Positions 1-64,000 of a stretch of DNA of 64,000 bases are shown here, one piece after another. Location of the stretch: positions 197 through 64,196 of the forward strand of contig JACQBK010000044.1 in assembly GCA_016194505.1 (NCBI GenBank), read 5' to 3'. The translations under genes were made by a program, and so were the position numbers. How positions within the stretch are numbered: position 1 is the first letter of the stretch; the number at the start of each line of letters is the position of its first letter. The stretch is from Ignavibacteriales bacterium. GTDB taxonomy: Bacteria; Bacteroidota; Ignavibacteria; UBA10030. Below the pieces are notes generated by a model, which saw only the letters and a program-made list of their open reading frames with translations, did no database searches and was not told the DNA's origin.

Positions 1-323
1 TTTTCAGCGTGAGCCTCGGAAAGCGAGCCGCCAAACACCGTAAAATCCTGACTGAACACTACAACGTCGCGGCCATTGATTGTCCCGTGACCGGTTACTA
101 CTCCATCACCCAAATATTTTTGCTTGTCCAATCCAAAATCGCTTGAGCGGTGCTGGACAAACATCCCTACTTCTTCAAAACTTCCTTCATCAAGCAAAAG
201 ATCAATTCTTTCACGGGCGGTGAGTTTGCCTTTTTTGTGCTGGTCTTCAATTCTTTTTTCGCCGCCACCGAGAAGAGCCTCCTCGCGAAGTTTTTTAAGT
301 TTTTGAATTTTGTCTGTGCTCAT
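1..323 (-). CDS. Acyl-CoA carboxylase carboxyltransferase subunit (propionyl-CoA carboxylase beta / methylmalonyl-CoA carboxyltransferase-like). Only the N-terminal ~107 codons are present; the gene runs off the window start.
   Basis: Reverse translation from the ATG at ~321-323 gives [108 protein letters not shown], a typical PccB-family N-terminus. It is absent from the ORF track because the window truncates it. Confidence 0.75.
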
Positions 324-487
324 AAATAGGTCTTTCGTTATCAAATGGTCGCAAGATGATGATCCAATATAGGAAACAGGTCGAGTTTAAGCAAGGAATG
401 GTTCTGCCTAGAAGAAGCAATAGTCCAACATTCCCCACAATAAATAGGAATATTGGACTATTTTGAAAACTCAAAGTGTATGCTGTA

Positions 488-3400
488 TTAAGCTTCTTGT
501 TCCGCGGTTTTTAGCTCGCGCTTAAATCGTTCTTCAAAAACGACGTATAATATCGGAACAAAGAAAAGGGTTAAAATAGTTGAAAATGTTAAACCACCAA
601 TAACCGCTATTGCCAACGGCGCTTGAGTGGATTCGCCACCCAATCCGATTGCCATAGGAATAAGACCGAGAACCGTAGAAAGAGAAGTCATTAAGATCGG
701 CTTGAGTCTCGTTCGGCCTGCTTTTACAACCGCTTCGTGAAGTTCTGTCCCCCGCATTCGTAAGTGGTTCGTATAGTCAACCAGCAAAATGCCGTTGCTC
801 ACCACAATGCCAACCATAACAATGATGCCTTGGAATGACGTAACGGATAACGTTGTCTCCGTTAAAAATAATGTCCAAAATACGCCGACTATACCTAATG
901 GGACCGTGAACATGATTATAAACGGATCGATGAGTGATTGGAACTGGGACGCCATGACAACATACACCAGCAAAATCGCAAGACCAAATGCAAGGAGTAA
1001 GTCCCTGAACGTCTTTTGCTGCTGCTCTACATTGCCACCGATTTTTACCTCGAACCCGGGAGGGATATTTATCGTGGATGTAATCCGGTCGCGAATTTCA
1101 TCCGCAACACTTCCCAAATCTCTGCCGCTTACATTCGCGGTTACGTCAACGATGCGCTGTTGATACTTACGGTCAATCTGGACGGGCGAATTCGTCTTCA
1201 CGATTGTGGCGATATTGCCGAGTAAAATTTGTTGTCCGCCTGCCGTTGTGAGAACAAGGTTTTTTAAGTCTTCAATGTTGGAACGATAATCTTCGCTGAG
1301 TCTCACAAGAATGTTATATTGATTTCCGGTTTGGGGATCGGTAAATTGAGACGCTACGGATCCTGAAATGCATGTATTGATCGTACCCGAAACCTGTGCT
1401 ATATTCACGCCTAACACTCCTGCTTTGTCCCGATCAATCTTAACGCGCAGTTCGGGCAAGTTATCATCCCGGCTCACCTGCACATCAACAGCGCCCTCAG
1501 TTGAGCGGACAATTGCAGCGATCCGGTTTGCTAAGTCGGAGCTGGTCTTAATATCGTATCCACGAATCTCGACATCTATAGGAGCGGAAGAACCGAAATT
1601 CAATAAGAAGCGCAAGAACCCACCCGGACTTACAAACAGCGTTGCGCCCGGCAGCTGAGAAATTTTGGGACGAATGCCTTTTATTATTTCGAAGACACTA
1701 CGCTTGCGTTCATCAGGCGGAACAAGTGCCACCTGAAGATTAGCCGCATGGCTGCCCGGATTTCTGCCGAACGATGTGCCACTGCGTGAACTGGGAACAC
1801 CGACATCCGTGATGAGCGCTTGCATCTCAGGAACGTCCGTTTTCAAGATTTGCTCAACCCGCCTGACGACTTTATCTGTCTCCTCGGAACGTGTTCCCAC
1901 GGGCAATTTCACATTAATATTAAACTGACTTTCGTCTTGATCAGGGAAAAATTCTGTCCCAATGAATTTAATGAGTCCGAGTGAGATAACGGAAATGCCT
2001 AAAATCCCGATGATAATTATTCGCCGATGGCGCATTGCCCACTTCAATTGTTCAGCGTACCAATTATCCATTTTCTCAAGCATATCGTGCGCGCGCACGC
2101 GAATGCGATCAGGAAGCTTATCGGAGTTGCGGTCAAACAATTTTTCTGGGGGTAGGTACTTCAAGCACATTAACGGCGTTACCGTCCGGGAAACAAAAAA
2201 CGAACCGAACAACGCTACGGTAATCGTAATCGTCAAGGGAATGAACAACATTTTTGCAATGCCACTGAGAAAAACAATTGGAAGAAACACGATGACAGTT
2301 GTCAGTGTTGAAACAAAAATCGGCGCTGCGACTTCCTTCGCCGCTTCGAGCGTCGCTTGCATCCTCGTCTGTCCGGGTTTTCGCTCATTGTAATGACGGG
2401 AGATAGCCTCTAACTCTACAATGGAATCATCTACAAGGCGCCCCACCGCAAGTGCTAATCCCCCAAACGTCATAATATTGAGACTAATACTGCCGAAGCG
2501 GAATAAAATAAACGTAATCAAAATAGAAAGCGGTATTGCGACCAAAATAATAAGCGTTCCGCGAACATTGCGAAGGAAGAGCAATATAATGATCATCGCG
2601 AGAAGAGCACCAAGCATCGCCTCACGCTGCAAGCCTGAAATCGTTTGGCGAATATACAATGATTGATCAAACGAAAGGGAGAGTTGAACCGATTGCGGCA
2701 CGCTTGCCAGAGTAGGCAGTGCCTTCAGCACATTATCAACAACCTCCACTGTATTTGCAGTAGCAAGTTTCTGAACGCGGAGAGTTAAGCCGGGCTTGCC
2801 GTTGACGCGAATAATTTCGGTCTCTTCCTGATAGGTGTCTTCTACAGTCGCTACGTCGCCAATCCGTATAGGAACGCCGTTGACGTTCTGAATGACAATA
2901 TTCCCCATTGGTTTCACGACGTTGAAGCGACTCTCCGTGCGTAGAGAATAGTCAAACTGTCCCGTGCGAAGATCACCTGAGGGAATAATCAAATTTGAGC
3001 TTGCAATGGCGGTCAAAATGCTCGGAACGGGCAATCGGAGAGCTTGCAGCCTGTTGCGATCAATCGTAACGTGGATTTCGCGAATCCTTCCTCCGCTTAC
3101 CTGGGCTGACGCCACACCGGGAATATGTTCTATTTGAGGCTCTATGATGTTGTACGCAACATCATAGAGATCGCGAGGATCAATATCACCGGAGACAGCA
3201 ATGTTACAGACAGGCAAATTCGTAATATCAAAGCGAAGGACGGAGGGCTGAGAAACACCAATGGGCAAGGAGTTGATTACCCTATTTACTCTCTGCACCA
3301 CGTCTATCAAACCAACGTCAACGTTGGCATTCCAATTAAAATTAACGCGAACTTGTGATACTCCCTCACGCGTCGTTGACCGGACATAATCCACATCATT

Positions 3401-3622
3401 GACGGAGCTGACGGTGCGTTCGATGATCGCCGTAACGGATTGCTCCATATCAAGCGGACCGGCTCCCGGGTAGAGAGTGACCGTTGTTACAACGGGTATA
3501 GAGATGTTGGGGAGAAGATCAACAGGAAGCTGTTGAAACGAAACAAAACCAAGGACTACTATTGTTAACGAAAATAAGAACGTAGAAATTGGATAGCGGA
3601 GAGCGAGTCGCGTAAGCCACAT
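488..3622 (-). CDS. RND family efflux transporter, inner-membrane pump (AcrB/CzcA-like), 1044 aa
   Basis: Length ~1040 aa with two large periplasmic loops and 12-TM topology. Characteristic RND stretches (e.g. GLALAVGRLVDDSIVELEAISRHY, and a C-terminal FTVPLGIVGVFW...VDY). It follows an adaptor gene. Confidence 0.95.
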   Translation of the reverse strand: MWLTRLALRYPISTFLFSLTIVVLGFVSFQQLPVDLLPNISIPVVTTVTLYPGAGPLDMEQSVTAIIERTVSSVNDVDYVRSTTREGVSQVRVNFNWNANVDVGLIDVVQRVNRVINSLPIGVSQPSVLRFDITNLPVCNIAVSGDIDPRDLYDVAYNIIEPQIEHIPGVASAQVSGGRIREIHVTIDRNRLQALRLPVPSILTAIASSNLIIPSGDLRTGQFDYSLRTESRFNVVKPMGNIVIQNVNGVPIRIGDVATVEDTYQEETEIIRVNGKPGLTLRVQKLATANTVEVVDNVLKALPTLASVPQSVQLSLSFDQSLYIRQTISGLQREAMLGALLAMIIILLFLRNVRGTLIILVAIPLSILITFILFRFGSISLNIMTFGGLALAVGRLVDDSIVELEAISRHYNERKPGQTRMQATLEAAKEVAAPIFVSTLTTVIVFLPIVFLSGIAKMLFIPLTITITVALFGSFFVSRTVTPLMCLKYLPPEKLFDRNSDKLPDRIRVRAHDMLEKMDNWYAEQLKWAMRHRRIIIIGILGISVISLGLIKFIGTEFFPDQDESQFNINVKLPVGTRSEETDKVVRRVEQILKTDVPEMQALITDVGVPSSRSGTSFGRNPGSHAANLQVALVPPDERKRSVFEIIKGIRPKISQLPGATLFVSPGGFLRFLLNFGSSAPIDVEIRGYDIKTSSDLANRIAAIVRSTEGAVDVQVSRDDNLPELRVKIDRDKAGVLGVNIAQVSGTINTCISGSVASQFTDPQTGNQYNILVRLSEDYRSNIEDLKNLVLTTAGGQQILLGNIATIVKTNSPVQIDRKYQQRIVDVTANVSGRDLGSVADEIRDRITSTINIPPGFEVKIGGNVEQQQKTFRDLLLAFGLAILLVYVVMASQFQSLIDPFIIMFTVPLGIVGVFWTLFLTETTLSVTSFQGIIVMVGIVVSNGILLVDYTNHLRMRGTELHEAVVKAGRTRLKPILMTSLSTVLGLIPMAIGLGGESTQAPLAIAVIGGLTFSTILTLFFVPILYVVFEERFKRELKTAEQEA

Positions 3623-3634
3623 AGAGAAATGCCT

Positions 3635-4687
3635 TTAGGGTTGAACGGATACGGATCCACCTTCCTTCACAAACTGCTGACCCGTTGTAATGATGTCTTC
3701 AGAACCGGTTATTCCCGAGAGAATTTCCGTTCGGGAGTCTTGTTCTATGCCTATTTGAACTCGCACGCGCTTAGCGATGTTATTTTCAACCACGTAAACA
3801 TAATCGCCAGCCTCATCATGGAGAACTGCCATTGTCGGCAGTGTGAGGGAATTTGGTTTCTCATCAATAATAAGCGATACGCTGGCAAACATACCGGGTT
3901 TGATGCTGTAATCGTTGTTCATAATCCTCACTTCGATAGCCATGGTGCGCGTCGAAAGATCAATGGCCTGACTGGCGTTGGCGACAAACCCTCCATATTC
4001 TTTTCCAGGGAGAGCATCAAACGTAATAATCGCTCGTTTTATCTTTGCAACAAGTGGAATATTTTTTTCCAAAACGTTGACGATGATCTTGACGCTATCA
4101 ATGTCCATCAGCGTGAAGAGCACCGAATTATTCAGGTTGACCAACGAGCCGACATCCAAAAACCGCCTCGTAATATATCCTGGAAATGGAGCGGTAATGC
4201 GCGCATAGCTTAACTTGGTCGCTGCTGCCTCATAATTCGCCCTCGAAACCTTCATCGTTGCCTCGGCGTTATCCGCATCTTGCTTTGAAACAAGGCTTTG
4301 GCTGAAGAGCTGCATTGTGCGCTGGTAAATCATTCGAGCATTAGAAAAAGTCGCTGAGGTTTGCTGCACCTGTTGAAAAAGTTCCGTCGAATCTATCACA
4401 GCGAGGAGTTGGTTTTGCCGCACCTTCGCACCCATATCAGCATATAACCGTTCAAGGTTCCCGCTCACCTTTGAGAAAATGCCTGCCTGGCGAATCGCCA
4501 AGACATCTCCATTAAATGTTAATTTGTAGGTAATAACTTCCCGTTTCGGCTTTTCCATACGGACAAGCTGGGCATTTTGCCGGCGATTATCCGAAGCAGT
4601 TTTACCGACAATCAAGCGATAGGACGCTAAACCTCCAACTCCTAAAATTACAATGCCAAACACAATATATTTTAGAATTTTTTTCAT
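3635..4687 (-). CDS. RND/efflux periplasmic adaptor (membrane fusion protein, HlyD/AcrA family), 350 aa
   Basis: N-terminal TM/signal, coiled-coil hairpin region, then a beta-barrel domain. It sits immediately upstream of the RND pump. Confidence 0.85.
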   Translation of the reverse strand: MKKILKYIVFGIVILGVGGLASYRLIVGKTASDNRRQNAQLVRMEKPKREVITYKLTFNGDVLAIRQAGIFSKVSGNLERLYADMGAKVRQNQLLAVIDSTELFQQVQQTSATFSNARMIYQRTMQLFSQSLVSKQDADNAEATMKVSRANYEAAATKLSYARITAPFPGYITRRFLDVGSLVNLNNSVLFTLMDIDSVKIIVNVLEKNIPLVAKIKRAIITFDALPGKEYGGFVANASQAIDLSTRTMAIEVRIMNNDYSIKPGMFASVSLIIDEKPNSLTLPTMAVLHDEAGDYVYVVENNIAKRVRVQIGIEQDSRTEILSGITGSEDIITTGQQFVKEGGSVSVQP

Positions 4688-4714
4688 AAAATTTTCATAA
4701 TGAAAAACAACACG

Positions 4715-5932
4715 TTATTCATACCGTAACGCATCAATAACATTGGATATGGCAGCTTTCCATGCGGGATAAATACCGAAGAAAATACCGACCATTGATG
4801 CAAACGCAAAACTCAGCACGATAGAATTGATTGAAATAATCGGGGACAAATTACCATACGTCGCAATAAGATAAGAAGCCAATATCCCCACAGCAATTCC
4901 GATACAACCGCCGACAACGCTCATAACAACCGACTCAATAAGGAATTGCCACATAATATCACGCTTGCGCGCGCCAATGGCTTTACGGATGCCGATTTCT
5001 TTTGTACGTTCCGTTACAGAAACAATCATAATATTCATAATGCCAATGCCGCCAACCAACAGCGACACAGCGGCAATGCCCGCAAGCAAGAACGTGAAGG
5101 TCTGCTGTGTTTCTTGGAATGTCGAAATAATATCGGCTTGGTTTCGGATGGTGAAATCATTGTCTTGCTCTTCGCGCAGTTTATGCTCGCGGCGCAAGAT
5201 GCGCTCAATATCGAAAAAGGCTTCGTCCATTTTCTGGTCATTGACCACCTTGGCGGTGATCTGCGAAAGATAATCTACGCCAAAAAGCCTCCGTTGTGCC
5301 GTTGATAACGGAACAATAATCTGATCATCCGGGTTCTGAAAACCGCTTTGACCTTTTGACTCCAACACACCAACGACTTCAAAATTTTGTCCCGCAATGC
5401 GGATTTTCTTACCAAGTGGATCAACATTCGGGAAGAGATTATCAACGACGCTTGAGCCAAGAACACACACAGTGGCAACGCCGCGCTCTTCCGAATGCGT
5501 AAAATATCTGCCTGCCACCGCTTTAAAGCTGCGAACAGTCTCATAATCCGGAACAGTGCCGATAATGCGCGTGCTCCAATTGCGATTTTCATATTTCACT
5601 TGGGCGTTACGGCTCAGTTCTGGAACAACCGCATCGACAGCGGAGACGCGTGCAGTAACCGCATCAGCGTCACTATTTTTCAAGCGCACGCTTGTTCCGA
5701 ATTGCACAATAACCATTCCCCCGCTTCGTTGAGCACCCGGGGAAACAAAAAGGAGATTCGATCCCAACGATTGAATGCGCTCAATGACCGCCTTTTGCGC
5801 TCCCTCGCCGATGGCGATCATCGTAATCACCGCCGCAACACCAATGATAATGCCAAGCATCGTCAACAACGCACGTAACTTGTTCGCGATAAGGGCAGAT
5901 AACGACGTTAAGAAGCTTTCTTTGAAATTCAT
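4715..5932 (-). CDS. FtsX/MacB-type ABC transporter permease (MacB periplasmic core domain plus 4 TM); no ATPase gene adjacent
   Basis: N-terminal TM, large periplasmic domain, C-terminal FtsX-like 3-TM bundle ending ...YPAWKAAISNVIDALRYE. The track ORF starts at a GTG (6004). The likely real start is MNFKESFLTSL (~5932), just after the stop of the upstream adaptor. Confidence 0.8.
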   Translation of the reverse strand: MNFKESFLTSLSALIANKLRALLTMLGIIIGVAAVITMIAIGEGAQKAVIERIQSLGSNLLFVSPGAQRSGGMVIVQFGTSVRLKNSDADAVTARVSAVDAVVPELSRNAQVKYENRNWSTRIIGTVPDYETVRSFKAVAGRYFTHSEERGVATVCVLGSSVVDNLFPNVDPLGKKIRIAGQNFEVVGVLESKGQSGFQNPDDQIIVPLSTAQRRLFGVDYLSQITAKVVNDQKMDEAFFDIERILRREHKLREEQDNDFTIRNQADIISTFQETQQTFTFLLAGIAAVSLLVGGIGIMNIMIVSVTERTKEIGIRKAIGARKRDIMWQFLIESVVMSVVGGCIGIAVGILASYLIATYGNLSPIISINSIVLSFAFASMVGIFFGIYPAWKAAISNVIDALRYE

Positions 5933-5942
5933 TATGTATTCC

Positions 5943-7520
5943 TTATCGCCTTCCTCCGCCACCAGTGCCGGTCGCGCTCCTTGCGGCGCCTCCACCCAAG
6001 CCACCCATGCTCTGCATACTTCTCATTCTGTCGTTCATTTGCTCCGCGGCAATTTTAGCGCGCGAGACCGTCGTTATTTGAATCTCGTCGCCTTCTTTCA
6101 AGCCATCGAAAACTTCCGAATAATCGAAATTGCTCGCTCCGACTTTAATAATCTTAGGAACGAACTGGTCTCCATCCTTCACGACAATCACACGTTGCTT
6201 GACCTCGTTTTCATTGCCCACTTGAGATTCTCTGCGCTGACGCATGCCGCCGCCGGCATCTCCACCGCCTCCAAACATCATAAAGCCTCCGCCGCCCTGA
6301 CCTTGACCATCGTTTCGTTGTTGCATCCGGTTCATGAGGTTTTGACGTTCTTCAGGGGACATTTTCGCCATGCGCTCTTGAAATTGTTGTCTCATCTGCG
6401 CTTGAAGTTTTTGACGCTCTTCAGGCGAAGCATTTTGCATCTTCTCTCTCATTGCGCGGAAATCCGTTCTAGTGCCACTGGCACTATCTGCGCTTTCTTT
6501 CTTTGCCGAATCGGCTTTTACCGCTCCTTCCTTCTTTTCAGCACCGCCATTTTGCTGAAAAGAGGCAAGCAACGCCCTTCCTGCTTCACTGCGGGGATCC
6601 TTCAATGCTTCATTAGGCACAAGCAATACCTGCTGGCGACGGAAAATCTCAATCTCAACCGACGTGCTCATCCCAGCTTTCAGCTTGCCTCCAATATTTT
6701 TGACGAGAATAATGACATTAAATGTAGTAACATTCTGTTGCGTTTTCCCTAATGGCGCAATCCGAACCACTTCACCTGGAAAAGAATCGTCCGGATAGGC
6801 ATCAGCCACGACTTTCGCTTGCTGCCCTACTTTCACTTTGCCGATATCAACCTCATCAACATTTGTTTCAACGTTCACTTCATCCATATTTGCAACCGTT
6901 GCAAGAATCGTCCCACCACCGACGTTGGAGACTCCGGAGGCAATGATCTGTCCGGGGTCAACGTTTTTGGTCAATATGACTCCTGAAGTAGGGGCTACAA
7001 TGCGAGTATCGCGTAAACGGTCTGCGGCAGAAGAAAGCGCGGCTTTCGCTTTGACAAGCTGGGATTGGGATCTTACGAAATCAACTTTTGATTGATCAAG
7101 TTCTTGAGGAGATATAAGCTTCTTTTCAAAGAGACCTTGAGCACGCTTGTAATTATTGTTAGATTGGGAAAGCGCCGCTTCTGCTAAAGCAAGGTCCGCT
7201 TTGGCTTGATCATGGTCATTTTTTGTCAAGGTCTGGTCAAGAGCTATTAACAGCTCTCCTTTTTTCACGGACTGTCCTTCGACAAAATTTAATTCGAGTA
7301 TCTGACCGCTTGCTTTCGATTTGATCTCAACCTTATTGATAGGCTGCACGACGCCGTTCGCCGATACGGAGAGATTGAGATCGCCCCGCATAACCTTTAT
7401 AATGCGCTGAACTTGCCCTGTCGGCACCGCTTCGACCTTTTTATTGTTGCCAAGGAAATAATACCCCAACCCACCGACAGCAACGACACCAATTGCAATA
7501 TAGATTATAAGCTTCTTCAT
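5943..7520 (-). CDS. Membrane fusion protein (MacA/HlyD family) with a long low-complexity Gln/Gly-rich insertion, 525 aa
   Basis: N-terminal TM, lipoyl/coiled-coil/beta-barrel adaptor architecture. It carries a ~130 aa insert with the repeated motif 'MSPEERQ(K/N)L' and GGGG tracts. Confidence 0.8.
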   Translation of the reverse strand: MKKLIIYIAIGVVAVGGLGYYFLGNNKKVEAVPTGQVQRIIKVMRGDLNLSVSANGVVQPINKVEIKSKASGQILELNFVEGQSVKKGELLIALDQTLTKNDHDQAKADLALAEAALSQSNNNYKRAQGLFEKKLISPQELDQSKVDFVRSQSQLVKAKAALSSAADRLRDTRIVAPTSGVILTKNVDPGQIIASGVSNVGGGTILATVANMDEVNVETNVDEVDIGKVKVGQQAKVVADAYPDDSFPGEVVRIAPLGKTQQNVTTFNVIILVKNIGGKLKAGMSTSVEIEIFRRQQVLLVPNEALKDPRSEAGRALLASFQQNGGAEKKEGAVKADSAKKESADSASGTRTDFRAMREKMQNASPEERQKLQAQMRQQFQERMAKMSPEERQNLMNRMQQRNDGQGQGGGGFMMFGGGGDAGGGMRQRRESQVGNENEVKQRVIVVKDGDQFVPKIIKVGASNFDYSEVFDGLKEGDEIQITTVSRAKIAAEQMNDRMRSMQSMGGLGGGAARSATGTGGGGRR

Positions 7521-7581
7521 ACAAAAAAACTCCTCGAATAAGATTACGGTAAACTATTCAATTCGATCATTGCGGAAACAA

Positions 7582-7974
7582 TCAATCCTTTTTTTCGGCT
7601 TCGCGCTTCTTCGCTTCGCGCTCCTCTTGTTTTCTAATACGTTCATCATACAGCTTGTTCTGTTCGGGCGTCAGCAGCTTACGGATTTCCAACCGAAGCG
7701 TATCCTTGTGAAGTTTGTAGATATCCACAAATTGTTTTTGGATGACGCTGATTTTATCTCGATTAAATTCAAGAATGGAATCCACCTGCACCTCCTGTCC
7801 CGGAGTCAGCTTCAGATCCTTGGCAAATTGTTTTCGGAACTCAGCCCTGCTTGGACGGCTACCGGTTTCCGGACCTGCAAAATATGTACGACCAATAAAT
7901 CCACCGGCAACAGCACCAAGCAAAAAGCTAAGGATAATAAACAGAAAGGTCTTGGTTTTAAGTTCCATGGACAC
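7582..7974 (-). CDS. Periplasmic LTXXQ-motif protein (Spy/CpxP/ZraP family stress chaperone-like), 130 aa
   Basis: Signal/TM, two LTxxQ motifs (LTPGQ, LTPEQ), Lys/Glu-rich helical tail. Confidence 0.6.
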   Translation of the reverse strand: MSMELKTKTFLFIILSFLLGAVAGGFIGRTYFAGPETGSRPSRAEFRKQFAKDLKLTPGQEVQVDSILEFNRDKISVIQKQFVDIYKLHKDTLRLEIRKLLTPEQNKLYDERIRKQEEREAKKREAEKKD

Positions 7975-7979
7975 ACCTT

Positions 7980-8435
7980 TTATTTAGACATGGCGGCATA
8001 TAAAATGTCGTCTTTAGAGATTTCACTCTGAGGAGTGAGAACTTGTATACTTACTGAATCCTGATGCTCTGCTCTTAAATAGCGATCCATCGTAACGGTC
8101 TGTTCAGGTTGGAAAAGACTTCCTAACCCAACGAGACAGCTAACGACAATAAAAAGTCCGAGGATGAGTCTTCGAGCGAAAACTTCGGGTCCCAGCCAGA
8201 GCACAGCGCCTTCCTGTTCCTGCCTGATTCGGCGTACAACGGATTGCGTAAAATTGCCCGAAAGCTCAAAATTCCCTCCAGCGTGAATGTGCGATTTGAC
8301 AGTATGGAAAATTTGTAGCCGTTGTTTACACTCATCGCAGCCTTCTACATGTCGCTCGATCTGGAGCTTCTCATCTGCCGATAATTCGTTATCAAGATAT
8401 GATGAGAGCAATTGTTGAAAATATTTGTGGCTCAT
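7980..8435 (-). CDS. Anti-sigma factor, zf-HC2 type (zinc-finger, single TM)
   Basis: HVEGCDECKQRL has the H-x3-C-x2-C signature. A C-terminal TM helix follows. The start overlaps the stop of the upstream ECF sigma gene (8432-8435). Confidence 0.65.
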   Translation of the reverse strand: MSHKYFQQLLSSYLDNELSADEKLQIERHVEGCDECKQRLQIFHTVKSHIHAGGNFELSGNFTQSVVRRIRQEQEGAVLWLGPEVFARRLILGLFIVVSCLVGLGSLFQPEQTVTMDRYLRAEHQDSVSIQVLTPQSEISKDDILYAAMSK

Positions 8436-9040
8436 AACCGCTCCTTAAAATAGTCCTTGAGCAATTCCCGCAATTCTTCACGCGCGCGAAAGATCCTGGA
8501 TTTTACCGCTTGCGTTGAAATATGTAACGTTTTTGCTATTTGCTCGTATGTTAGGTCTTCGTATTCTCTCAGCACAATCACTGTCCGATGGACTGGCGAA
8601 AGCTTTTGCAGCGCGTCCAGTATAACTTGGCTTTTCTCTTTGCCGAGCATCCCGTCGGCTGCCGAAATCTGACTCTTGTTTTTTTTCTCTTCCTCGAGCT
8701 TGCCTTCCGAAAAAAACTCCAGCGAGAGCGTCCGCTTTATTTTTTTTCGCCGAATCTCGTCAATGCAAAGATTCACCACTATACGGTAAATCCAAGAATA
8801 TAAGGAAGCATCGCGTTCAAACTTTGCCAACGACTTATAGACGCGAATAAAGACTTCCTGCGATACATCCTCTACTTCATCACGATTGCCGAGCGTCAAA
8901 TAAATGATGTTTGCCACCTGGCGCTGGTACCGACGAACAAGCTCTTCAAAAGCTTTTTCATCTCCACCACGAAAGGCTTCTACAAGCTGGTAATCATCAA
9001 CTATCTGTTTCACGTCGGTCAATAGATAAACGAACAGCAA
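8432..9040 (-). CDS. ECF (group IV) sigma-70 factor, RpoE-like, 202 aa
   Basis: Sigma-70 region 2 (YRIVVNLCIDEIRRKK) and region 4 helix-turn-helix (LTYEQIAKTLHISTQAVKSRIFRAREEL). Co-transcribed with its anti-sigma factor. Confidence 0.9.
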   Translation of the reverse strand: MLFVYLLTDVKQIVDDYQLVEAFRGGDEKAFEELVRRYQRQVANIIYLTLGNRDEVEDVSQEVFIRVYKSLAKFERDASLYSWIYRIVVNLCIDEIRRKKIKRTLSLEFFSEGKLEEEKKNKSQISAADGMLGKEKSQVILDALQKLSPVHRTVIVLREYEDLTYEQIAKTLHISTQAVKSRIFRAREELRELLKDYFKERL

Positions 9041-9108
9041 TGGAGAAAGTTTCTCAGCGCCAATTCGATGTATTCTCAGGCGAAAGGTTTAAAATAAGGC
9101 AAATCTTG

Positions 9109-9150
9109 CAAAAATAAAAAACCCACCCCCTTGAAGGGAATGGGCAAAAT
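9109..9150 (-). terminator. Probable rho-independent terminator downstream of mnmA
   Basis: On the minus strand an imperfect GC stem (cccattccc..gggggtggg) is followed by a TTTTTTATTTTTT run. Confidence 0.45.
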
Positions 9151-9171
9151 GGGGAGCTCGTGCACCATCAA

Positions 9172-10281
9172 TTATCCTACTACCTTATCAATAATAGCTC
9201 CTCCTACAACATCGTCCCCATCATAGAGTACGACTGATTGTCCCGGCGTTATAGCCCTTTTCGGCTCATCGAAGACTACCCGAATTGCGTTTTGAGGCTC
9301 TAAGAACACTTTGGCGAGTGTCGCTTCATCCTTATAACGAACCTTTGCCTGAATAGGCATACCCTCCGTCAATTCTGAACGCCCAATGAGATTGACCCTG
9401 CTGGCGAGCAATGTTCGCCGCAGCAAATCGCCATCGTTGCCTATATGGATGGCATTGTTCTCACTATCGATTTCAGTAACATAGACACGCTCGCCAAACG
9501 CACCAATCCCCTTGCGCTGACCGATAGTATAGAACGGAAAACCGCGGTGCTTTCCTACCACTTCACCGTTGCGTACGATATTGCCGCCGGCAATTTCTGT
9601 TTCAAGCTCGGAAACCTGTTCTTTTAAAAACCGTTCATAGTTGTTATCGGCAACGAAGCAAATTTCGAAGCTTTCTTGTTTTTCAGCAGTGCGCAATCCA
9701 AATTGCTGGGCAAGCTTCCGGACTTCAGGCTTGGACATTCCGCCGAGAGGGAACATGGTCTTGCTTAATGCTTGTTGCGAAACAGCCCACAGTGCATAGG
9801 ACTGGTCTTTCAACTCGTTAACGGATTTTGAAACGACATAGCGGTTGTACGTCGAATCGAACCTGATGCGCGCATAATGACCTGTTGCGATGTAATCGGC
9901 TCCGATCGCTTCCGCTTTGCGAAGAAGCTCACCCCATTTTATTTCCCGGTTGCAGATGACACAAGGATTGGGAGTCCGACCATGCATGTACTCATCAACA
10001 AAATTTTTGATCACTTCGCGGCCGAACGTTTCCCGAAAATCAACGACATAGTGCGGAATACCAAGCTTCGCGGCAACCATGCGAGCATCGTTCATGGCGC
10101 CAAGCCCACAGCAGCTTGTTTCGTTGGTAACGTTCCCTCCAACTTCATCAAAGTCGTACGTCTTCATCGTTACGCCGATGACGTTGTACCCTTGCTCAAG
10201 CAACAAAGCGGCAGTGACGGAAGAATCCACTCCACCGCTCATACCAACAACGACCGTAATATTGTTTTTTGAACCCTTCAT
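9172..10281 (-). CDS. mnmA: tRNA-specific 2-thiouridylase MnmA
   Basis: PP-loop motif VVGMSGGVDSSV and conserved C-terminal domains. The real start is MKGSKNNITVVV at ~10281. The 438-aa track ORF is an upstream in-frame extension through a structured non-coding region. Confidence 0.9.
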   Translation of the reverse strand: MKGSKNNITVVVGMSGGVDSSVTAALLLEQGYNVIGVTMKTYDFDEVGGNVTNETSCCGLGAMNDARMVAAKLGIPHYVVDFRETFGREVIKNFVDEYMHGRTPNPCVICNREIKWGELLRKAEAIGADYIATGHYARIRFDSTYNRYVVSKSVNELKDQSYALWAVSQQALSKTMFPLGGMSKPEVRKLAQQFGLRTAEKQESFEICFVADNNYERFLKEQVSELETEIAGGNIVRNGEVVGKHRGFPFYTIGQRKGIGAFGERVYVTEIDSENNAIHIGNDGDLLRRTLLASRVNLIGRSELTEGMPIQAKVRYKDEATLAKVFLEPQNAIRVVFDEPKRAITPGQSVVLYDGDDVVGGAIIDKVVG

Positions 10282-10342
10282 AGAACCAAAATACGAAAAA
10301 ATTAAGGGAGGTGCAAAGGGGCTTATGTCCGAACATACTGGG

Positions 10343-10508
10343 CTGTCACGCCTGTCCCGCCACGCGGGAGTCCACACCGTGACAGCATTAAAAATCCTTC
10401 CAAATCGGTCACGGTCCCAAAGGGATGCCTTTGGCAAATGGTCCGTGACCGCCAGAAAAAAACAGGGGGTTTCGCATCTCGTAGCCATCCGATTTATCGG
10501 ATGGCTAC
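10343..10508. repeat. Cluster of three long GC-rich hairpins (palindromic repeat modules) between the bla-like gene and mnmA
   Basis: Three hairpins: ctgtcacg..(tcccgc cac gcggga)..cgtgacag at 10343-10385; ggtcacgg..(ccaaagg..cctttgg)..ccgtgacc at 10407-10450; a perfect 12-bp stem gtagccatccga-tta-tcggatggctac at 10481-10508. These share modules with other intergenic repeats in the window. Confidence 0.6.
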
Positions 10509-10548
10509 GAGAGAAAACACAAGATTATTCCTTTGACAGCGGTATTCA

Positions 10549-11499
10549 TTACTTCGGTATGCGCCTACCGTATTGATTGGAATTAGCTTTCCGTTCGAAA
10601 TACGAATAAGCGACACGAGAAATTTCAGTAATGATCTTGGGTCCATCATCGTCTTTTGCCAACAGCTTTGTCATGACACAAATAAGATACGGCGCTTGAG
10701 GAAGATAAACGATCCCAACATCGCATCGGATGCCTTCGACTTCTCCTTCCTTGTTTGCAACTTCAACGTTAGGAGGAAGACCGGCTTTTATGGCACCACT
10801 TTTTTCGTTGCGAAGAATGGAAAGCATATCGTCGCTTGCGGCTTTGCTGATAATCTCTCCTGTATACAATTTTTCAAGCACCATCATCACTTCTTTGGGA
10901 GTACCGATGTTCTCTCTTCCTTCCGCCGCGGCTTTTATGTCCATCATGACACGCTGGAGCTTTGTCTTCGTCGCTCCCAGCGCACGCAGGGATTTATTGA
11001 CGTTCTCCATACCAACAAGATCAATGAGGGCGTTGGTTGCCGTATTATCACTGAGTACAATCATCAACACGGCGTAATCTCGAATGCTCATTGAAACGCT
11101 GTTCTGCCCAAGCTCATTGAGAACACCGCTTCCACCCACCCGCGCTTTCTCTGGTAATGAAAGAACATCGGATAAATGGAATTTGCCCTGCTCCGCCTGC
11201 CGGTAAAGCTCGGCGAGAATATGAATTTTAATCGAGCTGGCTTGCGGGAAGATTTCATCCGCATTGATGGAGATTTCTTCTCCGGTCTTCAAATCTTTCA
11301 TCGCTACACCCACCACCGCATCTGCCCCGTCAATAATCGAAGAAAGTTTATTAATAAATTTTTGTTTTAGTGGATCGGATTGCGAAACAGCGATGCACTG
11401 TACCAAAATTGATAATGCGAATAAAAAAAACAAACCCAATCCAAAACGTCGAGAGTGTTTGAATTGGGTGGTATGGAAGAACCGTGTGGATAATTTCAA
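10549..11499 (-). CDS. Class A beta-lactamase-like serine hydrolase (secreted), 316 aa
   Basis: Signal peptide. S-x-x-K (SSIK), SDN (LSDNTATN) and a K(T/A)G-like motif in the class A order. Confidence 0.7.
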   Translation of the reverse strand: MKLSTRFFHTTQFKHSRRFGLGLFFLFALSILVQCIAVSQSDPLKQKFINKLSSIIDGADAVVGVAMKDLKTGEEISINADEIFPQASSIKIHILAELYRQAEQGKFHLSDVLSLPEKARVGGSGVLNELGQNSVSMSIRDYAVLMIVLSDNTATNALIDLVGMENVNKSLRALGATKTKLQRVMMDIKAAAEGRENIGTPKEVMMVLEKLYTGEIISKAASDDMLSILRNEKSGAIKAGLPPNVEVANKEGEVEGIRCDVGIVYLPQAPYLICVMTKLLAKDDDGPKIITEISRVAYSYFERKANSNQYGRRIPK

Positions 11500-12044
11500 G
11501 TCTTGCCTCTCACTTTCTCAATTTCGTTTTTAAAGCGATCAAAATTGCTTTTACCGATGGTAAAGAACCGTTGCTTACCCTCTGCATCGTAGATGAACGT
11601 CGCAGGAAGCGCGCCATTCCATTTTATGTTCAATGAGTTAATAAACGAATCTTGATTTTCAAATTGCCCAACATACGTTTTAAAGGGAACTTGCTGTTTC
11701 TTCAGAAACGGAAGGATTTTTGAATCAATTTCATCGGGGAAATCCGCACTGATGGCAATGACTTCCACATTCTCACCGTTATAATGCTGTGCCAATTTTA
11801 CCAAATCGGGAAATTCTTCAACGCAAGGCGCGCACCACGTTGCCCACACGTTGACAAAAAGAAGTTTGCCCTTTCGCTCCGTGATCAATTTTTTTAAGCC
11901 TGCTTCATCCAGCTTTTCCACCGGCTGAACGTTGACAGCAACATCAGACCTGAGAGTGTTCTGACTTTGCTCCTGTTTTTTTGCGCAACCTGAAACGCTG
12001 CAGAGTATTACAACGATCCCGATGACACATACGATTCTGATCAT
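11496..12044 (-). CDS. TlpA/ResA-like thiol:disulfide oxidoreductase lipoprotein (thioredoxin fold)
   Basis: Lipobox LCSVSGC; WATWCAPCVEEFP has the CxxC active site. Confidence 0.75.
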   Translation of the reverse strand: MIRIVCVIGIVVILCSVSGCAKKQEQSQNTLRSDVAVNVQPVEKLDEAGLKKLITERKGKLLFVNVWATWCAPCVEEFPDLVKLAQHYNGENVEVIAISADFPDEIDSKILPFLKKQQVPFKTYVGQFENQDSFINSLNIKWNGALPATFIYDAEGKQRFFTIGKSNFDRFKNEIEKVRGKT

Positions 12045-12616
12045 TACTCCACTCTTTTAATAGTGCATCCAAATGCTTTTGTACTCGCGACAACAACCGG
12101 TTTGCCGGCAAGAATGTTATCCACCGCCGCTCGGAGGTCTTTGGATTTTACGTTGTTTTCTCTTGAGGAATCATCAATCCGACCATGATACAAAACTTCA
12201 AATTTGGAATTAAGAACGTAAATTTCAGGTGTAAAAGATGCCTCGAATTTATCGGCAATGATATTGTTCCAATCCTTTAAGACCGTAAACTCAAACCCAT
12301 GCGTTTTTGAATGGTCTTTAATTTCCTCGACCGATTCTTGTTTATTGGAATTGATGCCGATAACCGCGACATTCTTCTTGCTATAATCTTTATAAAACTC
12401 CACCATACGAGTATTGTAGGCATTGGAGACAGGGCATTGCGTTGCAATAAACATTAACACGATTGCTTTCGAATCTTTGTAATCAGAAAGCGAGTGCTTT
12501 ACGCCGTTGTAATCCTCCAACGTAAAATCCTCGGCTTTCTTAGGCTCATCGCCCGCAAAAAGCGGAAGCGCAAGCAACCCAAGAAACATGAAAATTCCCG
12601 TGATTTTCTTCAACAT
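12044..12616 (-). CDS. Thioredoxin-fold (redoxin/AhpC-TSA-like) secreted protein with CPVS active-site variant
   Basis: Signal peptide. FIATQCPVSNAY redoxin-like motif. A second Cys lies near the C-terminus. Confidence 0.6.
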   Translation of the reverse strand: MLKKITGIFMFLGLLALPLFAGDEPKKAEDFTLEDYNGVKHSLSDYKDSKAIVLMFIATQCPVSNAYNTRMVEFYKDYSKKNVAVIGINSNKQESVEEIKDHSKTHGFEFTVLKDWNNIIADKFEASFTPEIYVLNSKFEVLYHGRIDDSSRENNVKSKDLRAAVDNILAGKPVVVASTKAFGCTIKRVE

Positions 12617-12713
12617 AGTTATCTCCTCTCAAATGAGCCAAAGGCTCATCCCGCGAATGCGGGACAAGTTGTGCCTACGGCGCACAGTTGTGGTTTGTTT
12701 AAAAAGACTACTT

Positions 12714-12850
12714 GAGACCTCTGAATGATTAAATTAACTGTCACGGTGAGCGCCTGCCTGCCGCAGGCAGGGAGTCGAACCGTGATTTTGGATTAAATTC
12801 GCCCCTCGACTCCGCTCGGGGTGACGAATTTAGAATATTTCAGAGGTCTC
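12714..12850. repeat. Fold-back MITE-like element with perfect 12-bp TIR (gagacctctgaa / ttcagaggtctc) enclosing the 19-bp palindrome cctgcctgccgcaggcagg (12753-12771)
   Basis: Inverted termini at 12714-12725 and 12839-12850. The internal modules 'gtcacggtgagcgcctgcctgc..' and 'gtcaccccgagcgg' are shared with the element at 28217-28334. Confidence 0.6.
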
Positions 12851-12866
12851 TATTAGCTTCTTCACC

Positions 12867-15269
12867 TTATTTGTCGCCAACGACAACCTTATTTTTCACA
12901 TACTTATCCGCCCATTCCAGCATTTCTGCAAGCACGTGCAATACCGACTCCCGACCGGAATACCCATGGCTTTCGAATGGCAGGATCACTAAACGAGCAG
13001 TTCCGCCATTTCCTTTCATTGCTTGATACAGTCGCTCTGACTGGATGGGAAATGTGCCGGAGTTGTTATCAGCCTCACCATGAATCATCAGCAGAGGCTC
13101 ATTGATTTTATTCGCGTACGTAAAGGGCGAGACTTTCATATACGTATCAGGTGCCTCCCAAAAAGACCTACGCTCGGTCTGGAAGCCAAACGGTGTCAGC
13201 GTACGGTTGTACGCTCCACTGCGGGCAATGCCAGCCGCAAAGAGATCGGAATGGGCAAGAAGATTTGCGGTCATGAACGCGCCGTAACTATGTCCAGAGA
13301 CCAGCACACGTTTTCGATCTATCACCCCCATGCCATCCAATTTATCAATGGCGGCTTTGGCGGCACCGACTATTTGCTCAACAAAAGTATTGTTCATCGT
13401 CTCCGGATCACCAACCACAGGCATTGTAGCATCCATCAACACGGCATAGCCTTGAGTGACGAAGAATAACGGCGAAGGTCCTCTAAAGAACGTAAATGAA
13501 TTCGGAGAACCGCGCACCTGTCCCGCTGTTCCGGCATCCGAATACTCCAGCGGATATGCCCAAATAAGAAGGGGCAATCGAGTGCCTTCCTTATAGTTGG
13601 GGGGCAAATAGAGCGTTCCGGAAAGTGCAACGCCATCGCTCCGATTATATTTTACCAATTCTTTTCTCATACCCGTCAATTGCGGGGCAGGGTCTTTGAG
13701 ATCGGTAATCGCTTTCCGCTTCTTTGAGGAGAGATCGAGGACATAATAATTCGGCACTTCGGTTTTGGATTCGTATCTCGTTACAGCTTGAGTCCGAGAG
13801 TTACCGGCAAACGCTATGAACTGCTCAACGCTTTTATCGTCAGAACGGTAGAGGCGTTCTTTCTTTAAGGATTTTAAATTCATTTTGTCAATAAACGGAC
13901 GATCGCCTTGCTCCGACGCTCCCCTTCCCCGCAAATAGATCCAATCACCATCTTGCAGGAGAACACTTTCACCATCAATTCTCGTTTCATAAATAGGATT
14001 ACCAGGATCGTTGTAAGCATCATTAACGCTTAAATCGAAGATAACTTTTTTCGTTTCAGGCTTTGCAAGATTAACGAATGAAGTAGTTCTCCATCGACGG
14101 TCGCGGTCAAATTCATGCACCAGCACTTCGTCTTTTTTTGCTGTCCACTCAAAGCCCTGATAGCGGTGCTGAAGTTTCATACTCTCGACAGGCGACCCGT
14201 TAAAAGGGGCGACGAGAGACATTATCTTATCCCGATTTGGCACCTTTTTCATCGGGTCACCGCCATCTAACGCTTCCACCCAAACAAGCTTTGCATTTTG
14301 GAGCGCCTGCCATCGGATAGCGCGCGGTCCCGTGCGAACTCCCTGCGTCGGGATTTCATCTTGAACGAGAAGATCAACAATCATTTTCACGACGGAGCCT
14401 TTTGCATCCCACACTTCTGTTGTTTGAGCAAAATTAAAATAGGGAACTCTGTAGGAGAATGGAGTATTTAATCGTGTGACGAGCAGGTATTGTTCATCCG
14501 GCGAGAAGTTTGCAGAAAGAATCATTGCCGGCTTGCCGATATTTTTAACATCGCCCGTTTGGGAATTCACAACCGCGAGCTGGCTTAATGAATAATAAGC
14601 AAAGAGTTGCTCGTCATAAGGGGTTTTAAGTAAATCCTGAAACGTTGCCGTTTTCGAGACCTTGCCGTACGTTTCTTCTATAATCGGCCCGATGGGAACC
14701 TTGGGAGCCTCAGGCGCTTTCCCTCTTCCTTGCGGAATTGTTCTGACAAGCAAGCTCGTATTATCCTTCAACCATTCAAACGAAGCGCCAAGCACATCAT
14801 TGATACGCACCGTTCCAACCGCGTGCGCTTTGCCGGTTGCTGCATCTGCCACCCAAAGCTCCACGCCATCTCCAACATCATTTGCAAAAGCGATCTTCTT
14901 GCCATCGTACGACCAGACGGGCATGCCGATTTTTGCATCCGCAGATAATTCTATACGTACGGAACTGGCGCCGCTAATTTTTTTTATGCTTATGCCTGTG
15001 TAACGAGTAAGTCGTTGGCGGGCATTCAACGCCGGATCAATCCGCAATCCGCCAATTCGCAAGAAGGGCTGGGCAACCATTGCGATGGGCGGCTGGGAAA
15101 GATACTCCACCAACATTAAGGCATCATTCCGCGGACTCATTGCGGCAAAGGGAGTCGGCGCTGCATCCACTATATTAACAACTTCTTTAGGGGGAAGCTT
15201 GTAGGGAGTCTGAGCAAACGCAGTAAGCACTCCAACGACAAGGCACAAGGACGTAAGAAGGCGTTTCAT
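12867..15269 (-). CDS. S9 family serine peptidase (prolyl oligopeptidase/dipeptidyl-peptidase-like) with N-terminal beta-propeller, secreted, 800 aa
   Basis: Signal peptide. C-terminal alpha/beta hydrolase with GHSYGAFMT (GxSxG) plus downstream Asp/His. Confidence 0.85.
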   Translation of the reverse strand: MKRLLTSLCLVVGVLTAFAQTPYKLPPKEVVNIVDAAPTPFAAMSPRNDALMLVEYLSQPPIAMVAQPFLRIGGLRIDPALNARQRLTRYTGISIKKISGASSVRIELSADAKIGMPVWSYDGKKIAFANDVGDGVELWVADAATGKAHAVGTVRINDVLGASFEWLKDNTSLLVRTIPQGRGKAPEAPKVPIGPIIEETYGKVSKTATFQDLLKTPYDEQLFAYYSLSQLAVVNSQTGDVKNIGKPAMILSANFSPDEQYLLVTRLNTPFSYRVPYFNFAQTTEVWDAKGSVVKMIVDLLVQDEIPTQGVRTGPRAIRWQALQNAKLVWVEALDGGDPMKKVPNRDKIMSLVAPFNGSPVESMKLQHRYQGFEWTAKKDEVLVHEFDRDRRWRTTSFVNLAKPETKKVIFDLSVNDAYNDPGNPIYETRIDGESVLLQDGDWIYLRGRGASEQGDRPFIDKMNLKSLKKERLYRSDDKSVEQFIAFAGNSRTQAVTRYESKTEVPNYYVLDLSSKKRKAITDLKDPAPQLTGMRKELVKYNRSDGVALSGTLYLPPNYKEGTRLPLLIWAYPLEYSDAGTAGQVRGSPNSFTFFRGPSPLFFVTQGYAVLMDATMPVVGDPETMNNTFVEQIVGAAKAAIDKLDGMGVIDRKRVLVSGHSYGAFMTANLLAHSDLFAAGIARSGAYNRTLTPFGFQTERRSFWEAPDTYMKVSPFTYANKINEPLLMIHGEADNNSGTFPIQSERLYQAMKGNGGTARLVILPFESHGYSGRESVLHVLAEMLEWADKYVKNKVVVGDK

Positions 15270-15384
15270 AGATGTATTCCTTATGAGGATTGTAGGGAAC
15301 GATTAACATTCCATGGGGAAAAAGCTATATACAATAACGAATGAAGAATGTACAAGTTCCGCAAGAAACTATATGTTACGACCT

Positions 15385-15792
15385 TTAATTAAGGGTTTTT
15401 ACTGTGAAGAGCCACACTTCACTCCAAGCGCCCGTCAAACCGTTTGAATTATACGCTTTTACCCGCCAAAAATATTGATGATCTCTCAACTGTGGTGTCC
15501 GGAACAAAGTTGTATCCGTTTTGGCGGCAGCCACTTTATCAACAAACAGGGAATCGTACGCAAGCTCTACCGAGTAACTTCCTGCGTCAGTAACTTCTCT
15601 CCATCGCAACGTTACTTGTTCGGTTGTAGAAATTCCACCGTATTTAGGTCGCGACAAAGACGGCGATTGCAGCACCTGTCGTTCCGAAAGAGAAAAAACC
15701 GGAGAAACATTTGAATCTACAGGGCGTTCGCATCCTATGACAAACAAAAACAATATGCACATGGCGCAAGCTGCTATTTTCATTGTACGCAA
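15385..15792 (-). CDS. Small lipoprotein with fibronectin type III-like domain
   Basis: Lipobox FVIGC. FN3-like YSVELAYD...YFWRVKAYNSNGLTGAWS. Confidence 0.45.
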   Translation of the reverse strand: MRTMKIAACAMCILFLFVIGCERPVDSNVSPVFSLSERQVLQSPSLSRPKYGGISTTEQVTLRWREVTDAGSYSVELAYDSLFVDKVAAAKTDTTLFRTPQLRDHQYFWRVKAYNSNGLTGAWSEVWLFTVKTLN

Positions 15793-15985
15793 TTCCTTAT
15801 CGCTCCAATTTTTTCATACTGTCACGTTGGAATCTACACATTTGAACATTTGGAATCAATCGTTCCGTAACGAAATGCTACCAAACAAAGTGAAATCTAA
15901 AAACAATATATTCAAGTTGACCTTGACGGTAGGATAGAAAATGAGTATATTTTCGTATGAATTTTACAGTTGTGGAGCCAATGGT

Positions 15986-16885
15986 ATGAAAACGCTTATC
16001 GTTGTTTGTTGTCTTGTCTTTGCCTTTCCCACGTTTGCCCAAGAATTAAACTGCGATGTTACGGTCAACATGGATAATATCCCCGCCGCCGCAAGGGATA
16101 ATTTGAGGACGTTTAAAACCGACATAGAAAAATATGTAAACAACATCCGTTGGACCGATGAAGACTTAGGTGGAGAAAAAATTGATTGCAGTCTATCTAT
16201 ATTTTTTCTTACTGCCTCCGCCAACAATAGTTATACTGCTCAAGTAGTGGTGGTAAGCCAGCGGCCGGTCTATAAAGGAATTGACAAGTCAGGGAAACGC
16301 TCCCAGATATTGCGCATTTCCGATGACAAGTGGGAATTTCTCTACGTTCCCGGTCAACAAATGGCAAAAGATGATTTCCGGTTCGAACCTCTGACAAGCT
16401 TCCTTAATTTTTACGCATACCTCATCATCGGTTTCGATCTTGAAACCTACACGGAGATGTCCGGGTCGAGATACTTTCAGAAAGCCAACAACATCGCAAC
16501 ACAAGCAAGCTCGTCGGCGTACGGAAAGGATTGGCAGGGAACCTCTGGAAATTATGGCAAATTCGGATTTATTGATGAATTGATGAATCTCAAGTACCAG
16601 CAGTTCCGCTTCGCATTCTTCCAATACCATTTTGATGGAATAGATTTACTCGCAACAGAACAGCAGAAGGGCTTGGAGAACATTTTGAAGGCGGTAGAAT
16701 CTATTGCAGAATTACGCCAGAAACAAAATCCGCGGAGTTTTCTCGTCTGGGCGTTCTTCAATGCAAAGCACCTTGAAATCTCCGACGCGTTCCTCACGTG
16801 GCCCGATAGATCAGTCTATGATAGGCTCATCGCCGCCGACCAAGCGAACCAAAAAACGTACGAAGACTATCGCTCGCGGCGATAG
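15986..16885 (+). CDS. Hypothetical secreted protein (~300 aa; Bacteroidetes-type DUF, possibly DUF4835-like)
   Basis: The ORF at 15941 contains MKTLIVVCCLVFAFPTFAQ as a signal peptide; the likely start is ~15986. No catalytic motif recognised. Confidence 0.4.
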   Translation: MKTLIVVCCLVFAFPTFAQELNCDVTVNMDNIPAAARDNLRTFKTDIEKYVNNIRWTDEDLGGEKIDCSLSIFFLTASANNSYTAQVVVVSQRPVYKGIDKSGKRSQILRISDDKWEFLYVPGQQMAKDDFRFEPLTSFLNFYAYLIIGFDLETYTEMSGSRYFQKANNIATQASSSAYGKDWQGTSGNYGKFGFIDELMNLKYQQFRFAFFQYHFDGIDLLATEQQKGLENILKAVESIAELRQKQNPRSFLVWAFFNAKHLEISDAFLTWPDRSVYDRLIAADQANQKTYEDYRSRR

Positions 16886-16887
16886 AG

Positions 16888-16977
16888 AATTTTTTTACCC
16901 TTGCGAAGGTGAAACTTGTCCGCCTTTGGCGGAAATGCCGCCTTACGGCCTCCCGTACAACGGGACCTTCGTAAGGG
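16888..16977. repeat. Nested multi-hairpin element between convergent genes (possible bidirectional terminator or REP-like repeat)
   Basis: Outer inverted pair cccttgcgaaggt / accttcgtaaggg encloses tccgcctttggcgga and tcccgtacaacggga hairpins. Confidence 0.5.
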
Positions 16978-17042
16978 TACAATCAATCCTACTTAAATAC
17001 TTTTAACCCTCCCCGTCGCTTTTTTCGCGCCTGAAGTAGCTT

Positions 17043-19151
17043 CTACTCGAACGTTATCCCCATAATCGTATCCCCCACTTGTAATTTATCAACGACATCG
17101 TAACCGCTTACCACTTTCGCAAAAACCGTATAGCGGCCATCGAGATGCGGCGTGGGAAGATGCGTTATAAAGAACTGGCAACCTTCCGTGTCTTTACCGG
17201 CACTCGCGATGCCGCATGCGCCGCGACTAAAATTTGCCGAAGAAAATTCCGACCGAATTGCATAGCCCGGTCCGCCCCATCCATCGCCGCGGGGATCGCC
17301 ACCTTGAACAACAAAATTCGGCACAACGCGATGGAAAGTCAGTCCGTTATAAAAATTCTTCTTCGCGAGCTTGACAAAATTCAGCACGGTGAACGGCGCA
17401 TCATCCTTCAGCAATTGGATCTTAATGATTCCTTTGTTCGTTGTAAGCGTTGCAATTTGATCAGGCTTGATGGATTCCAGCGTATCCCAATCGAAATCCG
17501 TCCGGGATGGTCGCGTAGCTTGCGGGATTTTATCGGAATAATCCTTCCCCGTCATTACCTGTAAAGCAACCGCCGCATTGGTCGCCACCGTCTTATCGGC
17601 ATCTTGCAGTGCTTTTTCTAACACCGGTAAAAAACGCTTATCGGCAATTCTTCCCATTGCAATCAAAACCGCTTGCATGGTTTCGACATCATTGGGGGAT
17701 GAAAGCTTGGAATAGGCATTCATCAAAGCATGCACCAATGAATCAGCCTCATTTGCTCGATTAAAAAGATGAAAATATGATGTATCTCCCAGAGCGTTGG
17801 CGACAAGATTTGTCAAAGCCATATCGTTGCGCTGTAAAGAAAACAGCGTTTTTCGGTACAACGCAGAACGGATTTCCTCCCAATTGGATACGCCCTGCCT
17901 CATCCGGTTGATTGATGCAGGCGTCAAAAAACGCCGAATAAAATCCCAGCCCGCCATGGCAACCCGCACGGAATCATCATCCAAATACTTTATCATAGAG
18001 AGTAAACTTTGTCCCGAAGGAATAAAGCTCATCGCCTCGATAGCCTTTGTTTTCTCGCGGACGGATAAATTCTGAGCTTGCAAAAATTTTCCCTTTACAA
18101 ATTCATCGGGAAAATGCCTGCCGAGTGCAACCATAGCTTCACCGCGGACTAAATCGGCATTGTTGTTTTTTGTCAAGGCAAGCTTGGAGAGCTGCAACTT
18201 AAATTTTGTCGTGTCCTTGGACGTTTGCACTACTTGTTTCGACAACGCCCCCATTGCTTGCAGAGTCGCAATTTTGACGTGGTCGTTGGGCGAGGCAAGA
18301 TATTCGAGAAAGTCACTGAGAAGCTCATTGTTGGCTGGGATAAGAGCGACGATAGCCTGCACAATTTTTACCTGAGTCCGCCAATCCCCTTTTTGACGTT
18401 CCGCTTTTTGAATTTTCCGCAGGATATCAACTACATCACTCGATTTTGATCTTCCCAGGAGCGTGGCAAGGTTCATTCGCACATCCGCATTGGGGTCAGC
18501 GGCAAGTTTTCCCAGTTCATCGCGCCGCTTGGAAATTTCCACATCAATCAAACCGTGCGGAGCCATGCGCCACAATGCAACCAGAGCAGTCCATCGGACA
18601 TCGGCGTTTTTATCATCCAGCAAATCGAAGCAGTACCAGATTGCCTGTTCGTTTTTTATCCCGCGAAGAGCAAATCTGACGACACTCATCGCAAGATCGG
18701 CTTTTAAAGAGGATGCAGCCTCAGTTGGCTTATAGCTCGTTACGGCATCAAGGGCTTGTTCGTTGCCGCATCTTCCCAACGCTTCGGCAAGTCGGGAAAT
18801 AACGGATGCATCAGCTTCAACATGTAATCTACCGAGCAAGGCATTTTGAGACATGGCAGAGCCTATCTGCCCTAACGCAAATGCCGCGGCGGAACGAACT
18901 TTAGTCTCCCTGTCGTTCAGCAAGGGAAAAAGGGGAATAATTGTTGTCGAATCCTGAAGATTAGCAAGCGCAAGAGCCGCGCGATAACGAAGGGGGCTTT
19001 CCTTGCTAGATAAATATGCGAGCAATTTTCCCCCGCCCAATGAGCGTTGGTCTTGAAGCATTAAGATTTCTCTTTCATCCTGAGAAAGCTTTTGTGAAAG
19101 CGCCACAGAACAGCACACCGCAACTAACAATACAATTGATCGAGTTCTCAT
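17043..19151 (-). CDS. HEAT-repeat (PBS-lyase type) protein fused to a C-terminal cyclophilin-type peptidyl-prolyl cis-trans isomerase, secreted, ~702 aa
   Basis: Signal peptide MRTRSIVLLVAVCCSVALSQ (start ~19151, not the upstream ATG at 19250). Multiple HEAT-like repeats (..DVRWTALVALWRM.., ..DKTVATNAAVALQVM..). The C-terminus carries FHRVVPNFVVQGGDPRGDGWGGPGY...GCQFFITH, a cyclophilin signature. Confidence 0.8.
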   Translation of the reverse strand: MRTRSIVLLVAVCCSVALSQKLSQDEREILMLQDQRSLGGGKLLAYLSSKESPLRYRAALALANLQDSTTIIPLFPLLNDRETKVRSAAAFALGQIGSAMSQNALLGRLHVEADASVISRLAEALGRCGNEQALDAVTSYKPTEAASSLKADLAMSVVRFALRGIKNEQAIWYCFDLLDDKNADVRWTALVALWRMAPHGLIDVEISKRRDELGKLAADPNADVRMNLATLLGRSKSSDVVDILRKIQKAERQKGDWRTQVKIVQAIVALIPANNELLSDFLEYLASPNDHVKIATLQAMGALSKQVVQTSKDTTKFKLQLSKLALTKNNNADLVRGEAMVALGRHFPDEFVKGKFLQAQNLSVREKTKAIEAMSFIPSGQSLLSMIKYLDDDSVRVAMAGWDFIRRFLTPASINRMRQGVSNWEEIRSALYRKTLFSLQRNDMALTNLVANALGDTSYFHLFNRANEADSLVHALMNAYSKLSSPNDVETMQAVLIAMGRIADKRFLPVLEKALQDADKTVATNAAVALQVMTGKDYSDKIPQATRPSRTDFDWDTLESIKPDQIATLTTNKGIIKIQLLKDDAPFTVLNFVKLAKKNFYNGLTFHRVVPNFVVQGGDPRGDGWGGPGYAIRSEFSSANFSRGACGIASAGKDTEGCQFFITHLPTPHLDGRYTVFAKVVSGYDVVDKLQVGDTIMGITFE

Positions 19152-19185
19152 AAGTATAATGAAGTGAAAGTTAGTGGTAAGGAAC

Positions 19186-20058
19186 CTATTCAACGGTCTT
19201 AAAGATTTTCTTTTGAATTTCTCTTCCGGTTTTCGTGTTCGCAAGCCCACCCTGCGCTGATTCTTTCAATTTCGGAGACATCAAATCGCCCACTTCTTTT
19301 GTTGCAAAAATAACTTCATCGGCGGGAATGAGGCTTTGGATTCCTGCTAACGCCATTTGTGAAGAAACGAACGCATTCGCAACGCCCACAGCGTTGCGGG
19401 TCGTGCAAGGCTCTTCCACCAAACCACCGACAGGATCGCATACTAATCCCATAGACGCTTTGAGCGCAAACCCAACCGCTTCGAGAATTTGTTCTTCGTT
19501 CCCTCCAAGCAAGTATGTTATCGAAGCCGCCGCCATTGCCGCGGCGCTTCCGGTTTCGCCCATACAGCCTGCTTCCGATCCGGCAAACGAAGAATTCTTC
19601 GCAAAGATAAGTCCGATAGCGGATGAGACGAGAAGCGCATCAAGGATTCGTTCACGGGGAATTTTATGCTCTTCCATCATCGTTACCAACACGGCGGGCA
19701 TAATGCCGGCAGAGCCGGCAGTTGGCGCCGCGGCAATTTTACCCATGCAGGCATTCACTTCTCCAACGGCAATGGCGCGAGCCGTGGCTTTCTTTAATGA
19801 AGCTCCAAGAGTTTCAATAGGTGCGTTGTACACTTGCTTCGCCCAATTATTCAGCATACCGCTTGGCGAAATCACTTGTTGCGTCAATCCTTGGTCAACC
19901 GAGTCTTCCATGACAAGCAACACGCGCATGAGACCGTCATAAACTTGTTCGCGCGTTAGATGCTTGTTGCGCATTTCATAATCCACCATTGCTTGCGCCA
20001 TGTCTTTCTTTTCGCGCTTGCAATATTCTACGATGTCGGAAAGTAGACTAAATTCCAT
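19186..20058 (-). CDS. sdaAA: L-serine dehydratase (Fe-S dependent), alpha subunit
   Basis: 290 aa with conserved Cys ligands (..CMGKIAAAP.., ..GCMGETGSAA..), typical of SdaAA. Confidence 0.9.
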   Translation of the reverse strand: MEFSLLSDIVEYCKREKKDMAQAMVDYEMRNKHLTREQVYDGLMRVLLVMEDSVDQGLTQQVISPSGMLNNWAKQVYNAPIETLGASLKKATARAIAVGEVNACMGKIAAAPTAGSAGIMPAVLVTMMEEHKIPRERILDALLVSSAIGLIFAKNSSFAGSEAGCMGETGSAAAMAAASITYLLGGNEEQILEAVGFALKASMGLVCDPVGGLVEEPCTTRNAVGVANAFVSSQMALAGIQSLIPADEVIFATKEVGDLMSPKLKESAQGGLANTKTGREIQKKIFKTVE

Positions 20059-20087
20059 AGTTGTCTCTCAAGCCATCTTCGTTAGTG

Positions 20088-20250
20088 TGAGGGGGCTAAA
20101 GCCCTTATTTCTTTTGGGTGTTGTTCCACCCCGACCTATCCCGCCATGCCTGCGGCAGGCAGGTTGTACGGGATGCTGAAAAACGCAAAGGTCGGGGTTA
20201 TTACGATACCTCTCCAGCCATAGTTATAACCCCGCCCTTTAGGGCGTGGG
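20088..20250. repeat. Mosaic palindromic repeat element inserted between sdaAB and sdaAA
   Basis: Components: hairpin gggctaaagccc (20093-20104); a long nested hairpin ccccgacct-atcccg-..gcctgcggcaggc..-cgggat-..-aggtcgggg (20129-20197); 'ttataaccccgccctttagggcg' (20224-20248). Modules are shared with the element at 34605-34854. Confidence 0.6.
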
Positions 20251-20328
20251 CACAATCGAGTACAATTCGGGTTTCAACCCTGAAAAAACCTGCCAAAAAT
20301 CATTTTTGAGATGGTTTCTACGTATACT

Positions 20329-21024
20329 TTACTTTTCATACCGCGAGCTTCCTTCAAGCATCGGCTCGACAAGCCGGACAAACTTCACCCAAGAAAAGTT
20401 TTTTATTTCCTTTAATGTATCGTCATCAAGAGCCTGGTCAAGCTCGATCACCATATTTGCGATGTTTTCCATGCGCGAGACGAACATATTGGCGATGTTC
20501 ACTTGCCGCTGGGCTATCGCCCCGCTGATATGCTGAATGCTTCCCGGAACATCGTCCGCGATAATAACGACTGTATGGGTCTGCGCATTAAAATCTACCG
20601 GAAACCCTTCAATCTCCTGAATTTTTATCCTTCCCCCTCCTAACGACGCGCCAACGACTTCCACCGTGCCGCCGTTTTTTGCAAACAATTTGATACGTGC
20701 CGTATTCGAATGGAATCTTACAAAATCTCCAACGAACTTGAACTCCCACTCCAAACCTGCTTTCTTTGCAAGCTCCGGCGATTGACGAATCCGCTCGTCG
20801 TCAGGACCAAATCCCAAAATGCCCCCGATGATCGCTTTGTCGGTTCCATGCCCTTTGTGAGTCTTAGCAAAGGAATTGTAGAGAGTGATAATTGCCTTTT
20901 TAGGCTCATCGTGCAGTAACTGCCGCGCAACATACCCAATGCGGCTGGCGCCCGCTGTGTGTGAGCTCGAAGGTCCGATCATAATCGGACCAAGAATGTC
21001 AAACAGTGATGGTTGTTCTGTCAT
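20329..21024 (-). CDS. sdaAB: L-serine dehydratase, beta subunit (with ACT-like domain)
   Basis: N-terminal IGPSSSHTAG motif. 231 aa. Lies upstream of sdaAA. Confidence 0.85.
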   Translation of the reverse strand: MTEQPSLFDILGPIMIGPSSSHTAGASRIGYVARQLLHDEPKKAIITLYNSFAKTHKGHGTDKAIIGGILGFGPDDERIRQSPELAKKAGLEWEFKFVGDFVRFHSNTARIKLFAKNGGTVEVVGASLGGGRIKIQEIEGFPVDFNAQTHTVVIIADDVPGSIQHISGAIAQRQVNIANMFVSRMENIANMVIELDQALDDDTLKEIKNFSWVKFVRLVEPMLEGSSRYEK

Positions 21025-21028
21025 AGAA

Positions 21029-22456
21029 TTAAAAGTATGGTCTCACTCTAAATGCAACGCCGATTTCCTTTTCCACGAATTGTTTTGCCTTTTCTTTCTC
21101 TATCTCATCCATGCCAATAACTGTCATCGTTACTTCAGGAATGTATTTTTTGCATTCGCGGGCAAACTCCACCATCGCTTTGTGAAAGCGCTCACCGTCA
21201 ACCCTCATCAATTCTCCATACTGCTTCGGATCAATGGAATTGAGACTGATGGAGACGCTGTCAACCAAGCCGGCTAACTCAGGAACAATGTTGCGGTTGT
21301 TGATAATGTTTCCATGACCATCCGTGTTGAGACGAACTTTTCCCCCATGTTCCTTCACCCATGTTGCCACCTCTTTAATAACATCTAATCGGATTGTCGG
21401 TTCCCCGTAACCACAGAATACAATTTCATCATATTTTGTGGGGTCAGATATGGCTTGAATGACCTCTTGGCTTGTCGGTTCATGCTCGATTTTCAGATTA
21501 TAACCTTTTATGACCGCCTCGCCCTTCCTATCGCAAAAGACGCAATCCGCATTACAGCGAATCGTGATATTAAGATAGAGTGAATTGCGCAGTTTGTAGA
21601 TAATCCGTGGCGAATCCATCGGCTCGATACCGAAGAGTTTTTTGGCATTATAGCTCGTTATGCGCGCAACGTCTTCCGTTGAGGCGCGAAATATTTCGGC
21701 AATCTTATTAGCAATCAACGGAATGTTCGATGGCTCATTACGTTTGCCCCGCAATGGAGCGGGAGCGAGATACGGTGAATCCGTCTCAAGAAGAATGTGG
21801 TCGTACCCGATGTCTTTGAGCGTTTCAATGACAGGAGAGTTTTTAAACGTTACAATACCGGGGTACGAAACATAAAACCCCATTTCAAGAAGTTGCCATG
21901 CTTGTTGCGCATCTCCCGTGAAACAATGGAACACGCCTTTAGGAGTAGAATAGCGGCTGTGCTCGTTATGATACTGTTCCCGCCACGTTCCATCCGAAGC
22001 AAGAGCTTTTTCCACAACGGCGATGGATTCAGCCATGGATTCTCTCGTATGAACAACAATAGGAAGGTTCCGCCGAATCGCAATGTGGATTTGCTGTTCA
22101 AAAACTTCAATCTGTTGTTGGCGCGGAGAAAAATCATAGTGGAAATCGAGACCAATTTCCCCGATGCCGACCACCTTTTTATGCTTGCTTAATTCTTCTA
22201 TTTCACGGAGCGTTTCATCGTTGGCTTTTGATGCGTCGTGCGGATGAAAACCAACGCAGGCATAAATAAAATCGTATTTCTCTGATAGCTCAAGCGCCTC
22301 TTTGCTTGTCTCAACGTTTGTGCCCGGCACGATAATGCATTCAATACCGGCATCCTGAGCGCGTTGAAGAACGTCATCCCGGTCAGTTTTATAATCTTCA
22401 AAAAAAATATGTGCGTGTGAATCTATGTACATGATATTATGAGGAATGCTTCGCAA
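21029..22456 (-). CDS. Fusion protein: N-terminal TatD-family metal-dependent hydrolase plus C-terminal radical SAM domain (TatD-associated rSAM, TIGR04038-like)
   Basis: N-terminus DSHAHIFFEDY.. and other TatD His/Asp motifs. C-terminal CNADCVFC (Cx3Cx2C) radical SAM cluster motif. 475 aa; the start may be the internal MYIDSHAH (~22432). Confidence 0.8.
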   Translation of the reverse strand: MRSIPHNIMYIDSHAHIFFEDYKTDRDDVLQRAQDAGIECIIVPGTNVETSKEALELSEKYDFIYACVGFHPHDASKANDETLREIEELSKHKKVVGIGEIGLDFHYDFSPRQQQIEVFEQQIHIAIRRNLPIVVHTRESMAESIAVVEKALASDGTWREQYHNEHSRYSTPKGVFHCFTGDAQQAWQLLEMGFYVSYPGIVTFKNSPVIETLKDIGYDHILLETDSPYLAPAPLRGKRNEPSNIPLIANKIAEIFRASTEDVARITSYNAKKLFGIEPMDSPRIIYKLRNSLYLNITIRCNADCVFCDRKGEAVIKGYNLKIEHEPTSQEVIQAISDPTKYDEIVFCGYGEPTIRLDVIKEVATWVKEHGGKVRLNTDGHGNIINNRNIVPELAGLVDSVSISLNSIDPKQYGELMRVDGERFHKAMVEFARECKKYIPEVTMTVIGMDEIEKEKAKQFVEKEIGVAFRVRPYF

Positions 22457-22481
22457 AACGAAAAAAATCTTTATCCAGAGT

Positions 22482-22649
22482 CACCTGAAAAATAGATATA
22501 GTATGTATTTGCGAGGAGCTTGCCCGCCGTGGCGGGCGACGAAGCCTGTCCGCCGACAGGCGGGCAATCTCTCAATCAAAGGACAAATGGGATTGCTTCG
22601 TCGTCCTTTCAGGGCTCCTCGCAATGACTTTTTGTAAGTTACTCTAATC
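22482..22649. repeat. Degenerate copy of the MITE-like fold-back element family (opposite orientation to the 61906-62061 copy)
   Basis: The internal 38-nt block ggattgcttcgtcgtcctttcagg(g)ctcctcgcaatgac matches the reverse complement of 61930-61970. Ends are degenerate TIR-like (cacctgaaaaatagatata / ctttttgtaagttactctaatc). Long-range pairing ttgcgaggagc/gctcctcgcaa. Confidence 0.55.
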
Positions 22650-22701
22650 TTTGATTTGTTGCAAGGAAGGTTTTTGTTGTATCAACAATCAATACAACAG
22701 T

Positions 22702-24936
22702 TTACCAGATTCCATCGAGAGTCAGCGTAAAGCTACGTACGGGTGCGAGATTGCCGATAAGCTCCACATAATGGTAGTTGAGAAGGTTGTTGATGTTAAA
22801 CCCAACCCGCACAGGGAGTCCTTCATCAATGAGATCATACGAGAAGCGGAGGTCAACTACTTTGATTGGAACGCGCTGTTCACCATCAATAATTGGAGCA
22901 AGGCGGACAAGGTTTTCGTCTATGCGCTCAATGCGGCTCACGTATCGAACATCTGCAGACGATTTAAAATTACCGAACGTCAACGCTCCAGAAGCGTAAA
23001 GAATATGCCGCGGCCTGAACTTTAGAATTGTCTGTTCCGTTAAATCCTCGGGCCAAGTGTAGGTATATCCGACATCGCTCGAAAGATGTTTCTTCCACCA
23101 ATCAATTTTGACACCGACTTCCGCGCCCTGAATTCTCGCTTTCGTTACGTTTTCAAATTGAATAACCGGTCCCTCCACTTCTCTCGTACTCGTTGGATCA
23201 GGTTTGTATCGCTTAATCTGCACAAGCGGTTCGATCAAATTATCAAAGCTGTTGCTAAATATCGCTGCATCTACAAATACAGAAGGCGTGATTGAACTGC
23301 CGGCGCCAATTTCGTACGAGATGCTATGCTCGACCGCCAAATCCGTATTGGGAAGAACGACCACTTGAGAGACGTTCGTAGAACTTGTAATATACAACTC
23401 ACTAATGCCCGGATAACGGAATCCTGAGCCAAAGGAGGCGCGAAGGCTCGTTTCATTGTCAAGTTTATAAACAATGCCAAGCTTAGGATTCAACTGCGCA
23501 ACGGAAGGCAAAGAAGAAACTTTCTGCATATCGAATCTCAATCCCGCCGTCAGGCGCAGTTGTGATGTAAGCTCAAGTTCATCCTGCACATACACAGCTC
23601 CCCCAACGCCGGGGTGAGAACCGAACAAGTTGGCGTTCACTTTATCATAATTCCCGGCAACGCCAAACGTGAGGATATTCGATTTTGCAATCTCGTACGT
23701 GGCTTGTCCTTCGAAATTAAATAAATGCGAGGCAGATACATTATTCACATTTCCTGCGCTGTCATCTCGCCAAAAATTGCCGAAATATATTCCCTTCACC
23801 GAATAAATAAATTTATCCGACACAAATTCCTTATAGTGAAAGCCTATATTGCCGCGATTGGATTCGACGTTGCCATTAAGCTGGGAGTCCGCAGGGCGAG
23901 TTGCCTCGCGAAGATCACGCCACCAGAAAAAATTGCCATGCGTTCGGCGCACAAAGTTTGCGGAGATGGTGAGATTTTGGGATGTAGAAAGATCGTATTT
24001 CAGTTTTGAATACAAACTCCACCGATGGTAAGTATCATTTTGGCGATAGCTTTCATCAACCGTCCTGCCAACGCTGACCAGATAACCCAACGGACCGCTT
24101 TTGTCCGAGTATGTGAGCATAGCGCCGCTATTAAAACGGGGTTTATCCGTCCATTGCCATTCAGCGTAGCGGGGCTTGTCATATAAACTTGAAAATAATC
24201 GGAACCGCAATTCCGGAGACTGCGAAAAATCTTTTGTAATAACATTGACCACTCCGCCAAGCGCACTTGAGCCGTACAACGCAGAGCCTGCGCCTTTCAC
24301 CACTTCAATCCTTTCAACCTGGTGAGTCGGGATAGCCTCCCAGTTGATCTCACCGGTATCGCCCGTAATAAACGGCAAGCCGTCCAATAAAAGAAGGACG
24401 CGGCTTCCCACTCCTCTGCTATAACCTGTCGAGCCGCGAATGTTTATTTGATCCTGCATTAAATTCACTCCCGGCACGTACCGAAGCGCATCGTCGAGCG
24501 TTATGTTGTTTCGCTCAGCGATTGTTTTAGCAGTCACTGTTGAAACGCTTACTGGTACTTCCTGGAGGCCTTGCTCCCTGCGGCTTGCAGTGACAACGAT
24601 TTCTTTTTCTTGAATCTCGGCGGGCAACAACTGTAAAGAAAGCGAATATTCCTCGCCTTGTTTGATTATAATTCCACTGAACAATTTGCGCTGATAACCG
24701 ATAAGGGAGGCTTCAATAGTGTATGTTCCAACCGGGACCTTATAAATCTTGAATTCACCATGAGTATTCGTCACGGCACCAAGGAATGTTCCTTTAATGA
24801 TTACATTAGCACCGGCTAAAGGATTTTGGGTCTCAGCGTCCGTTACTTTCCCCGAAATCGAACCCGTACCGGTCTGGCTCAACGCAGTCGAGAAGCAAGC
24901 CAGGAAAAGAATGCTATATGTGATGATCTTTTTCAA
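22702..24936 (-). CDS. TonB-dependent outer-membrane receptor with N-terminal CarboxypepD_reg-like domain, 744 aa
   Basis: Signal peptide, CarboxypepD_reg-like N-domain (GKVTDAETQNPLAGANVIIKG), plug, and a beta-barrel with a terminal aromatic residue (..LDGIW). Confidence 0.9.
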   Translation of the reverse strand: MKKIITYSILFLACFSTALSQTGTGSISGKVTDAETQNPLAGANVIIKGTFLGAVTNTHGEFKIYKVPVGTYTIEASLIGYQRKLFSGIIIKQGEEYSLSLQLLPAEIQEKEIVVTASRREQGLQEVPVSVSTVTAKTIAERNNITLDDALRYVPGVNLMQDQINIRGSTGYSRGVGSRVLLLLDGLPFITGDTGEINWEAIPTHQVERIEVVKGAGSALYGSSALGGVVNVITKDFSQSPELRFRLFSSLYDKPRYAEWQWTDKPRFNSGAMLTYSDKSGPLGYLVSVGRTVDESYRQNDTYHRWSLYSKLKYDLSTSQNLTISANFVRRTHGNFFWWRDLREATRPADSQLNGNVESNRGNIGFHYKEFVSDKFIYSVKGIYFGNFWRDDSAGNVNNVSASHLFNFEGQATYEIAKSNILTFGVAGNYDKVNANLFGSHPGVGGAVYVQDELELTSQLRLTAGLRFDMQKVSSLPSVAQLNPKLGIVYKLDNETSLRASFGSGFRYPGISELYITSSTNVSQVVVLPNTDLAVEHSISYEIGAGSSITPSVFVDAAIFSNSFDNLIEPLVQIKRYKPDPTSTREVEGPVIQFENVTKARIQGAEVGVKIDWWKKHLSSDVGYTYTWPEDLTEQTILKFRPRHILYASGALTFGNFKSSADVRYVSRIERIDENLVRLAPIIDGEQRVPIKVVDLRFSYDLIDEGLPVRVGFNINNLLNYHYVELIGNLAPVRSFTLTLDGIW

Positions 24937-25430
24937 AACGGTTGAGGCGGAAGTTTATGAAAACTGACGTTAATATTAATCCCTGGCACAAACTGAAAAT
25001 CGCCCACCGAGATCGGAATGGGCAATGGGGGGTTATCAGTCGTGCTATACACACCCACAACACGGATGCTCCGCACATTGATCTCATCTCGAAACCGCTG
25101 TAATACTCCAATGTACCGATAAGTAGCAGGCGGCACTTTAAATGAATACGAAACAGAATCAACAAAGAATGGAAGGTTGCCATCCAAGGCCGGATAAATA
25201 TAAATAGTGGGTGGATTGGACAACAAGCCGGAAAATATTTTTACTGAATCAAGCGGATAAACCTGGGAGGCAAAGAGCCATACATTGACCAAACTATCCT
25301 GGGGGGGCCAGGTGCCTTTGGCAAAATAAATCGTTCCTCCGAAGCCGGGTTCAACTGCGGGCGGCGGTGCAAGCCCATGGTCGCAAGAATAAAACAAAAC
25401 TATTATGGCAATAACGGCGAAATATTTCAT
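24933..25430 (-). CDS. Small lipoprotein of unknown function, translationally coupled upstream of the TonB-dependent receptor
   Basis: Lipobox LFYSC. The stop overlaps the receptor start (ATGA at 24933-24936). Pro-rich. Confidence 0.4.
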   Translation of the reverse strand: MKYFAVIAIIVLFYSCDHGLAPPPAVEPGFGGTIYFAKGTWPPQDSLVNVWLFASQVYPLDSVKIFSGLLSNPPTIYIYPALDGNLPFFVDSVSYSFKVPPATYRYIGVLQRFRDEINVRSIRVVGVYSTTDNPPLPIPISVGDFQFVPGININVSFHKLPPQPF

Positions 25431-25567
25431 ACGTTCTGGGAAAAAGTAGCAATCGTCTGACTGAAAAGCAACTGATAGAATTTCGAGTAATACGAACGGA
25501 CGCTGTTCATCCCCTGCTGAAACCGAGTGCCTGTTCTAACACCCGCACAATCGAGGACAAACGCAAA

Positions 25568-26404
25568 ATGAGGTTGGAAATCTTGGCACAGTTGCTTATA
25601 TTTACAAGTCATAATGAGAATTTCGAAACAGTGCAAGCCACAATCAACGCCGTGAACCTAACAAACAACCCCGGTGGAAAACCACATAAGGAACCCCAAC
25701 CGGAACGCCAAACGTACGAGCAAGCGTACGTTCGCTCTTTATTTGATGGTATCGCTTATCGCTATGACTTTCTCAATCATTTTCTCAGTTACGGGTTCGA
25801 TATACTATGGCGAAAGAAAGCCATCCGCCTTCTGAGAGAATTTAAGCCGCGCACTATTTTGGACATTGCGACAGGAACTGCCGATTTAGCAATAGAGGCT
25901 GTCCGGCTCCAGCCCGAACATATCTATGGTGTTGATATATCCTCCGCAATGCTTGCCGTTGGACGCAGGAAGATTGCTCAACGCCGGCTCGGTTCTGTTA
26001 TTGCTCTTCAAGAAGGTCAAGCGGAACAATTGCCATTCCCTGATCACTCGATGGATGCGGTCATGGTGGCATTTGGTGTTCGAAATTTTTCGAATCTTGA
26101 GCAGGGGCTTGCGGAAATGCACCGCGTCTTGAAATCGCAGGGCGTTGCAATGATTCTTGAGTTCTCACAACCGCGCAGAACTCCATTGAAGCAACTGTAT
26201 GGCTTGTACTTCCGAAGAATTCTTCCTGTGTTGGGAGGAGTGGTGTCAAAAAGGCGTGCGGCGTATGAGTATCTTCCTAACACGGTGGCGCAATTTCCCG
26301 ATGGAGAAGATTTTTTAAAAATTTTAAAGGCAACCGGTTTTCAACAGGTAAAGCACTATCCGTTAACATTCGGCATTGCAACGATTTATTTGGCGACCAA
26401 ATAA
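25568..26404 (+). CDS. menG: Demethylmenaquinone / ubiquinone-menaquinone C-methyltransferase (UbiE/MenG family)
   Basis: SAM-binding motif ILDIATGTADLAIE and the UbiE family C-terminus. The start is uncertain; it may be the GTG at ~25652 (VNLTNNPGGK...). Confidence 0.85.
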   Translation: MRLEILAQLLIFTSHNENFETVQATINAVNLTNNPGGKPHKEPQPERQTYEQAYVRSLFDGIAYRYDFLNHFLSYGFDILWRKKAIRLLREFKPRTILDIATGTADLAIEAVRLQPEHIYGVDISSAMLAVGRRKIAQRRLGSVIALQEGQAEQLPFPDHSMDAVMVAFGVRNFSNLEQGLAEMHRVLKSQGVAMILEFSQPRRTPLKQLYGLYFRRILPVLGGVVSKRRAAYEYLPNTVAQFPDGEDFLKILKATGFQQVKHYPLTFGIATIYLATK

Positions 26405-26434
26405 CCTTACACAACGAGGAAAGAAATAAGATTC

Positions 26435-27271
26435 ATGATAGAAAAAATTATCCGTGTTGGGCATAGTCCTGATCCCGATGACGCATTTATGTTTTACGGA
26501 CTTTCCAGCGGTAAAGTTAAAATACCGGGCATTACAATTCAACATCAACTTGAGGATATTCAATCGTTAAATATTCGGGCGTTACAAGGAGAACTTGAGG
26601 TCACGGCAATTTCAGCCCACGCATACGCTTATGTTGCGGATAAATATTGGATCATGGCAACAGGAGCAAGCATGGGTGAAGGGTATGGACCGGTTATCGT
26701 TTCCAAAAAATATCGCACACTGGATGAGCTTCAAGGCAAAACAGTTGCCACGCCCGGCAAAATGACAACTGCTACATTACTCTTAAAAATTTTTGCGGAA
26801 GGAATACACAACGTTGATATTCCCTTCGACCAAATTATGGAGCGTGTCAGCAGCGGCGAGTTTGACGCAGGTCTTTTGATACACGAAGGGCAAATTACTT
26901 ACAAAGGACAAGGATTTAATAAAATTCTTGATTTCGGCGAACTATGGGCGCGCTTATACGATAAGCTCCCTCTCCCGCTCGGATTAGATGTCGTCAGAAA
27001 AGACCTGGGAGAAGAAACAGCGCGGCACCTTTCGCAAGGGTTGCGGCAAAGCATCCACTACGGCTACACACATCAATCTGACGCTATTCCGTACGCCCTC
27101 CAATATGGAAGAGGCATCAACACGCAACTTGGCGAGCAGTTTGTTAAAATGTATGTCAGCGAATTAACTGTTAATATGGGAAAACGGGGCAAGCAAGCCC
27201 TGGAGCTTCTTTTCAAACTCGGCGCTGAGAGAGAAGTCATACCGGCGGTCCCGAAAATAGTTCTATATTGA
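26435..27271 (+). CDS. mqnD: Menaquinone (futalosine pathway) MqnA/MqnD-family protein, most like 1,4-dihydroxy-6-naphthoate synthase MqnD
   Basis: 278 aa, PF02621-type periplasmic-binding-like fold; the N-terminal VGHSPDPDDAFMFYGL resembles the MqnD signature. Cluster context supports it. Confidence 0.55.
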   Translation: MIEKIIRVGHSPDPDDAFMFYGLSSGKVKIPGITIQHQLEDIQSLNIRALQGELEVTAISAHAYAYVADKYWIMATGASMGEGYGPVIVSKKYRTLDELQGKTVATPGKMTTATLLLKIFAEGIHNVDIPFDQIMERVSSGEFDAGLLIHEGQITYKGQGFNKILDFGELWARLYDKLPLPLGLDVVRKDLGEETARHLSQGLRQSIHYGYTHQSDAIPYALQYGRGINTQLGEQFVKMYVSELTVNMGKRGKQALELLFKLGAEREVIPAVPKIVLY

Positions 27272-27278
27272 TATCTGC

Positions 27279-28199
27279 ATGATCGGACTTTTCAAAATAT
27301 TTGACGCTCACGTCCATTTTTATTCGAATTCCTATTTCCGTTTTCTTGTAAAGCAGAAAACGAACAGGCTTGATATTAACACGGAGCTGCGAAATCTTGC
27401 GGCGAAAGGGCATATTGAAATTCCCGGCGAAGACCCAGTTCAGCTTGCGAAGCGCTGGGTAGAAATTATTGATAAATGGAAAATCGAGCGGCTTCTTCTG
27501 TTCGGCAGTATGCCCGGTGACGAGGATTCCATCGTCAAAGCAGTGCAGGCGTTTCCTACGCGACTTTCCGGATTCTTTACGGTGGACCCTAACTCCAACG
27601 TTCTTATGGAAAATGCTGAGAAGCGTTTGAAACAAGATAAACTGCGCGGCATCCTCCTCTATCCCTCACTGTATCAAATCAGTGTTAACGATCCATGGCT
27701 TTATCCTCTGTACGATTTAATTCAGGAGACAAAATCCATTGTCTTCACGCAATTTGGCAAATTGGTCTTGAAGCCGCGGGAGTACGCTTCAATCCCTACA
27801 ATCGTAAACGAAGAATTTGCCAACCCCAAAGACCTTATCCCCGTCGCTAAAAAGTATCCCGGCATTAGATTTATTATTCCGCACTTCGGGGCTGGGCGAT
27901 TTGAGGAAACGTTAGAGGTTGGTAAAGAATGTCCCAATGTGTATGTGGATACCGCCGGCTCGAACTCGTGGATGGCAACCCATCCCACGAAGCTGGATCT
28001 ACGACAAGCGCTCCAAAAAACGCTTGCTGCGTTTGGCACGGGAAGAGTTTTGTTCGGCTCCGATTCCGGTATGTTTCCCCGCGGTTACCGCTATGATATT
28101 GTGGATAATCAAACCAAACTCGCGCAAGAGATGCGCCTTCCCCTCTCTGACTCAAAAAAAATTTTCTACGAAAATATAGCCGGGCTGATTGACGGCTAA
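27279..28199 (+). CDS. Amidohydrolase-2 (TIM-barrel metal-dependent hydrolase) family protein, 306 aa
   Basis: N-terminal DAHVHFY (HxH metal motif). Size is typical of the amidohydrolase_2 family. Embedded in the mqn cluster. Confidence 0.65.
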   Translation: MIGLFKIFDAHVHFYSNSYFRFLVKQKTNRLDINTELRNLAAKGHIEIPGEDPVQLAKRWVEIIDKWKIERLLLFGSMPGDEDSIVKAVQAFPTRLSGFFTVDPNSNVLMENAEKRLKQDKLRGILLYPSLYQISVNDPWLYPLYDLIQETKSIVFTQFGKLVLKPREYASIPTIVNEEFANPKDLIPVAKKYPGIRFIIPHFGAGRFEETLEVGKECPNVYVDTAGSNSWMATHPTKLDLRQALQKTLAAFGTGRVLFGSDSGMFPRGYRYDIVDNQTKLAQEMRLPLSDSKKIFYENIAGLIDG

Positions 28200-28216
28200 C
28201 CCTTCAATTTACCTAC

Positions 28217-28334
28217 AGTATCTCAAAAATGGGTTCTCAAAAGCAAAGTCACCCCGAGCGCCTGCCTGCCGGCAGGCGCTCACCATGACGGCGGGACTCA
28301 GTCTGACGGTCTTTTTTGGTATTTTTGAGATACT
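28217..28334. repeat. MITE-like fold-back element, 14-bp perfect TIR agtatctcaaaaat / atttttgagatact
   Basis: Termini at 28217-28230 and 28321-28334. The interior carries the gagcgcc-tgcctgccggcagg-cgctc palindrome (28255-28281). Confidence 0.65.
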
Positions 28335-28344
28335 TTTACTTGCT

Positions 28345-28875
28345 TTAAATCCCTAAAAATTTTAAGAATATCATAATCAACGCCAACGGATTCAACTGAT
28401 AAGGAAGGGCAGGAATGCCATTCACGTTGTATGGCATGCCGGTTAATTTGGGGTCTTCGTGAGTCTTCAATCCGCCATAATCCCATTTCGGCAAATGAGA
28501 AGCAAACTCCTGCCGTAACGCAAAGCTGAGTGAATCCTCTTTCAGAGCGCCTTGGATGATGGCTTCCCTTAGCAAAATGCCTTTCAATTCAGGATGCAAT
28601 TGCGCTAACGAATCAATGGTTTCAAGTCTCAAAATTTGGGAAAGTGGTGTTGTGCTGATGTTCGGCGGGCGTAGAAGCCGTAATAAAAGCTGGGATTGTT
28701 GACGCTGAATTTCTTGAAATTGTATTTTAAATTGTGAATCAGGAGCGGTTATATTTCGTTTCGGTCGGAGTGTGTTTTGAGCAAAGGACAATGATATGAT
28801 AAATTGAGAACACAAAATAAAAAAAACTATAACCTGCATTATTTGTTTTGAAAATGCATATAAAAGTTTTTGCAT
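28345..28875 (-). CDS. Hypothetical secreted protein (signal peptide), unknown function
   Basis: Hydrophobic N-terminus IMQVIVFFILCSQFIISLSFAQ; no motif recognised. Low codon-level confidence. Confidence 0.3.
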   Translation of the reverse strand: MQKLLYAFSKQIMQVIVFFILCSQFIISLSFAQNTLRPKRNITAPDSQFKIQFQEIQRQQSQLLLRLLRPPNISTTPLSQILRLETIDSLAQLHPELKGILLREAIIQGALKEDSLSFALRQEFASHLPKWDYGGLKTHEDPKLTGMPYNVNGIPALPYQLNPLALIMIFLKFLGI

Positions 28876-28891
28876 TTTTAAAAGCCTTCAG

Positions 28892-30013
28892 CTATGCGGC
28901 AACTTCAACAGGTTTGTACACTTTCAGAATATCGTACAACGTTGTGCGTTGCGCGGCGGCAAACCCGGACTCGTGAATAAGCTGGATGCACTCCTCTATA
29001 TTCGTTTTGTTCACAAAATTTGCGGCGGCATGGACGTTTTCCTCCAACAATGTTCCGCCGAAATCATCCGCGCCGAAATGGAGGGCGATTTGTCCCGTTT
29101 TCTTCCCTTCCGAAAACCATGAAGCCTGAATGTGCGGAACATTATCCAGATACATTCGGGAGAAGGCAATCATTTGCAAATACCGCGTTGGCGTGGCGTA
29201 ATGGGGAATGATTTTTTCCAGAGGAGTATTGCCCGGCTTAAATGACCACGGGACGAATGCGGTAAAACCGCCCGTCTCATCTTGGAGCCTGCGCACACTT
29301 TCGAGATGCTCGACTATATCTTCATCCGTTTCGAGATGACCGTACATCATCGTTGCCGTTGATTTGTAGCCAATCACATGGGCTTCGCGCATAACGTTTA
29401 GCCAATCAGCCGAAGTTCCTTTTTTGTTGCTGATTTTTTTCTTCACACGGTCCGAAAGAATCTCCGCCCCTCCCCCCGGTATCGAACGCAAGCCGGCATC
29501 ATATAACTGTTTGAGAACCTCGCGAATCGTCAAGCCCGAAACTTGTGCCATCCCGATAATTTCCGATGTCGAAAAAAAGTGAGGATAAATTTGCGGAACC
29601 TCCGCCACTGTGCGCTTCACCATGTCCACATAATACTCAAATGGCAGAGCAGGATTAACCCCACCCTGCAGCAATACTGTCGTAACGCCTTTCGCAGCCG
29701 CTTCCTTGAACTTCTGAATCATATGGTCAATACTGTAGGTGTACTCCCCTTCTTCTCCAGGATGGCGATAGAATGCGCAAAAAATACAATCAATGTTGCA
29801 GATGTTTGTATAGTTGGGGTTGGTATCAAGGACAAATGTTATCTGCTGTAGAGGATTCTTTTTAAAACGAATCTCATTTGCAAGGTCGCCTAAATCCAAT
29901 AATTCCGCATTGCGAAGAATAAACACTCCTTCTTCCGGAGTAATCCGTTTGCCTGATCTGATGTTCTGAAAAAGTTTTTCTAACGTCATTCGTTCCTCAA
30001 TAAGCATCATCAC
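28892..30013 (-). CDS. mqnC: Radical SAM menaquinone biosynthesis enzyme of the MqnC/MqnE family (probably cyclic dehypoxanthine futalosine synthase MqnC)
   Basis: CNIDCIFCAF (Cx3Cx2C). 373 aa. High similarity in layout to the N-terminal half of the neighbouring 622-aa rSAM-MqnA fusion. Confidence 0.65.
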   Translation of the reverse strand: MMMLIEERMTLEKLFQNIRSGKRITPEEGVFILRNAELLDLGDLANEIRFKKNPLQQITFVLDTNPNYTNICNIDCIFCAFYRHPGEEGEYTYSIDHMIQKFKEAAAKGVTTVLLQGGVNPALPFEYYVDMVKRTVAEVPQIYPHFFSTSEIIGMAQVSGLTIREVLKQLYDAGLRSIPGGGAEILSDRVKKKISNKKGTSADWLNVMREAHVIGYKSTATMMYGHLETDEDIVEHLESVRRLQDETGGFTAFVPWSFKPGNTPLEKIIPHYATPTRYLQMIAFSRMYLDNVPHIQASWFSEGKKTGQIALHFGADDFGGTLLEENVHAAANFVNKTNIEECIQLIHESGFAAAQRTTLYDILKVYKPVEVAA

Positions 30014-30282
30014 AACGAAATAGTATAACCCGCCGCTTTAAGGTCTTTCATAATCGCCAAGCTTGCTTCTTCGAGTTTCACAACAATTGGCCGTATAATA
30101 ACGCCCGGAATATTCTTGGGCACAGCGACATCGCTCATGTGCAGAGCGCAGACATTATTTTTACCAAGTTTGCCGCCAAAATGCCCCAATTCAAACATCG
30201 CGTACGCAAGATCAGCGAAATTAAATATGAAGAAAGCATATTTGGCTTCGGAATTAAATTCTAAATGCTCCAAATCAATCAT
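30010..30282 (-). CDS. Hypothetical small protein (90 aa); may be the C-terminal part of a disrupted gene
   Basis: ORF only, no recognised motif. It is in a different frame from the upstream 152-aa ORF. Confidence 0.25.
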   Translation of the reverse strand: MIDLEHLEFNSEAKYAFFIFNFADLAYAMFELGHFGGKLGKNNVCALHMSDVAVPKNIPGVIIRPIVVKLEEASLAIMKDLKAAGYTISL

Positions 30283-30319
30283 TTCTCCATGCTGCCTGTC
30301 TATCGGTATTTCTTCAAGA

Positions 30320-30778
30320 TTAATCTCGGCAAGAAATTGCGTGAGCTGCGGGCTGAAGTGCAGGTTGAACGGCAGGTTTCGGAGGCGGTTTCAGCACTCG
30401 AGCTCCACCTGCGGCAGGCGCTTGCGCAACAGGTTGCGGCGCGGCTTCAACAACCAGCGGGGGTGCCGGGGCGGGAGCTTCCGTCGCCAACTCCGGTGAA
30501 GTCTTTAATTTCTCATAAAGCTCTTTGACGCTGACAAGAATAAGCTGTGCGGATACTTGGAAAAAAAAAGCGCCGTTGACATCGCCTAAAACTTTATTTT
30601 TGTAGGGAACCCCGATCGGGCCTGCTTGCTCCAATGTTTCGAGGCAAGCTTTCCGCCATTCCAAATATTTATTTTGGAGCCGCGCGTTATACCCTGAGAA
30701 CTCAAATCCACCAAGCGGGACAAGCTGAGTTCCCGTTGTAACAAGCTGCTCTAATGTTTGCACAAGATTATTCGACAT
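30320..30778 (-). CDS. Hypothetical protein with Pro/Ala-rich C-terminal tail (152 aa)
   Basis: ORF only. The last ~60 codons come from a GC-rich tract (30340-30480) that is open in several frames. Confidence 0.25.
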   Translation of the reverse strand: MSNNLVQTLEQLVTTGTQLVPLGGFEFSGYNARLQNKYLEWRKACLETLEQAGPIGVPYKNKVLGDVNGAFFFQVSAQLILVSVKELYEKLKTSPELATEAPAPAPPLVVEAAPQPVAQAPAAGGARVLKPPPKPAVQPALQPAAHAISCRD

Positions 30779-30781
30779 AGG

Positions 30782-32650
30782 CTATTGTATAAACTCTATC
30801 TCAACTGATTGGAGGAGAGAATAAAAAACATCTATCGCTTGCCGTTCCCGCTCCCCAAGACGATAATTGAATCCCTCCAAATATTGAACTGCTTCTTCCG
30901 AAGAAAGCCCGATGCGCTTTGCGTGTATGAGGCTGATCTTAGCAAAATCTCCCTCGCCTTTTTCAAGCGCATTCACAATCAAGGAAGATAGCTCCTGTCG
31001 TTGCACCTCAGGCAACTCCTTTTTGACAGCCCACACTGCAAAGACGAACGGAAGCTTTTGCCAATCATACCACTCTGTCGCGAGGTCATACACAAGCTCG
31101 AAGCCATTTAAACCGGATTTTTTATGCTGTAACGCTTCATCACCTATCAACAGAACGGCATCGAATTCAGCGTAGTTATTTACGCCGGAGTGCATCCGTT
31201 CGAAGTTAGCTCTGACACCATATTTTTTCCCGAGCAGAACTTTAAGGAGTTTTACGGATGTCGCCGTATCATCAATGATGCCGACCCTCTTTCCTTCTAA
31301 ATCCTGCCAGCCGCAATTTGAAAACAGCATGACGCTCTTCACTTGATCGCGTGTTGCGATGCAATACGGAAGGACCTCGAGGGTCTTTTGCTGTCTCAAA
31401 TAATCTACCAGCGAAAAAAGTCCTGCATCTATCTGCCCTTGTTCAGAAAGCACGCCCATCCTTCGCGGGGTAATCGGCATAATCCTGAATTGCCGCCGCT
31501 CAAAATGATGGTAGAACGGAACAGAATTGAGATACGGAATTTTCCCGACAACATTTGACGTGTAGAGGTTCAGCGGATTGTAATAGACATCACGCTCGAC
31601 GGGTATTTTTCCCGCATCGCGAATAATTTTGATAAGCTGGTCTTTGGCAAGCTTATCAGGACTGACCGCACCGGCATCGTGGGCAATTTTTTCGCCGCCC
31701 ACAGTTCCATCCATATCATCTGCGCCAAAATTCAACGCGACGGAAGCGACTTCTTCCGTTAGCATCACCCAATATGCTTTAATGTGCGGGAAATTATCCA
31801 GCATCAAGCGAGAGACTGCAATCATTTTTAAATCGTCAATTGCGGAGGTGAACTGATTCGTCGGCTTGATACCGGTATCACCTGGTTGGAATGCAAGAGG
31901 GATAAACGTGAGAAATCCCCCCGTCTCATCCTGCGCTTCGCGCAGTTTCAACAGATGAATAACGCGCTCTTCGATGGTCTCGATATGACCGTAAAGAATC
32001 GTGCTGTTGGTCGGAATGCCCATTTTGTGCGCCGCTTTGTGGACATCGAACCAAGTCTTTGCGCCAATTTTCGAACTGAATAAACGCTTGCGAACGCGCT
32101 CGGAAAAAACTTCCGCGCCACCGCCGGGCATCGTGCGCAAACCCGCATCTTTAAGCTGGCGCAGTACTTCCTCTATCGGCAGTTTGAATTTTTTATGGAA
32201 GAAATCTATTTCGACTGCGGTAAAGGCTTTGATATCGAGGTTGGGGAAATTCTTTTTTATCTGGCGAAGCATTTCGAGATAATATTCCCACTTCCAGTCC
32301 GGGTGCAACCCGCCCGTGATGTGAACTTCATGAATCTCCGGCGTGAGCTTATGGAGAATTTCATGAATCGTCATCTCATACGCATCCGGCTGGCCTGCTT
32401 TTGTGGCAAAGTCACAGAATTTACACGCAAGGACGCAAATATTCGTCGGCTCGATCTTTTGATTGAGAACAAAATACACCGCATCACCGCTGCGCTCGCG
32501 TTGCACGTGGTGAGCCATCTTGCCGAGCGAAATAATATCATGCGACTTGAACATCGCAACGCCATCTTCCAGCGTCAGCCGCTCGCCTTTTTGCACCTTA
32601 TCCCAAATGGGGATGAGGTTTTTATCTCTGAAGTAAATTGTCTCTGTCAT
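30782..32650 (-). CDS. Fusion: radical SAM MqnE/MqnC-family domain (N-terminal, likely aminodeoxyfutalosine synthase MqnE) plus MqnA-like chorismate dehydratase domain (C-terminal), 622 aa
   Basis: N-terminal CVLACKFC rSAM motif and MqnC/E architecture (~360 aa). The C-terminal ~260 aa is PF02621-like (..FVFAVWAVKK..). Confidence 0.7.
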   Translation of the reverse strand: MTETIYFRDKNLIPIWDKVQKGERLTLEDGVAMFKSHDIISLGKMAHHVQRERSGDAVYFVLNQKIEPTNICVLACKFCDFATKAGQPDAYEMTIHEILHKLTPEIHEVHITGGLHPDWKWEYYLEMLRQIKKNFPNLDIKAFTAVEIDFFHKKFKLPIEEVLRQLKDAGLRTMPGGGAEVFSERVRKRLFSSKIGAKTWFDVHKAAHKMGIPTNSTILYGHIETIEERVIHLLKLREAQDETGGFLTFIPLAFQPGDTGIKPTNQFTSAIDDLKMIAVSRLMLDNFPHIKAYWVMLTEEVASVALNFGADDMDGTVGGEKIAHDAGAVSPDKLAKDQLIKIIRDAGKIPVERDVYYNPLNLYTSNVVGKIPYLNSVPFYHHFERRQFRIMPITPRRMGVLSEQGQIDAGLFSLVDYLRQQKTLEVLPYCIATRDQVKSVMLFSNCGWQDLEGKRVGIIDDTATSVKLLKVLLGKKYGVRANFERMHSGVNNYAEFDAVLLIGDEALQHKKSGLNGFELVYDLATEWYDWQKLPFVFAVWAVKKELPEVQRQELSSLIVNALEKGEGDFAKISLIHAKRIGLSSEEAVQYLEGFNYRLGERERQAIDVFYSLLQSVEIEFIQ

Positions 32651-32792
32651 GTATAATACTATTTCTCAGATAAATAATGTCATTTCTCAACCAGTTAATC
32701 ATAACCCAGACCCCCTGCTCCGATTCATCCCATAAAACGGGATAAATCGTCGCGTCCCCCTTATTAAGGGGAACAAAAAGCTTCCACCCAAT

Positions 32793-34574
32793 TCAAACCC
32801 AATAGCTTTCCCAGCGTTGGTCAACTTTTTTTATAATTTTGTCCGGCATCGTCAGCGGGTCAGGATAACCTTTTTTCCATGTTGCGTCAATCCCCATCAC
32901 GCCTTTATAGACCGGCGAGATGCCGATAAGTTTTTGTTCTGTAAAAACAACATCGCGCTCGCAATCGAAACGCGTAAAAACTCCCCAAATATAATTTTCC
33001 TGATCGTGAATATTTACATCTTCGCTCACTGCCGCAATCATTTTAAAATGCTGAAGCTCTTTTTTCCCTACTAACTTCTCTACTACTTGCCTTCCATCCT
33101 TTTTGACTTTGACGAGCAGGAGACAATCCTCGATGGCTCTAGCATCTACAATTCGTCTGTCAAGCGATTTGAGATCTGGGATATGGAATATGGGCTTGGA
33201 GCCTCGTTTGCTGATTTTAGATTCATCTCGTAATCGCTGTTTTCTTGTTGCATCGAGAATCATTTTACTGCCAAGTTCCATGGTATAGCTTGTGAAATCA
33301 AGCGTATCCAGCGGAACTTTCGGCAAGAGGACAAAATCAAAATGCGGATCGAAATGGTCTCGAATCTCCCCCAACACTGATTTCCAATATCGTACATCCA
33401 CATTGGGCGAAACGAGAATCAAGCATTTCGTCAACGAAAGTTGGCCTGTCCCAAGCAACCCGAGCGCGGCTTTCATCGCCTCTTTTTTGTAACGCTCCTC
33501 GATCGAGACCACAAGAAGATTGTGAAATCCTGCTTCGTAATACGCCCACACATCTTTGACTTCTTTGTGAATCAACCGCGCAAGCGGACCCAATATCTGC
33601 TGTGTTGCATCGCCTAAAAATTTATCCTCCATCGGAGGAATGCCGACAACCGTCGCGGGATATATTGGATTGCGGCGATGAGTGATTTTTTTCACATGAA
33701 ACACCGGAAACTTCGCCGCACTGGAATAATGCCCAAAGTGATCGCCAAATGGTCCCTCCATCCGTCTTTCCTTTCGAGGAACAATGCCTTCCAGCACAAA
33801 CTCCGCTTGAGCCGGGACGGCAACCGAGATGCTCTTGCCCTTTGCCATTGGAATCGAAGCGCCTCGAAGAAACGCCGCGAACAGCACTTCATCAATCCCC
33901 TCCGGCAAGGCGGCAACCGTGGCGAGAAGCAACGCGGGGTCTGTTCCAAGGGCAACCGCAACTTCCAAATCTTCGCCCAGTTGCTCCGCGCGATGATAAT
34001 GGAACCCGCCGCCCTTCTGGATTTGCCAATGCATGCCGGTAGTCTTGCTATTGTACACATGCAAACGGTACATGCCAACATTTCGCTTGCCGTCAACAGG
34101 ATCATACGTAAACACCTGGCCGAGCGTAAAAAATCTTCCGCCGTCATTAGGCCAACAAGTTTGAATTGGCAATGCATCGAAATTCGGTTCTGAAACAACT
34201 TCCTGAGAAAACCCTGATGATACGTGCTTCGCCTTTGCGGAAACAAACCGCTTGAGCATCGCTTTATTTTCCCATAGGGTAGCAAGTTTCGGAGGCATCA
34301 CTCGCTCGATGAAACTTATCAGCTCTTCCCCGATTTGTTGAGGATGTCTTCCCAACGCGTGTTCAATGCGTCGTTCGCTTGCAAAGGCGTTGATAACGAG
34401 AGGGACTGTGGAGCCTTTGACGTTTTCAAAGAGCAGTGCAGGTTTGCCTTCTTTCAGTGCCCGCGTGGCAATTTCTGTGATCTCTAAATATGGATCAACT
34501 TCCACCGTCACTCGATGAAGCTCATGGATGGATTCGAGATAGCGAACAAACTCACCGAGCGCTGGAAAGGTCAT
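32793..34574 (-). CDS. UbiD-family prenylated-FMN-dependent decarboxylase (futalosine-pathway late-step decarboxylase, MqnL-like), 593 aa
   Basis: Full-length UbiD architecture. It lies upstream of the UbiX-like and UbiA-like genes. Confidence 0.9.
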   Translation of the reverse strand: MTFPALGEFVRYLESIHELHRVTVEVDPYLEITEIATRALKEGKPALLFENVKGSTVPLVINAFASERRIEHALGRHPQQIGEELISFIERVMPPKLATLWENKAMLKRFVSAKAKHVSSGFSQEVVSEPNFDALPIQTCWPNDGGRFFTLGQVFTYDPVDGKRNVGMYRLHVYNSKTTGMHWQIQKGGGFHYHRAEQLGEDLEVAVALGTDPALLLATVAALPEGIDEVLFAAFLRGASIPMAKGKSISVAVPAQAEFVLEGIVPRKERRMEGPFGDHFGHYSSAAKFPVFHVKKITHRRNPIYPATVVGIPPMEDKFLGDATQQILGPLARLIHKEVKDVWAYYEAGFHNLLVVSIEERYKKEAMKAALGLLGTGQLSLTKCLILVSPNVDVRYWKSVLGEIRDHFDPHFDFVLLPKVPLDTLDFTSYTMELGSKMILDATRKQRLRDESKISKRGSKPIFHIPDLKSLDRRIVDARAIEDCLLLVKVKKDGRQVVEKLVGKKELQHFKMIAAVSEDVNIHDQENYIWGVFTRFDCERDVVFTEQKLIGISPVYKGVMGIDATWKKGYPDPLTMPDKIIKKVDQRWESYWV

Positions 34575-34604
34575 GAAATTATATTGAGTAATCTAAAAAG
34601 CAGT

Positions 34605-34854
34605 TTAGAAGCTATCTCAAAAAAATGCGCTAATAGTATTTTAAACGGGTTTGCGCTCGATGCGCACTTTTGCGCCATCTTTTGGGCGCATCCCTGCCTG
34701 CGACAGGCAGGCGCCTTCGGCGGAAAAACCCGTAATATTATTTTAACTTTTTGTCCACGTCCTAAAGGACGTGGTTATAACCCCGACCTTCAGGTCGGGG
34801 GAGAAGAAGAAAAAAGCAAGGGCTTTAGCCCTGATCAACAAAGATAGTTCTAAG
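34605..34854. repeat. Composite MITE-like element between the ubiD-like and ubiX-like genes
   Basis: Left TIR ttagaagctatctcaaaaaaa (34605-34625), identical over 19 nt to the TIR of the 61906-62061 copy. Degenerate right end gatagttctaag (34843-34854). Internal hairpins: cctgcctgcgacaggcagg (34693-34711), ccacgtcctaaaggacgtgg (34755-34774), ttataaccccgaccttcaggtcgggg (34775-34800), gggctttagccc (34820-34831). Confidence 0.6.
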
Positions 34855-34871
34855 ACGATTTCAGTTTCGTG

Positions 34872-35423
34872 TCACTCTAACTCCTCAGCCCGCCACCCTT
34901 TTGATTCTCTTACGCCAATAACGCCAAGCACTTTATCAACAAACGCCTGCACATATTCCTCTACCGTCTTCGGAACAAAATATAACGGAGAAGAAATTGG
35001 CATAATGATAGCGCCGTCACGCGAAAGCTTGGCGCATTGCTCCAGGGAAATCGTGGATAGCGGCGTCTCTCGAACGCATATCACAAGCTTCCATCGTTCT
35101 TTTAATGCCACTTGCGCCGTCCGCGTGATGAGCGTGTCGCCGATTCCCGATGCAATTTTGCCCAACGTTGAGGAAGAGCACGGAAGAATCACCACCGCGT
35201 CGATATGGTTCGAGCCGGATGCCAGCGGCGCCGCTAAATCATCGTCGGAAAATTCTCGCTTGACATACGGCAGCAAGTCCTTTGTACTGATGCCAAGCTC
35301 ATCTTTCAAAAGCACTTTTCCCCACTTACTAACGACGAGATATTTATCCCCCTCGCATTGTTTTAAAAATTCTTGAGCATACACCGCGCCGGAAGATCCC
35401 GTAATGCCGATAACGATTCTCAT
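34872..35423 (-). CDS. ubiX: Flavin prenyltransferase UbiX family (MqnM-like partner of the UbiD-type decarboxylase)
   Basis: 183 aa flavoprotein fold. N-terminal MRIVIGITGSSGAVYAQEFL is a Rossmann-like FMN-binding segment. Confidence 0.85.
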   Translation of the reverse strand: MRIVIGITGSSGAVYAQEFLKQCEGDKYLVVSKWGKVLLKDELGISTKDLLPYVKREFSDDDLAAPLASGSNHIDAVVILPCSSSTLGKIASGIGDTLITRTAQVALKERWKLVICVRETPLSTISLEQCAKLSRDGAIIMPISSPLYFVPKTVEEYVQAFVDKVLGVIGVRESKGWRAEELE

Positions 35424-36265
35424 GGGAACAGCACCCCGGCAACAACCATCCCAAGGATCGCAAACCCAAGCACGGCGTTAATTCTGAAGAACGCTAACTC
35501 GACGTCGTTGGCTTTTTTCTGCTCAAGATAGAGAAGGAAACCGGAAAGCACCAAAAACGGTAGTGCCGCAATCGCTTTAATATACACGGCAAACAGAATC
35601 GCCAAAATTCCAAATGCCAACAAATGAAGAAATCCTGAAATCTTAAGCGCGGTTATTTTCCCGTATCGAGAAGTGAAGGAATACAGCTGTTCCTCTCGAT
35701 CAAACAGTTCATCGAGCGTAGAATAAATTATATCGAAGCCTGTGACCCAAAACAGCGTGAAGAACGAAAGCAATAATCCCGGTACGATGTTATCAGCCGA
35801 TTGCTGAACAGCAAACCATCCTCCCAACGGAGCCATGGCGAGACCGATTCCGACTCCAAAGTGCGCAAGCACGGTGAATCGCTTCATGTACGGATATACA
35901 ATGAAGACGACCAACGGCAGTGGCGATAGTGCAAGACAGAATGGTGAAATCAGAGCGGCAGAGCCGAGGTACAGCGCAGCTCCAACGGCAAGAATTACCA
36001 TAGCCTCAACAACATTCATCCGACCGCTGGGTAGTTCCCGAATCGCCGTTCGTGGATTGCGCTTATCAATCTCCCGATCAATGATGCGATTAAGGGCGAG
36101 AGCGGCGGTTCGTGCGCCTGTTGCCGCCGTTAAAATCAGCATCAATAATTTTAATGTAGGAGGCTCTTTCGCCGCAAGAAAAGCGCCACTGTAAATAAGT
36201 GGGAGCGAAAAAAGGGTATGCTCGATTTTGATGAAATTTAAAAACTTCTTGACCTGTGGTGACAA
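35420..36265 (-). CDS. UbiA-family polyprenyltransferase (menaquinone futalosine-pathway prenyltransferase, MqnP-like)
   Basis: 8-9 TM helices. NRIIDREID matches the NDxxDxxxD prenyl-diphosphate binding motif. Confidence 0.85.
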   Translation of the reverse strand: MSPQVKKFLNFIKIEHTLFSLPLIYSGAFLAAKEPPTLKLLMLILTAATGARTAALALNRIIDREIDKRNPRTAIRELPSGRMNVVEAMVILAVGAALYLGSAALISPFCLALSPLPLVVFIVYPYMKRFTVLAHFGVGIGLAMAPLGGWFAVQQSADNIVPGLLLSFFTLFWVTGFDIIYSTLDELFDREEQLYSFTSRYGKITALKISGFLHLLAFGILAILFAVYIKAIAALPFLVLSGFLLYLEQKKANDVELAFFRINAVLGFAILGMVVAGVLFP

Positions 36266-36363
36266 AATGCCTTACCTGCTTTCAATGAAATAATAAAATG
36301 GGCTTTAAATATAGCAGAAAAAGCAAACTTAAGCAAGGAGTAGACCAGTGAGGAATTTCAAAG

Positions 36364-36396
36364 GCGAGATGTGCTAAAAGAAAAACCCAACCGAAT
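36364..36396 (-). terminator. Rho-independent terminator of metG
   Basis: On the minus strand the hairpin aacccaac-atattcg-gttgggtt is followed by TTTTTCTTTT. Confidence 0.7.
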
Positions 36397-36429
36397 ATGT
36401 TGGGTTTTGCGTCATACGAACATTTTCAA

Positions 36430-38502
36430 TTACCGCACAATGCTTCCGGTCGGTAAATCGTCAAGAATTGTAACAACTGATAATTTTCCATTGTCATCAT
36501 TGGCGGCAAGCAACATCCCTTGCGACTCTTGTCCCATTAACTTTGCAGATTGGAGATTTGCAACAACGACAATGAGCTTCCCCACAAGTTGTTCCGGCTG
36601 GTAATGTTGCGCAATGCCGGCGACAATTTGTCGCTTTTCGGAACCGATTTCCACCTGTAGCCTCAAAAGTTTTTCCGATTTCGGAACTTTTTCCGCCGCT
36701 ATCACACGCGCCAACCGAAGATCAATTTTCTTAAAATCATCAAGAGCGATCATGGGCTTTATTTCGGTGGTTTGCTGAAGTTTTTGAGGAGCAGGTGCGT
36801 CGCTTAACGCTTGAATAACATCTTCAATCTGTTTGTCTTCTATTTTCGTCACAAGAATTTCCGGTTTATTGAGTATATGACTTTCCGTGAGTTTAAGAGT
36901 GCCGGCACTATCCCAACTTTCCTCTTGCAAGGCAGTAGTGATATTTAACGTTTTCCACATGCGCTCAGATATTGCCGGGGTAACAGGTTGAAACACAACC
37001 GCTAATGAGCGGACGATTTGGAGACAGATATGAAGCGTCGTTGCACATTGATCGGGATTAGATTTAGATGTTTTCCACGGCTCGCTATCGTTAAAATATT
37101 TATTTGCCGCACGGGCAAGGTTCATTGATTCGACAACGCCATCGCGGAACTTGTATCGTTCGTAAAAGTCGCCAATCTTTGCCGGGGTTTCTTTGAGAAA
37201 AGCAATCATCTCCTTATCAATTTTCTCCAATGCCCCAAGCTTAGGAACTTTGCCGCCGAAATTCTTTTCTGTAAACGCGACCGTACGATTGACGAAGTTG
37301 CCTAAAATATCGGCAAGCTCGTTATTTGCGCGCGCTTGAAAATCCTTGAGATAAAAATCACTGTCGCGGGATTCCGGTAAATTAAACGCTAACGTATAGC
37401 GCAAGGGATCAGCAGGGAAAAATCTAAGAAAATCCTGCAGGTCAATTCCCCACCCGCGGCTTTTTGAAAATTTCTGTCCTTCAAAATTTAAAAATTCATT
37501 TGCAGGGACATTTTCCGGAAGCACGTATTGTTCTTTTCCTCCGTCATTCCAACCCATAAGCATTGCAGGAAAAACGATGCAATGGAATACAACATTATCT
37601 TTTCCAATAAACGCCACATACTTCGTATCCTCTTGCTGCCAATAATTTTTCCACGCCGCGGGGTTGCCCTGCCTCGCTGCCCACTCCTTCGTGGATGAAA
37701 TATAACCGAGCACCGCATCGAACCAAACATAGATGACTTTTTTCTCGTAACCCGCAACAGGGACGGGCACTCCCCAACTCAAATCGCGCGTTACCGCCCT
37801 ATCCTGCAATCCTTCCTTAAACCAACTTTCGCAATAGCGCAACACATTTTCTTTCCAACCATCGCGCTTGGAACGTTCCGCGATATACGATTGTAAGCGC
37901 GTCTGAAATTCTCCTAACGGAAAATACCAATGCGATGTAGCTTTAACAATGGGCATCGCGCCGCAAATTTTGCACTTCGGATCGATAAGCTCAACCTGAT
38001 TAAGCCACGTTCCGCAGTTTTCACACTGATCTCCTCGCGCTTGGGTGTATTTGCAATTGGGACATGTTCCCTCCACATACCTATCCGCAAGAAACATTTT
38101 ATCCTTTTCGCAATATAATTGCTTCTCTTCCTTTTCACGAAGAATTTTTCGGCGGTGGAGCTCTCGGAAAAATTCTTGAGTAACTTCATAATGAAGCGGG
38201 AGCGAAGTGCGGGAATAATTATCGAAACTCATGCCAAAGTTCTCGAACGCTGTTTTATTGAGGGCATGGTAGCGGTCAACGACGGCTTTGGGGGTGATTT
38301 TTTCTTTTTCGGCGGTGACGGTAATTGCGACTCCGTGCTCGTCGGAACCACAAATGAACACAATATCGCGCTTCTTAAGCCGCTGATAGCGGGCGTAAAT
38401 ATCCGCAGGCAAATAGGCTCCGGCAAGATGCCCTAAATGAATCACGCCATTTGCGTATGGCAAGGCGGCGGTGACGAGGATTCTTTTAAACTTTGAATTC
38501 AC
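36430..38502 (-). CDS. metG: Methionyl-tRNA synthetase with C-terminal tRNA-binding (EMAP/Trbp111-like) domain
   Basis: HIGH-type motif (PYANGVIHLGHL), KFSKS (KMSKS) motif, zinc knuckle Cys, C-terminal OB-fold domain. 690 aa. Confidence 0.97.
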   Translation of the reverse strand: MNSKFKRILVTAALPYANGVIHLGHLAGAYLPADIYARYQRLKKRDIVFICGSDEHGVAITVTAEKEKITPKAVVDRYHALNKTAFENFGMSFDNYSRTSLPLHYEVTQEFFRELHRRKILREKEEKQLYCEKDKMFLADRYVEGTCPNCKYTQARGDQCENCGTWLNQVELIDPKCKICGAMPIVKATSHWYFPLGEFQTRLQSYIAERSKRDGWKENVLRYCESWFKEGLQDRAVTRDLSWGVPVPVAGYEKKVIYVWFDAVLGYISSTKEWAARQGNPAAWKNYWQQEDTKYVAFIGKDNVVFHCIVFPAMLMGWNDGGKEQYVLPENVPANEFLNFEGQKFSKSRGWGIDLQDFLRFFPADPLRYTLAFNLPESRDSDFYLKDFQARANNELADILGNFVNRTVAFTEKNFGGKVPKLGALEKIDKEMIAFLKETPAKIGDFYERYKFRDGVVESMNLARAANKYFNDSEPWKTSKSNPDQCATTLHICLQIVRSLAVVFQPVTPAISERMWKTLNITTALQEESWDSAGTLKLTESHILNKPEILVTKIEDKQIEDVIQALSDAPAPQKLQQTTEIKPMIALDDFKKIDLRLARVIAAEKVPKSEKLLRLQVEIGSEKRQIVAGIAQHYQPEQLVGKLIVVVANLQSAKLMGQESQGMLLAANDDNGKLSVVTILDDLPTGSIVR

Positions 38503-38541
38503 GTGTAAAAACTCAAGTAAGGTAACTATATTTATGAAATT

Positions 38542-39312
38542 TGGAGTTACTCCGTTAAGAAGATATTTTTCTTAGAATATTTTCTTCCATCGCTTGAATG
38601 CCCTTACATCCTCAGCACTCAATTTAAAAAACTCACCTTTAATTCTCTTTTCTTTAAAACGATTATGCCAATATGCTTCGATTCCGGTCGGATCGTCTGT
38701 TTCAATAGCGTGGATACACCTAGGCGGTTCGGGTTAGAGTAATCCATTCTGTAATTCGGCTTTGCGTCTTTCAACATTATTTGTTTTACCAATTTTATAA
38801 TATTGACCTGATTCGAAAAGGTAAACCCACCCTTTACTTTGACCAATATTCAAATTATCGTCGTCAGTTTCAGTCTTTGAACTTCCAATAATCTCCCTAC
38901 AAATCTCAACTACATCGCTGTATCCTTTTTGAGTTGCATACTTGGATATTTCCAAAGCGGTATTTTTTTTATTACCAAACTGCTGCATTGTATTCTTGTT
39001 TGGAAAACCCCGATCAGTATTACATTTAACAGATAATTCGCCTGACGTAGGGTAATGACCAAGCTCTCGCATGAGGGCTATCCATTTATCGAAAAGGAAC
39101 TCTTCGTCATAGGCTTTTGGGCGAGTATTTGGTTTAAAACCAGCTTCACGTTGAGCATCACCAAATCTTGCCCAAAACTTTCCCCACTCATAAGGTCTTA
39201 TGCCTGTTTCCTTTTGGAACTTTCTCCTACCAAGAGGAACGCCACCGCTTTCTTTGGCAGTTCGGCGTATTGCATCAAGAATGTTTTCTTTGGTGGAATG
39301 ACTCATAGCCAA
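38542..39312 (-). pseudogene. T5orf172 / GIY-YIG-like domain protein interrupted by an in-frame TAA (nonsense) inside the conserved C-terminal domain
   Basis: The 192-aa ORF ends ..GWVYLFESGQYYKIGKTNNVERRKAELQNGLL* at ~38734. The same frame continues [53 protein letters not shown] to ~38542. Together these form a complete T5orf172-type domain. Confidence 0.6.
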
Positions 39313-39344
39313 TCTATGTGTGACACAAATGCTTTACTAATACA

Positions 39345-39978
39345 CATGCCGCTCCGTTAGGAGCGGGACTGTTTATAGAATCATCATAGTAAAATCACCA
39401 AGCCCCATCGGGGCGACCTGTGGATTCGTCTTCAAGCCAGTTGAAAAGATATTTTGTGTTGTACTCAACGGCAAAATCCTTTAGCATATTCAGGTATTCT
39501 TCTTTAAACGTCGCTTTCCGATGATGCTCCTCCTGATTCTGAATGTATTTTACCACCCGGTCAATCTCTGAATGCGAGTGAGAAAATGCACCAAATCCTT
39601 CCTGCCAATTAAATTTCCCACGAACCCATCTCTGCTCGTTTATGAATCCGGATGATCCAGCTTTAACATCTCTTACAAAGTCGGAAAGCGCGAGCGTTGG
39701 CTTCAGTCCGACAAAAACATGCATATGGTCGGGCTCGCAGTTGATACTAATGAGTTTCTGTCCGCGCTTTTTTACAATTCCCGTCGTGTATTTGCACAGT
39801 TCCTCTTTGTGCTGACGTGGGATCAAATTCTGCCTTCCCTGCACTGCAAAAACAATATGGACATAAACTTGTGTGTAGGTGTTAGCCATAGCGCCTTTGC
39901 TTACTTGACAGGCCGCTCCTACGGAGCTATCTCCTTTTTCCTTGATAATACTATAAACAGCTCGTCCCTATCGGGACT
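39345..39978. mobile_element. Compact IS200/IS605-family (or RAYT-type) element: single HUH tyrosine transposase gene flanked by subterminal hairpins and 18-bp imperfect inverted repeats
   Basis: An 18-mer tgatRaTWctataaacag lies in inverted orientation at 39369-39386 and 39942-39959. Hairpins ccgctcc-gtta-ggagcgg (39349-39366) and ggccgctcc-tac-ggagc (39910-39926) sit on the two sides. A further hairpin gtccc-tatc-gggac is at 39963-39976. Confidence 0.55.
39395..39889 (-). CDS. tnpA: IS200-like / RAYT-like Y1 HUH transposase TnpA, 164 aa
   Basis: MANTYTQVYVHIVFAVQGRQ N-terminus, HUH motif DHMHVFV, catalytic Tyr context VVKYIQNQEEHH. Typical transposase_17 family. Confidence 0.8.
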   Translation of the reverse strand: MANTYTQVYVHIVFAVQGRQNLIPRQHKEELCKYTTGIVKKRGQKLISINCEPDHMHVFVGLKPTLALSDFVRDVKAGSSGFINEQRWVRGKFNWQEGFGAFSHSHSEIDRVVKYIQNQEEHHRKATFKEEYLNMLKDFAVEYNTKYLFNWLEDESTGRPDGAW

Positions 39979-40041
39979 CAAAAACACATAGTGCACTGAT
40001 CCCTTAAACAACGCCGAGGAAATGTCAAATCTTCCCGCCTA

Positions 40042-41166
40042 CTACTCTTGAAGTACAATAGCTTCTTTCAAATCGAACACTAAGTTAGTTAAGACAAGAG
40101 GAAGATAGACGTTTTTATCAACAAGAGCAATGCTGTCTTCTACACGGCCTAACGCGGCGATAAGGTCGGCGTGCGGAAATTTTTGGACAAAGCTTTTCAA
40201 ATCTTTTGCATGGTCAACATTCATAAGCCCGGCTTCTCCCTGCTCGCGTAACACAAGCGCATCGCGCAACCAGACCTGCAATAATTTAAGCCATCGCTCA
40301 ACAGCGGAACGGTCACCCGAGGCGCTCATCCGCTCGATCTCCAACGAAAGCGGAATCTTTTGAGAACCTAACACCAATCGTAAAAATTGCACTACGCTCT
40401 GCCTCTCCGTTACCATATCAACGGAAAGCATTTCGCAAGCCCTTGTGTAACTTCCATAGGAAAGCCGTGCAGCCAATGCGGCTTGTTCGGGTTCGGCATT
40501 CAATCGGGCAACGAGAGCTTTACTGATTTCCTCTTCACTCAAAGGATCAAACTGAACAAGCTGGCATCGTGAAACAATGGTGGAAAGCAATTGCTCTTTC
40601 TGCGACGAAGTCAGGATGAGCACAGTCTCGGGAGGCGGTTCTTCCAATGTTTTCAACAATGAATTGCTTGCCTCGGCATTCATCATCTCGGCGTTGGAAA
40701 CAATGAAAATCTTTTTCCCTCCTTCAAAACCGGAGAGCGCGGCTTCGCGCCTCAGATTTCGGACGCTGTTGATTTTGATAAAATTCGATTTCGGGATTTC
40801 AATACGATGATAGGGATTTTCAGCCTTCAGGCGAATCTGTTCCCGCACGGTTTCAACTTGTTCTTGAGTAAGAACATCAATCGGATCATCGCCGGATTTT
40901 TCACTCTTCCCAACCGGCAACGAGAAAATAAGCTGAATATTCGGATGCTGAAGCACATCAACTTTTTTACAACTTGGGCACTCACCGCACGCTTCCGCTC
41001 CGCCCCGAACGCAATTTAAGACGCGGGCAAATTCGATAGCAAGCGCATCTTTTCCAACGCCTTCTGCTCCGTACAATAAATATGCATGCGCGATCGTTTT
41101 GCCGGCGATGGACCGCTTCAGCAATTCTTTAATGCGTTCTTGGCCTATGACTCTATCCCATCCCAT
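40042..41166 (-). CDS. holB: DNA polymerase III delta-prime subunit
   Basis: AAA+ clamp-loader fold with degenerate Walker A (YGAEGVGKDALA), Zn-module Cys (CGECPSCKK), SRC-like motif (STIVSRCQ). 374 aa. Confidence 0.85.
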   Translation of the reverse strand: MGWDRVIGQERIKELLKRSIAGKTIAHAYLLYGAEGVGKDALAIEFARVLNCVRGGAEACGECPSCKKVDVLQHPNIQLIFSLPVGKSEKSGDDPIDVLTQEQVETVREQIRLKAENPYHRIEIPKSNFIKINSVRNLRREAALSGFEGGKKIFIVSNAEMMNAEASNSLLKTLEEPPPETVLILTSSQKEQLLSTIVSRCQLVQFDPLSEEEISKALVARLNAEPEQAALAARLSYGSYTRACEMLSVDMVTERQSVVQFLRLVLGSQKIPLSLEIERMSASGDRSAVERWLKLLQVWLRDALVLREQGEAGLMNVDHAKDLKSFVQKFPHADLIAALGRVEDSIALVDKNVYLPLVLTNLVFDLKEAIVLQE

Positions 41167-41174
41167 ACACTACC

Positions 41175-43238
41175 CTAAAATGCGTGACCAATGCCAAAGT
41201 GCGGCACAAAATTCGAGAGCGTCTCCGTAAAAAATTTCCTTTGCGTAATCCATCGTCCATCAATTGGAGCGTCAGGATCATACACTCGAAATCCAAAATC
41301 TATCCGAATAGGACCCGCTACCGTATCGTAACGAATGCCGATACCTGCGGCCATGGCAACTTCATTCAAGCGAATATTTTTCACTTCTTTCCACACGTTG
41401 CCCATATCGTAGAACAAGACAAACGAAAATTTATTGAATTCAATAAATCCCCACCGCCCCGCATCTTTCAATAAATTCCATCGTGCTTCTAAGTTCCCCT
41501 CAAAGAGGGCATTACCCCCCTCACTTGCGGGATAGACAGCACCAAGCTCGCGCGCCTTCCATCCACGGACACTGCCACTGCCGCCTGCAAAAAATCTCCG
41601 GTTAATTGGTATTGGTGCGGGTGAATGACCGTACAATTCTGCAAAACCGCCCCGCAAGCGCAACGCCCATATCAATTTTCTTTGGCCGGATGGATCCCAG
41701 TACCATTGCCCCAGTCCGGAAACTTTTATATAACGAGAATACGGTAAATCAGAAATTCCACCGATTGCCGCGGGCAACAACCCCGCTTCTTCAATGGAGG
41801 TGGAATGTAAAAAACCCGCTGAGGGATAGAACACGTCATTGCGCTTATCGCGCTGCAATGTAACCGCGATGATCGAGTTAAACTGCGGGCGACGGTCAAT
41901 GCTTAATGAATCGAGAAACAGCGCACCCGTTTTCGCATCAATAGGCTCATAGCCAATGCGCTCCAGGTTCCAATCAATGGATGCAGTAGTATAGGTTGCC
42001 GTTTGCGATAGCACTCTCAAGCTTCCGCGCAGAATTGGATTAAAATAATATTTGTGCCGTTTATCCACCATGACGGAAAGCGAAGGAGTAAAGCTGGTTT
42101 TGTTATTCAAGAAATAAGGTTGCGTCATTTGCGCGGAAATTTCGGCATTGCCGATGACGCTGCTATCACGCAATCCCGTCCCTCCAAAGACGCGCTTGAA
42201 TTCCACATCTTGAATGGACTGTAATTGGACGCGGAAACGGGTAGAAAAATTTCTGGCTCCGCCGTAAAAATTCCTGTTATTGTACCCGATTCCCATTAAG
42301 ATATTAAATGCGTTGTTTTCATCGTTCACGCCGATTTCGGGCAGCAATTCCTGGAACGGACGAGACCTGACGAAAACTCGTGTAGGCACTTCCAACAAGC
42401 TATCGGTCTGGGAACCGACAACCGCCTCAATTCTGGAAGCTTCGAACACCCCAAGCCGGTTCAAATTGCGCTCACTATCAACCTTTTTCGACTCGTTGAA
42501 AAAATCGCCCCGTGCAAAATCGAGATGCCTGCGAATCACGTCATCCTCGACGCGCCCGACTGCGGTGGAATCTTGTTGAATGGCGATTATCCCAAACTGA
42601 TAACGCTTGCCGGGCGTGAAGGCGAACGAAAGCTTAATGTTGTTCGTCGAGGCGTAGCGCACTGGGAGAACGCTATCAACGCGCACGCCGACATAGCCGT
42701 TATTAAAGAACGCGTTCACAATGCGCGCTCGTTCCGCAACGACCCGATCCATAATAAACGGATCGCCCACTTTGACGAGAGGGTTTTGGGTAATCTCTTC
42801 CATAAGGTCGTTCGGCAAATCAGAAAAACCGAGAAGCTTGAGCGTATCAATCAAGGAACGCTTTCCCTCATCAATCCGAAATGTCAATTCGACACTTTTA
42901 TTGTTCAGATTGACTGCAATGGCAGTATCAATCTTGCAATTAAAAAAACCTTGATCCTGATAAAACGCCTGAAGGCGTATGTAGTCCGCCTCGAAGACAA
43001 TCGGATCGAAATACTCCGGCTTGTCGCCTAGTTTCTCGCTGATTTTATAAAGGAATTTCCAAATTCCGGAAGGGGTTTCACGCATTTGGAGCGTTGCAAT
43101 AAGCGCATCATCCCGCAATTCCTCATTCCCTTCGAAACGAATTTTCGCAACTTCCAATTCACGCCATGGAATTTGTGAATACGCTACGCTCCATACGCAC
43201 GCTATGATGCAACAAAAGATTATAAGTCGGTATTTCAT
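41175..43238 (-). CDS. Omp85-family outer-membrane protein (BamA/TamA-like; POTRA domains plus surface-antigen beta-barrel), 687 aa
   Basis: Signal peptide, POTRA-like IRFEGNEELRDDAL.., C-terminal 16-strand barrel ending ..FGIGHAF. Confidence 0.8.
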   Translation of the reverse strand: MKYRLIIFCCIIACVWSVAYSQIPWRELEVAKIRFEGNEELRDDALIATLQMRETPSGIWKFLYKISEKLGDKPEYFDPIVFEADYIRLQAFYQDQGFFNCKIDTAIAVNLNNKSVELTFRIDEGKRSLIDTLKLLGFSDLPNDLMEEITQNPLVKVGDPFIMDRVVAERARIVNAFFNNGYVGVRVDSVLPVRYASTNNIKLSFAFTPGKRYQFGIIAIQQDSTAVGRVEDDVIRRHLDFARGDFFNESKKVDSERNLNRLGVFEASRIEAVVGSQTDSLLEVPTRVFVRSRPFQELLPEIGVNDENNAFNILMGIGYNNRNFYGGARNFSTRFRVQLQSIQDVEFKRVFGGTGLRDSSVIGNAEISAQMTQPYFLNNKTSFTPSLSVMVDKRHKYYFNPILRGSLRVLSQTATYTTASIDWNLERIGYEPIDAKTGALFLDSLSIDRRPQFNSIIAVTLQRDKRNDVFYPSAGFLHSTSIEEAGLLPAAIGGISDLPYSRYIKVSGLGQWYWDPSGQRKLIWALRLRGGFAELYGHSPAPIPINRRFFAGGSGSVRGWKARELGAVYPASEGGNALFEGNLEARWNLLKDAGRWGFIEFNKFSFVLFYDMGNVWKEVKNIRLNEVAMAAGIGIRYDTVAGPIRIDFGFRVYDPDAPIDGRWITQRKFFTETLSNFVPHFGIGHAF

Positions 43239-43249
43239 TCGCTCGATTC

Positions 43250-43279
43250 AAAAAAAAACCCAGCCGAAGGTGCTGGGTT
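43250..43279 (-). terminator. Rho-independent terminator after the DUF2795-like gene
   Basis: On the minus strand the hairpin aacccagc-accttcg-gctgggtt is followed by T8-9. Confidence 0.75.
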
Positions 43280-43347
43280 AACTCTTATGCTATCCGCTCT
43301 TTCGCAAAGAACAAACTGTCCTTTGCACAAAAGCCGCGATCAGCAGT

Positions 43348-43382
43348 GAGCCAAAGGCTCACCCCTGCCTGCGGCAGGCAAG
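43348..43382. repeat. Palindromic repeat module: gagccaaaggctc hairpin plus cctgcctgcggcaggcaag palindrome
   Basis: The same two modules occur at 12635-12647 and in the other cctgcctgc..gcaggcagg sites. Confidence 0.55.
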
Positions 43383-43395
43383 CGCCTCTGGCGGA

Positions 43396-43620
43396 TTAGT
43401 ATTCTTTGTCGTCTTCAAAAAAGAAATCTTCATCGGTAGGATAGTCGGGCCAGATTTCTTCCATACTTTCGTATGGTTCCTCGCTATCCTCAAGTTCCTC
43501 AAGATTCTGGATGACTTCAATCGGTGTACCTGTTCGTACCGCGTAATCAATTAGTTCCTCTTTTGTGGCAGGCCATGGTGCATCGTCTAAATACGATGCC
43601 AGTTCGAGAGTCCAAATCAT
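43396..43620 (-). CDS. DUF2795-like small acidic protein (74 aa)
   Basis: ..YLDDAPWPATKEELIDYAVRTGTPIEVIQNLEEL..EPYESMEEI matches the DUF2795 pattern. Followed by a strong terminator. Confidence 0.5.
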   Translation of the reverse strand: MIWTLELASYLDDAPWPATKEELIDYAVRTGTPIEVIQNLEELEDSEEPYESMEEIWPDYPTDEDFFFEDDKEY

Positions 43621-43688
43621 CGTTACTCATCTCCTTCAAATCCCGTCATTTTAATTCCAATAATTAGATTGTAGAGCGCATCAATGGT

Positions 43689-44639
43689 TTAATCAAATAC
43701 AGCAAGCTGATTTTTGCTTTCCTTGAACGCTACGCTATCAAAGAAATAATCAACCGGGTTTTGAAGAACACCATGGAGCCGAATTTCATAATGTAAGTTG
43801 GGACCGCTCACTAAGCCGGTGCGCCCCGACCGTGCGATAAGGTCGCCGCGCTTTATCTGCTGCCCCGCCCGCACAAGAACATTACTCAAATGCGCATACA
43901 ACGAGGTGTAGCCATAGCCATGGTTAATGACAACCATAATGCCATAACCGGCTTCTGTACGCCCTGCCGATTGTACCACACCATCGCCGCTTGCATACAC
44001 CGCTGTGCCGACGTCGTTCGTTATGTCGAGTCCCTCATGAAACTTCATCACGCCGTAGACAGGATGCACCCTCATACCAAACCCATGGATAGAAAAATAT
44101 CCCTCCATCGGTTTGATTGCAGGAACGCAGGAGAACTTTATTTTATTCGCTTCATATCCATTCACAGCTTCTTTGTAACTCGCCTGTTGAAGTTGCAGCT
44201 CACGCTCAGCTTGTTCAACTGATGTGTTCAATTGCTGCAGCAATTTATTTACACCGCTGGAAACACCAAAATCAAATCGCGCATCCGTTCCGCCGAAACC
44301 GGCTTTTCTCGTATCCTCATCTATCTTTGGTAAATCTACGAGGAGACGAAGCTCATTACCTTGTTCGTTCAAGGCGATTAGTTTCTTTTCCAATCCTTGA
44401 AGTCTGCTTGCTATCGTCTTCAATTGACCTTTAAGAGCGAGATTTTCCGCGACGAGCACGCGGTTTCTTTGGAATCCTAATCCCACTGCATCATCAAAAA
44501 ACTGATTAAGCTCGAAGCCAAGAACCAACAGCACCATGCCCGCGATAATAGCCAAGGACGCAAACTTGGTTTTAAACCATCTCGCTTCGATGAAATTCAG
44601 AGAACTGTTTGAATAAAAATATAATTTAAATCTGCTCAT
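43689..44639 (-). CDS. M23 family metallopeptidase (EnvC/NlpD-like; N-terminal coiled coil, C-terminal LytM domain)
   Basis: HEGLDITNDVGTAVYASGDGVV ... HLHYEI zinc-binding motifs. N-terminal TM plus coiled coil. Confidence 0.85.
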   Translation of the reverse strand: MSRFKLYFYSNSSLNFIEARWFKTKFASLAIIAGMVLLVLGFELNQFFDDAVGLGFQRNRVLVAENLALKGQLKTIASRLQGLEKKLIALNEQGNELRLLVDLPKIDEDTRKAGFGGTDARFDFGVSSGVNKLLQQLNTSVEQAERELQLQQASYKEAVNGYEANKIKFSCVPAIKPMEGYFSIHGFGMRVHPVYGVMKFHEGLDITNDVGTAVYASGDGVVQSAGRTEAGYGIMVVINHGYGYTSLYAHLSNVLVRAGQQIKRGDLIARSGRTGLVSGPNLHYEIRLHGVLQNPVDYFFDSVAFKESKNQLAVFD

Positions 44640-44683
44640 TCAACTCTAGGTTTGTTTTTGTCCCTACAGATTTCGAGAAAGCG

Positions 44684-44710
44684 GTGTTTCAATTAGAAGA
44701 GGTGTTTCAT
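44684..44710 (-). promoter_or_regulatory. Direct repeat TGAAACACC-N9-TGAAACACC upstream of the M23 peptidase gene (candidate regulator binding site)
   Basis: Two exact 9-mers on the minus strand ~50 nt upstream of the ATG at 44639. Confidence 0.25.
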
Positions 44711-44769
44711 TAAAAAAGCTGTCCGAAAATAGGAAATTATTGAGGTTTTGTCAAGCAATTTGTCGCATG

Positions 44770-45777
44770 TTATTCAAAATCATGCTCAAAATAGTCAATA
44801 GCGCGTTTTCCTTTTGATTTTTCGGCTATTGCGGCATCAAGACGCTTGGAAAATTCCTTTGGCGCATCATATCCATAATGTCTCAAGAGATAATCAAGTG
44901 CAATAACCTCAACAATAACGGTTATATTTTTACCTGGGAAAATAGGCAACTTGACGTGGGGTATTTCAACATCAAGAATCGAGATGTTGCCGTGATCAAG
45001 CCCTGTGCGCGTATAATCAGCATCCTGTTTCCATTCTTGCAACTCAACCGCAATTTCCAAGCGCTTTTGGAACCGAATAGAGCGAATGCCAAAAATGGAA
45101 CGAATATCAATAAGCCCAAGCCCGCGAATTTCCATAAAATGCTTCACAACGTCGGTACCCGCACCGATAAGGATGCCTTCTCCCTTTCTGGTAATCATTA
45201 CAACATCATCTGCAACTAATCTGTGACCCCGCTCAACAAGGTCCAGTGCAATCTCACTTTTTCCTATGCCCGACCTTCCCGCCAACAGCACGCCAATCCC
45301 ATACACATCCATAAATGAGCCATGCAGAACAGTTTGCGGCGAAAACTGATCGTCCAGAAAATCGCTCAGAAAATATACCAGTTTTGTGGTTTCGAACTGT
45401 GATCTGAGCACGGCAACGCCCCGCTCCGTGGCAATACGGACCAACTCATCATCAATCTTATTGTCATTGGTGATGATAATACAGGGAATCTCAAACTTAA
45501 AAATTGTCTCGAACACTTTAATCCGTTCGGCAAGACTCAGATGGTGCAAGTACTTCATTTCCGTATTGCCGAAAACTTGAACGCGATCGTACGTAAAAAG
45601 CGCAACGTAGCCTGCGAGCGCAAGTCCGGGACGGTGAATATTCTTGTCGCGTATTTCCTTTTCAAAGCCCACCTCACCGTTGATACTGCTTAATTTCAGA
45701 CGGCTCTTGTTTCTCTCAAACAAAAATCCAACGGTAATGCTTTGCTTACGAGTTTCTTTTAAGTTTTCTAACCCCAT
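44770..45777 (-). CDS. hprK: HPr kinase/phosphorylase
   Basis: Walker A GRSGIGKSE and the conserved capping motif. 335 aa. Confidence 0.9.
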   Translation of the reverse strand: MGLENLKETRKQSITVGFLFERNKSRLKLSSINGEVGFEKEIRDKNIHRPGLALAGYVALFTYDRVQVFGNTEMKYLHHLSLAERIKVFETIFKFEIPCIIITNDNKIDDELVRIATERGVAVLRSQFETTKLVYFLSDFLDDQFSPQTVLHGSFMDVYGIGVLLAGRSGIGKSEIALDLVERGHRLVADDVVMITRKGEGILIGAGTDVVKHFMEIRGLGLIDIRSIFGIRSIRFQKRLEIAVELQEWKQDADYTRTGLDHGNISILDVEIPHVKLPIFPGKNITVIVEVIALDYLLRHYGYDAPKEFSKRLDAAIAEKSKGKRAIDYFEHDFE

Positions 45778-45797
45778 AGGAGTTACTCCGTTTGTGA

Positions 45798-46130
45798 TTA
45801 CTCTTTTTCGCGGATTTTCCGGACTTGTTTTCGGTCTTTTGCATGGAGTTTATCTTTATATTTCTTTAGCCGCACGCTCACCTTCGTTATTGCGCCATCA
45901 ATGGATTTGAAGAAATCATCCGTCCTTGCTACTCCCGTCAGCTTCGTTCCGTACACAGAAAGGATCACCTCGGCAACTTTGACGCTGTTGCGGGCTTTTT
46001 CAAAACTTAAAATAACATCGCCCTTAATGATCCCATCGTAATACCGTAAAAGTTTTTCCACAGAATCTTCAGCATATTCATTGAGCGAATCATGCGCTTT
46101 AAAATGTCGTGATGTTACTTTAATGTTCAT
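45798..46130 (-). CDS. hpf: Ribosome hibernation promoting factor / RaiA (short form)
   Basis: 110 aa with the MNIKVTSRHFKAHDSLNEYAEDSVEKL N-terminus typical of the YfiA/HPF family. Confidence 0.85.
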   Translation of the reverse strand: MNIKVTSRHFKAHDSLNEYAEDSVEKLLRYYDGIIKGDVILSFEKARNSVKVAEVILSVYGTKLTGVARTDDFFKSIDGAITKVSVRLKKYKDKLHAKDRKQVRKIREKE

Positions 46131-46173
46131 CGTTGTACTCCTTTTTGTATCCGATAGTGAACGGTAATAATCC

Positions 46174-47070
46174 CTATGCTTTGGGGTGAGCTTGCCGATA
46201 CACTTTTTTCATTTGTTCCGTTGATATGTGTGTATATACCTGCGTTGTCGAAAGGCTTTCATGTCCCAACAACTCTTTTACCGCTCGCAGGTCGGCTCCG
46301 TTGTTTAACAAATGAGTCGCAAACGAATGGCGAATGACATGCGGCGATTGTTTTTTAACTTCTGAAACTTTCCCTATATAACGTTTTACCATCCGAATAA
46401 CAGCTTGAGGATAAAACCTTCTACCGTCATCCATCACGAAGAGAGCAACTTGATCGCTTCCCGTTCGCTGTTTCTTCTGATGGATATGTCTATCAACAAG
46501 ATATTCCTTAAGCGCGGTAATGGCTTTTTTCCCTACGGGGAGAATCCTCTGCTTGCTCCCTTTACCGGTTACCTTGACTGTCGTATTGGCGAGATCAACG
46601 TCTAATAAATTAAGATTGATAAGCTCACTCAACCGTATGCCACTGCTATAAAAAAGCTCGAGTATGGCGGCATCGCGCCGTCCTTTCTCCGTCTCTCCAT
46701 CCAACGAATGAAACAACGCTTCCGTGCTTTTCTCATCTAAAAACGTCGGGAGGAGTTTTTCCAGCTTCGGAGAAACGAGTGTAAGCGTTGGGTTTGAGTC
46801 TGTGAGACCGCGCCTTTTTGTATAACGAAAAAACGACCGTAATGATGCAATTTTACGCGCAACGGTGCGCTTTGTAAAACCTTTCTGAAGAACCGAGCTT
46901 AAATACGAACGAAGGGTATCTTTATGAACTTTCTTGAGAGAACTGATTCTATGTTCTTTGAGGAACGAAAGGAAATCCGATAAATCCGTATCGTAGGCGA
47001 GGATCGTGTTCGAAGAATACTTGCGCTCGACCTCAAGATATTCGAGAAAATCCCTGACAATGTCGTTCAT
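46174..47070 (-). CDS. xerD: Tyrosine site-specific recombinase XerC/XerD
   Basis: N-terminal SAM-like domain (FLEYLEVERKYSSNTILAYDTDL). Catalytic R..HxxR..Y (..RHSFATHLL..., ..TQVYTHIS). Start at MNDIVRDF (~47070), not the upstream in-frame ATG. Confidence 0.85.
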   Translation of the reverse strand: MNDIVRDFLEYLEVERKYSSNTILAYDTDLSDFLSFLKEHRISSLKKVHKDTLRSYLSSVLQKGFTKRTVARKIASLRSFFRYTKRRGLTDSNPTLTLVSPKLEKLLPTFLDEKSTEALFHSLDGETEKGRRDAAILELFYSSGIRLSELINLNLLDVDLANTTVKVTGKGSKQRILPVGKKAITALKEYLVDRHIHQKKQRTGSDQVALFVMDDGRRFYPQAVIRMVKRYIGKVSEVKKQSPHVIRHSFATHLLNNGADLRAVKELLGHESLSTTQVYTHISTEQMKKVYRQAHPKA

Positions 47071-47105
47071 AACAGGAGCAAACCTCAGATTGAATAACGA
47101 CGAAG

Positions 47106-49364
47106 CTATGCGCTTACCGCTACTTCTTCCTTCACAAATTCCTCTTTGCACTCAGGGCATTTGAGATATTCCCCCTTTGCTTGAGAGTATTTTAAAACTA
47201 CATACGACGAGCCGCAACTGGTGCAGGCTTGATCAACGGGTTTATCCCACGAGGCAAAATCGCAATCGGGGTAGCGCGTGCATCCGTAAAACGGACGCTT
47301 ACCTTTCTTAGTCTTTCGCTCAAGCATTTCCCCCTCCTTGCATTTCGGGCACTTGATGCCCATGGAAATGGGCTTCGTATTCTTGCATGTCGGATAATTT
47401 GAGCACCCGAGAAACGTCCCGAACCTGCCGGCTTTGACAAGCATATCACCGCCACAAAGATCGCATTTCATGCCGACAAGATGCTGATGTTTCTGCTGGT
47501 CTGCCGCAAGAGGTTTTGTGGTTTTGCATGCCGGATAACCGGAGCAAGCCATAAATCGTCCGTTGCGGCCCCATTTGATGATCATGGGCTTGCCGCACAC
47601 TTCGCACAACTCATCGGTTTTTTCCTGCAACGACTTCTTAATTTTCGGTGCGTTCTCTTCTACTTTTTGTAAATCGGTAATGAATGGCCCATAAAAATCC
47701 TTCATCACTTTCACGTAATCCTGCTTTCCCGATGCAATCGTGTCAAGTTCGGCTTCCATCAGCGCTGTAAACTTCACGTTGAAAATATCGGGAAAATACT
47801 GCACGAGTAATTTATTGACTTGCATGCCCAGTTCTGTAGCGTACAGTTTTCTATCTTTGTGCTCGACGTATTTACGGTCAATGACCGTGCTGACAATCAT
47901 AGCATACGTACTCGGTCGCCCGATGCCAAGCGATTCCAACTCTTTCACCAGACTGCTTTCAGTAAATCGCGGCGGCGGCTTGGTAAAGTGCTGTCGCGGA
48001 AAAATATTTGTCAGCTTTGCTTTTTGACCTGCCGCAAGATTTTCCGGCAAGCGAGAGACCGGGTCCTCGTCCTCTTTCTCACCGCCATTTTCTTCTACCA
48101 TATCATCGTACACTTGCAAAAAACCACGGAAGGTGGGTTTTTGGTCTGTTGCCCGGAAGAGATAGTCTCCGCCTTTTACATCAACAGAAATTTGTTCGAA
48201 CTGCGCCGGAGCCATCTGGCAGGCAACAAAGCGATTCCAAATCAGCTCATACAACAGATACAGGTCTTTATCGAGATATTGCTTTACTTCCTTGGGGGTG
48301 AATTTTAATGATGTGGGGCGAATAGCCTCGTGCGCATCTTGCGATGCCTTCCCTTTTTTGAACAAACGCGGCTCCTTCGGAACATATTCTTTTCCGTAGT
48401 TCTCCAAAATATATTCGCGAGCTTGCGTTACTGCTTCCGCACTTAAACGAGTGGAATCCGTACGCATATAGGTAATCAAACCCGTAGCGCCCTCATCACC
48501 GACTTCAACTCCCTCGTACAATTTCTGCGCCAGCATCATTGTCCGCTTTGCGGAGAAACGGAGTCGCCGCGCCGCCTCTTGTTGCAATGTGCTTGTGATA
48601 AACGGAGCAGGGGCGTTACGCTTTACAGGTTTCTTCTCAACATTACTAATTTCAAATTGCTGCTTTTCAATATCCTGAAGATACCCCTTCATCGTTGTTT
48701 CATCAGGAATGCGGGGGTCTCCACCGGCTACCTTCATCAGCTTTGCGAGGAACGGCTCGCTCTGCACGGTTTGGAACTCACCGGTAATTGACCAGTACTC
48801 TTCCGCAACAAACGCATTGATAGCCTCTTCCCGCTCGCAAATCAATCGTAGTGCAACCGATTGGACCCGTCCGGCGGAAAGGCCGTAGTACATCGTCTTC
48901 CAGACAAATGGGCTTACTTTGTATCCGACAATGCGATCCATTGCGCGGCGTGCCTGCTGGGAAAGAACAAGATGGGTATCAATTTTCTTAGGATGTTCCA
49001 TCCCCTCTTTCACACCCGCGGCGGTAATTTCATGGAAAAGAACGCGCTTAATGTTCTTGTTGACGTCTTTAATCTCATCGGCAAGATGAGCCGCTATCGC
49101 TTCTCCTTCACGGTCAGGGTCAGTTGCGATGAACACATTTTTCGCCTTCTTCGCTTTTTCCCGGAGCTTTTCGATAACGTCAATTTTTCCTTCGATATTT
49201 TCATAGACAACATCGAAACCATTGTCTACATCAACGCCTAATTTACTTTTGGGCAAATTTTTGATGTGACCCACCGAAGCCTCGACAATATAGTCTTTGC
49301 CGAGGTATTTATTGATGGTCTTGGCTTTAGAAGGTGATTCTACTATGATAAACGATTTTTCCAT
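47106..49364 (-). CDS. topA: DNA topoisomerase I with C-terminal zinc-ribbon repeats
   Basis: TOPRIM (..IATDPDREGE..), active-site Tyr region (..GLITYMRTDSTRLS), three C4 zinc ribbons. 752 aa. Confidence 0.97.
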   Translation of the reverse strand: MEKSFIIVESPSKAKTINKYLGKDYIVEASVGHIKNLPKSKLGVDVDNGFDVVYENIEGKIDVIEKLREKAKKAKNVFIATDPDREGEAIAAHLADEIKDVNKNIKRVLFHEITAAGVKEGMEHPKKIDTHLVLSQQARRAMDRIVGYKVSPFVWKTMYYGLSAGRVQSVALRLICEREEAINAFVAEEYWSITGEFQTVQSEPFLAKLMKVAGGDPRIPDETTMKGYLQDIEKQQFEISNVEKKPVKRNAPAPFITSTLQQEAARRLRFSAKRTMMLAQKLYEGVEVGDEGATGLITYMRTDSTRLSAEAVTQAREYILENYGKEYVPKEPRLFKKGKASQDAHEAIRPTSLKFTPKEVKQYLDKDLYLLYELIWNRFVACQMAPAQFEQISVDVKGGDYLFRATDQKPTFRGFLQVYDDMVEENGGEKEDEDPVSRLPENLAAGQKAKLTNIFPRQHFTKPPPRFTESSLVKELESLGIGRPSTYAMIVSTVIDRKYVEHKDRKLYATELGMQVNKLLVQYFPDIFNVKFTALMEAELDTIASGKQDYVKVMKDFYGPFITDLQKVEENAPKIKKSLQEKTDELCEVCGKPMIIKWGRNGRFMACSGYPACKTTKPLAADQQKHQHLVGMKCDLCGGDMLVKAGRFGTFLGCSNYPTCKNTKPISMGIKCPKCKEGEMLERKTKKGKRPFYGCTRYPDCDFASWDKPVDQACTSCGSSYVVLKYSQAKGEYLKCPECKEEFVKEEVAVSA

Positions 49365-49375
49365 GAACCCTGCTT

Positions 49376-49831
49376 TTAATGAATTGTATCGTCACTATTC
49401 AACGAAATGCGGCCGCTGAAGCCCGGCGGGTTATCCATATCGGACAACATGCCTGCTACAAATGCCTTCATTTCTGCAACACCAACGGAGGAAAAGCCCG
49501 CCGCCATAATTCTCTCGATAATCGTCTCAACATCTGCATTGGAAAGAAGTCCAAGCTGCTGGCATTGAAGCAAGTAGCCGAACCCCTCCGACGTAATGAC
49601 CATTTTTTCTGCATCATGTAAAACGCGATGCGAAAGGTGCGTATCTTGATTAGGCTTAACAAGCTGTTGTCCCACCGATAAGCGCTCAAAGAGCCAAGAA
49701 AACGCCGTTGAAATTTCACTTTGGGTGTAGCCGTTATCTGTCAGCATGGAAACATCAACATCGCTTAATTGCTTGTTGGATTTTAACTCATTCACTAAGA
49801 AAAGTATAATCTCCACAATGCGTTCATGCAT
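49376..49831 (-). CDS. smg: Smg protein (DUF494), conserved dprA-smg-topA neighbourhood
   Basis: MHERIVEIILFLVNELKSNKQLSDVD.. is typical of DUF494. Lies directly downstream of topA's partner position. Confidence 0.8.
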   Translation of the reverse strand: MHERIVEIILFLVNELKSNKQLSDVDVSMLTDNGYTQSEISTAFSWLFERLSVGQQLVKPNQDTHLSHRVLHDAEKMVITSEGFGYLLQCQQLGLLSNADVETIIERIMAAGFSSVGVAEMKAFVAGMLSDMDNPPGFSGRISLNSDDTIH

Positions 49832-49837
49832 ATTCAG

Positions 49838-50260
49838 TCACCTTTTCTTGTTAGACAATTTGTCTAAAATAGAATCTTCCTTTTTTTTCATACGGGTTTT
49901 CGTACGGACAGTTGCATCGGAATAGCCCAGCAGATGCAGTGTTCCGTGGATCAACAACCGCCTGACTTCCTCTAAAAACGCCACGCCGTATTCCCGGGCT
50001 TGCGCCTTTGCCCGATCTAAATTTACGTATAATTCACCGTCAATACCCAAACCATCGTTAAACGGAAATGCAATAACATCGGTGATGTAATCGTGGTTCA
50101 AAAACTGCCTGTTCATCTTTCGAATATAACGGCTGCCCACAAATACCACCGATATGACCAATGAGAGCGATGACTCTGTATGTAAAACGCTATGAATGGT
50201 ACGGAAAGTTTCCCGCCTTGAAATTCGAAGAAATGGGTGATTGTTTGAAATGAAAATCAT
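49838..50260 (-). CDS. ybeY: Endoribonuclease YbeY (rRNA maturation factor)
   Basis: HGTLHLLGYSD zinc-binding H3xH5xH motif. 140 aa. Confidence 0.85.
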   Translation of the reverse strand: MIFISNNHPFLRISRRETFRTIHSVLHTESSLSLVISVVFVGSRYIRKMNRQFLNHDYITDVIAFPFNDGLGIDGELYVNLDRAKAQAREYGVAFLEEVRRLLIHGTLHLLGYSDATVRTKTRMKKKEDSILDKLSNKKR

Positions 50261-50772
50261 CCAATCTTTGGCTTTAGTTTCCGTTTGCTTTTCCCCTGTT
50301 TGATTGGTTTGGAAATCTTACCATCGTTCTTAGCAACAGAGCGAGGGAGGATATTTTCTGTCAATGAGAGCGCTATGCCGGAAAGCATAACTTCCGGTCC
50401 CAATGTGGTAAAATCACCGGATAAAATTTCTCGATCAACATTGGCATATAGAGAACAACCGCCTTCGCGTTCCACCGTTAAGCCAGAGAGTTTGCCATTC
50501 GATTCTGCTACAAACGTAATTTCTCCTAGCAACTTACTAACAACATAGCCGGTACAAAAATGAAGCTGCAAATGTGCAGTCGACGTGTAAATCGAAATAA
50601 GGTTGCCCTTCCGTTTACCAATATGAATATTGGGATAAATCTCCAGCGCTAATTTTCGATTAAGGCTCTTTTGTTCGATCTCAAATCTGTAGTTGTTCCC
50701 CCTATGCTTTGGAGGAACTCCTAACACCTGCGACAGTTTTTGAATATCTGTTTCTTTGAACTCAAAAGACAT
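50257..50772 (-). CDS. Hypothetical protein, 171 aa, translationally coupled to ybeY
   Basis: ORF with ATGA overlap onto ybeY. Basic C-terminal tail. No motif recognised. Confidence 0.3.
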   Translation of the reverse strand: MSFEFKETDIQKLSQVLGVPPKHRGNNYRFEIEQKSLNRKLALEIYPNIHIGKRKGNLISIYTSTAHLQLHFCTGYVVSKLLGEITFVAESNGKLSGLTVEREGGCSLYANVDREILSGDFTTLGPEVMLSGIALSLTENILPRSVAKNDGKISKPIKQGKSKRKLKPKIG

Positions 50773-50804
50773 AGAATAGTCCTAACTCAATCTTCCGACT
50801 ATAG

Positions 50805-50860
50805 AATAAAAAACCCCGATTTGCTCATTTGAGTAGCAAGATATTCGATGCAATTCGGGG
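50805..50860 (-). terminator. Probable rho-independent terminator after the MBL-fold gene
   Basis: On the minus strand the stem ccccgaattgc..gcaaatcgggg (large internal loop) is followed by TTTTTTTATTC. Confidence 0.5.
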
Positions 50861-51083
50861 CTGCTTAGTATCTTTCTCTCGGTGGTATTTCTCAACATTC
50901 TACCTTTTGCTATTTCTCGATACCTTCGACAATCTCTCTTCATTTTTTGAGTAATGGGGCTTATAATAAATACTTGAACATACGCCGCATAACTCATAAA
51001 TAACGTTAGATAACATCGGTAAATCACAATTTCTCAAGCGTATTCTAACATAAATATAACCACGTCCAGACTGATTGTCAAGA

Positions 51084-51983
51084 CTATATTGAAATTACCA
51101 TATTTTCCGCCGCTGCCTCGCACTCGAATTTGTATCCGCGCGTTTTTACCTCTTTCTTGCATTTTTTAAGGATATCGTCCACTTTCTCGTCGCTATGGTT
51201 CTGGTCGTGATGGAACAGATAGAGGCGTTTTACATCCGCTTCGGCGGCAACACGTAATGTGAAGAGGTAATGCGAGTGCCCCCAACCTACCCGATCAATG
51301 TATTCTTCAGGAGTGTAGGTCGCATCGTGAATCAGCACATCCGCCCCGTTGCAGAAATCGAACACGCGTTGGTTTGGGTCGCCGGTGTGTGAGTTATATT
51401 TTTCTTTCACAAATTGTTCAAAGTTTGAAAGCGAAGCCGCTGCCGCTCGGTCGTACGGCTCATTATCGCTTACATAGATTAAAACTTTTCCATTATACTC
51501 GAGGCGATACGCGACAGTGAATCCCGGATGATTGACATACAACGTTGTAACTTTTGCTTCGAAAATATTCATTTTCCCTTCTTCACGAATCGGGATAAAA
51601 TTGATTTTCGCTTTTAGTTCACGTAATTGAACGGGAAAATAAATTCGATTCATTTGCTCGGAGATAATCTCACTCAAAGATTTTTCCGCGCGTTCTGTTC
51701 CGATAATCGTTAGCTCATTGCCGGAAATAAATGCAGGCTTGAAAAACGGGAAGCCTTGAATATGATCCCAATGCGGATGCGTGATAAGAAGATACGCTTT
51801 GACCGATTCCCCGCTATTGATGAGGTCATCGCCAAGATTGCGGATACCGGTGCCTGCATCAAAAATAATAAGCTTGTCGTCATCCAGACGCAGCTCAAGG
51901 CAGGGAGTATTACCGCCATAGCGGACGGTATGCTTTCCCGGAGTCGGGATAGAGCCGCGCACTCCCCAAAATTTCAGTTTCAT
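51084..51983 (-). CDS. MBL-fold metallo-hydrolase, RNase Z-like
   Basis: HPHWDH (HxHxDH) motif. N-terminal MKLKFWGVRGSIPTPG resembles RNase Z short forms. 299 aa. Confidence 0.7.
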   Translation of the reverse strand: MKLKFWGVRGSIPTPGKHTVRYGGNTPCLELRLDDDKLIIFDAGTGIRNLGDDLINSGESVKAYLLITHPHWDHIQGFPFFKPAFISGNELTIIGTERAEKSLSEIISEQMNRIYFPVQLRELKAKINFIPIREEGKMNIFEAKVTTLYVNHPGFTVAYRLEYNGKVLIYVSDNEPYDRAAAASLSNFEQFVKEKYNSHTGDPNQRVFDFCNGADVLIHDATYTPEEYIDRVGWGHSHYLFTLRVAAEADVKRLYLFHHDQNHSDEKVDDILKKCKKEVKTRGYKFECEAAAENMVISI

Positions 51984-52002
51984 AAGTTCCCCCTTATGCT
52001 CT

Positions 52003-52557
52003 TCATTCTCTATAGGTCTTCACATAGTCAATATAATTCTGCGCAGATTGGGCGAGACCTTCCTTTTCTTCTTCGGTCAGCATTCGTTTGATTGTAGCCG
52101 GAACCCCGGCGACAAGCGCACCTTCCGGCACGACAAAATCTTCAAGCACTAACGCCCCAGCGGCAACGAACGCGTACGGCCCAACGATTGCATTATCTAA
52201 CACCTTCGCACCCATACCGATTAAGCAATAATCCTTCACCGTCGCGGCATGAACAATCGCACCGTGCCCGATAGTTACGTTGGAGCCGATATGGAGCGGA
52301 TATTTTTCGTGTGTGACATGCAAGACGCTGTTATCTTGGATATTCGTCCGCTCGCCGATTCTAATATAATGCACATCCCCTCGAATAACTGTGTTGAACC
52401 ACACACTGCTATCCCGACCTATTTCGACATCGCCGATAATGCGCGCCCCATCCGCAATAAAAACCGACTCGTGAATTTTCGGGGTGATACCCCGATACGT
52501 AATAATCAATTGCCGCCCTCGACATATTTTGGCGGCTGCCATCCGGGACGATTCCAC
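52003..52557 (-). CDS. Gamma-class carbonic anhydrase / hexapeptide-repeat (YrdA/PaaY/CaiE) family protein
   Basis: Left-handed beta-helix hexapeptide repeats with His ligands (..GHGAIVHAATV..). The start is probably internal, given the overlap with the upstream gene. Confidence 0.75.
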   Translation of the reverse strand: MESSRMAAAKICRGRQLIITYRGITPKIHESVFIADGARIIGDVEIGRDSSVWFNTVIRGDVHYIRIGERTNIQDNSVLHVTHEKYPLHIGSNVTIGHGAIVHAATVKDYCLIGMGAKVLDNAIVGPYAFVAAGALVLEDFVVPEGALVAGVPATIKRMLTEEEKEGLAQSAQNYIDYVKTYRE

Positions 52558-53393
52558 TTCATAAGCTGGATTTTGATACTACCGAGAATGACGTTCATTC
52601 TCGCAACAATGGGAACTCTTGCATCATCATTGCTGAACCAACCGCGAAATCCGCCTGTCATTCCAAAGACTCCCACATAATCCGCTTTGCCATCAAATGC
52701 AATCACATCAACAGGATAGTCAACGGCATCAATATCCATATCCGTTCGCTTGTTCATAAAATTGATGAGCGTTGAGACTTGCTTATTTTCGATGAACGTG
52801 GGCACGCTCATTTGCGTTTTCTCCAGCACATGTTCGCGGGCATAGAAAAATAATGAAAATCCATCTTGGCACTTTTCCGTTACCTTCACAGTGTCAATGG
52901 ATTCTACTTTTCTTTCACCCGTAGGGAGTTTTTTGCCCTTCTCGTAGAGCAACCGATTTTGGTCATAATCAAAATTGAACCTGCGGAAATTGATTTCCTT
53001 CTTGGAGCTATCGTCGCCTACCCAGCCATACGAAAACACGTCCTCATCCATTTCAGTAGCAAAACGAATATGAAGCTCTACGAGCCAATCCAAGCTTGGA
53101 TTGGAATCAATAATCGCATTGGCTTTGTACACCGTGCGACCGTTGCGCTGCTCTTTATCATGAACCTGTATTCTGATGCTGCCTATGGTAAAGAACGAAT
53201 AGCTGACTTTATATTCCAACTCTTCACCAACCTGGAGCATTGCGCTCCGAAATCGAGGCACAGTTGGGCTGATAGGCGCTTCGGTAGCAGAAGTATCGGA
53301 AAGAAACCCGATAATCAAAATAACAGCAACGAATGAAAATAGAATAGACTTAGTAGTCACCGATGAGCGGATAAACTTCCCCCAATAACTCAT
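52506..53393 (-). CDS. Hypothetical secreted beta-rich protein (DUF3108-like?), 295 aa
   Basis: Signal/TM N-terminus. No catalytic motif; the family assignment is tentative. Confidence 0.4.
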   Translation of the reverse strand: MSYWGKFIRSSVTTKSILFSFVAVILIIGFLSDTSATEAPISPTVPRFRSAMLQVGEELEYKVSYSFFTIGSIRIQVHDKEQRNGRTVYKANAIIDSNPSLDWLVELHIRFATEMDEDVFSYGWVGDDSSKKEINFRRFNFDYDQNRLLYEKGKKLPTGERKVESIDTVKVTEKCQDGFSLFFYAREHVLEKTQMSVPTFIENKQVSTLINFMNKRTDMDIDAVDYPVDVIAFDGKADYVGVFGMTGGFRGWFSNDDARVPIVARMNVILGSIKIQLMKWNRPGWQPPKYVEGGN

Positions 53394-53397
53394 GCGC

Positions 53398-55041
53398 TTA
53401 GTTTAACCTCGCGATCTTTGCCGCTTCAGGAAACAACTCTATGGCTTTCTTGAACTGATTGTCAACGGTAAGCATCAAAGGATACCAGCCTTCATTGCCC
53501 CAGAAACTGCGAGAGATTGTCGCCTTGAGCCGTATCTTCAGATACGGAAGGCTTTCCTGGTATTCCTTTTCATCAATCTTCACTTCTTTTTTCTCGACGA
53601 ACGAGCGGAAGCGCTTCATCATATCATCATCAATCGAGAATGATTTATTGAAGAGCTTAAAATCCTTGCCGTACTCCGACCGTAATTTTTGCCCTGCCCC
53701 ATCAAGGTACGCGATGACAAATTGATTAAGCAAATCACGACGTAAGATAGCGAGCGCGGTCGGCGTTAAATTGTGATTCTTCACGACATAGTCCGGAGTA
53801 ATGCCGCCCCCACCATAGACCACTCTGCCTGACTGCGTATGGAATACCGGACGGCTTGAATCACCCTCGGCTTTATGATCTATGTTTTCACCTTCGGATT
53901 CTTTCCGCTCGAATGCTTCGCGATTGTACGCGCCCTTTTCTTTACCTTCGTATGATCGTTGTATCAAACGACCGCTTGGCGTATAATACCGCGCGATAGT
54001 TAATCTCAAAGCGGAGCCATCGGATAATTTCCACTGACGCTGTACGAGTCCTTTGCCGAATGTCGTCTCGCCAACGATCAATCCCCTATCCCAATCTTGC
54101 ATTGCGCCGGCAACGATCTCGCTTGCACTTGCTGAGGCATTGCTTGTCAAAATAATCAGAGGGAGATTCTCGTACGGTTCACCCGACTTTGCAAAGTACG
54201 ATTCATCAAATTCCGGTTTCCGACCTTTCTGGTAGACAATTTTATGAGGAGCCTCTTTCGTCCCTCCATCCAAAAATAAATCTGCCATCTGGACGGCTTC
54301 TTCCAAATAGCCACCTGGATTGAAGCGTAAATCCAGCACTAATTTTTTCATTCCCTGCGATTTCAATTTGGTTAGAGCCGCTCCCATTTCCCGATGTGTG
54401 GGTTCGGCAAACTTATTGACGCTGATATAGCCGACATCTTCGCCTACCATCACAGCTATATCTACGCTGTTGATAGAGATTTCATCCCGAATAATTTCAA
54501 AATCGAGAGGTTCTTTTACTTCCGGACGGGCGATGGTAACTCTGACTTTCGATCCCTTCGGTCCCCGCAGGCTTTGCAATACTTTATTATTCGTGTAGCC
54601 AATAGCAGATGTGTCGTTGATCTTTACAATTCTATCATTTGAAAGAATCCCAAGACGTGCCGAAGGTCCGCCACCGAAAGTTTCCATAACAATAATAGTA
54701 TCATTAAAAATGCGGAAGGCAACGCCAATGCCCTCAAATTTTCCCTTAAATTCCTCCGATGCTTGCTGAAATGCGACCGGGGGAAAATAGGCAGAATGCG
54801 GATCGAGCTTATCCAGAAGACCGTTCACCGCCGCCTCAGTAAGCTTGGGGGTATCAACCTGCTCGATATAGTATTTCTCTGTCAGGCTCAGTACTTCTTT
54901 AAATTTATTGATTTGGTCATACATCGTATCGCCGGAAACGAGTTGGTTAATACCCATTCCAGCAAAAATACTAACAACCATTAATCCAATGACCGTCCAG
55001 AGTGAAAATTGTATCTTCTTCATCTTATTAGTCTCTCTCAC
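53398..55041 (-). CDS. ctpA: S41 family C-terminal processing (tail-specific) peptidase
   Basis: PDZ domain, then the catalytic Ser/Lys region (..GGYLEEAVQMADLF.., ..ILTSNASASASEIVAGAMQD). 547 aa. Confidence 0.9.
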   Translation of the reverse strand: MRETNKMKKIQFSLWTVIGLMVVSIFAGMGINQLVSGDTMYDQINKFKEVLSLTEKYYIEQVDTPKLTEAAVNGLLDKLDPHSAYFPPVAFQQASEEFKGKFEGIGVAFRIFNDTIIVMETFGGGPSARLGILSNDRIVKINDTSAIGYTNNKVLQSLRGPKGSKVRVTIARPEVKEPLDFEIIRDEISINSVDIAVMVGEDVGYISVNKFAEPTHREMGAALTKLKSQGMKKLVLDLRFNPGGYLEEAVQMADLFLDGGTKEAPHKIVYQKGRKPEFDESYFAKSGEPYENLPLIILTSNASASASEIVAGAMQDWDRGLIVGETTFGKGLVQRQWKLSDGSALRLTIARYYTPSGRLIQRSYEGKEKGAYNREAFERKESEGENIDHKAEGDSSRPVFHTQSGRVVYGGGGITPDYVVKNHNLTPTALAILRRDLLNQFVIAYLDGAGQKLRSEYGKDFKLFNKSFSIDDDMMKRFRSFVEKKEVKIDEKEYQESLPYLKIRLKATISRSFWGNEGWYPLMLTVDNQFKKAIELFPEAAKIARLN

Positions 55042-55158
55042 TAAAAGTTACAGGTTTTACCCCTTTAAATTCTATATTTATTGCATAAAATAACGAAAAT
55101 TGGCATAAAATCAAAGAGAAAGCTATAAACATTTGATTTCGATTTAGAAACGGCACTT

Positions 55159-57699
55159 TTAAAATTCCAGACGTAATCCAATGCGTGTGCGGCGCGGGTC
55201 GTAATATGCGCTCGGATCGGAAAGCTCGCCGCCCACTCTCCCGCTTGAATCAATCCAGCGAATATTTTTAGTATTCAGAAGATTCCTAATATCGGCATAG
55301 ACCGTAAAAACATACCGTCCAGCTTCATCCAAAACCATTTGTTTGGATACTTTTAAATTCACAAATGTGACATTTTCCATGCGCGCATTGTTGGGCAAGA
55401 ACGCTTTCCCAGGATCAATTGGCGTAAAACCATCTCGTGTCGGATAAAGAGTATATGGACGCGGTGAATTATACAAAACGATAAGATTCGATTGAATATC
55501 GTAAGGCAATTTAAAATCAAGGTCAAGCTTGATGGTATGGCGTTGATCCCAGCTTAAGGGGTAGGGCTTTGCCGCAAGCGGGAATCCCCACTGAGCATAG
55601 TTTATCGTCTGATCAACATATTCACTGACGCCTTCCGTTATCATATACGAGTATGAAATACTGCCGGATAGCCGCTCGTCCCGCTCTCTGCTCAAAACAA
55701 ACTCCAATCCTGAAGCCTCTGCCTCCGCGTTATTGACATACGACGCAAACCCATAATCCCCCGCGGATTTGCTATCGAAGGGAATAAGTGTTTTTGAATC
55801 AATCTGGTTCTTGAACGATTTGCTAAAATATGTCAACGAAGCAACCATGTTTTCATTGATACCATGCTTGAAACCCAATTCCCAAGCAACCGTCCGCTCA
55901 GGATCCAAATCGGGATTTCCCGTCAAGACATTGCGCGCACCTTGTCGCAATTGAGCAGGATTGATGCCGGAGTATAAATAATCAAACAAAGGGAATTGAA
56001 AATAATGTCCGAAATTAGCAAAGAAAAAACTCGATGGACCAACCGGAGCCGCAATACTTATACGGGGACTGAGTTGTTGCTTAAATCTTGCTTTCACCCT
56101 TCCGGTAACCTGTTGCTTGAATTCAGTTTGGCTTACCGGTACATATTCGACAATGGGGCGCTCGGCTGTAGGATCAAGGAAATCCCAACGCAGACCGACA
56201 CTAAAATTGGAGCCGTCGCGTACCAATTCCACTTTATCTTGAATATAGATACTCCCCGACCGTGGAAAATATTTATAGGTATTGCTAAAATTCAGTAACG
56301 GAGCCTCGGTGATGGGTTTGCCGAAATACGTCGTTTGCGGCTCATATTTTACCAGATCAGAATAGATACTGTATTGGTTCACCTCTACGCCAACCCGGAG
56401 AAGGTGAATCTTCTCGTATTGCGTTGTGTAATCTCCCTTCAATGCATAAATGGTTTGCTTCGTTTCCGCCCACCAATTTCGCTGACCGTTGACAATATAG
56501 CGCAGGTAAAAATCATATTCGAACGGATACAACGATAAATCCTCTTTTGCTCCATCACCAATTCTCGAATGCTGATAAAATGCGCTGAGACTTAATGAGT
56601 AGAACGAGCTTTGTGAAAGCGTTTGCGAGAGAATGACGGCACCTCGCACCGCATCCCGCGAGCGAAGAGGTAGACCATTCAAATTGAACCGCCAGCTGAA
56701 TTCATAATCGTGCCATTTTCTCAACGAATAAATGCCTTGGGCACTTATTTTGAACGTCGGTGAATACAGATAATCTAATTTCGCAAAGCCCGTCAACTCT
56801 TGACTTACGGGTGATGAGAAGAAATTTTGAAAATCCTGCCACCAGCGCGTATCGCTCATGATATACGTATTTGCTGTAAAATAATAAAGCTCGCCGGGTA
56901 CAATAGGTCCGCTGGCAGAAGCTTCTATTTCCGTTGACCGATCCTGCTGTTTATTGGTACTGCTGGGCAACCAGCTATCTCTATCCACTCGCACCGCAAA
57001 CAGGTGCTTGTTGCCTCCGCTTTTGGTAATGACATTGACGACACCGGACATTGCGTTGCCGTATTCAGCATCGAACCCACCCGTCTGGATGGTCATGCCG
57101 GTAATGGAGCTTTTCGGAAGATTCGTTCCAACCCCGCCTCCGATGACATCTTGCACCGGAAGTCCATCCACTAGAAAGACAACTTCGTTCGTTTTTCCGC
57201 CGCGCACGTTTCCTTCGATCGTCGTTCCCGGCAGTAATCCGAGAACTTCTTTGAATGAGGAAACCGGCAGTTTTTCGAGCTTGATTTCACCGATAGAATA
57301 AGCCGTTGCGGCGAGATCTTTTTGTATCAGGGGGCGCTCGGCACGGACTTCGACCGCCTCCAACTCTACCGAGGATTGCTCCAAATCAAGGTCAATGCGG
57401 GTACGGAGATCCGGCAGAATGGTAACCTTCTTCATTATAACAGTTTTATAGCCTACCATGCTGAAACGAACATCATAGACACCTGCCCGTAAATTGCTTA
57501 CGCGATACACACCATCGGCATCAGTTATTGATCCGTATTGTGTGCCAACAATTGCGATATTGACTCCGATGAGATTTTCTTTGGTCTGCTTATCCCGTAT
57601 CCTTCCTTCAAGGATACCGGTGGTTCCCCGCCATGGGGTGGCGGAAGCTTCTCCACACAACAAAACTACGATTGCTAGGAGGGTGGCAATGTGTTTCAT
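55159..57699 (-). CDS. TonB-dependent outer-membrane receptor with CarboxypepD_reg-like N-domain, 846 aa
   Basis: Signal peptide, CarboxypepD_reg (GRIRDKQTKENLIGVNIAIVG), plug, and a barrel ending ..IGLRLEF. Confidence 0.9.
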   Translation of the reverse strand: MKHIATLLAIVVLLCGEASATPWRGTTGILEGRIRDKQTKENLIGVNIAIVGTQYGSITDADGVYRVSNLRAGVYDVRFSMVGYKTVIMKKVTILPDLRTRIDLDLEQSSVELEAVEVRAERPLIQKDLAATAYSIGEIKLEKLPVSSFKEVLGLLPGTTIEGNVRGGKTNEVVFLVDGLPVQDVIGGGVGTNLPKSSITGMTIQTGGFDAEYGNAMSGVVNVITKSGGNKHLFAVRVDRDSWLPSSTNKQQDRSTEIEASASGPIVPGELYYFTANTYIMSDTRWWQDFQNFFSSPVSQELTGFAKLDYLYSPTFKISAQGIYSLRKWHDYEFSWRFNLNGLPLRSRDAVRGAVILSQTLSQSSFYSLSLSAFYQHSRIGDGAKEDLSLYPFEYDFYLRYIVNGQRNWWAETKQTIYALKGDYTTQYEKIHLLRVGVEVNQYSIYSDLVKYEPQTTYFGKPITEAPLLNFSNTYKYFPRSGSIYIQDKVELVRDGSNFSVGLRWDFLDPTAERPIVEYVPVSQTEFKQQVTGRVKARFKQQLSPRISIAAPVGPSSFFFANFGHYFQFPLFDYLYSGINPAQLRQGARNVLTGNPDLDPERTVAWELGFKHGINENMVASLTYFSKSFKNQIDSKTLIPFDSKSAGDYGFASYVNNAEAEASGLEFVLSRERDERLSGSISYSYMITEGVSEYVDQTINYAQWGFPLAAKPYPLSWDQRHTIKLDLDFKLPYDIQSNLIVLYNSPRPYTLYPTRDGFTPIDPGKAFLPNNARMENVTFVNLKVSKQMVLDEAGRYVFTVYADIRNLLNTKNIRWIDSSGRVGGELSDPSAYYDPRRTRIGLRLEF

Positions 57700-57757
57700 G
57701 TGAGTTCTTCCTTTCTATTTTCCTTAGGAGGTACCTAAAATAATAAAAGTATTTGAC

Positions 57758-57917
57758 TAGAACCTATCTCAAAAATATCATACAATCTTCCAACGGTTCA
57801 AAACTTTGTACGTAGAGCGAACTTTAGTTCGCTAACCCATTTTGGCAGCTGAAGCTCGCCCTACAATGTACCCCAGCCGACAGAGGCCCTTTCTCTCTGT
57901 TTTTGAGATGGCTTCTA
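57758..57917. repeat. MITE-like fold-back element (TIR tagaacctatctcaaaaa / tttttgagatggcttcta) between paralog 1 and the TonB-dependent receptor
   Basis: TIRs at 57758-57775 and 57900-57917. Internal palindrome agcgaactttagttcgct. The right TIR abuts the stop codon of the paralog-1 gene. Confidence 0.65.
57770..57777 (-). promoter_or_regulatory. Candidate FCB-type -7 promoter box (TAnnTTTG as TATTTTTG) carried by the MITE TIR, oriented toward the TonB-dependent receptor gene
   Basis: The minus strand reads ..TTTTG-N21-TATTTTTG ~75 nt upstream of the receptor ATG (57699). The motif is intrinsic to the TIR sequence. Confidence 0.3.
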
Positions 57918-58643
57918 ATGAATAACCCCACCTTCCTGACCCGGACAACCCTCCGGATCGAAACCATCGGGGTGATAAGGTTTATGAATATTTTCCGGAT
58001 ACAAGCCACAATGTTCCGATGTCATGATCGGAGGACAACAATTGGAAGTAACATATCTACTCACGAAACAAAGCGAATACCTAACAGGTCCGAAGTACAC
58101 AGGCGCTCGCTGATCGTAAATTTTGAGTTCCCCTCTGAGAATAAAATCTTCGGTGTACGCCAAACCACGAGAGATACCATGTGTTTTTAAAATATCACAA
58201 GTTGAATCCACGATATACCGAAAGAATTGAGTCCGAAGGTCTTTACCATTATCATCCGCCTTAAAATCCCACTGGATGCCGAGACGAATCGTATCCTGTG
58301 GGTCAATCAAGAGCATGCCTGAGTTTCTATCATAGCCGGGAGCGCGAATAACGTTACTTGGACCGATAGCAAAGGTCTTCCTAATTGAGGGGTCGCTTAC
58401 TGAAACAATTTCAATGCTTCCTTTTAATATCCCCGGTGCCTGAAAGGTTTCGTCAAAAATGTTTCGCACAATTAATTGAACACTCATCACATTTTGAACA
58501 ACTGAAAGAATATACGAAGGCTGTATGGTGCCTTCAAATATCTTATCCGGCGCTTGGTAGGTCGGCAGTGACTCGTCGCAGGGTCCAAGCGAGAGGCTTA
58601 CGAGAGCAAGAATACAAATTAAAAATAATGTATGTCTCTGCAT
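57915..58643 (-). CDS. Secreted Cys-containing protein, paralog 1 of a tandem lineage-specific family (unknown function)
   Basis: Signal peptide MQRHTLFLICILALVSLSLG, then the conserved PCDESLPTYQAPDKIF..RNIFDETFQ..WDF..AYTED.. core. The C-terminus is extended relative to paralogs 2 and 3. Confidence 0.6.
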   Translation of the reverse strand: MQRHTLFLICILALVSLSLGPCDESLPTYQAPDKIFEGTIQPSYILSVVQNVMSVQLIVRNIFDETFQAPGILKGSIEIVSVSDPSIRKTFAIGPSNVIRAPGYDRNSGMLLIDPQDTIRLGIQWDFKADDNGKDLRTQFFRYIVDSTCDILKTHGISRGLAYTEDFILRGELKIYDQRAPVYFGPVRYSLCFVSRYVTSNCCPPIMTSEHCGLYPENIHKPYHPDGFDPEGCPGQEGGVIH

Positions 58644-58656
58644 GTTATTCTCTCCT

Positions 58657-59289
58657 TTAATGGGGATATCTAAAGGGACAATTCGCTGTAAACGGAAATG
58701 GAAGAGGAGGACATTCTTGAGGATCACCCACTATATAGCAAAAACTATGCAAAATAGGAACACCTCGTATAATACCCGTCTTCTCAAAGACCGTTATTTC
58801 TCCACTGATAATAACATCTTCCGTATAAGCTATTTTTTGTGTCCTGCATGCCGGATTCTCCCATACGCGAAAAAAATCTGTCAGGAGATTACTGCCCTTG
58901 TCGTCGGTGAAATCCCATGTCACTCCAACGCGAATGGTATCTCCCGGGTCTATTGTCAGTATGCTCGAGATGGGATTATAGTCTTTCGCCTTGATAAGAT
59001 TTGCAACGCTGAGCTTAAATGTTTTGTGAATGCTTGAGTCTCTTGCCGAAGTAATTTGGATGGTTCCGCGCAGTATGGCTTTAGATTGAATAGTTTCGTC
59101 AAAAATATTGCGCACATGTATTTGGACAAAAAAACCGTTGAGCACCTTGGTCACAACATAAGAAGACACCATCGTCGCATCAAATATTTTTTCCGGCTCT
59201 TTATATGTGGGCAATGACTCGTCGCACGGTCCGAATGAGAGACTCATGAGTGCAAGAATATAAAATAAGAATATTGTATATCGTTGCAT
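58657..59289 (-). CDS. Secreted Cys-containing protein, paralog 2
   Basis: MQRYTIFLFYILALMSLSFGPCDESLPTYKEPEKIF... ends ..ECPPLPFPFTANCPFRYPH. Confidence 0.6.
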   Translation of the reverse strand: MQRYTIFLFYILALMSLSFGPCDESLPTYKEPEKIFDATMVSSYVVTKVLNGFFVQIHVRNIFDETIQSKAILRGTIQITSARDSSIHKTFKLSVANLIKAKDYNPISSILTIDPGDTIRVGVTWDFTDDKGSNLLTDFFRVWENPACRTQKIAYTEDVIISGEITVFEKTGIIRGVPILHSFCYIVGDPQECPPLPFPFTANCPFRYPH

Positions 59290-59302
59290 GTCGTTTTCTC
59301 TT

Positions 59303-59929
59303 CTATTGAGGATATCTGAAAGGACAGTTGGCGCTAAACGGAAATGGACTACAGCTTTGGGGGTCTCCAGTGACATAACAAAAACTATGAAGGATTGGGG
59401 GAGCTTTTGTAATCCCGGTTTTTTCAAAAACTCTCATTTCTCCACTAATCATGAAATCTTCAGCATAAGCGATACTTCGTCCTTTACATTGCGGATCGGG
59501 TACAATTCGAAAAAAATCTGCTAAAAGATCTCTCCCTGTGTCATCTTTGAAATCCCACAAAACGCCCAAACGAATGGAATCTCCGGAGTTAAAGGTTAAA
59601 GTGTTTGTGACTTGATCATATCCCGGAACGTAAAGAAACAGTATTTCTGAAATGTTAAATGTTCTTTTAATACTAGGATTTCTCATCGAAGTTATTTGAA
59701 TCATGCCTTGAAAAGCGGGTTTCGCTTGAAAAGTTTCATCAAAAACATTACGTATTTTCAATTCAACAAAGAAGTTATTTCGAGTTGCCGTAACAACGTA
59801 TGATGACGCCAGCGCTGCATCAAATATTTTCTCCGGCTCTTGGTATGTGGGTAAAGATTCATCACAAGGGCCAGATGAAATGCTGAGGAGTGCTGTTAGA
59901 AGAACAGCTAGAATCGTTTGTTGTTTCAT
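59303..59929 (-). CDS. Secreted Cys-containing protein, paralog 3
   Basis: MKQQTILAVLLTALLSISSGPCDESLPTYQEPEKIF... ends ..SCSPFPFSANCPFRYPQ. Confidence 0.6.
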   Translation of the reverse strand: MKQQTILAVLLTALLSISSGPCDESLPTYQEPEKIFDAALASSYVVTATRNNFFVELKIRNVFDETFQAKPAFQGMIQITSMRNPSIKRTFNISEILFLYVPGYDQVTNTLTFNSGDSIRLGVLWDFKDDTGRDLLADFFRIVPDPQCKGRSIAYAEDFMISGEMRVFEKTGITKAPPILHSFCYVTGDPQSCSPFPFSANCPFRYPQ

Positions 59930-60174
59930 AACATGATCCAGTGCGTATTGGAAAATATATTAATGTACCTTCTATGAGCGTCAAAGGTTACGTGATTCCG
60001 TTGAAAGGTTTCATCAAACACATCTGTAACGGTCGAGTACACGTTCAACGCGTTGACATCGTGGTGAAGGGCATATTCACCCTCTATTCTTCCTTGGAAG
60101 ACTCGCTGGGGTTCTTCGTACAGTGGCAAGGGTTCTTCGCAAGACCATACGCAAACAGCAAAGCACACCATCAT
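59926..60174 (-). pseudogene. Decayed fourth paralog (82 codons): N-terminal conserved core only, truncated signal peptide, divergent tail
   Basis: MMVCFAVCVWSCEEPLPLYEEPQRVFQGRIEGEY..TDVFDETFQ matches the family core. Only 12 aa of hydrophobic leader remain. The ORF stops after ~60 conserved residues. Confidence 0.4.
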
Positions 60175-60267
60175 TGCGAATGGTATGGAAGAAATGAAAA
60201 ACTGCCGGTGTCGGAAATGAGTTATTGTATCAATGATCGGTAAGCGTCTCCCTCGGATTGAATATGG

Positions 60268-61809
60268 TTATTTTTCCGGTTTCATTTGGGGAAAGAAAAT
60301 GACATCCCGTATGGAATCCTTATTTGTCAACAGCATTGTCAATCTATCAATACCGATACCGATTCCCGCGGTCGGGGGCATCCCGTATTCTAAGGCGCGG
60401 AGAAAATCTTCATCAATCATCTGGGCTTCCTCATCGCCGCGGGCGCGAAGTTTCATTTGTTCCTCGAATCGCGCTCGCTGGTCAAGGGGATCGTTCAATT
60501 CCGAAAAAGCATTGCAAATTTCTTGTCCATTGACAATCCCTTCGAAACGCTCTACGAGTCCTTGCTCGCTGCGGTGCTTCTTTGCCAAGGGGGACATTTC
60601 AACAGGGTAGTCCGTAATGAACGTGGGTTGAACCAGATAGTGCTCCACCCTCGTGCTGAAAATCTCGTCAATGATACCACCGACACCAATGGTAGGCTCA
60701 AGCTCGACATGCAATTCTTTTGCGATTGCACGCAACTCGGCTTCCAATTTACCGCGAAGGTCTTTACCCGTGTATTCTTTAATGACATCAAACATTGAAA
60801 TTCTTTTCCACGGAGGCGTGAAGTTAATTTCGTGTCCGCCTAAAACCGCCGTGGGCTTGCCGTTCACGGCCATAGCAATTTCGTAAATCGCTTGCTCGGC
60901 TAATTCCATCATCCAACGATAATCTTTGTATGCAACGTACAGCTCAAGCATGGTGAATTCGGGATTATGCGTCCGATCCATTCCTTCGTTGCGGAAGTCT
61001 TTTGAAATCTCATACACGCCGTCAAATCCTCCAACGATAAGCCGCTTTAAGTACAACTCGTCCGCTATACGTAAATATAAATCTATGTCATGCGCATTAT
61101 GATGCGTTTTGAACGGACGCGCCGATGCACCGCCGTACATCGGTTGAAGGACTGGCGTTTCGACTTCGGTATAATTCCTCGTATCAAAAAATTGGCGGAA
61201 CGTGCTGATAATTTTTGACCGCTTGATAAAAACCTCGCGCACGTCCGGATTCACGACAAGGTCAACATAGCGCTGGCGATACCGAAGCTCTTTGTCGGAA
61301 AAAGGGTCATAAACGACTTTGTTCCCTTGCTCATCCACTTTCTCCTTCACTATGGGCAGAGGCCTCAGAGATTTTGAAAGAAGCACAAGACTTTGGGCAT
61401 GAAGAGAGACTTCGCCCATCTTCGTTCTGAAAACGAAACCCTTTACGCCAACAATATCGCCAATATCCATTAACTTGAAGGCGTCATACATTTGCCCGAG
61501 ATCATCTTTCTTTAGGTACATTTGAATTTTGCCATGAGAATCCTGTAAATGGCAAAACGACGCCTTGCCCATTCTCCGCAGCGACATAATACGACCTGCC
61601 ACCGAAACGGTGCGAACCGGGGCATCGTCTTTAAAGCTTTCGATAATCTCTTTGGAAAAATCATTCCGGTTAAACTCATGAGGATAAGGATTCAATCCGA
61701 GTTTTCTAAGTTCTTCAAGCTCTTCGCGGCGACGAATCATCAAAACGTTTAAATCTTCATGTTCCTGAGGCTCAAGTTGCCGGGGAATATTCTTTTGGTC
61801 ATCAGTCAT
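60268..61809 (-). CDS. lysS: Lysyl-tRNA synthetase, class II
   Basis: N-terminal OB anticodon-binding domain; class II motifs 1-3 (..[18 protein letters not shown].., ..[11 protein letters not shown]). 513 aa. Confidence 0.97.
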
Positions 61810-61905
61810 AAAACCCGTCTTTTCGTTGAATACTTATTAAATACAACAATGGCTCCTCGCTACTCAATGGAGAGCAAGCAGTTTCGCCAAATTCTCTTTA
61901 AGATA

Positions 61906-62061
61906 CTAGAAGTTATCTCAAAAACCTCGGTCCGTCGTCATTGCGAGGAGTCCTGAAAGGACGACGAAGCAATCCTATAGTTTGAAAAGAATTAAAGTTA
62001 GATTGCTTCGCAAAAAACGCTCGCAATAGCAATTTTATGTATTTTTGAGATAGCTTCTAAA
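61906..62061. repeat. Best-preserved copy of the MITE-like fold-back element family (TIR ctagaagttatctcaaaaa / tttttgagatagcttctaa)
   Basis: 19-bp TIRs at 61906-61924 and 62043-62061. Nested inverted pairs inside (cgtcgtc/gacgacg, attgcgag/ctcgcaat, gaagcaatc/gattgcttc) predict a long fold-back. Length ~156 bp. Confidence 0.7.
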
Positions 62062-62085
62062 TAAGTTATAGTAGAAGCAAACTGC

Positions 62086-63627
62086 TTACGGTAAATGTTT
62101 TCCGGCAGGATATGCGGGTAATTCTAATCGTTCGGTTGAAGTCCTCCCGAAAAGGGCAGTGCTTTCATACATTTTCAACGCATGTTCCGAATGGACTTGG
62201 CTCCAGGAAAACCGCCACTCCCAATTCCCCAACGCTGTTCCGGGAAAGTTCATACGACCTTCGGTGCCAAGCCCAAGAACATCCTGAAAAGGAACAATAG
62301 CTAAATCCGCCACTGATTTTAACGCAAGCCGAATAAGGTCCCAATGGATATTGTTGCCGTCGGCACATACATATTTATGCACAAACGCACGTTCCCGTTC
62401 GGTGGCGGTATTGAACCACCCGCGCGTAGTGTCGTTATCGTGCGTGCCGGTATACACAACGGAATTATGTTCGTAATGATGAGGAAGGAAACCACTTTCA
62501 GGTCCGGCGGCAAATGCGAATTGCAAAACTTTCATGCCGGGGAATTCAAATGTATCGCGCAATTTTATGACCTCAGGGGTAATAAGCCCCAAGTCTTCCG
62601 CGATGATGGGTAACTTGCCGAGCTTTTTCTCTACGGCTTTGAATAACTTTTCTTTCGGTCCGGGCACCCAGCGGCCACGCACGGCAGTTTTTTCCGACGC
62701 GGGTATTTCCCAATATGCATCGAACCCGCGGAAATGGTCAATGCGGGCAATATCAACAAGCCATAATGTCCGGCGAAAACGCTCAACCCACCACCGGTAT
62801 TTATCTTCTTCCATCTTATCCCAACGATACAATGGATTCCCCCACCGTTGACCCGTTCTGCTAAAATAATCCGGAGGAACGCCTGCAACAACGGTTGGCT
62901 TTCCGTTTTCATCGAGAGAAAATAATTCCTGCCGAGACCAGACATCTGCGCTGTGATGAGCCACGAAAATGGGAATATCGCCTACGATCTTGATTCCCCG
63001 CTCGTTGGCATATTTTTTTACTCTCGCCCATTGTTGGAAAAAGAGCCACTGGGTGAATTTCCAAAAACGGATTTCACTTTCTAACTCTTTGCGGGCGCTC
63101 GTAAGAGCTTCAGGTTTTCGCTGCGCGCATGCGCGATCCCATTTGGTCCATTCAACATCTCCAAAGTGATCATTCAGCGCTTTGAACAGGGAGTAATCTT
63201 CCAGCCAACCGTTTTGCTCGGCGCAAAATTTTTCGAAATCATCTATGTCTCGGGATTTCTTTTGCGAAAAACATCTCTCAGCAGCAATGCGAAGCCGCTG
63301 CAACCGGTAAGGAATAACTTGCTGGAAGTCAACTTTATTCGTCGGGAAATCGGGTAGCGGCGCAACCTCGGCTTGTGTGAGCCAACTTTTAGCAAGTAAT
63401 TCTTCAAAACCAATAAGCAATGGATTACCGGCGGAAGCAGAAAGGCTCATATAGGGAGAGTTGCCGTACCCTGTCGGCTCAAGAGGAAGCACCTGCCATA
63501 CTTTTTGTCCAGCAACGACAAGCCACTCGATGAAATGCAATGACACATCGCCAAAATCACCGCAACCGTACGGTCCGGGAAGAGAGGTTGGGTGCAACAA
63601 AATTCCACTACTACGAGGGAAACGCAT
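62086..63627 (-). CDS. malQ: 4-alpha-glucanotransferase (amylomaltase, GH77)
   Basis: N-terminus MRFPRSSGILLHPTSLPGPYGCGDFG and GH77 catalytic regions. 513 aa. Confidence 0.95.
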   Translation of the reverse strand: MRFPRSSGILLHPTSLPGPYGCGDFGDVSLHFIEWLVVAGQKVWQVLPLEPTGYGNSPYMSLSASAGNPLLIGFEELLAKSWLTQAEVAPLPDFPTNKVDFQQVIPYRLQRLRIAAERCFSQKKSRDIDDFEKFCAEQNGWLEDYSLFKALNDHFGDVEWTKWDRACAQRKPEALTSARKELESEIRFWKFTQWLFFQQWARVKKYANERGIKIVGDIPIFVAHHSADVWSRQELFSLDENGKPTVVAGVPPDYFSRTGQRWGNPLYRWDKMEEDKYRWWVERFRRTLWLVDIARIDHFRGFDAYWEIPASEKTAVRGRWVPGPKEKLFKAVEKKLGKLPIIAEDLGLITPEVIKLRDTFEFPGMKVLQFAFAAGPESGFLPHHYEHNSVVYTGTHDNDTTRGWFNTATERERAFVHKYVCADGNNIHWDLIRLALKSVADLAIVPFQDVLGLGTEGRMNFPGTALGNWEWRFSWSQVHSEHALKMYESTALFGRTSTERLELPAYPAGKHLP

Positions 63628-63633
63628 AATATT

Positions 63634-64000
63634 TTATTTTACACCAGCCAGTTCTCGAAGATGTTGAACTTCCGAATTTTTGAGATTCCGCCATTCCCCC
63701 CGCGACAAGCCTTCGGTCGTCAATCCGGCAAACAAAATCCGCTCCAATCCTTTCAACTCGTACCCAAGCTCTTCGAACATACGGCGCACTTCGCGGTTGC
63801 GCCCTTCACCGAGTGCAAGAACAATTTCTGCTCGCTTTGTGCCGGGGATAACCGCAACATCCTTAGGCTTCGCAAGTCCATCCTCTAACCGAACTCCCCG
63901 TTTCAATGCAACAAGGTCTTCATCAAGAAGACCGCTCTCTAAACGCACACGATACACGCGCTCGATTTCGTTCTTTGGATGGATAAGCCCATTCGCAAGC
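63634..64000 (-). CDS. rluB: Pseudouridine synthase, RluB/RsuA family, C-terminal part (gene continues beyond window end)
   Basis: ..GRNREVRRMFEELGYELKGLERILFAGL.. conserved C-terminal region. The ORF remains open to the window edge. Confidence 0.8.
   Translation of the reverse strand, partial: LANGLIHPKNEIERVYRVRLESGLLDEDLVALKRGVRLEDGLAKPKDVAVIPGTKRAEIVLALGEGRNREVRRMFEELGYELKGLERILFAGLTTEGLSRGEWRNLKNSEVQHLRELAGVK

Follow-up and report, generated by a model that had tools for sequence, protein, structure and literature searches.

The window analysed here is a 64-kb stretch of DNA from an Ignavibacteriales MAG. At positions 12714-12850 lies a composite element, which is closed by a 12-bp inverted repeat (GAGACCTCTGAA / TTCAGAGGTCTC) and surrounds two inverted hairpins. 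The filled hairpin (12740-12786, plus strand) is TGTC-tagged and REP-like, with the arrangement GTC-ACGGT-GAGCG-(19-mer)-GAGTCGA-ACCGT-GAT, and houses the exact 19-mer CCTGCCTGC-C-GCAGGCAGG (12753-12771, plus strand), with the central pyrimidine on the plus strand and a G at -1. Its inverted sister (12797-12825, minus strand) is empty and reads (C)GTC-ACCCC-GAGCG^GAGTCGA-GGGGC-GAAT; the two hairpins differ by exactly a 19-bp insert at GAGCG^GAGTCGA. As DNA, the filled hairpin folds with -14.6 kcal/mol (z -3.7) and the empty one, taken alone, folds weakly (-3.2 kcal/mol, z 0.26). The sequence GAGTCGAACC has a tRNA-like appearance; a tRNA scan of the whole window found none. Rfam at the gathering score gave no match anywhere in the window, and permissive Rfam scans of 12600-12870 and 61890-62070 returned matches at chance level only.

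Palindrome copies, host hairpins and outer frames

The 19-nt palindrome CCTGCCTGC-N-GCAGGCAGG is present in the window in four copies with at most one mismatch, besides one register variant. When up to three mismatches were allowed, the pattern CCTGCCTGCNGCAGGCAGG still matched only these four sites, i.e. 12753-12771 exactly and 20145-20163, 34693-34711 and 43364-43382 with one mismatch each, against an expectation of 0.02; none of 100 dinucleotide-preserving shuffles reached four. All five real copies lie in gene gaps, which bears out the proposal of the initial annotation that a palindrome of about 19 bp recurs in intergenic DNA. Of two further copies that it listed, the one at 28264-28277 follows the same theme but is a register variant with a perfect 11-bp stem at 28256-28281, and the one near 30407 is coding, has only the inner CCTGC-G-GCAGG in common with the palindrome, exceeds three mismatches and is not a member. 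GC-rich perfect hairpins in general (stem of at least 7 bp) are concentrated in the same places, as the non-coding tenth or so of the window holds 12 of the 18, and a 13th, at 34781, owes its coding label solely to an overlapping spurious ORF. In four gaps the 19-mer copies lie 87-137 bp upstream of gene starts, and the fifth gap separates convergent stops; the neighbouring genes are co-directional or convergent, and the copies are found within operons and, in one case, in a 3' UTR.

The copy at 20145-20163 (minus strand; CATGCCTGCGGCAGGCAGG) separates the serine dehydratase beta and alpha genes (sdaAB-sdaAA) and is nested within tcccg...cggga and ccccgacct...aggtcgggg (20129-20197), a fold worth -20.6 kcal/mol as DNA and -36.8 kcal/mol as RNA. 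The register variant (28248-28289, plus strand) is built as GTCA-CCCC-GAGCGCCTGCC-TGCC-GGCAGGCGCTC-ACCA-TGAC and folds with -16.4 kcal/mol (z -5.6); it has convergent genes on either side and an enclosing frame with the short inverted ends TATCTCAAAAA (28219 / 28332). At 34693-34711 (minus strand; CCTGCCTGCGACAGGCAGG) the mismatch adjoins the loop and the copy is followed by the hairpin cgccttcggcg (34712-34722), both within a four-hairpin unit (34637-34735) that is closed by ACGGGTTT / AAACCCGT and has an RNA fold of -46.1 kcal/mol (z -4.3). The unit in turn belongs to a mosaic of about 250 bp between ubiX and ubiD (34606-34855), with TAGAAGCTATCTCAAAAA at its left end and a degenerate inverted copy, AAGATAGTTCTAA, at its right. 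The copy at 43364-43382 (minus strand; CCTGCCTGCGGCAGGCAAG), flanked by gtgagccaaaggctcac (43346-43362) and cgcctctggcg (43383-43393), lies 14 bp past the stop of a 74-aa gene and upstream of that gene's intrinsic terminator (43279-43257, minus strand). It has a longer 33-nt unit in common with the 34693 copy, namely the palindrome plus cgccYYYggcg. The other shared hairpin modules reported earlier were likewise found in place: gagccaaaggctc at 12635 and 43349, gtcaccccgagcg at 12814-12825 (minus strand) and 28248 (plus strand), ttataaccccg... at 20223 and 34774, and gggctttagccc at 20092 and 34820.

Related modules also occur without the 19-mer. At 22505-22628 there is a tail-to-tail pair of (C)GTC-type hairpins, of which the first contains the inner hairpins GCCCGCC-GT-GGCGGGC and GCCTGTC-CGCC-GACAGGC and the second is GTCATTGCGAGGAGCCCTGAAAGGACGACGAAGCAATCC. 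Positions 61907-62059 form a MITE frame of 153 bp, whose 18-bp inverted ends, TAGAAG(T/C)TATCTCAAAAA, are perfect and which contains a CGTC hairpin (61936-61975, plus strand) and its degenerate inverted partner (62000-62030, minus strand); a 160-bp frame of the same family at 57758-57917 (TAGAACCTATCTCAAAAA ... TTTTTGAGATGGCTTCTA) lacks the palindrome. The host-hairpin pattern GTCAYNNYGAGS has six matches in the window against 0.76 expected, and the host tags are TGTC at 12739, CGTC at 12826 (minus strand) and 61936, and AGTC at 22628 (minus strand) and 28248. In these hosts the loop is replaced by a GA-rich internal loop with either an inner hairpin or the 19-mer, and the inner hairpins that occupy the position of the 19-mer in CGTC hosts are GTCCT-GAA-AGGAC, TCCCGAC-TC-GTCGGGA and GCCCGCC-GT-GGCGGGC.

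The outer frames have a separate identity. The frame-end pattern TAGAASYTATCTCAAAAA matches six times in the window against 0.32 expected, and 67 paired metagenomic elements, mostly of about 146 bp, carry the same ends; six of 806-886 bp (about 840 bp) encode DUF4096 and DDE_Tnp_1. Several outer frames are therefore MITEs of an IS5-family element (IS427/IS1031-like): the frames at 57758-57917 and 61907-62059 have the same 18-bp inverted ends, and those at 34606-34855 and 28219-28332 are degenerate matches. They have TA at both ends, which is inseparable from the repeat itself. The likeness covers the outer frames only, as the 19-mer shows no end duplication and neither the palindrome nor a CGTC hairpin is present in any of the 67 metagenomic copies; the 19-mer itself is not such a MITE. 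The order of nesting is thus the palindrome in the loops of (C/T)GTC-tagged REP-like hairpins, and those hairpins inside inverted-repeat frames. The 19-mer is not a free-standing site.

The palindrome as a 19-bp insert in other genomes

The 19-mer folds into an 8-bp stem with a 3-nt loop, worth -8 kcal/mol as DNA and -13 kcal/mol as RNA, and the RNA folds of copies in context reach -24 to -46 kcal/mol; the earlier view that it fits poorly as an RNA hairpin is therefore wrong. In a simple test the immediate flanks pair with each other at chance level, so that the palindromic extent is exactly 9+1+9, and outer pairing comes about through the host hairpin only, with an offset. The unit is polar: a G at -1 precedes 54 of the 75 copies with a central pyrimidine versus 9 of the 53 with a central purine (Fisher p = 5e-10). 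Across 128 flanks, base bias is confined to -1 (G in ~70%), with positions -2 to -4 near uniform, and in 12 of 14 tagged hosts the tag lies on the central-pyrimidine strand. The central base is variable, and variants such as CCTGCC-TAA-GGCAGG and ...TATAG... retain the stem and alter the centre. Among 28 imperfect copies, 49 stem changes are one-sided versus 2 two-sided, which shows that copies decay by ordinary one-sided mutation; this is decay, not conservation.

At least 120 stretches with the exact 19-mer, spread over about 18 phyla, were found in species-representative genomes; these counts are not phylogenetically independent, and on our uniform-composition estimate some 9 would be expected by chance. 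Thirteen viral-contig stretches carry it, and three controls (an arm-swapped palindrome and two composition-matched palindromes) gave 0, 0 and 0. Many matches lie in MAGs and near contig ends, and others in isolate or complete genomes, i.e. Algoriphagus halophilus CP146486, A. taiwanensis, Robertkochia flava, Pedobacter vanadiisoli and Winogradskyella. That bacteria of so many phyla, well over a dozen, share 19 identical bases is unusual, and none of the other palindromes in the fetched loci is common to several genomes. Open frames covering the copies elsewhere are short (median 114 aa versus 341 aa at random positions). No linked gene family emerged either, the 150 neighbouring ORFs matching 158 Pfam families, none of them more than twice. 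Full-text literature searches for the 19-mer, the CGTC-host sequences and such inserts returned primer matches and general REP papers only.

In at least ten other genomes the palindrome shows clean 19-bp presence or absence without target duplication, beyond a possible single G in the filled/empty pairs. Several of these pairs, located with blastn-short, come from the same genome with 26-32 nt of matching flank; examples are the gammaproteobacterial chromosome OZ251218.1, with five different host repeats, the MAGs MC-11 and AUK045, a Parcubacteria MAG and Acidiferrales MAGs. Most copies are empty (one repeat is empty in 17 copies and filled in one), and for 9 of 13 empty sites the junction maps no more than 2 nt from an apical loop. 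These pairs show that the 19-mer is a discrete 19-bp insert, usually in or beside the apical loop of an existing hairpin. The loops that receive it belong to (C/T)GTC REP-like hairpins, the centres of longer palindromes, T-arm copies of tRNAs (3'-end copies with the 19-mer in the T-loop, at loci L045 and L119) and other copies of the 19-mer, which produces self-nested copies; it was also encountered in a transposase pseudogene, in an IS630 gene and in Mu-like phage contigs. Counts, and no dated phylogeny, are the basis on which the direction of change (insertion as opposed to deletion) is argued here. The gene-gap mosaics that contain the palindrome are lineage-specific and absent from syntenic relatives: the ubiX-ubiD gap measures 297 bp here, 41 bp in relative L123 and 19 bp in relative L124, and neither relative has the palindrome or CGTC hairpins.

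Comparison with known repeat families

The initial annotation had described the palindromes as REP/BIME-like and as possible substrates of the RAYT/IS200-type transposase encoded at 39395-39889. The likeness in kind stands, since these are short GC-rich extragenic palindromes in mosaics and their hosts bear (C/T)GTC tags; the RAYT partner does not. With 69.3 bits, the protein of this gene (39395-39889, minus strand) clears the cut-off of 55 for the NCBIfam IS200/IS605 model, and with 24.7 bits it falls short of the 80 demanded by the model for REP-associated tyrosine transposases. The gene has its own inverted flanks (39349-39381 and 39915-39977); it is bordered by an inverted CTGTTTATAG(A/T)AT, seen nowhere else in the window, and by the different end hairpins CCGCTCC-GTTA-GGAGCGG, GCTCC-TAC-GGAGC and GTCCC-TATC-GGGAC. 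None of these hairpins recurs elsewhere in the window or resembles CCTGCCTGC. The segment 38503-40041 is an insertion relative to L124, and Logan contigs with the same Y1 gene represent the same locus, with no second copy. In the surroundings of 129 copies of the 19-mer, 845 kb in total, tblastn detected no homologue; this is a weak test, as RAYTs act at a distance. The local Y1 gene, the only one in the window, is therefore an IS200-type gene with unrelated flanking hairpins and was rejected as the partner of the 19-mer.

A close structural counterpart is the group-3 REP of Stenotrophomonas maltophilia (SMAG; RAYT TnpA-Sm), in which a perfect 8-bp palindrome encloses a 3-nt loop and only one strand serves as substrate (PMC8266576). 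Both are extragenic and dispersed, both combine an 8-bp GC-rich stem with a 3-nt loop in 19 nt, and in both a one-strand polarity follows from the loop base and the 5' foot base(s). Size and placement are those of a classical REP (19 nt, an 8-bp stem, five copies in 64 kb, all in gaps). In contrast, the 19-mer lacks the GTAG tetranucleotide, no GT[AG]G being conserved at the 5' foot across the 128 flanks, where its G at -1 occurs in ~70% only; no REPtron, i.e. a RAYT gene flanked by the same palindromes, was found in the window or in the 845 kb around 129 copies; and the 19-mer sits inside other hairpins, not alone. Cleavage of the S. maltophilia REP is decided by the loop base and the 5' foot, stem mismatches lower activity, and all characterised RAYTs require the tag to cleave (PMC8266576). 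If the same applied to the 19-mer, perfect copies would be favoured because stem mismatches would lower activity. REP/RAYT pairs are, moreover, lineage-specific (PMC6006769), whereas one 19-mer is identical across about 18 phyla, which is far beyond any known REP/RAYT pair.

The host hairpins resemble the CGTC-tagged REPs of Di Nocera et al. (2013), which include the Neisseria dRS3 and Rickettsia RPE-4/RPE-6 repeats, occur in several phyla including Chlorobi and Bacteroidetes and have no known dedicated transposase (PMC3733652). Those REPs have an unpaired CGTC, TGTC or CCTC at one end, an 8-9 bp stem that opens with two A-T pairs, a 4-5 nt loop and a CCA-like tail (PMC3733652). The window hosts likewise begin with CGTC or TGTC, form inverted dimers and lie within longer palindromic frames. 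Stem and tail agree in part: the hosts end in CC, and many start the stem with A-T pairs (ATTGC...GCAAT, ATTCC...GGAAT), some with A-C; ATTGC...GCAAT-CC at 61937 and 22628 matches both the first pairs and the tail, and the stems ACGGT and ACCCC match the A-T start at the first base only. They differ in being longer (39-47 nt), with the GA-rich internal loop and inner hairpin in place of the 4-5 nt loop. The 19-mer itself is untagged and is a guest in the loop.

The clustering of short palindromic modules in gaps, often in operons and varying between relatives, recalls the BIMEs of E. coli and the NIMEs of Neisseria; the modules of the window are, however, nested (hairpin in hairpin in MITE) as opposed to alternating in tandem, and no IHF-type linker motifs were identified. 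The mobile GC palindromes found in the mitochondria of fungi (yeast GC clusters, Neurospora PstI palindromes, double-hairpin elements) are also very short, GC-rich and non-coding and occupy many sites, including sites inside genes. They differ in being organellar, in having other sequences and in being usually flanked by short duplicated target bases; we know of no mechanism for them.

Origin and spread of the palindrome

Five alternatives were weighed. If the palindrome arose in assembly or library preparation, for instance as an adapter hairpin or in a chimera, this would suit the many matches in MAGs and near contig ends, but repeats themselves cause contig-end enrichment, isolates and complete genomes also have the 19-mer, some copies are mutated or shifted in register, and the context preference is consistent; the palindrome is almost certainly not an artefact. 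It is also highly improbable that the copies are intrinsic (Rho-independent) terminators. They are GC-rich stem-loops 3' of genes, but no T-run follows any copy, a terminator scan called none of the five sites, real terminators are separate from them (as at 43279-43257, minus strand) and one copy lies between two subunit genes of one enzyme. A functional site maintained by selection, whether bound by a dimeric protein (an operator or a nucleoid-protein site) or acting in operon transcripts as a stabilising or punctuating RNA stem-loop, would agree with the very stable RNA folds and with the copies within sdaAB-sdaAA and ubiX-ubiD and in the 3' UTR before a terminator; E. coli REPs, after all, protect upstream mRNA. 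This explanation is improbable, since stem pairs are broken without compensation, the same genes in syntenic relatives lack the palindrome, the distance to gene starts is not fixed, copies reside in pseudogenes and tRNA-gene fragments, and no regulator is known to be conserved over about 18 phyla including CPR bacteria. The more specific suggestion of an operator for a global regulator fails in the same way, as the sites lie between co-directional or convergent genes, in operons, in a 3' UTR and in other repeats, and the 19-mer is shared by unrelated phyla and extends to a transposase pseudogene and to copies of tRNA fragments. A promoter scan did not call the palindromes.

A scar or minimal derivative of a larger element, with the inverted ends CCTGCCTGC... 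and ...GCAGGCAGG joined over one base, is likewise improbable in our judgement. A perfect inverted pair around a single, variable central base does resemble joined terminal inverted repeats, and solo half-sites are about 7-fold above the uniform expectation in the fetched DNA. Against this, no outward pair of half-sites bounds a 0.1-6 kb element in about 1.05 Mb around 140 copies, target duplication is missing, bacteria seldom reseal donor sites, and variants that retain the stem with an altered centre look more like hairpin variation than like end joints. We also regard it as unlikely that the palindrome is a passive module, that is, one alternative apical segment which spreads with its host repeats and whose empty counterparts are deletion products. 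The 33-nt unit common to the 34693 and 43364 copies and the other inner hairpins in the same position of CGTC hosts speak for it, as does the fact that long palindromes are deletion-prone during replication. Yet a single chromosome has the 19-mer in at least five host repeats that are unrelated to one another, across phyla the 19-mer occurs in unrelated contexts (the tRNA T-arm copies, the IS630 gene, the Mu-like phage contigs), empty copies far outnumber filled ones, slippage is not expected to excise exactly 19 bp without flanking direct repeats, and no second palindrome is recurrent across the genomes of the fetched loci.

We tentatively favour the reading that the 19-mer, (G)CCTGCCTGC-Y-GCAGGCAGG, is a miniature REP-like, tag-less hairpin element, non-autonomous and moved in trans. 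Its non-random occurrence, discrete insertion, polarity, decay, lack of a linked gene family and lineage-specific distribution, together with the analogy to the S. maltophilia REP, support this reading; the missing GTAG or CGTC tag and the incomplete G at -1 count against it, as do the unrelated end hairpins of the window's single Y1 gene, the failure to find a Y1 homologue in the DNA around the copies and the identity of the 19-mer over about 18 phyla. The palindrome would be cut and rejoined as single-stranded DNA by a trans-acting enzyme, most plausibly an HUH/Y1 (RAYT-like) nuclease, whose recognition, like that of group-3 RAYTs acting on REPs of 8 bp and 3 nt, would depend on the perfect stem together with the loop base and the 5' foot base. 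It would enter DNA that is transiently single-stranded, e.g. hairpin loops at the replication fork, and continuous re-copying of the best-recognised form could hold the master sequence constant in distant bacteria. In the present genome, the host hairpins themselves lie within inverted-repeat frames, of which several are IS5-family MITEs, and together these make up the lineage-specific intergenic mosaics. For the cell, the 19-mer is probably selfish or neutral, with very stable stem-loops in the transcripts of host operons as a possible side effect.

A bolder version, which we put forward as possible but doubtful, is that this 19-nt palindrome is the smallest self-contained mobile DNA module yet seen in bacteria, inserting strand-specifically and without target duplication into single-stranded hairpin loops and held to one and the same sequence, across about 18 phyla as well as phage contigs, by a conserved hairpin-specific enzyme or templating system. 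If true, it would represent a new class of 'hairpin-in-hairpin' parasite, and possibly a clue to how orphan CGTC-type REPs move. Nested hairpins of this kind cause assemblies to break, make intergenic regions longer, give rise to spurious small ORFs and place very stable stem-loops in operon transcripts. REP-type repeats are among the commonest non-coding features of bacterial genomes, but to our knowledge their spread is understood for GTAG-tagged REPs with a resident RAYT only, and we know of no mobilising enzyme reported since 2013 for the CGTC superfamily. The present case combines a 19-nt unit, whose filled and empty sites are cleanly delimited, with a polarity that can be measured, hairpin loops as preferred targets and an identical sequence in very distant bacteria, which makes the question of how REPs move directly testable.

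Palindrome copies and their gene gaps

The window belongs to an Ignavibacteriales MAG, its UbiD being 100% identical to an NCBI MAG protein. It has a G+C content of 46%, is approximately 90% coding and carries 46 of its 56 genes on the minus strand; its non-coding 10% is enriched for GC-rich perfect hairpins generally. The recurrent palindrome reported in the initial annotation is real. The 19-mer CCTGCCTGCNGCAGGCAGG, a perfect 9+1+9-nt palindrome with a variable central base, occurs exactly at 12753 and with one mismatch each at 20145, 34693 and 43364, i.e. four sites with at most one mismatch in the 64-kb window versus 0.02 expected from shuffling, and a register variant, GAGCGCCTGCC-TGCC-GGCAGGCGCTC, is located at 28256-28281. 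A sixth copy, proposed at approximately 30407, is not a member, as it is coding and has the inner 11-mer alone in common. All five copies are located in gene gaps, four between co-directional pairs and one between a convergent pair, and the 19-mer folds into an 8-bp hairpin stem capped by a 3-nt loop, at -8 kcal/mol for DNA and -13 kcal/mol for RNA. The gene gaps of the window are recent mosaics. The ubiX-ubiD gap measures 297 bp in the window versus 41 bp in a relative with an 87% identical UbiD and 19 bp in another (77%), and no palindrome, half-site or tagged hairpin was found in the 15.8-kb syntenic relative (L124). This relative also lacks the Y1-bearing segment between holB and metG, a 1.5-kb insertion at 38503-40041.

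Host hairpins and frames

The palindrome is enclosed by hairpins starting (C/T)GTC-A with a GAG-rich loop (GTCAYNNYGAGS; six matches in the window versus 0.76 expected), and tagged hairpins without the palindrome are present at 61936-61975, 22590-22628, 22505-22573 and 12797-12825. There is a partial match between these hairpins and the CGTC-tagged REP superfamily described by Di Nocera et al. (PMC3733652), which has CGTC/TGTC tags, A-T first pairs and a CC(A) tail, forms dimers within longer palindromes in Chlorobi, Bacteroidetes and others, and is without a dedicated transposase. The host hairpins are themselves enclosed by inverted-repeat frames. One frame type has 18-bp inverted ends, TAGAASYTATCTCAAAAA, with TA at both outer edges (six matches in the window versus 0.32 expected), its family being located at 57758-57917, 61907-62059, 34606-34855, 28219-28332 and 20303-20320; the 12.7-kb composite has a separate frame type, GAGACCTCTGAA. 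At least 120 metagenome stretches contain a TAGAASYTATCTCAAAAA end, and at least 67 paired elements, mostly of approximately 146 bp, are among them (loci L138-L257). The TAGAASYTATCTCAAAAA frames are IS5-type MITEs, because long paired versions (six, of 806-886 bp, e.g. L254 18-849) encode an IS5-family transposase, frameshifted, with DUF4096 and DDE_Tnp_1 domains; no such transposase is present in the window. The palindrome or a tagged hairpin occurs in none of the 67 paired metagenomic elements listed, and therefore the MITEs were invaded in the window genome.

Several further modules accompany these mosaics. The unit at 34637-34735, closed by ACGGGTTT/AAACCCGT, forms a four-hairpin, cloverleaf-like junction with the palindrome as one arm (RNA fold -46 kcal/mol, z -4.3). 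A module common to 20223-20250 and 34755-34801 (also 20189-20201) consists of GC-rich hairpins (ccccgacct-tc-aggtcgggg, cgccct-tt-agggcg and ccacgtcct-aa-aggacgtgg) abutting the 8-bp palindrome GTTATAAC, and may represent a separate tagged hairpin family. Some modules may, unlike the 19-mer, act as terminators, since gggct-ttag/aaag-agccc at 20091-20106 (+) and 34819-34832 (-) is followed by a T-run and called terminator-like at both sites. The inner hairpin GCCCGCC-GT-GGCGGGC is common to an Omnitrophota MAG (L034 2421-2475) and the window (22520-22537), and other hairpin modules besides the 19-mer may be common to several phyla. At 57915-59929, a tandem array of three paralogous ORFs, of 270, 256 and 208 aa, has a spacing of approximately 640-646 bp, with repeats at 58441/59087/59727 and 58504/59150/59790 and DNA segments 72-81% identical.

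The 19-mer as a discrete insert

The 19-mer is inserted as a discrete unit. Of two inverted sister hairpins at 12.7 kb, one is filled (GTCACGGTGAGCG[19-mer]GAGTCGAACCGTGAT) and the other empty (GTCACCCCGAGCG--GAGTCGAGGGGCGAAT); the insert raises fold stability from weak (-3.2 kcal/mol, z 0.26) to strong (-14.6 kcal/mol, z -3.7). By blastn of joined flanks against DNA fetched from other genomes, empty counterparts were obtained for 30 filled sites, many of them in the same genome as the filled site and with 26-32 matching bases; sources include the OZ251218.1 chromosome (five different host repeats), MAGs MC-11 and AUK045, a Parcubacteria MAG and Acidiferrales MAGs. Filled minus empty equals 19 bases in every case, without target duplication, and empty copies are the majority (17 empty versus one filled for one repeat). 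The junction lies within 2 nt of the apical loop in 9 of 13 empty sites, and the 19-mer is also found inside other copies of the palindrome and inside the T-loop of duplicated tRNA 3' ends.

Individual insertion sites are diverse. The T-loop inserts at L045 2722 (real tRNA-Asp at 4583-4659) and L119 3084 (tRNA-Arg at 3192-3268) leave the nearby functional tRNA genes intact, and the partial duplicates bearing them resemble attachment-site copies of integrated elements. An IS630-family (DDE_3) transposase gene of the Gammaproteobacteria MAG OZ251218.1 (L007 5959-7014) contains two 19-mers, the first in place of the first catalytic Asp codon (…HWG-TCLLQAG-ETG…) and the second causing a frame shift near the C-terminus; the frame through the first is kept only on the assumption that a G-run lacks one base, possibly owing to a long-read homopolymer error. 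In Desulfobacteraceae/'Deltaproteobacteria' MAGs (L111 93; also L012, L031, L065, L074, L078), a perfectly palindromic repeat exceeding 100 bp, …gtttgccgaaga[19-mer]tcttcggcaaac…, has the 19-mer exactly central, and an empty copy is present at L078 444-474.

The exact pattern occurs in at least 120 stretches in GTDB species genomes, where approximately nine would be expected by chance in 596 Gb (uniform composition; hand arithmetic). The matches listed cover approximately 95 assemblies, cultured isolates and complete genomes included, and approximately 18 phylum-level groups assigned by record title, among them Acidobacteriota, Bacteroidota, Ignavibacteriota, Gamma- and Betaproteobacteria, Desulfobacterota, Myxococcota, Planctomycetota, Verrucomicrobiota, Omnitrophota, Elusimicrobiota, Nitrospirota, Armatimonadota, Calditrichota, Marinisomatota, WOR-3, Stahlbacteria, Bipolaricaulota and several CPR lineages. 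In IMG/VR viral contigs, 13 stretches (L125-L137) contain the exact 19-mer, versus none for an arm-swapped and none for each of two composition-matched control palindromes; viral contigs are a possible route of spread between hosts. Some of these contigs belong to Mu-like phages, and in two (L135 1988, L137 3348) the 19-mer adjoins Mu-like head genes (Phage_Mu_F, Mu-like_gpT). No other palindrome recurred across genomes in the fetched loci, only variants of the CCTGCC theme.

The insert has polarity. All four bases occur at its centre, and a central pyrimidine is accompanied by G at -1 in 54 of 75 copies, a purine by C at +1 as the mirror image (Fisher p = 5e-10); the tag strand is the pyrimidine strand in 12 of 14 tagged hosts, and the immediate flanks do not pair. 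Stem changes in imperfect copies are one-sided in 49 cases versus two-sided in two, which indicates decay after insertion rather than structure maintenance.

Identity and a working model

The palindrome is not a terminator, none of the copies being called by a terminator scan, and the window gave no credible Rfam match to a described RNA family. The site positions and the absence from relatives speak against an operator for a global regulator, as suggested earlier, and no neighbouring gene family is linked to the 19-mer. The initial annotation further proposed the palindromes as possible substrates of the RAYT/IS200 transposase at 39395-39889 (-). NCBIfam assigns this Y1 protein to the IS200 type (69.3 bits against a cut-off of 55, and 24.7 bits against 80 for the RAYT model), and its gene has its own unique inverted flanks, a hairpin plus CTGTTTATAG(A/T)AT, which rejects it as the partner. 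The final codons of the Y1 ORF extend through the hairpin gccccatcggggc, and the same segment holds an unannotated 192-aa ORF (38734-39312) without a Pfam or NCBIfam match. The idea of a REP/BIME-like system stands in kind, but neither as GTAG/RAYT family membership nor in its tie to the local transposase.

On our analysis, a group-3 REP is the closest working model for the 19-mer. In Stenotrophomonas maltophilia, the REP likewise has a perfect 8-bp palindrome around a 3-nt loop; its RAYT binds and cuts one strand only, one loop base is critical, cleavage is set by the 5' foot, and stem mismatches lower activity (PMC8266576). The 19-mer resembles it in geometry and in having its polarity marked by one base in the loop and one at the foot, but has no GTAG tag and no cognate gene in view. 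Because geometry and polarity match whilst tag and gene are missing, we suggest that the 19-mer would be mobilised in trans, as a single-stranded hairpin, by a HUH/Y1-like enzyme. Entry would be into single-stranded loops, 3' of G, and selection for enzyme recognition would let perfect copies of the master sequence keep arising whilst old ones decay. What is unusual is that the master sequence is identical across approximately 18 phyla, and trans-mobilisation does not comfortably accommodate this; the 19-mer as a passive module, a scar or a functional site is therefore retained as a rival explanation. We found no description of such an element in the searchable literature. Its most interesting property, absent from the first reading of this DNA, is that of a cross-phylum, cleanly delimited 19-bp insert aimed at hairpin loops.

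Follow-up and report, generated by a model that had tools for sequence, protein, structure and literature searches.

A tandem array of predicted Ig-like lipoproteins linked to a conserved TonB-dependent receptor in Ignavibacteria

Here, we describe a family of small proteins from Ignavibacteria and related Bacteroidota, three intact members of which (g2, g3, and g4) are encoded in tandem in the window (i.e., the whole 64,000-nt stretch of DNA that was analyzed). Members of this family carry a lipoprotein signature, are modeled as a single Ig-like domain, evolve under purifying selection, and are obligatorily adjacent to, and co-duplicated with, one subfamily of TonB-dependent receptor (TBDR). 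We consider it reasonably probable that g2–g4 are outer-membrane lipoproteins, likely exposed at the surface, which serve as dedicated accessory (lid or substrate-capture) proteins of the TBDR encoded downstream.

The array is situated between lysS (60268–61809), which lies upstream, and the TBDR gene (55159–57699, minus strand; 846 aa), which is followed by an S41 peptidase gene. All four array genes occupy the minus strand: g1 (59926–60174; 82 aa), a pseudogene relic of a family member; g2 (59303–59929; 208 aa), which is intact and combines a signal peptide and an ..SSGPC lipobox variant with a predicted beta-sandwich and Cys-stapled tail; g3 (58657–59289, counted from its ATG; 210 aa), an intact predicted family lipoprotein; and g4 (57915–58643, from ATG; 242 aa), the intact receptor-proximal copy, which is extended at its C-terminus and whose mature form has seven Cys. 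The genes g1 and g2 overlap by ATGA, and 13 nt separate g2 from g3 and likewise g3 from g4, so that the open reading frames, coordinates, overlap, and gaps of the tandem paralog array described in the initial annotation were all borne out. Over approximately 200 aa, g2 and g3 are 57% identical, and g4 is 48% identical to g3 and 43% to g2; these values far exceed what chance would explain, and the three genes are paralogs. The shared motifs quoted earlier (GPC-D/E-E-S/P-LP, N[IV]FDETFQ, IR[LV]G..WDF, and AYTED) were also located; the "FCY...NCPFRYP" tail, however, said to occur in every copy, was seen in g2 and g3 only, whereas the tail of g4 is the family-typical "C...CPP...C" plus its extension. 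Nor is this extension unique to g4, as had been stated, since it is also present in the 81% identical g4 orthologue, gene E of a related metagenomic contig (L003). Gene D of the same contig is the orthologue of g3 (59% identical), and g2 clusters with g3 and gene D in the tree; g3 itself is identical to an NCBI hypothetical protein, HY088_04260, from an Ignavibacteriales MAG.

The relationship to L003 also accounts for g1, which had been read as a decaying duplicate. That it is a relic was confirmed; it is not, however, a copy of the neighboring genes, as it represents a separate and older paralog whose full-length orthologue is L003 gene A (212 aa). DNA homology to L003, as traced by blastn and alignment, runs from lysS to approximately position 60001 of the window and then ends, such that true homology of g1 to the full-length orthologue covers about 60001–60201. 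The TTG start codon of L003 gene A corresponds to TTT in the window (60201–60199), and this loss leaves a signal peptide that is too short. In all likelihood, g1 is a dead remnant produced by a deletion.

The size of the family was established by an exhaustive profile HMM search, which returned relatives of approximately 200 aa in about 320 clusters (50% identity); a word-indexed search had given just 5. The earlier statement that these proteins could be placed in no characterized family held up: Pfam and NCBIfam yielded no family for g2–g4 at E <= 1, a Pfam scan of 124 relatives yielded no usable match at E <= 0.01, and the best result of a sequence-profile search of the PDB was a chance-level match to a cystatin (E = 0.34). 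Family statistics were derived from the alignment of these 124 members, with some positions scored in 123. The Cys that ends the signal peptide is invariant (124/124), positions -2 to -4 are mostly Leu, Phe, Val, or Ile, the median signal length is 23, and 102 of 123 members combine a basic n-region with a hydrophobic stretch. The residue at -1 is Ser, Gly, or Ala in 99/123 (66, 24, and 9, respectively). In g2–g4, by comparison, the lipobox reads L/S-S/F/L-G-P-C, with a Pro at -1 that is atypical for signal peptidase II; the initial annotation had likewise called this residue atypical for a lipobox. Across the family, G-P-C is a rare variant (8/123) of an otherwise regular site, and the g1 relic and most relatives have S-C. 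The family proteins are therefore predicted to be lipoproteins (i.e., signal peptidase II substrates), a status that g2–g4, with their Pro, probably share, and of the earlier description as secreted proteins the export signal stands, while the invariant Cys points to lipidation in place of plain secretion.

From the Cys onward, aligned members share the motif C-x-E-x-L-P-x4-P, more fully C-[DN]-E-x-L-P-x-[YR]-x-[DE]-P; its Glu at +3 is present in 118/123. Conservation of this near-invariant motif exceeds the needs of an export signal alone. Together with it, the N-x-F-D-E-T and W-D-F-x-D-D-x-G loops might serve in docking or in binding an ion. At least one acidic residue is found at +2 to +5 in all 124 members, and at least two in 67; g2–g4 read C-D-E-S after the signal peptide, a candidate lipoprotein export signal. 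Exactly five Cys are present in 72/124 members, likely representing one lipidated Cys and two disulfides.

An AlphaFold2 model of g4 (pLDDT 91.7, pTM 0.86) consists of a single Ig-like beta-sandwich, with a C-terminal tail that is predicted to be stapled by disulfides. Its structural neighbors are generic only, and the modeled sandwich is of a type that typically serves as a binding module. At approximately 20 kDa, one such domain is small for a genuine lid on a barrel of 22 strands.

The most informative property of the family is its genomic position. Related loci were collected with a six-member lipoprotein alignment, and in every locus with enough flanking sequence (L001–L011, L013–L015, L017, L019–L021, L023–L026, and the P0150 contig) one to five family genes adjoin an orthologous TBDR gene on the same strand. 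The distance between lipoprotein and TBDR genes is typically 5–125 nt, although a few loci have a gap of some hundreds of nt, and the order of the two is reversed in L025 and L032. The linkage holds down to lipoprotein identities of approximately 25–33%. It was recovered from the opposite direction as well: four TBDR homologues picked by receptor similarity alone (62–71% identical) all adjoin one or two family genes. Two of the neighborhood checks proposed earlier were therefore answered positively, as TBDR adjacency is constant in all informative loci in both search directions and copy number varies between genomes, from one to five per receptor. A required link to the S41 protease, by contrast, was not supported, because L001, L008, L009, L029, L031, and L032 have no S41 gene after that of the receptor; S41 protease and DUF3108 were likewise rejected as required partners, their synteny being confined to one lineage. 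In several examined loci, lysS neighbors the receptor locus, and Ignavibacterium album has a single family copy, beside lysS.

Where a genome encodes two receptors, each is accompanied by one or more lipoprotein genes of its own. Across genomes, the second-unit receptors of L003 and L005 and the sole receptor of L007 resemble one another more than they do the other unit of the same genome, as do their lipoproteins, and lipoprotein and receptor distances are correlated (Mantel r = 0.80, p = 2e-4), a correlation that is partly confounded by species phylogeny. The lipoprotein and the TBDR have thus been duplicated, and have diverged, as a unit.

The receptor itself contains a Plug domain (PF07715, 2e-6), a barrel of the 22-strand type (PF00593, 2e-23; PF14905, 3e-13), and an N-terminal CarboxypepD_reg domain (PF13715/PF13620). 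It falls below the SusC/RagA cut-off (56 bits vs. 368 for TIGR04056 in NCBIfam), and even the nearest solved structures match it only remotely (PfeA at E = 8e-9, with 117 residues aligned); the receptor orthologues found beside family genes are 56–93% identical. A spacer of 215 nt (57700–57914, minus strand) separates g4 from the receptor gene. About 160 nt of it (57756–57914) are missing from L003, in which the spacer measures 57 nt, and it contains a 7-bp hairpin at 57808–57838; the idea that this additional sequence is a repeated mobile element was discarded, as the hairpin stretch is single-copy in the window. No riboswitch or other RNA was matched by Rfam around the array or in the L001 spacer, and promoter and terminator sites between the array and the receptor gene did not exceed those of shuffled sequence, with none in the spacer itself. 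With a spacer of 215 nt, the array may or may not be co-transcribed with the receptor gene in the window.

The array had been called diversifying, a description that its substitution pattern contradicts: whole-gene dN/dS for g4 against its orthologue is 0.13, which indicates purifying, not diversifying, selection. The corresponding values for lysS, TBDR, S41, and DUF3108 are 0.04–0.07, such that constraint on g4 is 2.5–3 times more relaxed than on the neighboring genes.

Because they invariably adjoin one TBDR, the family proteins are most likely its accessory proteins, and of the three roles originally offered, substrate capture at the surface is the one that fits best, given that the gene pair adjoins in all informative loci. 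Following Sec export, the invariant Cys would be lipidated and the proteins most likely flipped to the cell surface, a location made likely by the acidic residues after the Cys, which resemble the lipoprotein export signal of Bacteroidota. Positioned at or next to the outward-facing side of the barrel, they would capture substrate and pass it to the transporter. Tandem duplication, which recurs in many lineages, supplies a transporter with several diverged copies, which might broaden or tune ligand capture or build a multi-subunit cap. More tentatively, the Ig-like surface lipoproteins may cap a single conserved TonB-dependent transporter (TBDT) of Ignavibacteria and related Bacteroidota, whether as a multi-subunit assembly or as interchangeable units, with the N-terminal C-x-E-x-L-P-x4-P motif as a docking or export tether and the amplified, faster-evolving sandwiches as a set of ligand specificities; if true, this would constitute a modular alternative to the one-lid-one-barrel design of SusCD.

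The same lipoprotein signature and synteny would apply equally to proteins that face the periplasm from the inner leaflet of the outer membrane and act on the receptor from below (e.g., by gating the plug or TonB box, or in receptor assembly) or play another role in the envelope. The sole pointer to surface export is the acidic residues after the Cys, at least two of which occur at +2 to +5 in just 67/124 members, and the export rules were derived from Bacteroidia and Flavobacteriia, not Ignavibacteria. Nevertheless, we regard an inner-leaflet location as rather unlikely, as every member has an acidic residue within that stretch and nearly all have Glu at +3 (124/124 and 118/123, respectively), the tested lipoprotein partners of Bacteroidota TBDTs (SusD and BtuG) are surface-exposed, and faster evolution with repeated duplication better suits an outward-facing protein in contact with ligands. 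Receptor linkage would also be expected of soluble binding proteins that are cleaved by signal peptidase I, released as hemophore- or siderophore-like scavengers, and deliver ligand to the receptor; the Pro at -1 in g2–g4 (G-P-C), unfavorable for signal peptidase II, and the four extra Cys, suggestive of a disulfide-stabilized extracellular protein, are in keeping with this. We find it improbable, however, since a Cys following the hydrophobic region in 124/124 members, preceded by Ser, Gly, or Ala in 99/123, is the hallmark of a lipoprotein, and no dedicated secretion system is encoded among the nearby genes.

A fold resembling that of BsuPI (PF12690; PDB 3isy), the intracellular proteinase inhibitor of Bacillus subtilis, raises the prospect that the proteins inhibit or regulate peptidases whose genes follow that of the receptor (the S41 tail-specific protease or the M16 peptidases). 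The Pfam gathering score for BsuPI was not reached, identity to it is 9%, and dozens of unrelated Ig and FnIII domains score nearly as well; moreover, the peptidases are not kept beside the pair (unrelated genes take their place in L008, L009, L029, L031, and L032), the receptor being the sole constant, all of which makes such a function very improbable. Still harder to credit is a diversifying cassette array encoding bacteriocin or immunity proteins, or phase-variable or antigenically variable surface proteins. Diverged tandem paralogs, a variable copy number, and one decayed copy are what such an array would look like, but dN/dS values of 0.12–0.19 denote purifying selection, orthologous positions are conserved between genomes, the neighboring genes include no toxin, invertase, recombinase, or repeats, the linkage is strictly to a housekeeping-like receptor locus, and composition is ordinary; for the bacteriocin or immunity option in particular, as raised in the initial annotation, no supporting sign was found.

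TBDTs and their partner lipoproteins are the main route of nutrient uptake in Bacteroidota and, beyond SusCD, the known partner families are few and come almost exclusively from gut Bacteroides. The locus described here, once proposed as an undescribed system, is new in its lipoprotein family, but a TBDT with a partner lipoprotein is a known kind of system, and the broad view of how transporters of this type function is unchanged. What it adds is a partner family of about 320 unannotated clusters that accompanies a single, highly conserved subfamily of receptors in Ignavibacteria, a group widespread in the environment, and with it a domain worthy of a name, a high-confidence structural model, and the opportunity for testing in a cultured relative, Ignavibacterium album. 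Its recurrent two- to fivefold tandem amplification also raises the question of how several small lipoproteins share one barrel.

The proposed accessory role would be comparable to that of the known or proposed lids SusD, BtuG, XusB, DUF4249, DUF4625, and DUF4876. As in SusC/SusD (RagA/RagB), a lipoprotein is co-encoded with a TBDT that bears an N-terminal carboxypeptidase-regulatory-like domain, and the two duplicate and diverge as a unit; the window receptor, however, is not SusC/RagA, the lipoprotein gene usually precedes that of the receptor, whereas the SusD gene follows it, and the lipoprotein is an all-beta protein of approximately 200 aa, as opposed to the approximately 500-aa, alpha-helical, TPR-like SusD. 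A single domain modeled as all-beta cannot be reconciled with the helical fold of SusD. SusE/SusF-type lipoproteins are Ig-like beta-sandwiches that occur in multiple copies beside a TBDT and provide extra substrate capture, but these are multi-domain proteins with carbohydrate-binding modules that accompany SusD, whereas neither a SusD gene nor a carbohydrate-active enzyme gene is consistently found beside the family pair.

Models of SusD/RagB, DUF4625, DUF4876, DUF4374 (XusB), HmuY, and BtuG did not match g2–g4 (E <= 1) or the 124 members (E <= 0.01). DUF4249 (PF14054), the lid of BT2172-type TBDTs, was similarly set aside, as it gave no Pfam match and, in an hhalign comparison of the 124-member alignment with 31 DUF4249 proteins, a probability of 17% that was confined to the signal peptide. 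The closest parallel is with the non-SusC TBDTs of Bacteroides, beside which lipoprotein lids of several unrelated families are encoded, recognized by the criteria that were also applied here (Price, Deutschbauer and Arkin, bioRxiv 10.1101/2023.03.17.533168); these "alternate lids" comprise BtuG, XusB/DUF4374, DUF4249 (BT2173), DUF4625 (BT1419), DUF4876 (BT1938/BT3632), and BT4056 (bioRxiv 10.1101/2023.03.17.533168). In the window, too, g4 ends 215 nt upstream of the start of a TBDR gene on the same strand, this TBDR is not SusC/RagA, and the proximity is conserved in distant genomes. The family thus resembles the alternate lids in its maintained proximity to a TBDT across distant genomes, in the acidic residues that follow the Cys predicted to be lipidated, and in its Bacteroidota (broad sense) hosts, but it has no sequence relationship to them and consists of one small Ig-like domain (approximately 180 aa when mature) that is amplified to two to five tandem copies per transporter.

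In transcription order, lysS (lysyl-tRNA synthetase; 60268–61809) is followed on the minus strand by four tandem paralogs, g1 (82 aa; 59926–60174), g2 (208 aa; 59303–59929), g3 (210 aa; 58657–59289 from its ATG), and g4 (242 aa; 57915–58643 from its ATG), with an ATGA overlap joining g1 and g2 and 13 nt separating g2 from g3 and likewise g3 from g4. After a 215-nt spacer (57700–57914) come, on the same strand, the genes for a TonB-dependent receptor (846 aa; 55159–57699; CarboxypepD_reg, Plug, and TonB-dependent beta-barrel domains), an S41 peptidase (53398–55041), a DUF3108 protein (52506–53393), and a hexapeptide-repeat protein (52003–52557). The tandem array described in the initial annotation was confirmed with small corrections: g2, g3, and g4 are 43–57% identical to one another over their full length, and the motifs listed for them are common to all three. 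The base composition of the region is ordinary. Within the spacer, approximately 160 nt (57756–57914) have no counterpart in the closely related metagenomic contig L003, whose spacer measures 57 nt; this stretch holds a 7-bp hairpin (AGCGAAC-TAAA-GTTCGCT; 57808–57838) that occurs once in the window, and it gave no Rfam match.

L003 shares 94% (lysS), 93% (receptor), and 91% (S41) protein identity with the window and carries five intact family genes ahead of its receptor (A–E; 212, 219, 226, 207, and 242 aa), with a sixth, F, accompanying a second receptor. DNA homology extends from lysS into gene A and breaks off at window position ~60001, right past the D-E-T-F-Q codons, and the TTG start codon of gene A reads TTT in the window. 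Taken together, these features indicate that g1, previously seen as a decaying duplicate, is indeed a remnant, namely the 5′ stump of the gene A orthologue. Orthologues of B, C, and the second lipoprotein-receptor unit are absent from the window, g4 is orthologous to E (81% identical), and, by identity and tree, D is the orthologue of g3 and g2 is sister to g3 and D. Between the window and L003, dN/dS was 0.13 for g4, with lower values in the neighbouring genes (lysS, 0.043; receptor, 0.049; S41, 0.052; DUF3108, 0.068); the lipoproteins are thus functional and under purifying selection, contrary to the proposed diversifying array, although they evolve ~2.5–3 times as fast as their neighbours (mean difference across loci ~62%, versus ~35% for receptors).

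A word-indexed search recovered only five relatives, whereas an exhaustive HMM search with a six-sequence profile over 1.84 billion cluster representatives returned 320 clusters at E ≤ 1e-3, of which 201 reached E ≤ 1e-10; almost all were 190–240 aa long. The earlier failure to place the family among characterised ones was upheld: the window copies had no Pfam or NCBIfam match at E ≤ 1, the 124 aligned members share no consistent Pfam family, a profile search of PDB sequences gave no match, and a literature search found no description. Members are labelled “hypothetical protein” at source (g3 is HY088_04260 of an Ignavibacteriales MAG at NCBI), and the named ones derive from MAGs of Ignavibacteriales, Ignavibacteria, or “Bacteroidota bacterium”. 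One representative, P0021 (369 aa), has two matched stretches and represents either two tandem copies fused into one gene or read-through across adjacent genes.

The mature alignment opens with an invariant Cys (124/124), preceded by a signal peptide (median length 23) whose terminal motif, with S, G, or A at −1 in 99 of 123 members and hydrophobic residues at −2 to −4, reads as a lipobox. The proline that had been flagged as atypical belongs to a G-P-C variant found in only 8/123, including g2–g4; it suggests a released, non-lipidated scavenger in the window genome, a reading opposed by the family-wide invariance of the Cys. A near-invariant segment follows, C-[DN]-E-x-L-P-x-[YR]-x-[DE]-P (Glu +3 in 118, Leu +5 in 116, Pro +6 in 120, and Pro +11 in 118 of 123), and every member has an acidic residue within +2 to +5, in keeping with the export signal of Bacteroidota lipoproteins summarised previously (bioRxiv 10.1101/2023.03.17.533168). 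A periplasm-facing role may also be considered for these lipoproteins. Five Cys occur in 72/124 members, likely the lipid Cys plus two disulfides, and seven in g4-type proteins. AlphaFold2, run on the 124-sequence alignment, confidently predicts an all-beta sandwich (pLDDT 91.7, pTM 0.86) with strands between residues 15 and 170 and a Cys-containing C-terminal tail. Conservation peaks outside the strands, in the N-terminal segment, in the N-x-F-D-E-T loop, and at W104 and D110 of the W-D-F-x-D-D-x-G loop; it is also high at C128, R138, and C182. The lipoprotein family is real, well delimited, and hitherto unannotated.

Its genomic context, the source of the decisive evidence, was examined by scanning 28 related genomic and metagenomic loci with the family HMM and the window receptor protein. 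As the initial annotation had wondered, homologs always lie beside a TonB-dependent receptor and vary in copy number: in all loci with enough flanking DNA, one to five family genes directly adjoin an orthologue of the window receptor, mostly upstream and twice downstream (L025, L032), and distant members (profile E ~1e-17 to 1e-28) show the identical arrangement. The reverse search agreed, as four of four receptor homologues on long contigs, picked by receptor similarity only (62–71% identical), adjoin one or two family genes. Other flanking genes differ: L001 has a pair of M16 peptidase genes, and other loci have genes for MacB-type transporters, a GH2, or PorV. The suspected S41 link proved not to be required, S41/DUF3108 neighbours being confined to one lineage. 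A protease-inhibitor role is at best faintly hinted at by a BsuPI fold match and nearby peptidase genes, since the fold match is a generic one and the neighbouring peptidase genes are not conserved, and nothing supports the bacteriocin/immunity cassettes once suggested, or antigenic-variation genes.

Several Ignavibacteria-like contigs (L003, L025, L030; window 52003–55041, 60268–63957) keep the order pseudouridine synthase, GH77 4-alpha-glucanotransferase, lysS, lipoprotein(s) plus receptor, S41 peptidase, DUF3108, hexapeptide-repeat protein, and metallo-beta-lactamase-fold protein; the surroundings of the module are therefore stable and housekeeping-like. L025 has an additional GT2 glycosyltransferase gene inserted past the module. 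The single-copy locus of L001/L002 has a ~620-nt non-coding gap between lipoprotein and receptor genes (L001 10697–11317), in which no family remnant or significant Rfam match was detected. In L009, a Bacteroidota MAG probably assembled from long reads, apparent frameshifts break both the receptor and the family gene (8616–11196); ~4 kb farther downstream, a gene encodes a lipoprotein of the known TBDT-lid family DUF4249 (15348–16364; Pfam E = 5e-17), with no receptor gene beside it within the stretch seen. P0306, 70% identical to the window receptor, appears at NCBI as “MAG: TonB-dependent receptor [Nitrososphaera sp.]”; its contig is probably mis-binned, because such a receptor is implausible in an archaeon.

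Genomes with two receptors (L003, L005) have separate lipoprotein(s) for each. The second full unit directly follows the first (L003 7760–11023; L005 12419–16482), the window having one, and the second receptor is ~70% identical to the first. Together with their lipoproteins, these second-unit receptors and the sole receptor of L007 cluster across genomes and not with the same-genome first unit. Distances among lipoproteins track those among receptors (Mantel r = 0.80, p = 2e-4), a correlation partly confounded by phylogeny; the within-genome paralog pattern is free of this confounding. In the tree, old paralogs are mixed with independent lineage-specific tandem duplications (L008, L020, L028, L005, and the window).

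The same pattern led to the recognition of BtuG, XusB, DUF4249, DUF4625, DUF4876, and BT4056 as accessory “lids” (bioRxiv 10.1101/2023.03.17.533168). The family belongs to none of these by Pfam match, and hhalign related it to DUF4249 at 17% probability, through the signal peptide only. By the NCBIfam cut-off the receptor does not count as SusC/RagA, and its solved relatives are all remote; no riboswitch or other regulatory RNA hinting at a substrate was found. From the strict co-inheritance and co-duplication and the lid-like pattern, we conclude that g2–g4 encode putative accessory lipoproteins of the downstream receptor, most likely surface-exposed and helping to capture its substrate; surface exposure, barrel contact, the ligand, and the purpose of multiple copies are points that we infer. 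A known principle now covers a new family in a little-studied lineage and is directly testable in Ignavibacterium album. The family is new within a known class, the TonB-dependent-transporter accessory lipoproteins: it resembles the recognised lids in co-inheritance and co-duplication with one non-SusC transporter and in acidic residues after the lipid Cys, and is marked within that class by a small Ig-like fold, an invariant N-terminal segment, and recurrent tandem amplification.

Follow-up and report, generated by a model that had tools for sequence, protein, structure and literature searches.

Within the 64-kb window analysed here (64,000 nt of an Ignavibacteriales contig), positions 57760–57915 are occupied by a 156-bp element that, judged from its sequence, is essentially certain to be a MITE. 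Our overall reading, to which we assign a probability of roughly 55%, is that this MITE derives from an IS5-family element, that it recently entered the stop codon of a lipoprotein gene, that its promoter-like box is a fossil of transposase codons and that it is now a passenger in a transcription unit that is read through. A transposase of the NF033580 clade, acting in trans, most probably moved the element by cut-and-paste into a Y-TA-R site, where the TA became duplicated; this site is the stop codon that ends the final lipoprotein gene in a lipoprotein–TonB-receptor array. The element would most likely be a tolerated passenger, with transcription still running from the lipoprotein genes into the receptor gene and with the RNA of the element predicted to fold into a hairpin structure closed by the TIRs. 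It may in addition contribute a transcription start through two motifs of a relaxed promoter type.

Anatomy and insertion site of the element

The element is directly flanked by TA on each side (57758–57759 towards the receptor gene and 57916–57917 towards the lipoprotein gene), and positions 57758–57917 read TA-GAACCTATCTCAAAAATA ... TGTTTTTGAGATGGCTTC-TA. Its TIRs are 16–20 bp long, with the sequence GAAGCNATCTCAAAAA, and share a 16-nt core with two mismatches, both of which fall at variable positions. In minus-strand order the 156-bp body runs from an IRL-type end (GAAGCCATCTCAAAAAC) to an IRR-type end (TATTTTTGAGATAGGTTC). The IRL-type TIR (57896–57915, GAAGCCATCTCAAAAACAGA on the minus strand) was identified by the core pattern and the inverted repeat, and the IRR-type TIR (57760–57779, minus strand), which includes a TA at positions 19–20, corresponds to the IRR seen in the autonomous IS copies described below from Leptospira weilii, a Saprospiraceae genome and metagenome loci. 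A repeat finder placed the inverted arms at 57753–57775 and 57900–57922 (repeat I3), and this inverted repeat is far beyond chance. Shuffled sequence would yield 0.30 matches to the core pattern TAGAAGCNATCTCAAAAA; the window has six, located at both ends of 57760–57915, at both ends of 61907–62059 and singly at 20303–20320 and 34606–34623. The element has no coding capacity, the sole overlapping ORF being the tail of the lipoprotein gene, and no Rfam family matched any part of the window at gathering threshold.

Counting related copies, the 64 kb contain two copies that are intact, one with short TIRs and one that has decayed, along with a solo end. The second full copy (61907–62059, plus strand, repeat I7) lies between the lysyl-tRNA synthetase and 4-alpha-glucanotransferase genes. 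As the initial annotation had pointed out, it carries the same TATTTTTG on the plus strand in its right TIR (62040–62047), where the motif points to the glucanotransferase gene at its 3' end. The corresponding spacer of the relative L002 contains no TIRs, and the spacer of a 76% relative was too diverged in alignment with the second copy for a base-by-base empty site. The short-TIR relative (AGTATCTCAAAAAT / ATTTTTGAGATACT, plus strand) spans about 28214–28337, also delimited as 28217–28334, between convergent genes (repeat I17). In the plus-strand copy at 34606–34852 the left TIR is intact, the right one has decayed (AAAGATAGTTCTAA, read by eye) and the interior is taken up by other palindromic modules; the solo TIR (TAGAAACCATCTCAAAAA, minus strand) occupies 20303–20320 and matches the core pattern. 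In each of the two intact copies, one end is of IRR type (CAAAAATA) and the other of IRL type (CAAAAAC). Their interiors share nothing, that of 57760–57915 is unique in the window, and several window copies are filled with other small palindromic repeats.

The receptor gene downstream of the element (55159–57699, minus strand) encodes a TonB-dependent receptor with Pfam Plug, TonB_dep_Rec_b-barrel and CarboxypepD_reg domains; it has orthologues at 92–93% identity, and its best database relatives include sequences labelled Ignavibacteriales and Bacteroidota. The three ORFs upstream of it are paralogs with 40–46% identity and are probably lipoproteins, since they show a signal peptide and a cysteine followed by Asp-Glu-Ser. 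Paralog 1, which adjoins the element, extends over 57915–58643 on the minus strand; its ORF continues to 58727, and the likely start is the methionine at 58643, where the paralog alignments begin (MQRHTLFL).

Relatives that lack the insertion, the comparison proposed in the initial annotation, define the insertion site to the base. L001, with a receptor 93% identical, has the same gene order and 57 nt between the last lipoprotein gene and the receptor gene, and in L128, with a receptor 92% identical, this spacer measures 52 nt. In alignment with both genomes the two flanks match and 158 extra window bases drop out at a single TA. The junctions read TAT TAA gcaaat in L001, CGT TAG ttaat in L128 and CAT TA[GAAGCC...GGTTC TA]G TCAAAT in the window, and the stop position of paralog 1 is TAA in L001 and TAG in L128. 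This alignment argues firmly that the element entered the TA of the paralog-1 stop codon and duplicated it, and that the element's own G rebuilt TAG. The stop codon of the window (57915–57917, minus strand) thus consists of the duplicated TA and the first G of the element, and the lipoprotein is therefore unchanged. The right TIR had been described as ending exactly at this TAG; the location holds, with the correction that the TIR overlaps the stop codon by one base and does not merely abut it. Because relatives with receptors 92–93% identical have an empty site, the sequences also argue strongly for a recent insertion. More distant relatives (L002/L004, L212 and L214) have spacers of 108, 48 and 40 nt, respectively, with no TIR, and an exact-junction scan of JGI metagenomes returned no orthologous occupied site. 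The description of a MITE copy between the paralog array and the receptor gene is thus borne out by the empty sites, the TA duplication, the IS5-type TIRs and the many copies. What the initial annotation stated about the sequence itself proved correct throughout.

The TIR family, its parent and the origin of the box

Scanning one genome per species for both TIRs at a distance of 95–125 nt yielded at least 120 stretches. These two-TIR copies come from many phyla, and most of those listed are 143–149 nt long. The listed hosts are mainly Desulfobacterales and also include Cytophagales, Chitinophagaceae, Pontibacter, Acidobacteriota and Alpha-, Beta- and Gammaproteobacteria, among them Cellvibrio and Pleionea isolates; an Ignavibacteriaceae MAG carries a copy, and a Kerfeldbacteria genome (candidate phyla radiation) is likewise among the hosts. 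The flanks follow the pattern Y-TA...TA-R, with T or C before TAGAA in 104 of the 121 listed copies and A or G after TTCTA in 88 of them, and across these 121 copies the duplicated bases are TA only. A duplication of 4 bp (CTAG) or of 3 bp would fit just 14/121 listed copies and was rejected. Canonical family members form long hairpins with compensatory changes at 25 of 42 pairs, and the canonical 146-nt members possess a central core, TCAAAATGCTCACRTAC-N4-GTRTGCTCCGC, which is missing from the window copies. A full-text literature search for the TIR sequence found no paper quoting it, so the TIR family itself may be undescribed.

The parent was recognised through plasmids. A 32-nt TIR probe matched Leptospira records in which the TIR adjoins an "IS5 family transposase". 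The IS on L. weilii pDO6 is about 863 bp long (CTAGAACCCATCTCAAAAATACC ... GGTTTTTGAGATGGGTTCTAG), with the same ends and TA flanks, and contains two ORFs that overlap and are linked through an A7G slippery run. These ORFs correspond to DUF4096 and DDE_Tnp_1, and their fused product, assembled by hand across the frameshift junction, reaches 226 bits against NF033580 (cut-off 110). An IS-sized pair of the same TIR, 820–932 bp with TA flanks, was present at 56 of 80 metagenome loci encoding transposases 45–70% identical. A Saprospiraceae genome, a host from the Fibrobacteres-Chlorobi-Bacteroidetes (FCB) group, contains an 830-bp IS copy with the same ends and a protein ending in ..LLRYF*. The transposase clade comprises 7977 proteins at E<=1e-20 from many phyla. 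Autonomous copies were not seen in the 64-kb window; a search for IS-sized TIR pairs in the 120 listed genome loci returned only adjacent MITEs, and blastn of a Desulfobacterales copy against plasmids gave no match.

These comparisons strongly support, as the parent, a clade of 820–932 bp IS5-family elements with TAGAAGCCATCTCAAAAA-type inverted repeats and a two-ORF, frameshifted DDE transposase (NF033580). We take NF033580 (transpos_IS5_3) elements to be IS427-like, that is, about 0.8–0.9 kb long with two ORFs, a -1 frameshift and a 2-bp TA duplication. The window element shares with them identical TIRs, TA flanks of the form Y-TA-R and the same asymmetry between IRL and IRR (CAAAAAC.. versus CAAAAATA..), whereas it measures only 156 bp, contains no transposase remnant and has an interior unrelated to the IS. 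The ends would be conserved across phyla because of a shared, widely transferred transposase clade, and the interiors would differ because MITEs arise or decay independently in each lineage.

The parent also accounts for the octamer TATTTTTG, which the initial annotation had read as a -7 box of TAnnTTTG type. The transposase ORF stops at a TGA within TTTTTGAGAT in 48 of 58 parent IS copies, and the transposase C-termini follow the pattern ...ILLR-[Y/F/H/Q/R]-[F/L]-stop; the coding end of the Saprospiraceae copy is CTC AGG TAT TTT TGA. In this frame TATTTTTGA reads as Tyr-Phe-stop (TAT TTT TGA), a fossil of the last codons of the transposase. Because the parental reading frame ends inside the right inverted repeat, the evidence argues strongly that the TATTTTTG motif is inherited coding sequence and not a promoter adaptation. 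The TTTG half of the box is fixed because it belongs both to the TIR and to a codon, and the TA half is set by the penultimate codon, the invariant TIR contributing TTTTTG only. This TA (positions 19–20) occurs at 3 of 8 ends in the window, at 79 of 242 ends of the listed family copies (33%) and at 16–17% of autonomous IS ends. The proposal that each copy could donate an outward promoter fails here, since the TA that completes the box is variable and is found at only about one third of the ends.

Promoter-like motifs upstream of the receptor gene

On the minus strand, the octamer TATTTTTG (-7-like) occupies 57777–57770 and a TTTG (-33-like) occupies 57802–57799, with a spacer of 21 nt. Counted back from the receptor ATG at 57699, the octamer extends from 78 to 71 nt upstream, which confirms the position of about 75 nt that had been given for it. 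The TTTG is confined to the interior that is unique to this copy. Overall, the MITE supplies two relaxed-type motifs, TTG-N21-TATTTT internally and TTG-N18-TACTTT across the element end and the flank, and the pattern TTG-N17-23-TAnnTT has no match in the lipoprotein–receptor spacers of five distinct relatives. As judged by these pattern matches, the insertion did create promoter-like sequence where relatives have none. In a scan of 52000–64000 for sigma-70 promoters and terminators, the counts were comparable to those of shuffles and the element contributed nothing of use. The single sigma-70 match (TTGACT-17-TATCAT) lies on the plus strand and points into the element.

We then considered whether the lineage reads such a motif. 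The window contains 41 strict TAnnTTTG octamers and its shuffles 47.7 +/- 6.8, which is not beyond chance. In sense orientation it was found in 0/37 upstream regions from the window and relatives versus 6/43 in a Cytophagia control (p = 0.028), a comparison made with MITEs masked and ATG-only gene calls, on a small sample and with crude calls. The octamer matches of the control were seven sense and one antisense. An earlier version with longest-ORF gene calls was underpowered, with just 4/35 regions in the Cytophagia control, and was repeated with the ATG-only calls. For the relaxed pattern TTG-N17-23-TAnnTT, 13/37 regions matched in sense versus 3/37 in antisense, with the same small sample and crude calls; the spacers were 19–20 nt in 10 of 14 upstream matches, and the window, L001 and L002 all keep a relaxed motif before the S41 peptidase gene. 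Transcription start mapping in Chlorobaculum yielded TTG-N17-23-TA[ATC][ATC][AT]T, and its RpoD groups with that of Bacteroidetes (preprint 10.1101/172254).

The sense bias of the relaxed pattern, in agreement with Chlorobaculum from the sister group Chlorobi, suggests that the lineage probably uses an FCB-like but looser promoter. TTG-N21-TATTTT would fit this looser promoter with an off-mode spacer. The motif could thus be recognisable in the host, given the similar motif and the Bacteroidetes-like RpoD of Chlorobi. The match to FCB promoter architecture that had been claimed for the element is sound in motif and spacer (17–23 nt), but the strict octamer does not seem to be a general promoter feature of the lineage (0/37). 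A literature search for TAnnTTTG together with Ignavibacteria found no paper with both.

A promoter function for the receptor is possible on these motifs. In its most direct form, an internal FCB-type promoter (-33 TTTG, 21 nt, TATTTTTG) would drive the receptor gene from about 57764, independently of the lipoprotein array. We consider this unlikely. In its favour, both motifs face the receptor ATG from the stated positions, the relaxed pattern is sense-biased in the lineage and conserved before the S41 peptidase gene in three genomes, Chlorobaculum provides a similar RpoD motif (10.1101/172254), the spacers of relatives carry no such motif, and promoters borne by ISs or MITEs have precedents in Correia, BrickBuilt, IS1186 and IS1168. 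Against it, the strict octamer is neither enriched in the window nor present in the 37 lineage upstream regions, and a 21-nt spacer occurs in 0/14 lineage motif matches, for which the mode is 19–20. The TA is a variable relic of a Tyr codon and the -33 element is specific to this copy. Moreover, the box at other ends mostly points towards the 3' end of a gene, and the element has no terminator to uncouple the receptor.

There is also a broader proposal, in which every IRR-type end, as it encodes Tyr-Phe-stop, would be a ready-made -7 box for FCB sigma factors, the MITEs would act as portable promoters, the excess of TATTTTTG ends in FCB hosts would be a trace of selection and the copy at 57760–57915 would drive the receptor uncoupled from the array. 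The excess exists: TATTTTTG ends account for 19/34 (56%) in FCB hosts versus 62/212 (29%) elsewhere (p = 0.003), and for 16% in autonomous IS copies. This could reflect selection rather than founder effects, but a founder effect is the simpler reading because the copies are not independent. For two window copies, the second one and that at 28217–28334, the gene ahead of the box is convergent and the box points at its 3' end. Among FCB-hosted box-bearing ends near a gene, 13/15 face 3' ends and 2/15 face 5' ends, compared with six and six among FCB ends without the box (p = 0.09). A TTG at 17–23 nt accompanies 4 of 19 boxes, not far from the roughly 11% that we estimate for chance. Nothing here indicates that the family is used, or has been selected, as a source of promoters, and we regard the broader proposal as improbable.

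Still less probable is a hybrid promoter, in which the invariant TTG of the TIR would serve as -33 and the native TACTTT of the spacer (57751–57746, minus strand) as a candidate -7, with a start about 40 nt before the ATG. The TTG–N18–TACTTT arrangement is present as a sequence match, with the TTG 12 nt from the outer boundary of the element and TACTTT ending 46 nt before the ATG; a TTG is found at both ends of every copy, and fusion promoters from IS ends are well documented. However, an 18-nt spacer occurs in 1/14 lineage matches, the geometry is seen at 1/33 FCB ends and 9/210 other ends, which is the rate at control offsets, and the motif is low in information content.

Transcriptional context and known systems

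The genes for the lipoproteins and for the receptor or receptors follow each other at 2–108 nt in six relatives, with 40–108 nt between lipoprotein and receptor genes; a long gap occurs only upstream of the array. Judged by this spacing, the lipoprotein genes and the receptor gene look like one operon. Neither strand of 57758–57917 contains a terminator-like site (GC-rich stem and U-run). The suggestion that the element decouples the receptor from the upstream array is unsupported, given the lack of a terminator-like site and the operon-like packing in relatives. Read-through with a hairpin in the message would be the default expectation.

For the minus-strand RNA, the predicted fold pairs the TIRs around a branched interior (-63.2 kcal/mol, z = -2.97). 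A role at the RNA level, in which the hairpin closed by the TIRs would serve as a site of processing, as a 3' stabiliser or as a partial terminator and shift the lipoprotein:receptor ratio, could draw on this fold, which is followed by a U-rich spacer, and on the compensatory changes in the canonical family hairpins. Cleavage of the element, or stabilisation of the mRNA by it, is known for ERIC and Correia elements. Nevertheless, we give this role only a slim chance, as no terminator-like stem with a U-run was found in the element, the U-rich stretch begins about 10 nt past the stem and the interior of 57760–57915 is unrelated to the canonical hairpin.

Finally, there is next to no chance that the element is not mobile at all and represents a regulatory palindrome, a REP/BIME-like host repeat, an integron attC or a small RNA gene: its conserved ends and varying interiors superficially resemble attC or BIME mosaics, but it shows presence/absence polymorphism at a duplicated TA, its ends exactly match those of IS copies with a transposase gene, the window has no Rfam match and no attC R'/R'' cores could be read in the sequence. 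The empty sites and the IS match rule out attC and REP/BIME.

The preferred reading, a tolerated IS5-derived passenger, has parallels in several characterised systems. Correia elements (CREE/NEMIS) of Neisseria generate a TA duplication and contain strong promoters, according to reviews. Like the window element, they are MITEs of 100–160 bp with promoter elements in or at their ends and are co-transcribed into hairpin RNA, which for the window element refers to the predicted fold. They differ in having another TIR and a parent transposase that is unknown, and their sigma-70 promoters have been shown experimentally, whereas the motifs of the window element are sequence matches. BrickBuilt, from Porphyromonas gingivalis, combines IS5-like TIRs with promoter activity directed outward or in both directions, from which expression of an adjacent gene has been proposed (PMC4596501). 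It is, similarly, a strictly intergenic Bacteroidota MITE with IS5-family-like TIRs, and is set apart by its TIR sequence (GAGACCTTTGCA), a 23-nt minisatellite and promoter activity measured in E. coli (PMC4596501).

The IS5-family elements IS1186, IS1168 and IS1169, together with IS4351, provide outward promoters that activate cfiA, nim and erm in Bacteroides. The first three resemble the present case in that IS5-family ends act as -33/-7 type promoters for downstream genes in FCB hosts; all four differ in being full-length ISs of other subgroups, with activation demonstrated under antibiotic selection. The Chunjie MITE found in Geobacter uraniireducens, as far as it is described in a review (PMC10969869), sits inside an operon that is read through with a hairpin in the message. 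According to that description it shares with the window element recent activity and a position within an operon that is not destroyed, and it differs in length (178–235 bp) and family (PMC10969869). A MITE of about 150 bp from E. coli and Klebsiella (with GAGCCTGGTCC TIRs) and Rfam sX9 (RF02228) have their central core in common with the canonical 146-nt members, but have other TIRs and a TAA duplication, and the window copies are without that core.

Promoters borne by MITEs and ISs are already well established, and the biology of the present element is conventional. Matches to TAnnTTTG carried in TIRs call for caution and should be taken for promoters only where transcript data support it. 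If the promoter were real, the element would be one more MITE rewiring an outer-membrane uptake operon, with the twist that recycled transposase codons would be readable only by FCB-type sigma factors. The present value of the finding lies mostly in annotation. It names a parent (IS5/NF033580, ends TAGAAGCCATCTCAAAAA) for a very widespread TIR family, gives a reason why the ends are conserved across phyla and the interiors are not, and documents a clean insertion into a stop codon with the stop regenerated.

A central core in MITEs with IS5-type ends

The canonical members of the terminal inverted repeat (TIR) family, MITEs of ~146 nt with TIRs of the IS5-family (NF033580) type, have a common central core, TCAAAATGCTCACRTAC-N4-GTRTGCTCCGCTTTT, among the matches listed (stretches L005–L124, scanned in one genome per species). 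Examples are found at L019:2553–2696, L040:1927–2072, and L100:4266–4409, and the loci L127:252–400 and L125:232–392 also belong to this observation. The listed hosts of core-bearing canonical members belong to the Desulfobacterota and Proteobacteria, together with one Bacteroidetes MAG. In these members the core is enclosed by a long hairpin, with compensatory changes at 25 of the 42 pairs. A ~150-bp MITE of E. coli and Klebsiella carries this core as well but has other TIRs (GAGCCTGGTCC...) and a TAA duplication. This element was present in 5426 of 5426 E. coli genomes (median of five copies), and its presence in the hemE-nfi interval is polymorphic. A single core is retained in MITE families whose IS5-type ends differ. 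Comparison of the core with the Rfam family sX9, a Xanthomonas sRNA, gave 39 bits, just under the 44-bit threshold.

Palindromic modules of spacers and MITE interiors

Short palindromic modules, rich in GC and of the form GCCTGCCTGC-N-GCAGGCAGGC, are numerous in the intergenic spacers of the window and are repeated from spacer to spacer (12748–12773, ~20140–20165, 28256–28281, ~34690–34715, and 43363–43387). These same palindromes are contained in a distinct 149-nt element at 12708–12856, which is bounded by 23-nt inverted repeats of its own type (CTACTTGAGACCTCTGAATGATT / AATATTTCAGAGGTCTCTATTAG) and may represent a second MITE family. A second module, GTCGTCATTGCGAGG...CGACGAAGCAATC, occupies the interior of MITE copy 2 (61937–61975) and recurs at 22590–22628 with 97% identity. 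In Cytophagales and Chitinophagaceae genomes (L052, L057, L067, and L112), MITE interiors are occupied by similar CATTGCGAG/GAAGCAATC modules.

Insertion at the stop codon of a lipoprotein gene

Comparison of window positions 57915–57917 with the empty sites of two close relatives (L001, 5139–5141; L128, ~320–322) identified the TA of the lipoprotein gene stop codon as the MITE target. The insertion was protein-silent because the terminal G of the element regenerates the TAG stop. The copy number of the lipoprotein paralogs differs among close relatives. The window array (57915–59929) is composed of three paralogs and one receptor, and that of L001 (1868–8419) of five paralogs, a receptor, one paralog, and a second receptor. 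The L212 array (381–7041) contains three paralogs, a receptor, three further paralogs, and a second receptor; L004 carries two paralogs and L002 one. A Pfam search of these paralogs returned no match. Their signal-peptide Cys is followed by Asp-Glu-Ser, similar to a surface-lipoprotein export signal of Bacteroidota.

Promoter-like motifs

A sigma-70-like TTGACT-17-TATCAT at 57753–57781 (plus strand), built from the flank and TIR of MITE copy 1, is directed into this copy, antisense to the lipoprotein gene, and is probably without meaning in this Ignavibacteriales lineage. The S41 (CtpB-like) peptidase gene is preceded, at a distance of 50–63 nt, by a promoter-like TTGATTTT-N-TA(T/A)TTT with a 19-nt spacer (~55085–55114, minus strand), conserved in three genomes (the window, L001, and L002). 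No other single feature indicates the promoter type of the lineage as well as this motif does.

Follow-up and report, generated by a model that had tools for sequence, protein, structure and literature searches.

The window, by which we mean the whole 64-kb stretch of Ignavibacteriales DNA that was analysed, contains five end-bounded repeats, all of them intergenic, and a fold-back near 22.5 kb that lacks such ends. One window protein is 100% identical to MBI3586290.1 of an Ignavibacteriales MAG (metagenome-assembled genome), and the best named relatives of the lysyl-tRNA synthetase are Ignavibacteriales as well. Five of these six loci lie between co-directional genes on the − strand and the sixth between convergent genes. 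Loci and relatives from other genomes are denoted below by L numbers.

61907..62059, no strand assigned: intact MITE copy; 149 bp between flanking TAs; ends of 27.5 and 33.9 bits
57758..57917, no strand assigned: intact MITE copy; 156 bp between flanking TAs; ends of 32.1 and 32.5 bits
34606..34852, no strand assigned: MITE copy with one consensus and one variant end; 247 bp; 32 bits
20067..20320, no strand assigned: MITE copy, absent from the earlier list; ~254 bp; strong end of 30 bits
28214..28338, no strand assigned: MITE copy, end sub-variant; 125 bp; gapped scores of 24 and 29
22505..22628, no strand assigned: end-less fold-back, not a member; without significant family end

The 18-nt family end reads TAGAAGCYATCTCAAAAA; searched as TAGAAGCTATCTCAAAAA with at most three mismatches, it has six matches in the 64 kb compared with 0.08 expected. 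With a position matrix trained on 126 ends from other genomes, the six window ends score 27–34 bits, while the maximum in simulated sequence is 18.5. A gapped scan brings in both ends of the copy at 28.2 kb (29 and 24; simulated maximum 22–26). The terminal repeat is thus real and far above chance. The sequence-only reading had proposed a family of fold-back, MITE-like elements with terminal inverted repeats (TIRs), and this family stands: its ends exceed chance and are of the insertion sequence (IS) type, its members measure 125–254 bp, and TA duplications as well as empty sites in relatives were found (see below). Four of the five copies listed by that reading are end-bounded and, as it had stated, every copy is intergenic. 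The copy at 20067–20320 had been overlooked, and the one listed at 22482–22649 does not belong to the family.

This latter candidate was rejected because neither of its ends rises above background in the matrix or in the gapped scan. Its presumed right end is ordinary spacer, which is conserved in the close relative L211 without the element. At 22505–22628 lies a GTATTTGCGAGG...CCTCGCAATGAC fold-back in which GC hairpins are nested. A block of 39–42 nt is all that it has in common with the 61.9 kb copy, in the interior of the latter; a 38-nt block common to both had been noticed before. The right arm of the fold-back is found in L209 (a 93% relative), and the fold-back is missing from L211. 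Similar end-less GTCA...TGAC fold-backs with GC hairpins nested in each arm lie in L208 (1686–1795) and L209 (2214–2309 and 1–30), and their positions differ among orthologous spacers, namely malQ-lysS in L208 and sdaAB-sdaAA in L209. From these arrangements the end-less fold-backs look like a separate small mobile family.

Ends, neighbours and predicted folds of the copies

The copy at 61.9 kb is flanked by malQ (stop 62086) and lysS (start 61809), both on the − strand. Its right end, TTTTTGAGATAGCTTCTA, is the near-perfect reverse complement of its left end, TAGAAGTTATCTCAAAAA, and its interior is a GTCATTGCGAGG...CTCGCAATAG fold-back. The predicted fold has an energy of −52.3 kcal/mol (z −5.7 compared with shuffled controls).

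The copy at 57.8 kb has an interior unrelated to those of the other copies (fold z −4.4). It is located upstream of a TonB-dependent receptor gene (55159–57699) and interrupts the stop codon of gene 57915–58727 (− strand) at the TA. The stop codon of this gene now consists of TA and the first G of the element; upon excision the gene would keep a TAG stop. Since the element starts with G, a TAA or TAG stop codon whose TA serves as target becomes TAG again, which explains the earlier observation that copies sit exactly at gene ends. In the region 57915–59929, three paralogous genes without Pfam match follow one another in tandem at intervals of ~640 bp; their N-termini look like a signal peptide followed by Cys. 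The number of these paralogues varies in close relatives (2 in L205, 5 in L207).

The copy at 34.6 kb is flanked by a ubiX-like (stop 34872) and a ubiD-like (start 34574) gene, both of the − strand. Its consensus end occupies 34606–34623, and its variant end, AACAAAGATAGTTCTA at 34837–34852, pairs with the consensus end in the fold (z −7.2) around a row of GC-rich hairpins. The copy at 20.2 kb takes up the spacer that separates the serine dehydratase beta (20329–21024) and alpha (19186–20058) genes (fold z −3.8). Its consensus end is located at 20303–20320, and the other end, AAGCCATCTTCGTTAG at 20070–20085, is a variant or decayed one. Alignment of these two copies reveals a common variant second end and an adjacent GGGCTTTAGCCC module, and the two belong to one subfamily. 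The copy at 28.2 kb lies between the convergent genes 27279–28199 (+) and 28345–28875 (−) (fold z −5.4). An identical deletion of 1 nt is present in both of its ends, TACAGTATCTCAAAAAT and ATTTTTGAGATACTTTTA. Since both ends lack the same base, they represent an end sub-variant rather than random decay.

In the predicted fold of every copy the ends form a closing stem around internal hairpins. Consequently, copies that are co-transcribed with their neighbours should form long closed stem-loops, and the copies between the serine dehydratase beta and alpha genes and between ubiX and ubiD should be among them.

Insertion sites and the parent family of insertion sequences

In the malQ-lysS spacer, L205 (LysRS 95% identical) aligns at ~93% on both sides of the 61.9 kb copy. 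The empty site reads CTTATT-TA-GTATCTTAAAG in L205, and the corresponding arrangement in the window is CTTATT-TA-[149-bp element]-TA-GTATCTTAAAG; L208 is likewise empty at this TA. The 57.8 kb site is empty in L207, which has GGGGTCATTCAT-TA-AGCAAATATTTG with TAA as the stop codon, compared with TA-[156-bp element]-TA in the window. The relatives that provide these clean empty sites show 93–95% protein identity. Since a single TA in the relatives corresponds to TA-element-TA in the window, both copies are insertions with a duplicated TA. This duplication has the 2-bp length known for the IS427 group.

For the remaining three sites the flanks are too diverged to fix the exact junctions, and only spacer lengths are compared. 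The 34.6 kb spacer has 297 bp in the window and 41 element-free bp in L212, the 28.2 kb spacer 145 bp and 15 bp in L212, and the 20.2 kb spacer 270 bp and 11 bp in L211; L209 has a different fold-back at the latter position. All five sites are element-free in relatives with 90–95% protein identity. No family end was found in 61 kb of close relatives or in 717 kb of relatives with 60–83% protein identity. The latter keep the gene order malQ-lysS-paralogues-TonB receptor, with spacers too diverged to align.

Mobility of short forms is also evident in another genome. The Bacteroidetes chromosome OY970334.1 carries three copies of 216–218 bp that are ~98% identical and lie megabases apart in unrelated flanks, with homology limits exactly at TAGAAG and CTTCTA. 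Such near-identity at unrelated loci means that short forms transpose. Of the 126 ends mentioned above, 84% have a pyrimidine directly outside the TA, which gives a flank consensus of Y-TA-R and a loose W-Y-TA-R-W target.

A scan with TAGAAVYYATCTCAAAAA in one genome per species returned at least 120 loci. Among the matches listed are Desulfobacterota, Bacteroidota, Ignavibacteria, Acidobacteriota, Chloroflexota, Deinococcota and Spirochaetota, furthermore Armatimonadota, Myxococcota, several Proteobacteria and others. Family ends thus occur in isolates as well as in metagenome-assembled genomes (MAGs) of at least 10 phyla. The matches listed include 65 inverted end pairs at distances of 80–834 bp (partner end with at most three mismatches). 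The longest of these distances, 834 bp in a Truepera MAG (L060), corresponds to a complete insertion sequence in which an A6G slippery (frameshift) site links two overlapping frames; the fused product contains DUF4096 and DDE_Tnp_1 and matches NCBIfam NF033580 (IS5 family) with E 2e-70. By tblastn against plasmids we found an IS5-family element of 867 bp in Leptospira weilii (L121) with TAGAACCCATCTCAAAAA at both ends. Its transposase is 60% identical to that of L060 and its ends are essentially the same; for the transposase of IS427 (Agrobacterium) the identity is 37%. In seven further loci (L107, L027, L047, L079, L003, L043 and L123) the ends adjoin the first or last codons of this transposase gene, and these loci, which come from several phyla, include the isolates Desulfosarcina variabilis, Pontibacter mucosus, Ornatilinea apprima and Rhodothermus marinus. 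The terminal inverted repeats of the window copies are therefore equal to those of autonomous IS (L060 and L121). Members of the IS427 group measure 832–865 bp, with inverted repeats of 13–21 bp, 2-bp direct repeats and two ORFs expressed by programmed frameshifting (PMC3281130), and the full-length elements found here fit these properties.

The link to a transposase comes from the long end pairs (L060, L072) and from tblastn. Clustering of ORFs within 2.5 kb of solo ends yielded housekeeping families only and no recurrent transposase. When the joined flanks of the Leptospira IS were queried against plasmids, no empty site was found, and the literature, searched for the end, for the module sequences and for MITEs of Leptospira, gave nothing relevant and no published name for the end sequence. 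The sequence-only reading had suggested a search for a transposase whose IS ends match the TIR, and IS5-family/IS427-group elements of other genomes have such ends.

We consider it very probable that the repeats in the window are non-autonomous MITEs with ends of the IS5 family (IS427 group), which were inserted recently at intergenic TA sites. Their ends of ~16–18 bp, GAAGCYATCTCAAAAA, are flanked by TA, and in ends, size, target duplication and insertion polymorphism the elements are IS5-family-derived MITEs. As a mechanism, we propose that a transposase from a full-length IS elsewhere in the genome, present now or in the past, would bind both ends. It would then excise or copy the element and insert it at a TA within W-Y-TA-R-W, thereby duplicating the TA. 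Presumably, mobilisation occurs in trans, so that only the ends would matter and the interiors would be dispensable. Mobilisation in trans is something that we infer, since the parent IS is not seen in the 64 kb of this genome.

The repeats might instead be in-place deletion remnants of full-length IS that were never mobilised as short forms, and such derivatives do exist: L072 has 402 bp and retains N- and C-terminal pieces of the transposase, enclosed by the family ends. For the window copies, however, this origin is very unlikely. With the L060 transposase as a tblastn query against the 64-kb window, no similarity and no transposase remnant in the copies was found, which agrees with the earlier statement that the window lacks a cognate transposase. 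In addition, the interiors are hairpin mosaics unrelated to IS. The derived variant end and module shared by the 34.6 and 20.2 kb copies indicate that a short form was copied, and the three near-identical copies in OY970334.1 argue in the same direction. The sequence-only reading had named as a counter-argument that the common ends might belong to a longer known IS, and this applies only insofar as the parent IS family is now identified; the copies themselves are short derivatives and not fragments of an IS in place.

Heterogeneous interiors and alternative functions

The IS5-family-derived MITEs of the window differ considerably in what lies between their ends. Homologous internal blocks, which had been claimed for the copies in general, exist in the pairs 61.9 kb/22.5 kb and 34.6 kb/20.2 kb only; all other interiors are unrelated. 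The five copies thus have only their ends in common, unlike MITEs that spread in a classical burst from a single master. Three of the five copies have a variant or altered end and are nevertheless lineage-specific insertions; either such ends still work or these copies decayed quickly. Being lineage-specific, the five copies must all be young when measured against the ~5–10% protein divergence from the relatives. Because of this youth, the different interiors, the variant end of the 34.6 and 20.2 kb copies and the paired deletion of the 28.2 kb copy must predate insertion. These comparisons suggest that several subfamilies with the same ends must have been mobile. The extent of dispersal observed is five copies in 64 kb.

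Between their ends, the copies are assembled in mosaic fashion from small GC-rich hairpins and a GTCA...TGAC fold-back. In its internal architecture the 61.9 kb copy matches a copy from Chloroflexota (L007), i.e. end, GTCATTGCGAG...GAAGCAATC, loop, GATTGCTTCG...CTCGCAATGAC, end. A 19-nt GC-rich palindrome, CCTGCCTGCGGCAGGCAGG, occurs at 12753–12771, 20145–20163, 34693–34711 and 43364–43382, with a variant near 28262; three of the occurrences belong to different elements, and one stands by itself in a spacer. Two further modules, GGGCTTTAGCCC and TTATAACCCCGNCCTTNAGGNCGGGG, are likewise recurrent. The motif GTCAT[TC][GC][CT]GAG was considered as a ubiquitous module and dropped, since it proved scarce in the loci in a strict count. 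In the more distant relatives L134, L136 and L141, the malQ-lysS spacers are occupied by other repeat families. One type of unit in these spacers is CCCCCTCTCC...GGAGAGGG(T/G)AGGGTGAGG, and the same kind forms the interior of a MITE copy from Burkholderiales (L068 3623–3773).

A subfamily of the same MITE in Desulfobacterales allows a closer view of interior evolution. It measures 146 bp, and in an alignment of L016, L032, L036, L039, L045, L052, L067, L083, L088, L090, L106 and L118 the mean column identity across species is 86%. Longer Desulfobacterales copies (L005, L029, L031, L070 and L109) consist of the 146-bp scaffold with insertions of GC-rich hairpins of 19–48 nt at various positions, so that hairpin insertion is one route of interior diversification. 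In the 146-bp fold-back, 16 of 55 pairs show compensatory changes, compared with 8.5 ± 1.4 in shuffles and 4–6 in slid controls. These changes could result from selection on the hairpin or from conversion between the arms.

The compensatory changes bear on a second alternative, in which the elements are selected structured-RNA genes or cis-elements (small RNAs, terminators or stabilisers) and the ends are a conserved closing stem. All copies fold well below shuffled controls (z −3.8 to −7.2), and the Desulfobacterales fold-back is kept over its whole length by compensatory changes, with 57 G-U cells compared with 9 A-C cells on one strand. The G-U excess rests on about five alignment positions, however, and the Desulfobacterales copies have no clear orientation bias relative to the neighbouring genes. 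Orthologous spacers of close relatives are free of the elements, which are thus not conserved parts of the operons; moreover, the interiors are unrelated between copies and the ends are those of transposase-bearing IS. A search against Rfam 15 gave no family at gathering thresholds. The best sub-threshold match was STnc630 with 22.8 bits compared with a threshold of 55, and at relaxed thresholds STnc630 and rpfG appeared as weak matches at chance level. Scans with promoter and terminator consensus sequences found no enrichment. We therefore give selected RNA function as the origin of the elements little credence. As a speculation, the outward TTGAGA in each end may be read as a −35-like hexamer, with promoters of this lineage being non-canonical.

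A derivation from REP/REPIN palindromes moved by a RAYT (Y1, IS200/IS605-like) transposase can practically be dismissed: the elements are intergenic and palindromic with GC-rich hairpins between co-directional genes, and the end-less GTCA...TGAC class shares the same spacers, but the end-bounded copies make a 2-bp TA duplication and their terminal inverted repeats of 16–18 bp are identical to the ends of DDE-type IS5-family elements. Y1 elements of the IS200/IS605 type have no terminal inverted repeats and cause no target duplication. REP/REPIN palindromes would likewise be expected to lack ends of DDE-type IS and target duplications, both of which are present here.

Returning to the MITEs with IS427-type ends, GC-rich hairpins and GTCA...TGAC fold-backs also stand alone, in shifted positions, in orthologous spacers of close relatives. 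A rather doubtful but conceivable joint reading is that the ends serve as a reusable shell, with which several subfamilies moved within a single lineage of Ignavibacteriales in spite of entirely different interiors, and that the GC-rich hairpins and GTCA...TGAC fold-backs form a second, very small mobile layer, similar to the small dispersed repeats of cyanobacteria, that lands preferentially in MITEs and intergenic hairpins in several phyla. If this were true, the compensatory changes in Desulfobacterales would reflect selection on a hairpin of single-stranded DNA or RNA, for spread or for the host.

Known systems and relevance of the elements

Correia elements (NEMIS) of Neisseria are ~100–160 bp long, have terminal inverted repeats, duplicate TA, lie beside or between genes and form long stem-loops when co-transcribed with these. 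We know of no parent transposase for them. The window elements share the size range, the inverted repeats, the TA duplication, the gene-adjacent sites and, by prediction, the long stem-loops; in contrast, the sequences are unrelated and a parent IS family is identified for the window elements. The Chunjie MITE of Geobacter uraniireducens is inserted between operon genes without breaking coding sequences, and its copies are near-identical. The copies at 20.2 kb (serine dehydratase beta/alpha) and 34.6 kb (ubiX/ubiD) are likewise located between operon genes, but the window copies have other ends and another parent IS, and nothing except the ends is common to them. For cyanobacteria, small dispersed repeats (SDR) were reportedly described by Elhai et al. 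in 2008 (cited in PMC3116915). They resemble the interior modules only, which are GC-rich hairpins of ~20–45 nt nested in MITEs or located elsewhere in spacers. These SDR-like modules are not part of the definition of the end-bounded family.

Compared with IS427, IS1248 and ISPpa2 of the IS427 group (PMC3281130), the window elements have ends that belong to the clade and the 2-bp direct repeat, but they are non-coding and of only 125–254 bp. The end TAGAAGCYATCTCAAAAA marks a sub-clade (Truepera, Leptospira, Pontibacter, Ornatilinea, Desulfosarcina and others) and not IS427 itself. IS5-family-derived MITEs have been described as ATR of Neisseria (ISNme1 ends) and as BrickBuilt/MITE-PgRS of Porphyromonas gingivalis (ISPg1/ISPg9 ends) (PMC4596501). 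They are also short, non-coding and intergenic and have only the terminal inverted repeats in common with IS5-family IS; their end, however, is GAGACCTTTGCAAAA (PMC4596501). Unlike ATR and BrickBuilt, the present family is found in numerous phyla, and a single genome contains far more diverse interiors. ATR and BrickBuilt are the nearest described analogues, and Correia and Chunjie are close by behaviour.

A single fold-back at 12708–12856 (fold z −7.1) has a perfect 12-nt inverted end, GAGACCTCTGAA, at 12714–12725 and 12839–12850, and an interior with the same kind of GC hairpins as the MITE copies. This end resembles the IS5 ends of the ISNme1/ISPg1 type, GAGACCTTTGCAAAA (PMC4596501), and is closer to the ATR/BrickBuilt type. 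No second copy of the element was found in the window or among the 204 loci examined.

With these results, a set of intergenic repeats in the genome of an uncultured member of the Ignavibacteriales is explained, and rules for annotation follow from the ends, from the duplicated TA and from the clade of the parent IS. Since the same ends occur in at least 10 phyla, a single end profile could flag this clade of MITEs and IS widely. Such a profile could also avert spurious 'hypothetical protein' calls and explain some contig breaks. The copies inside coupled gene pairs (serine dehydratase beta/alpha, ubiX/ubiD and malQ-lysS) and the one in a stop codon are natural test cases for how stem-loops in operons relate to read-through and mRNA stability. 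Otherwise, the biology is that expected for bacterial MITEs, i.e. well-documented, ordinary mobile DNA; the heterogeneous interiors and the nested small hairpins might be the only parts that lead somewhere new.

Apart from the repeats, a CAP12/PCTIR TIR-domain gene at 30010–30778 seems to be interrupted: residues 1–97 and 172–284 match separately and the middle is missing. In relatives, the gene is intact beside mqnE (L212 6138–6989 and L213 1990–2826).
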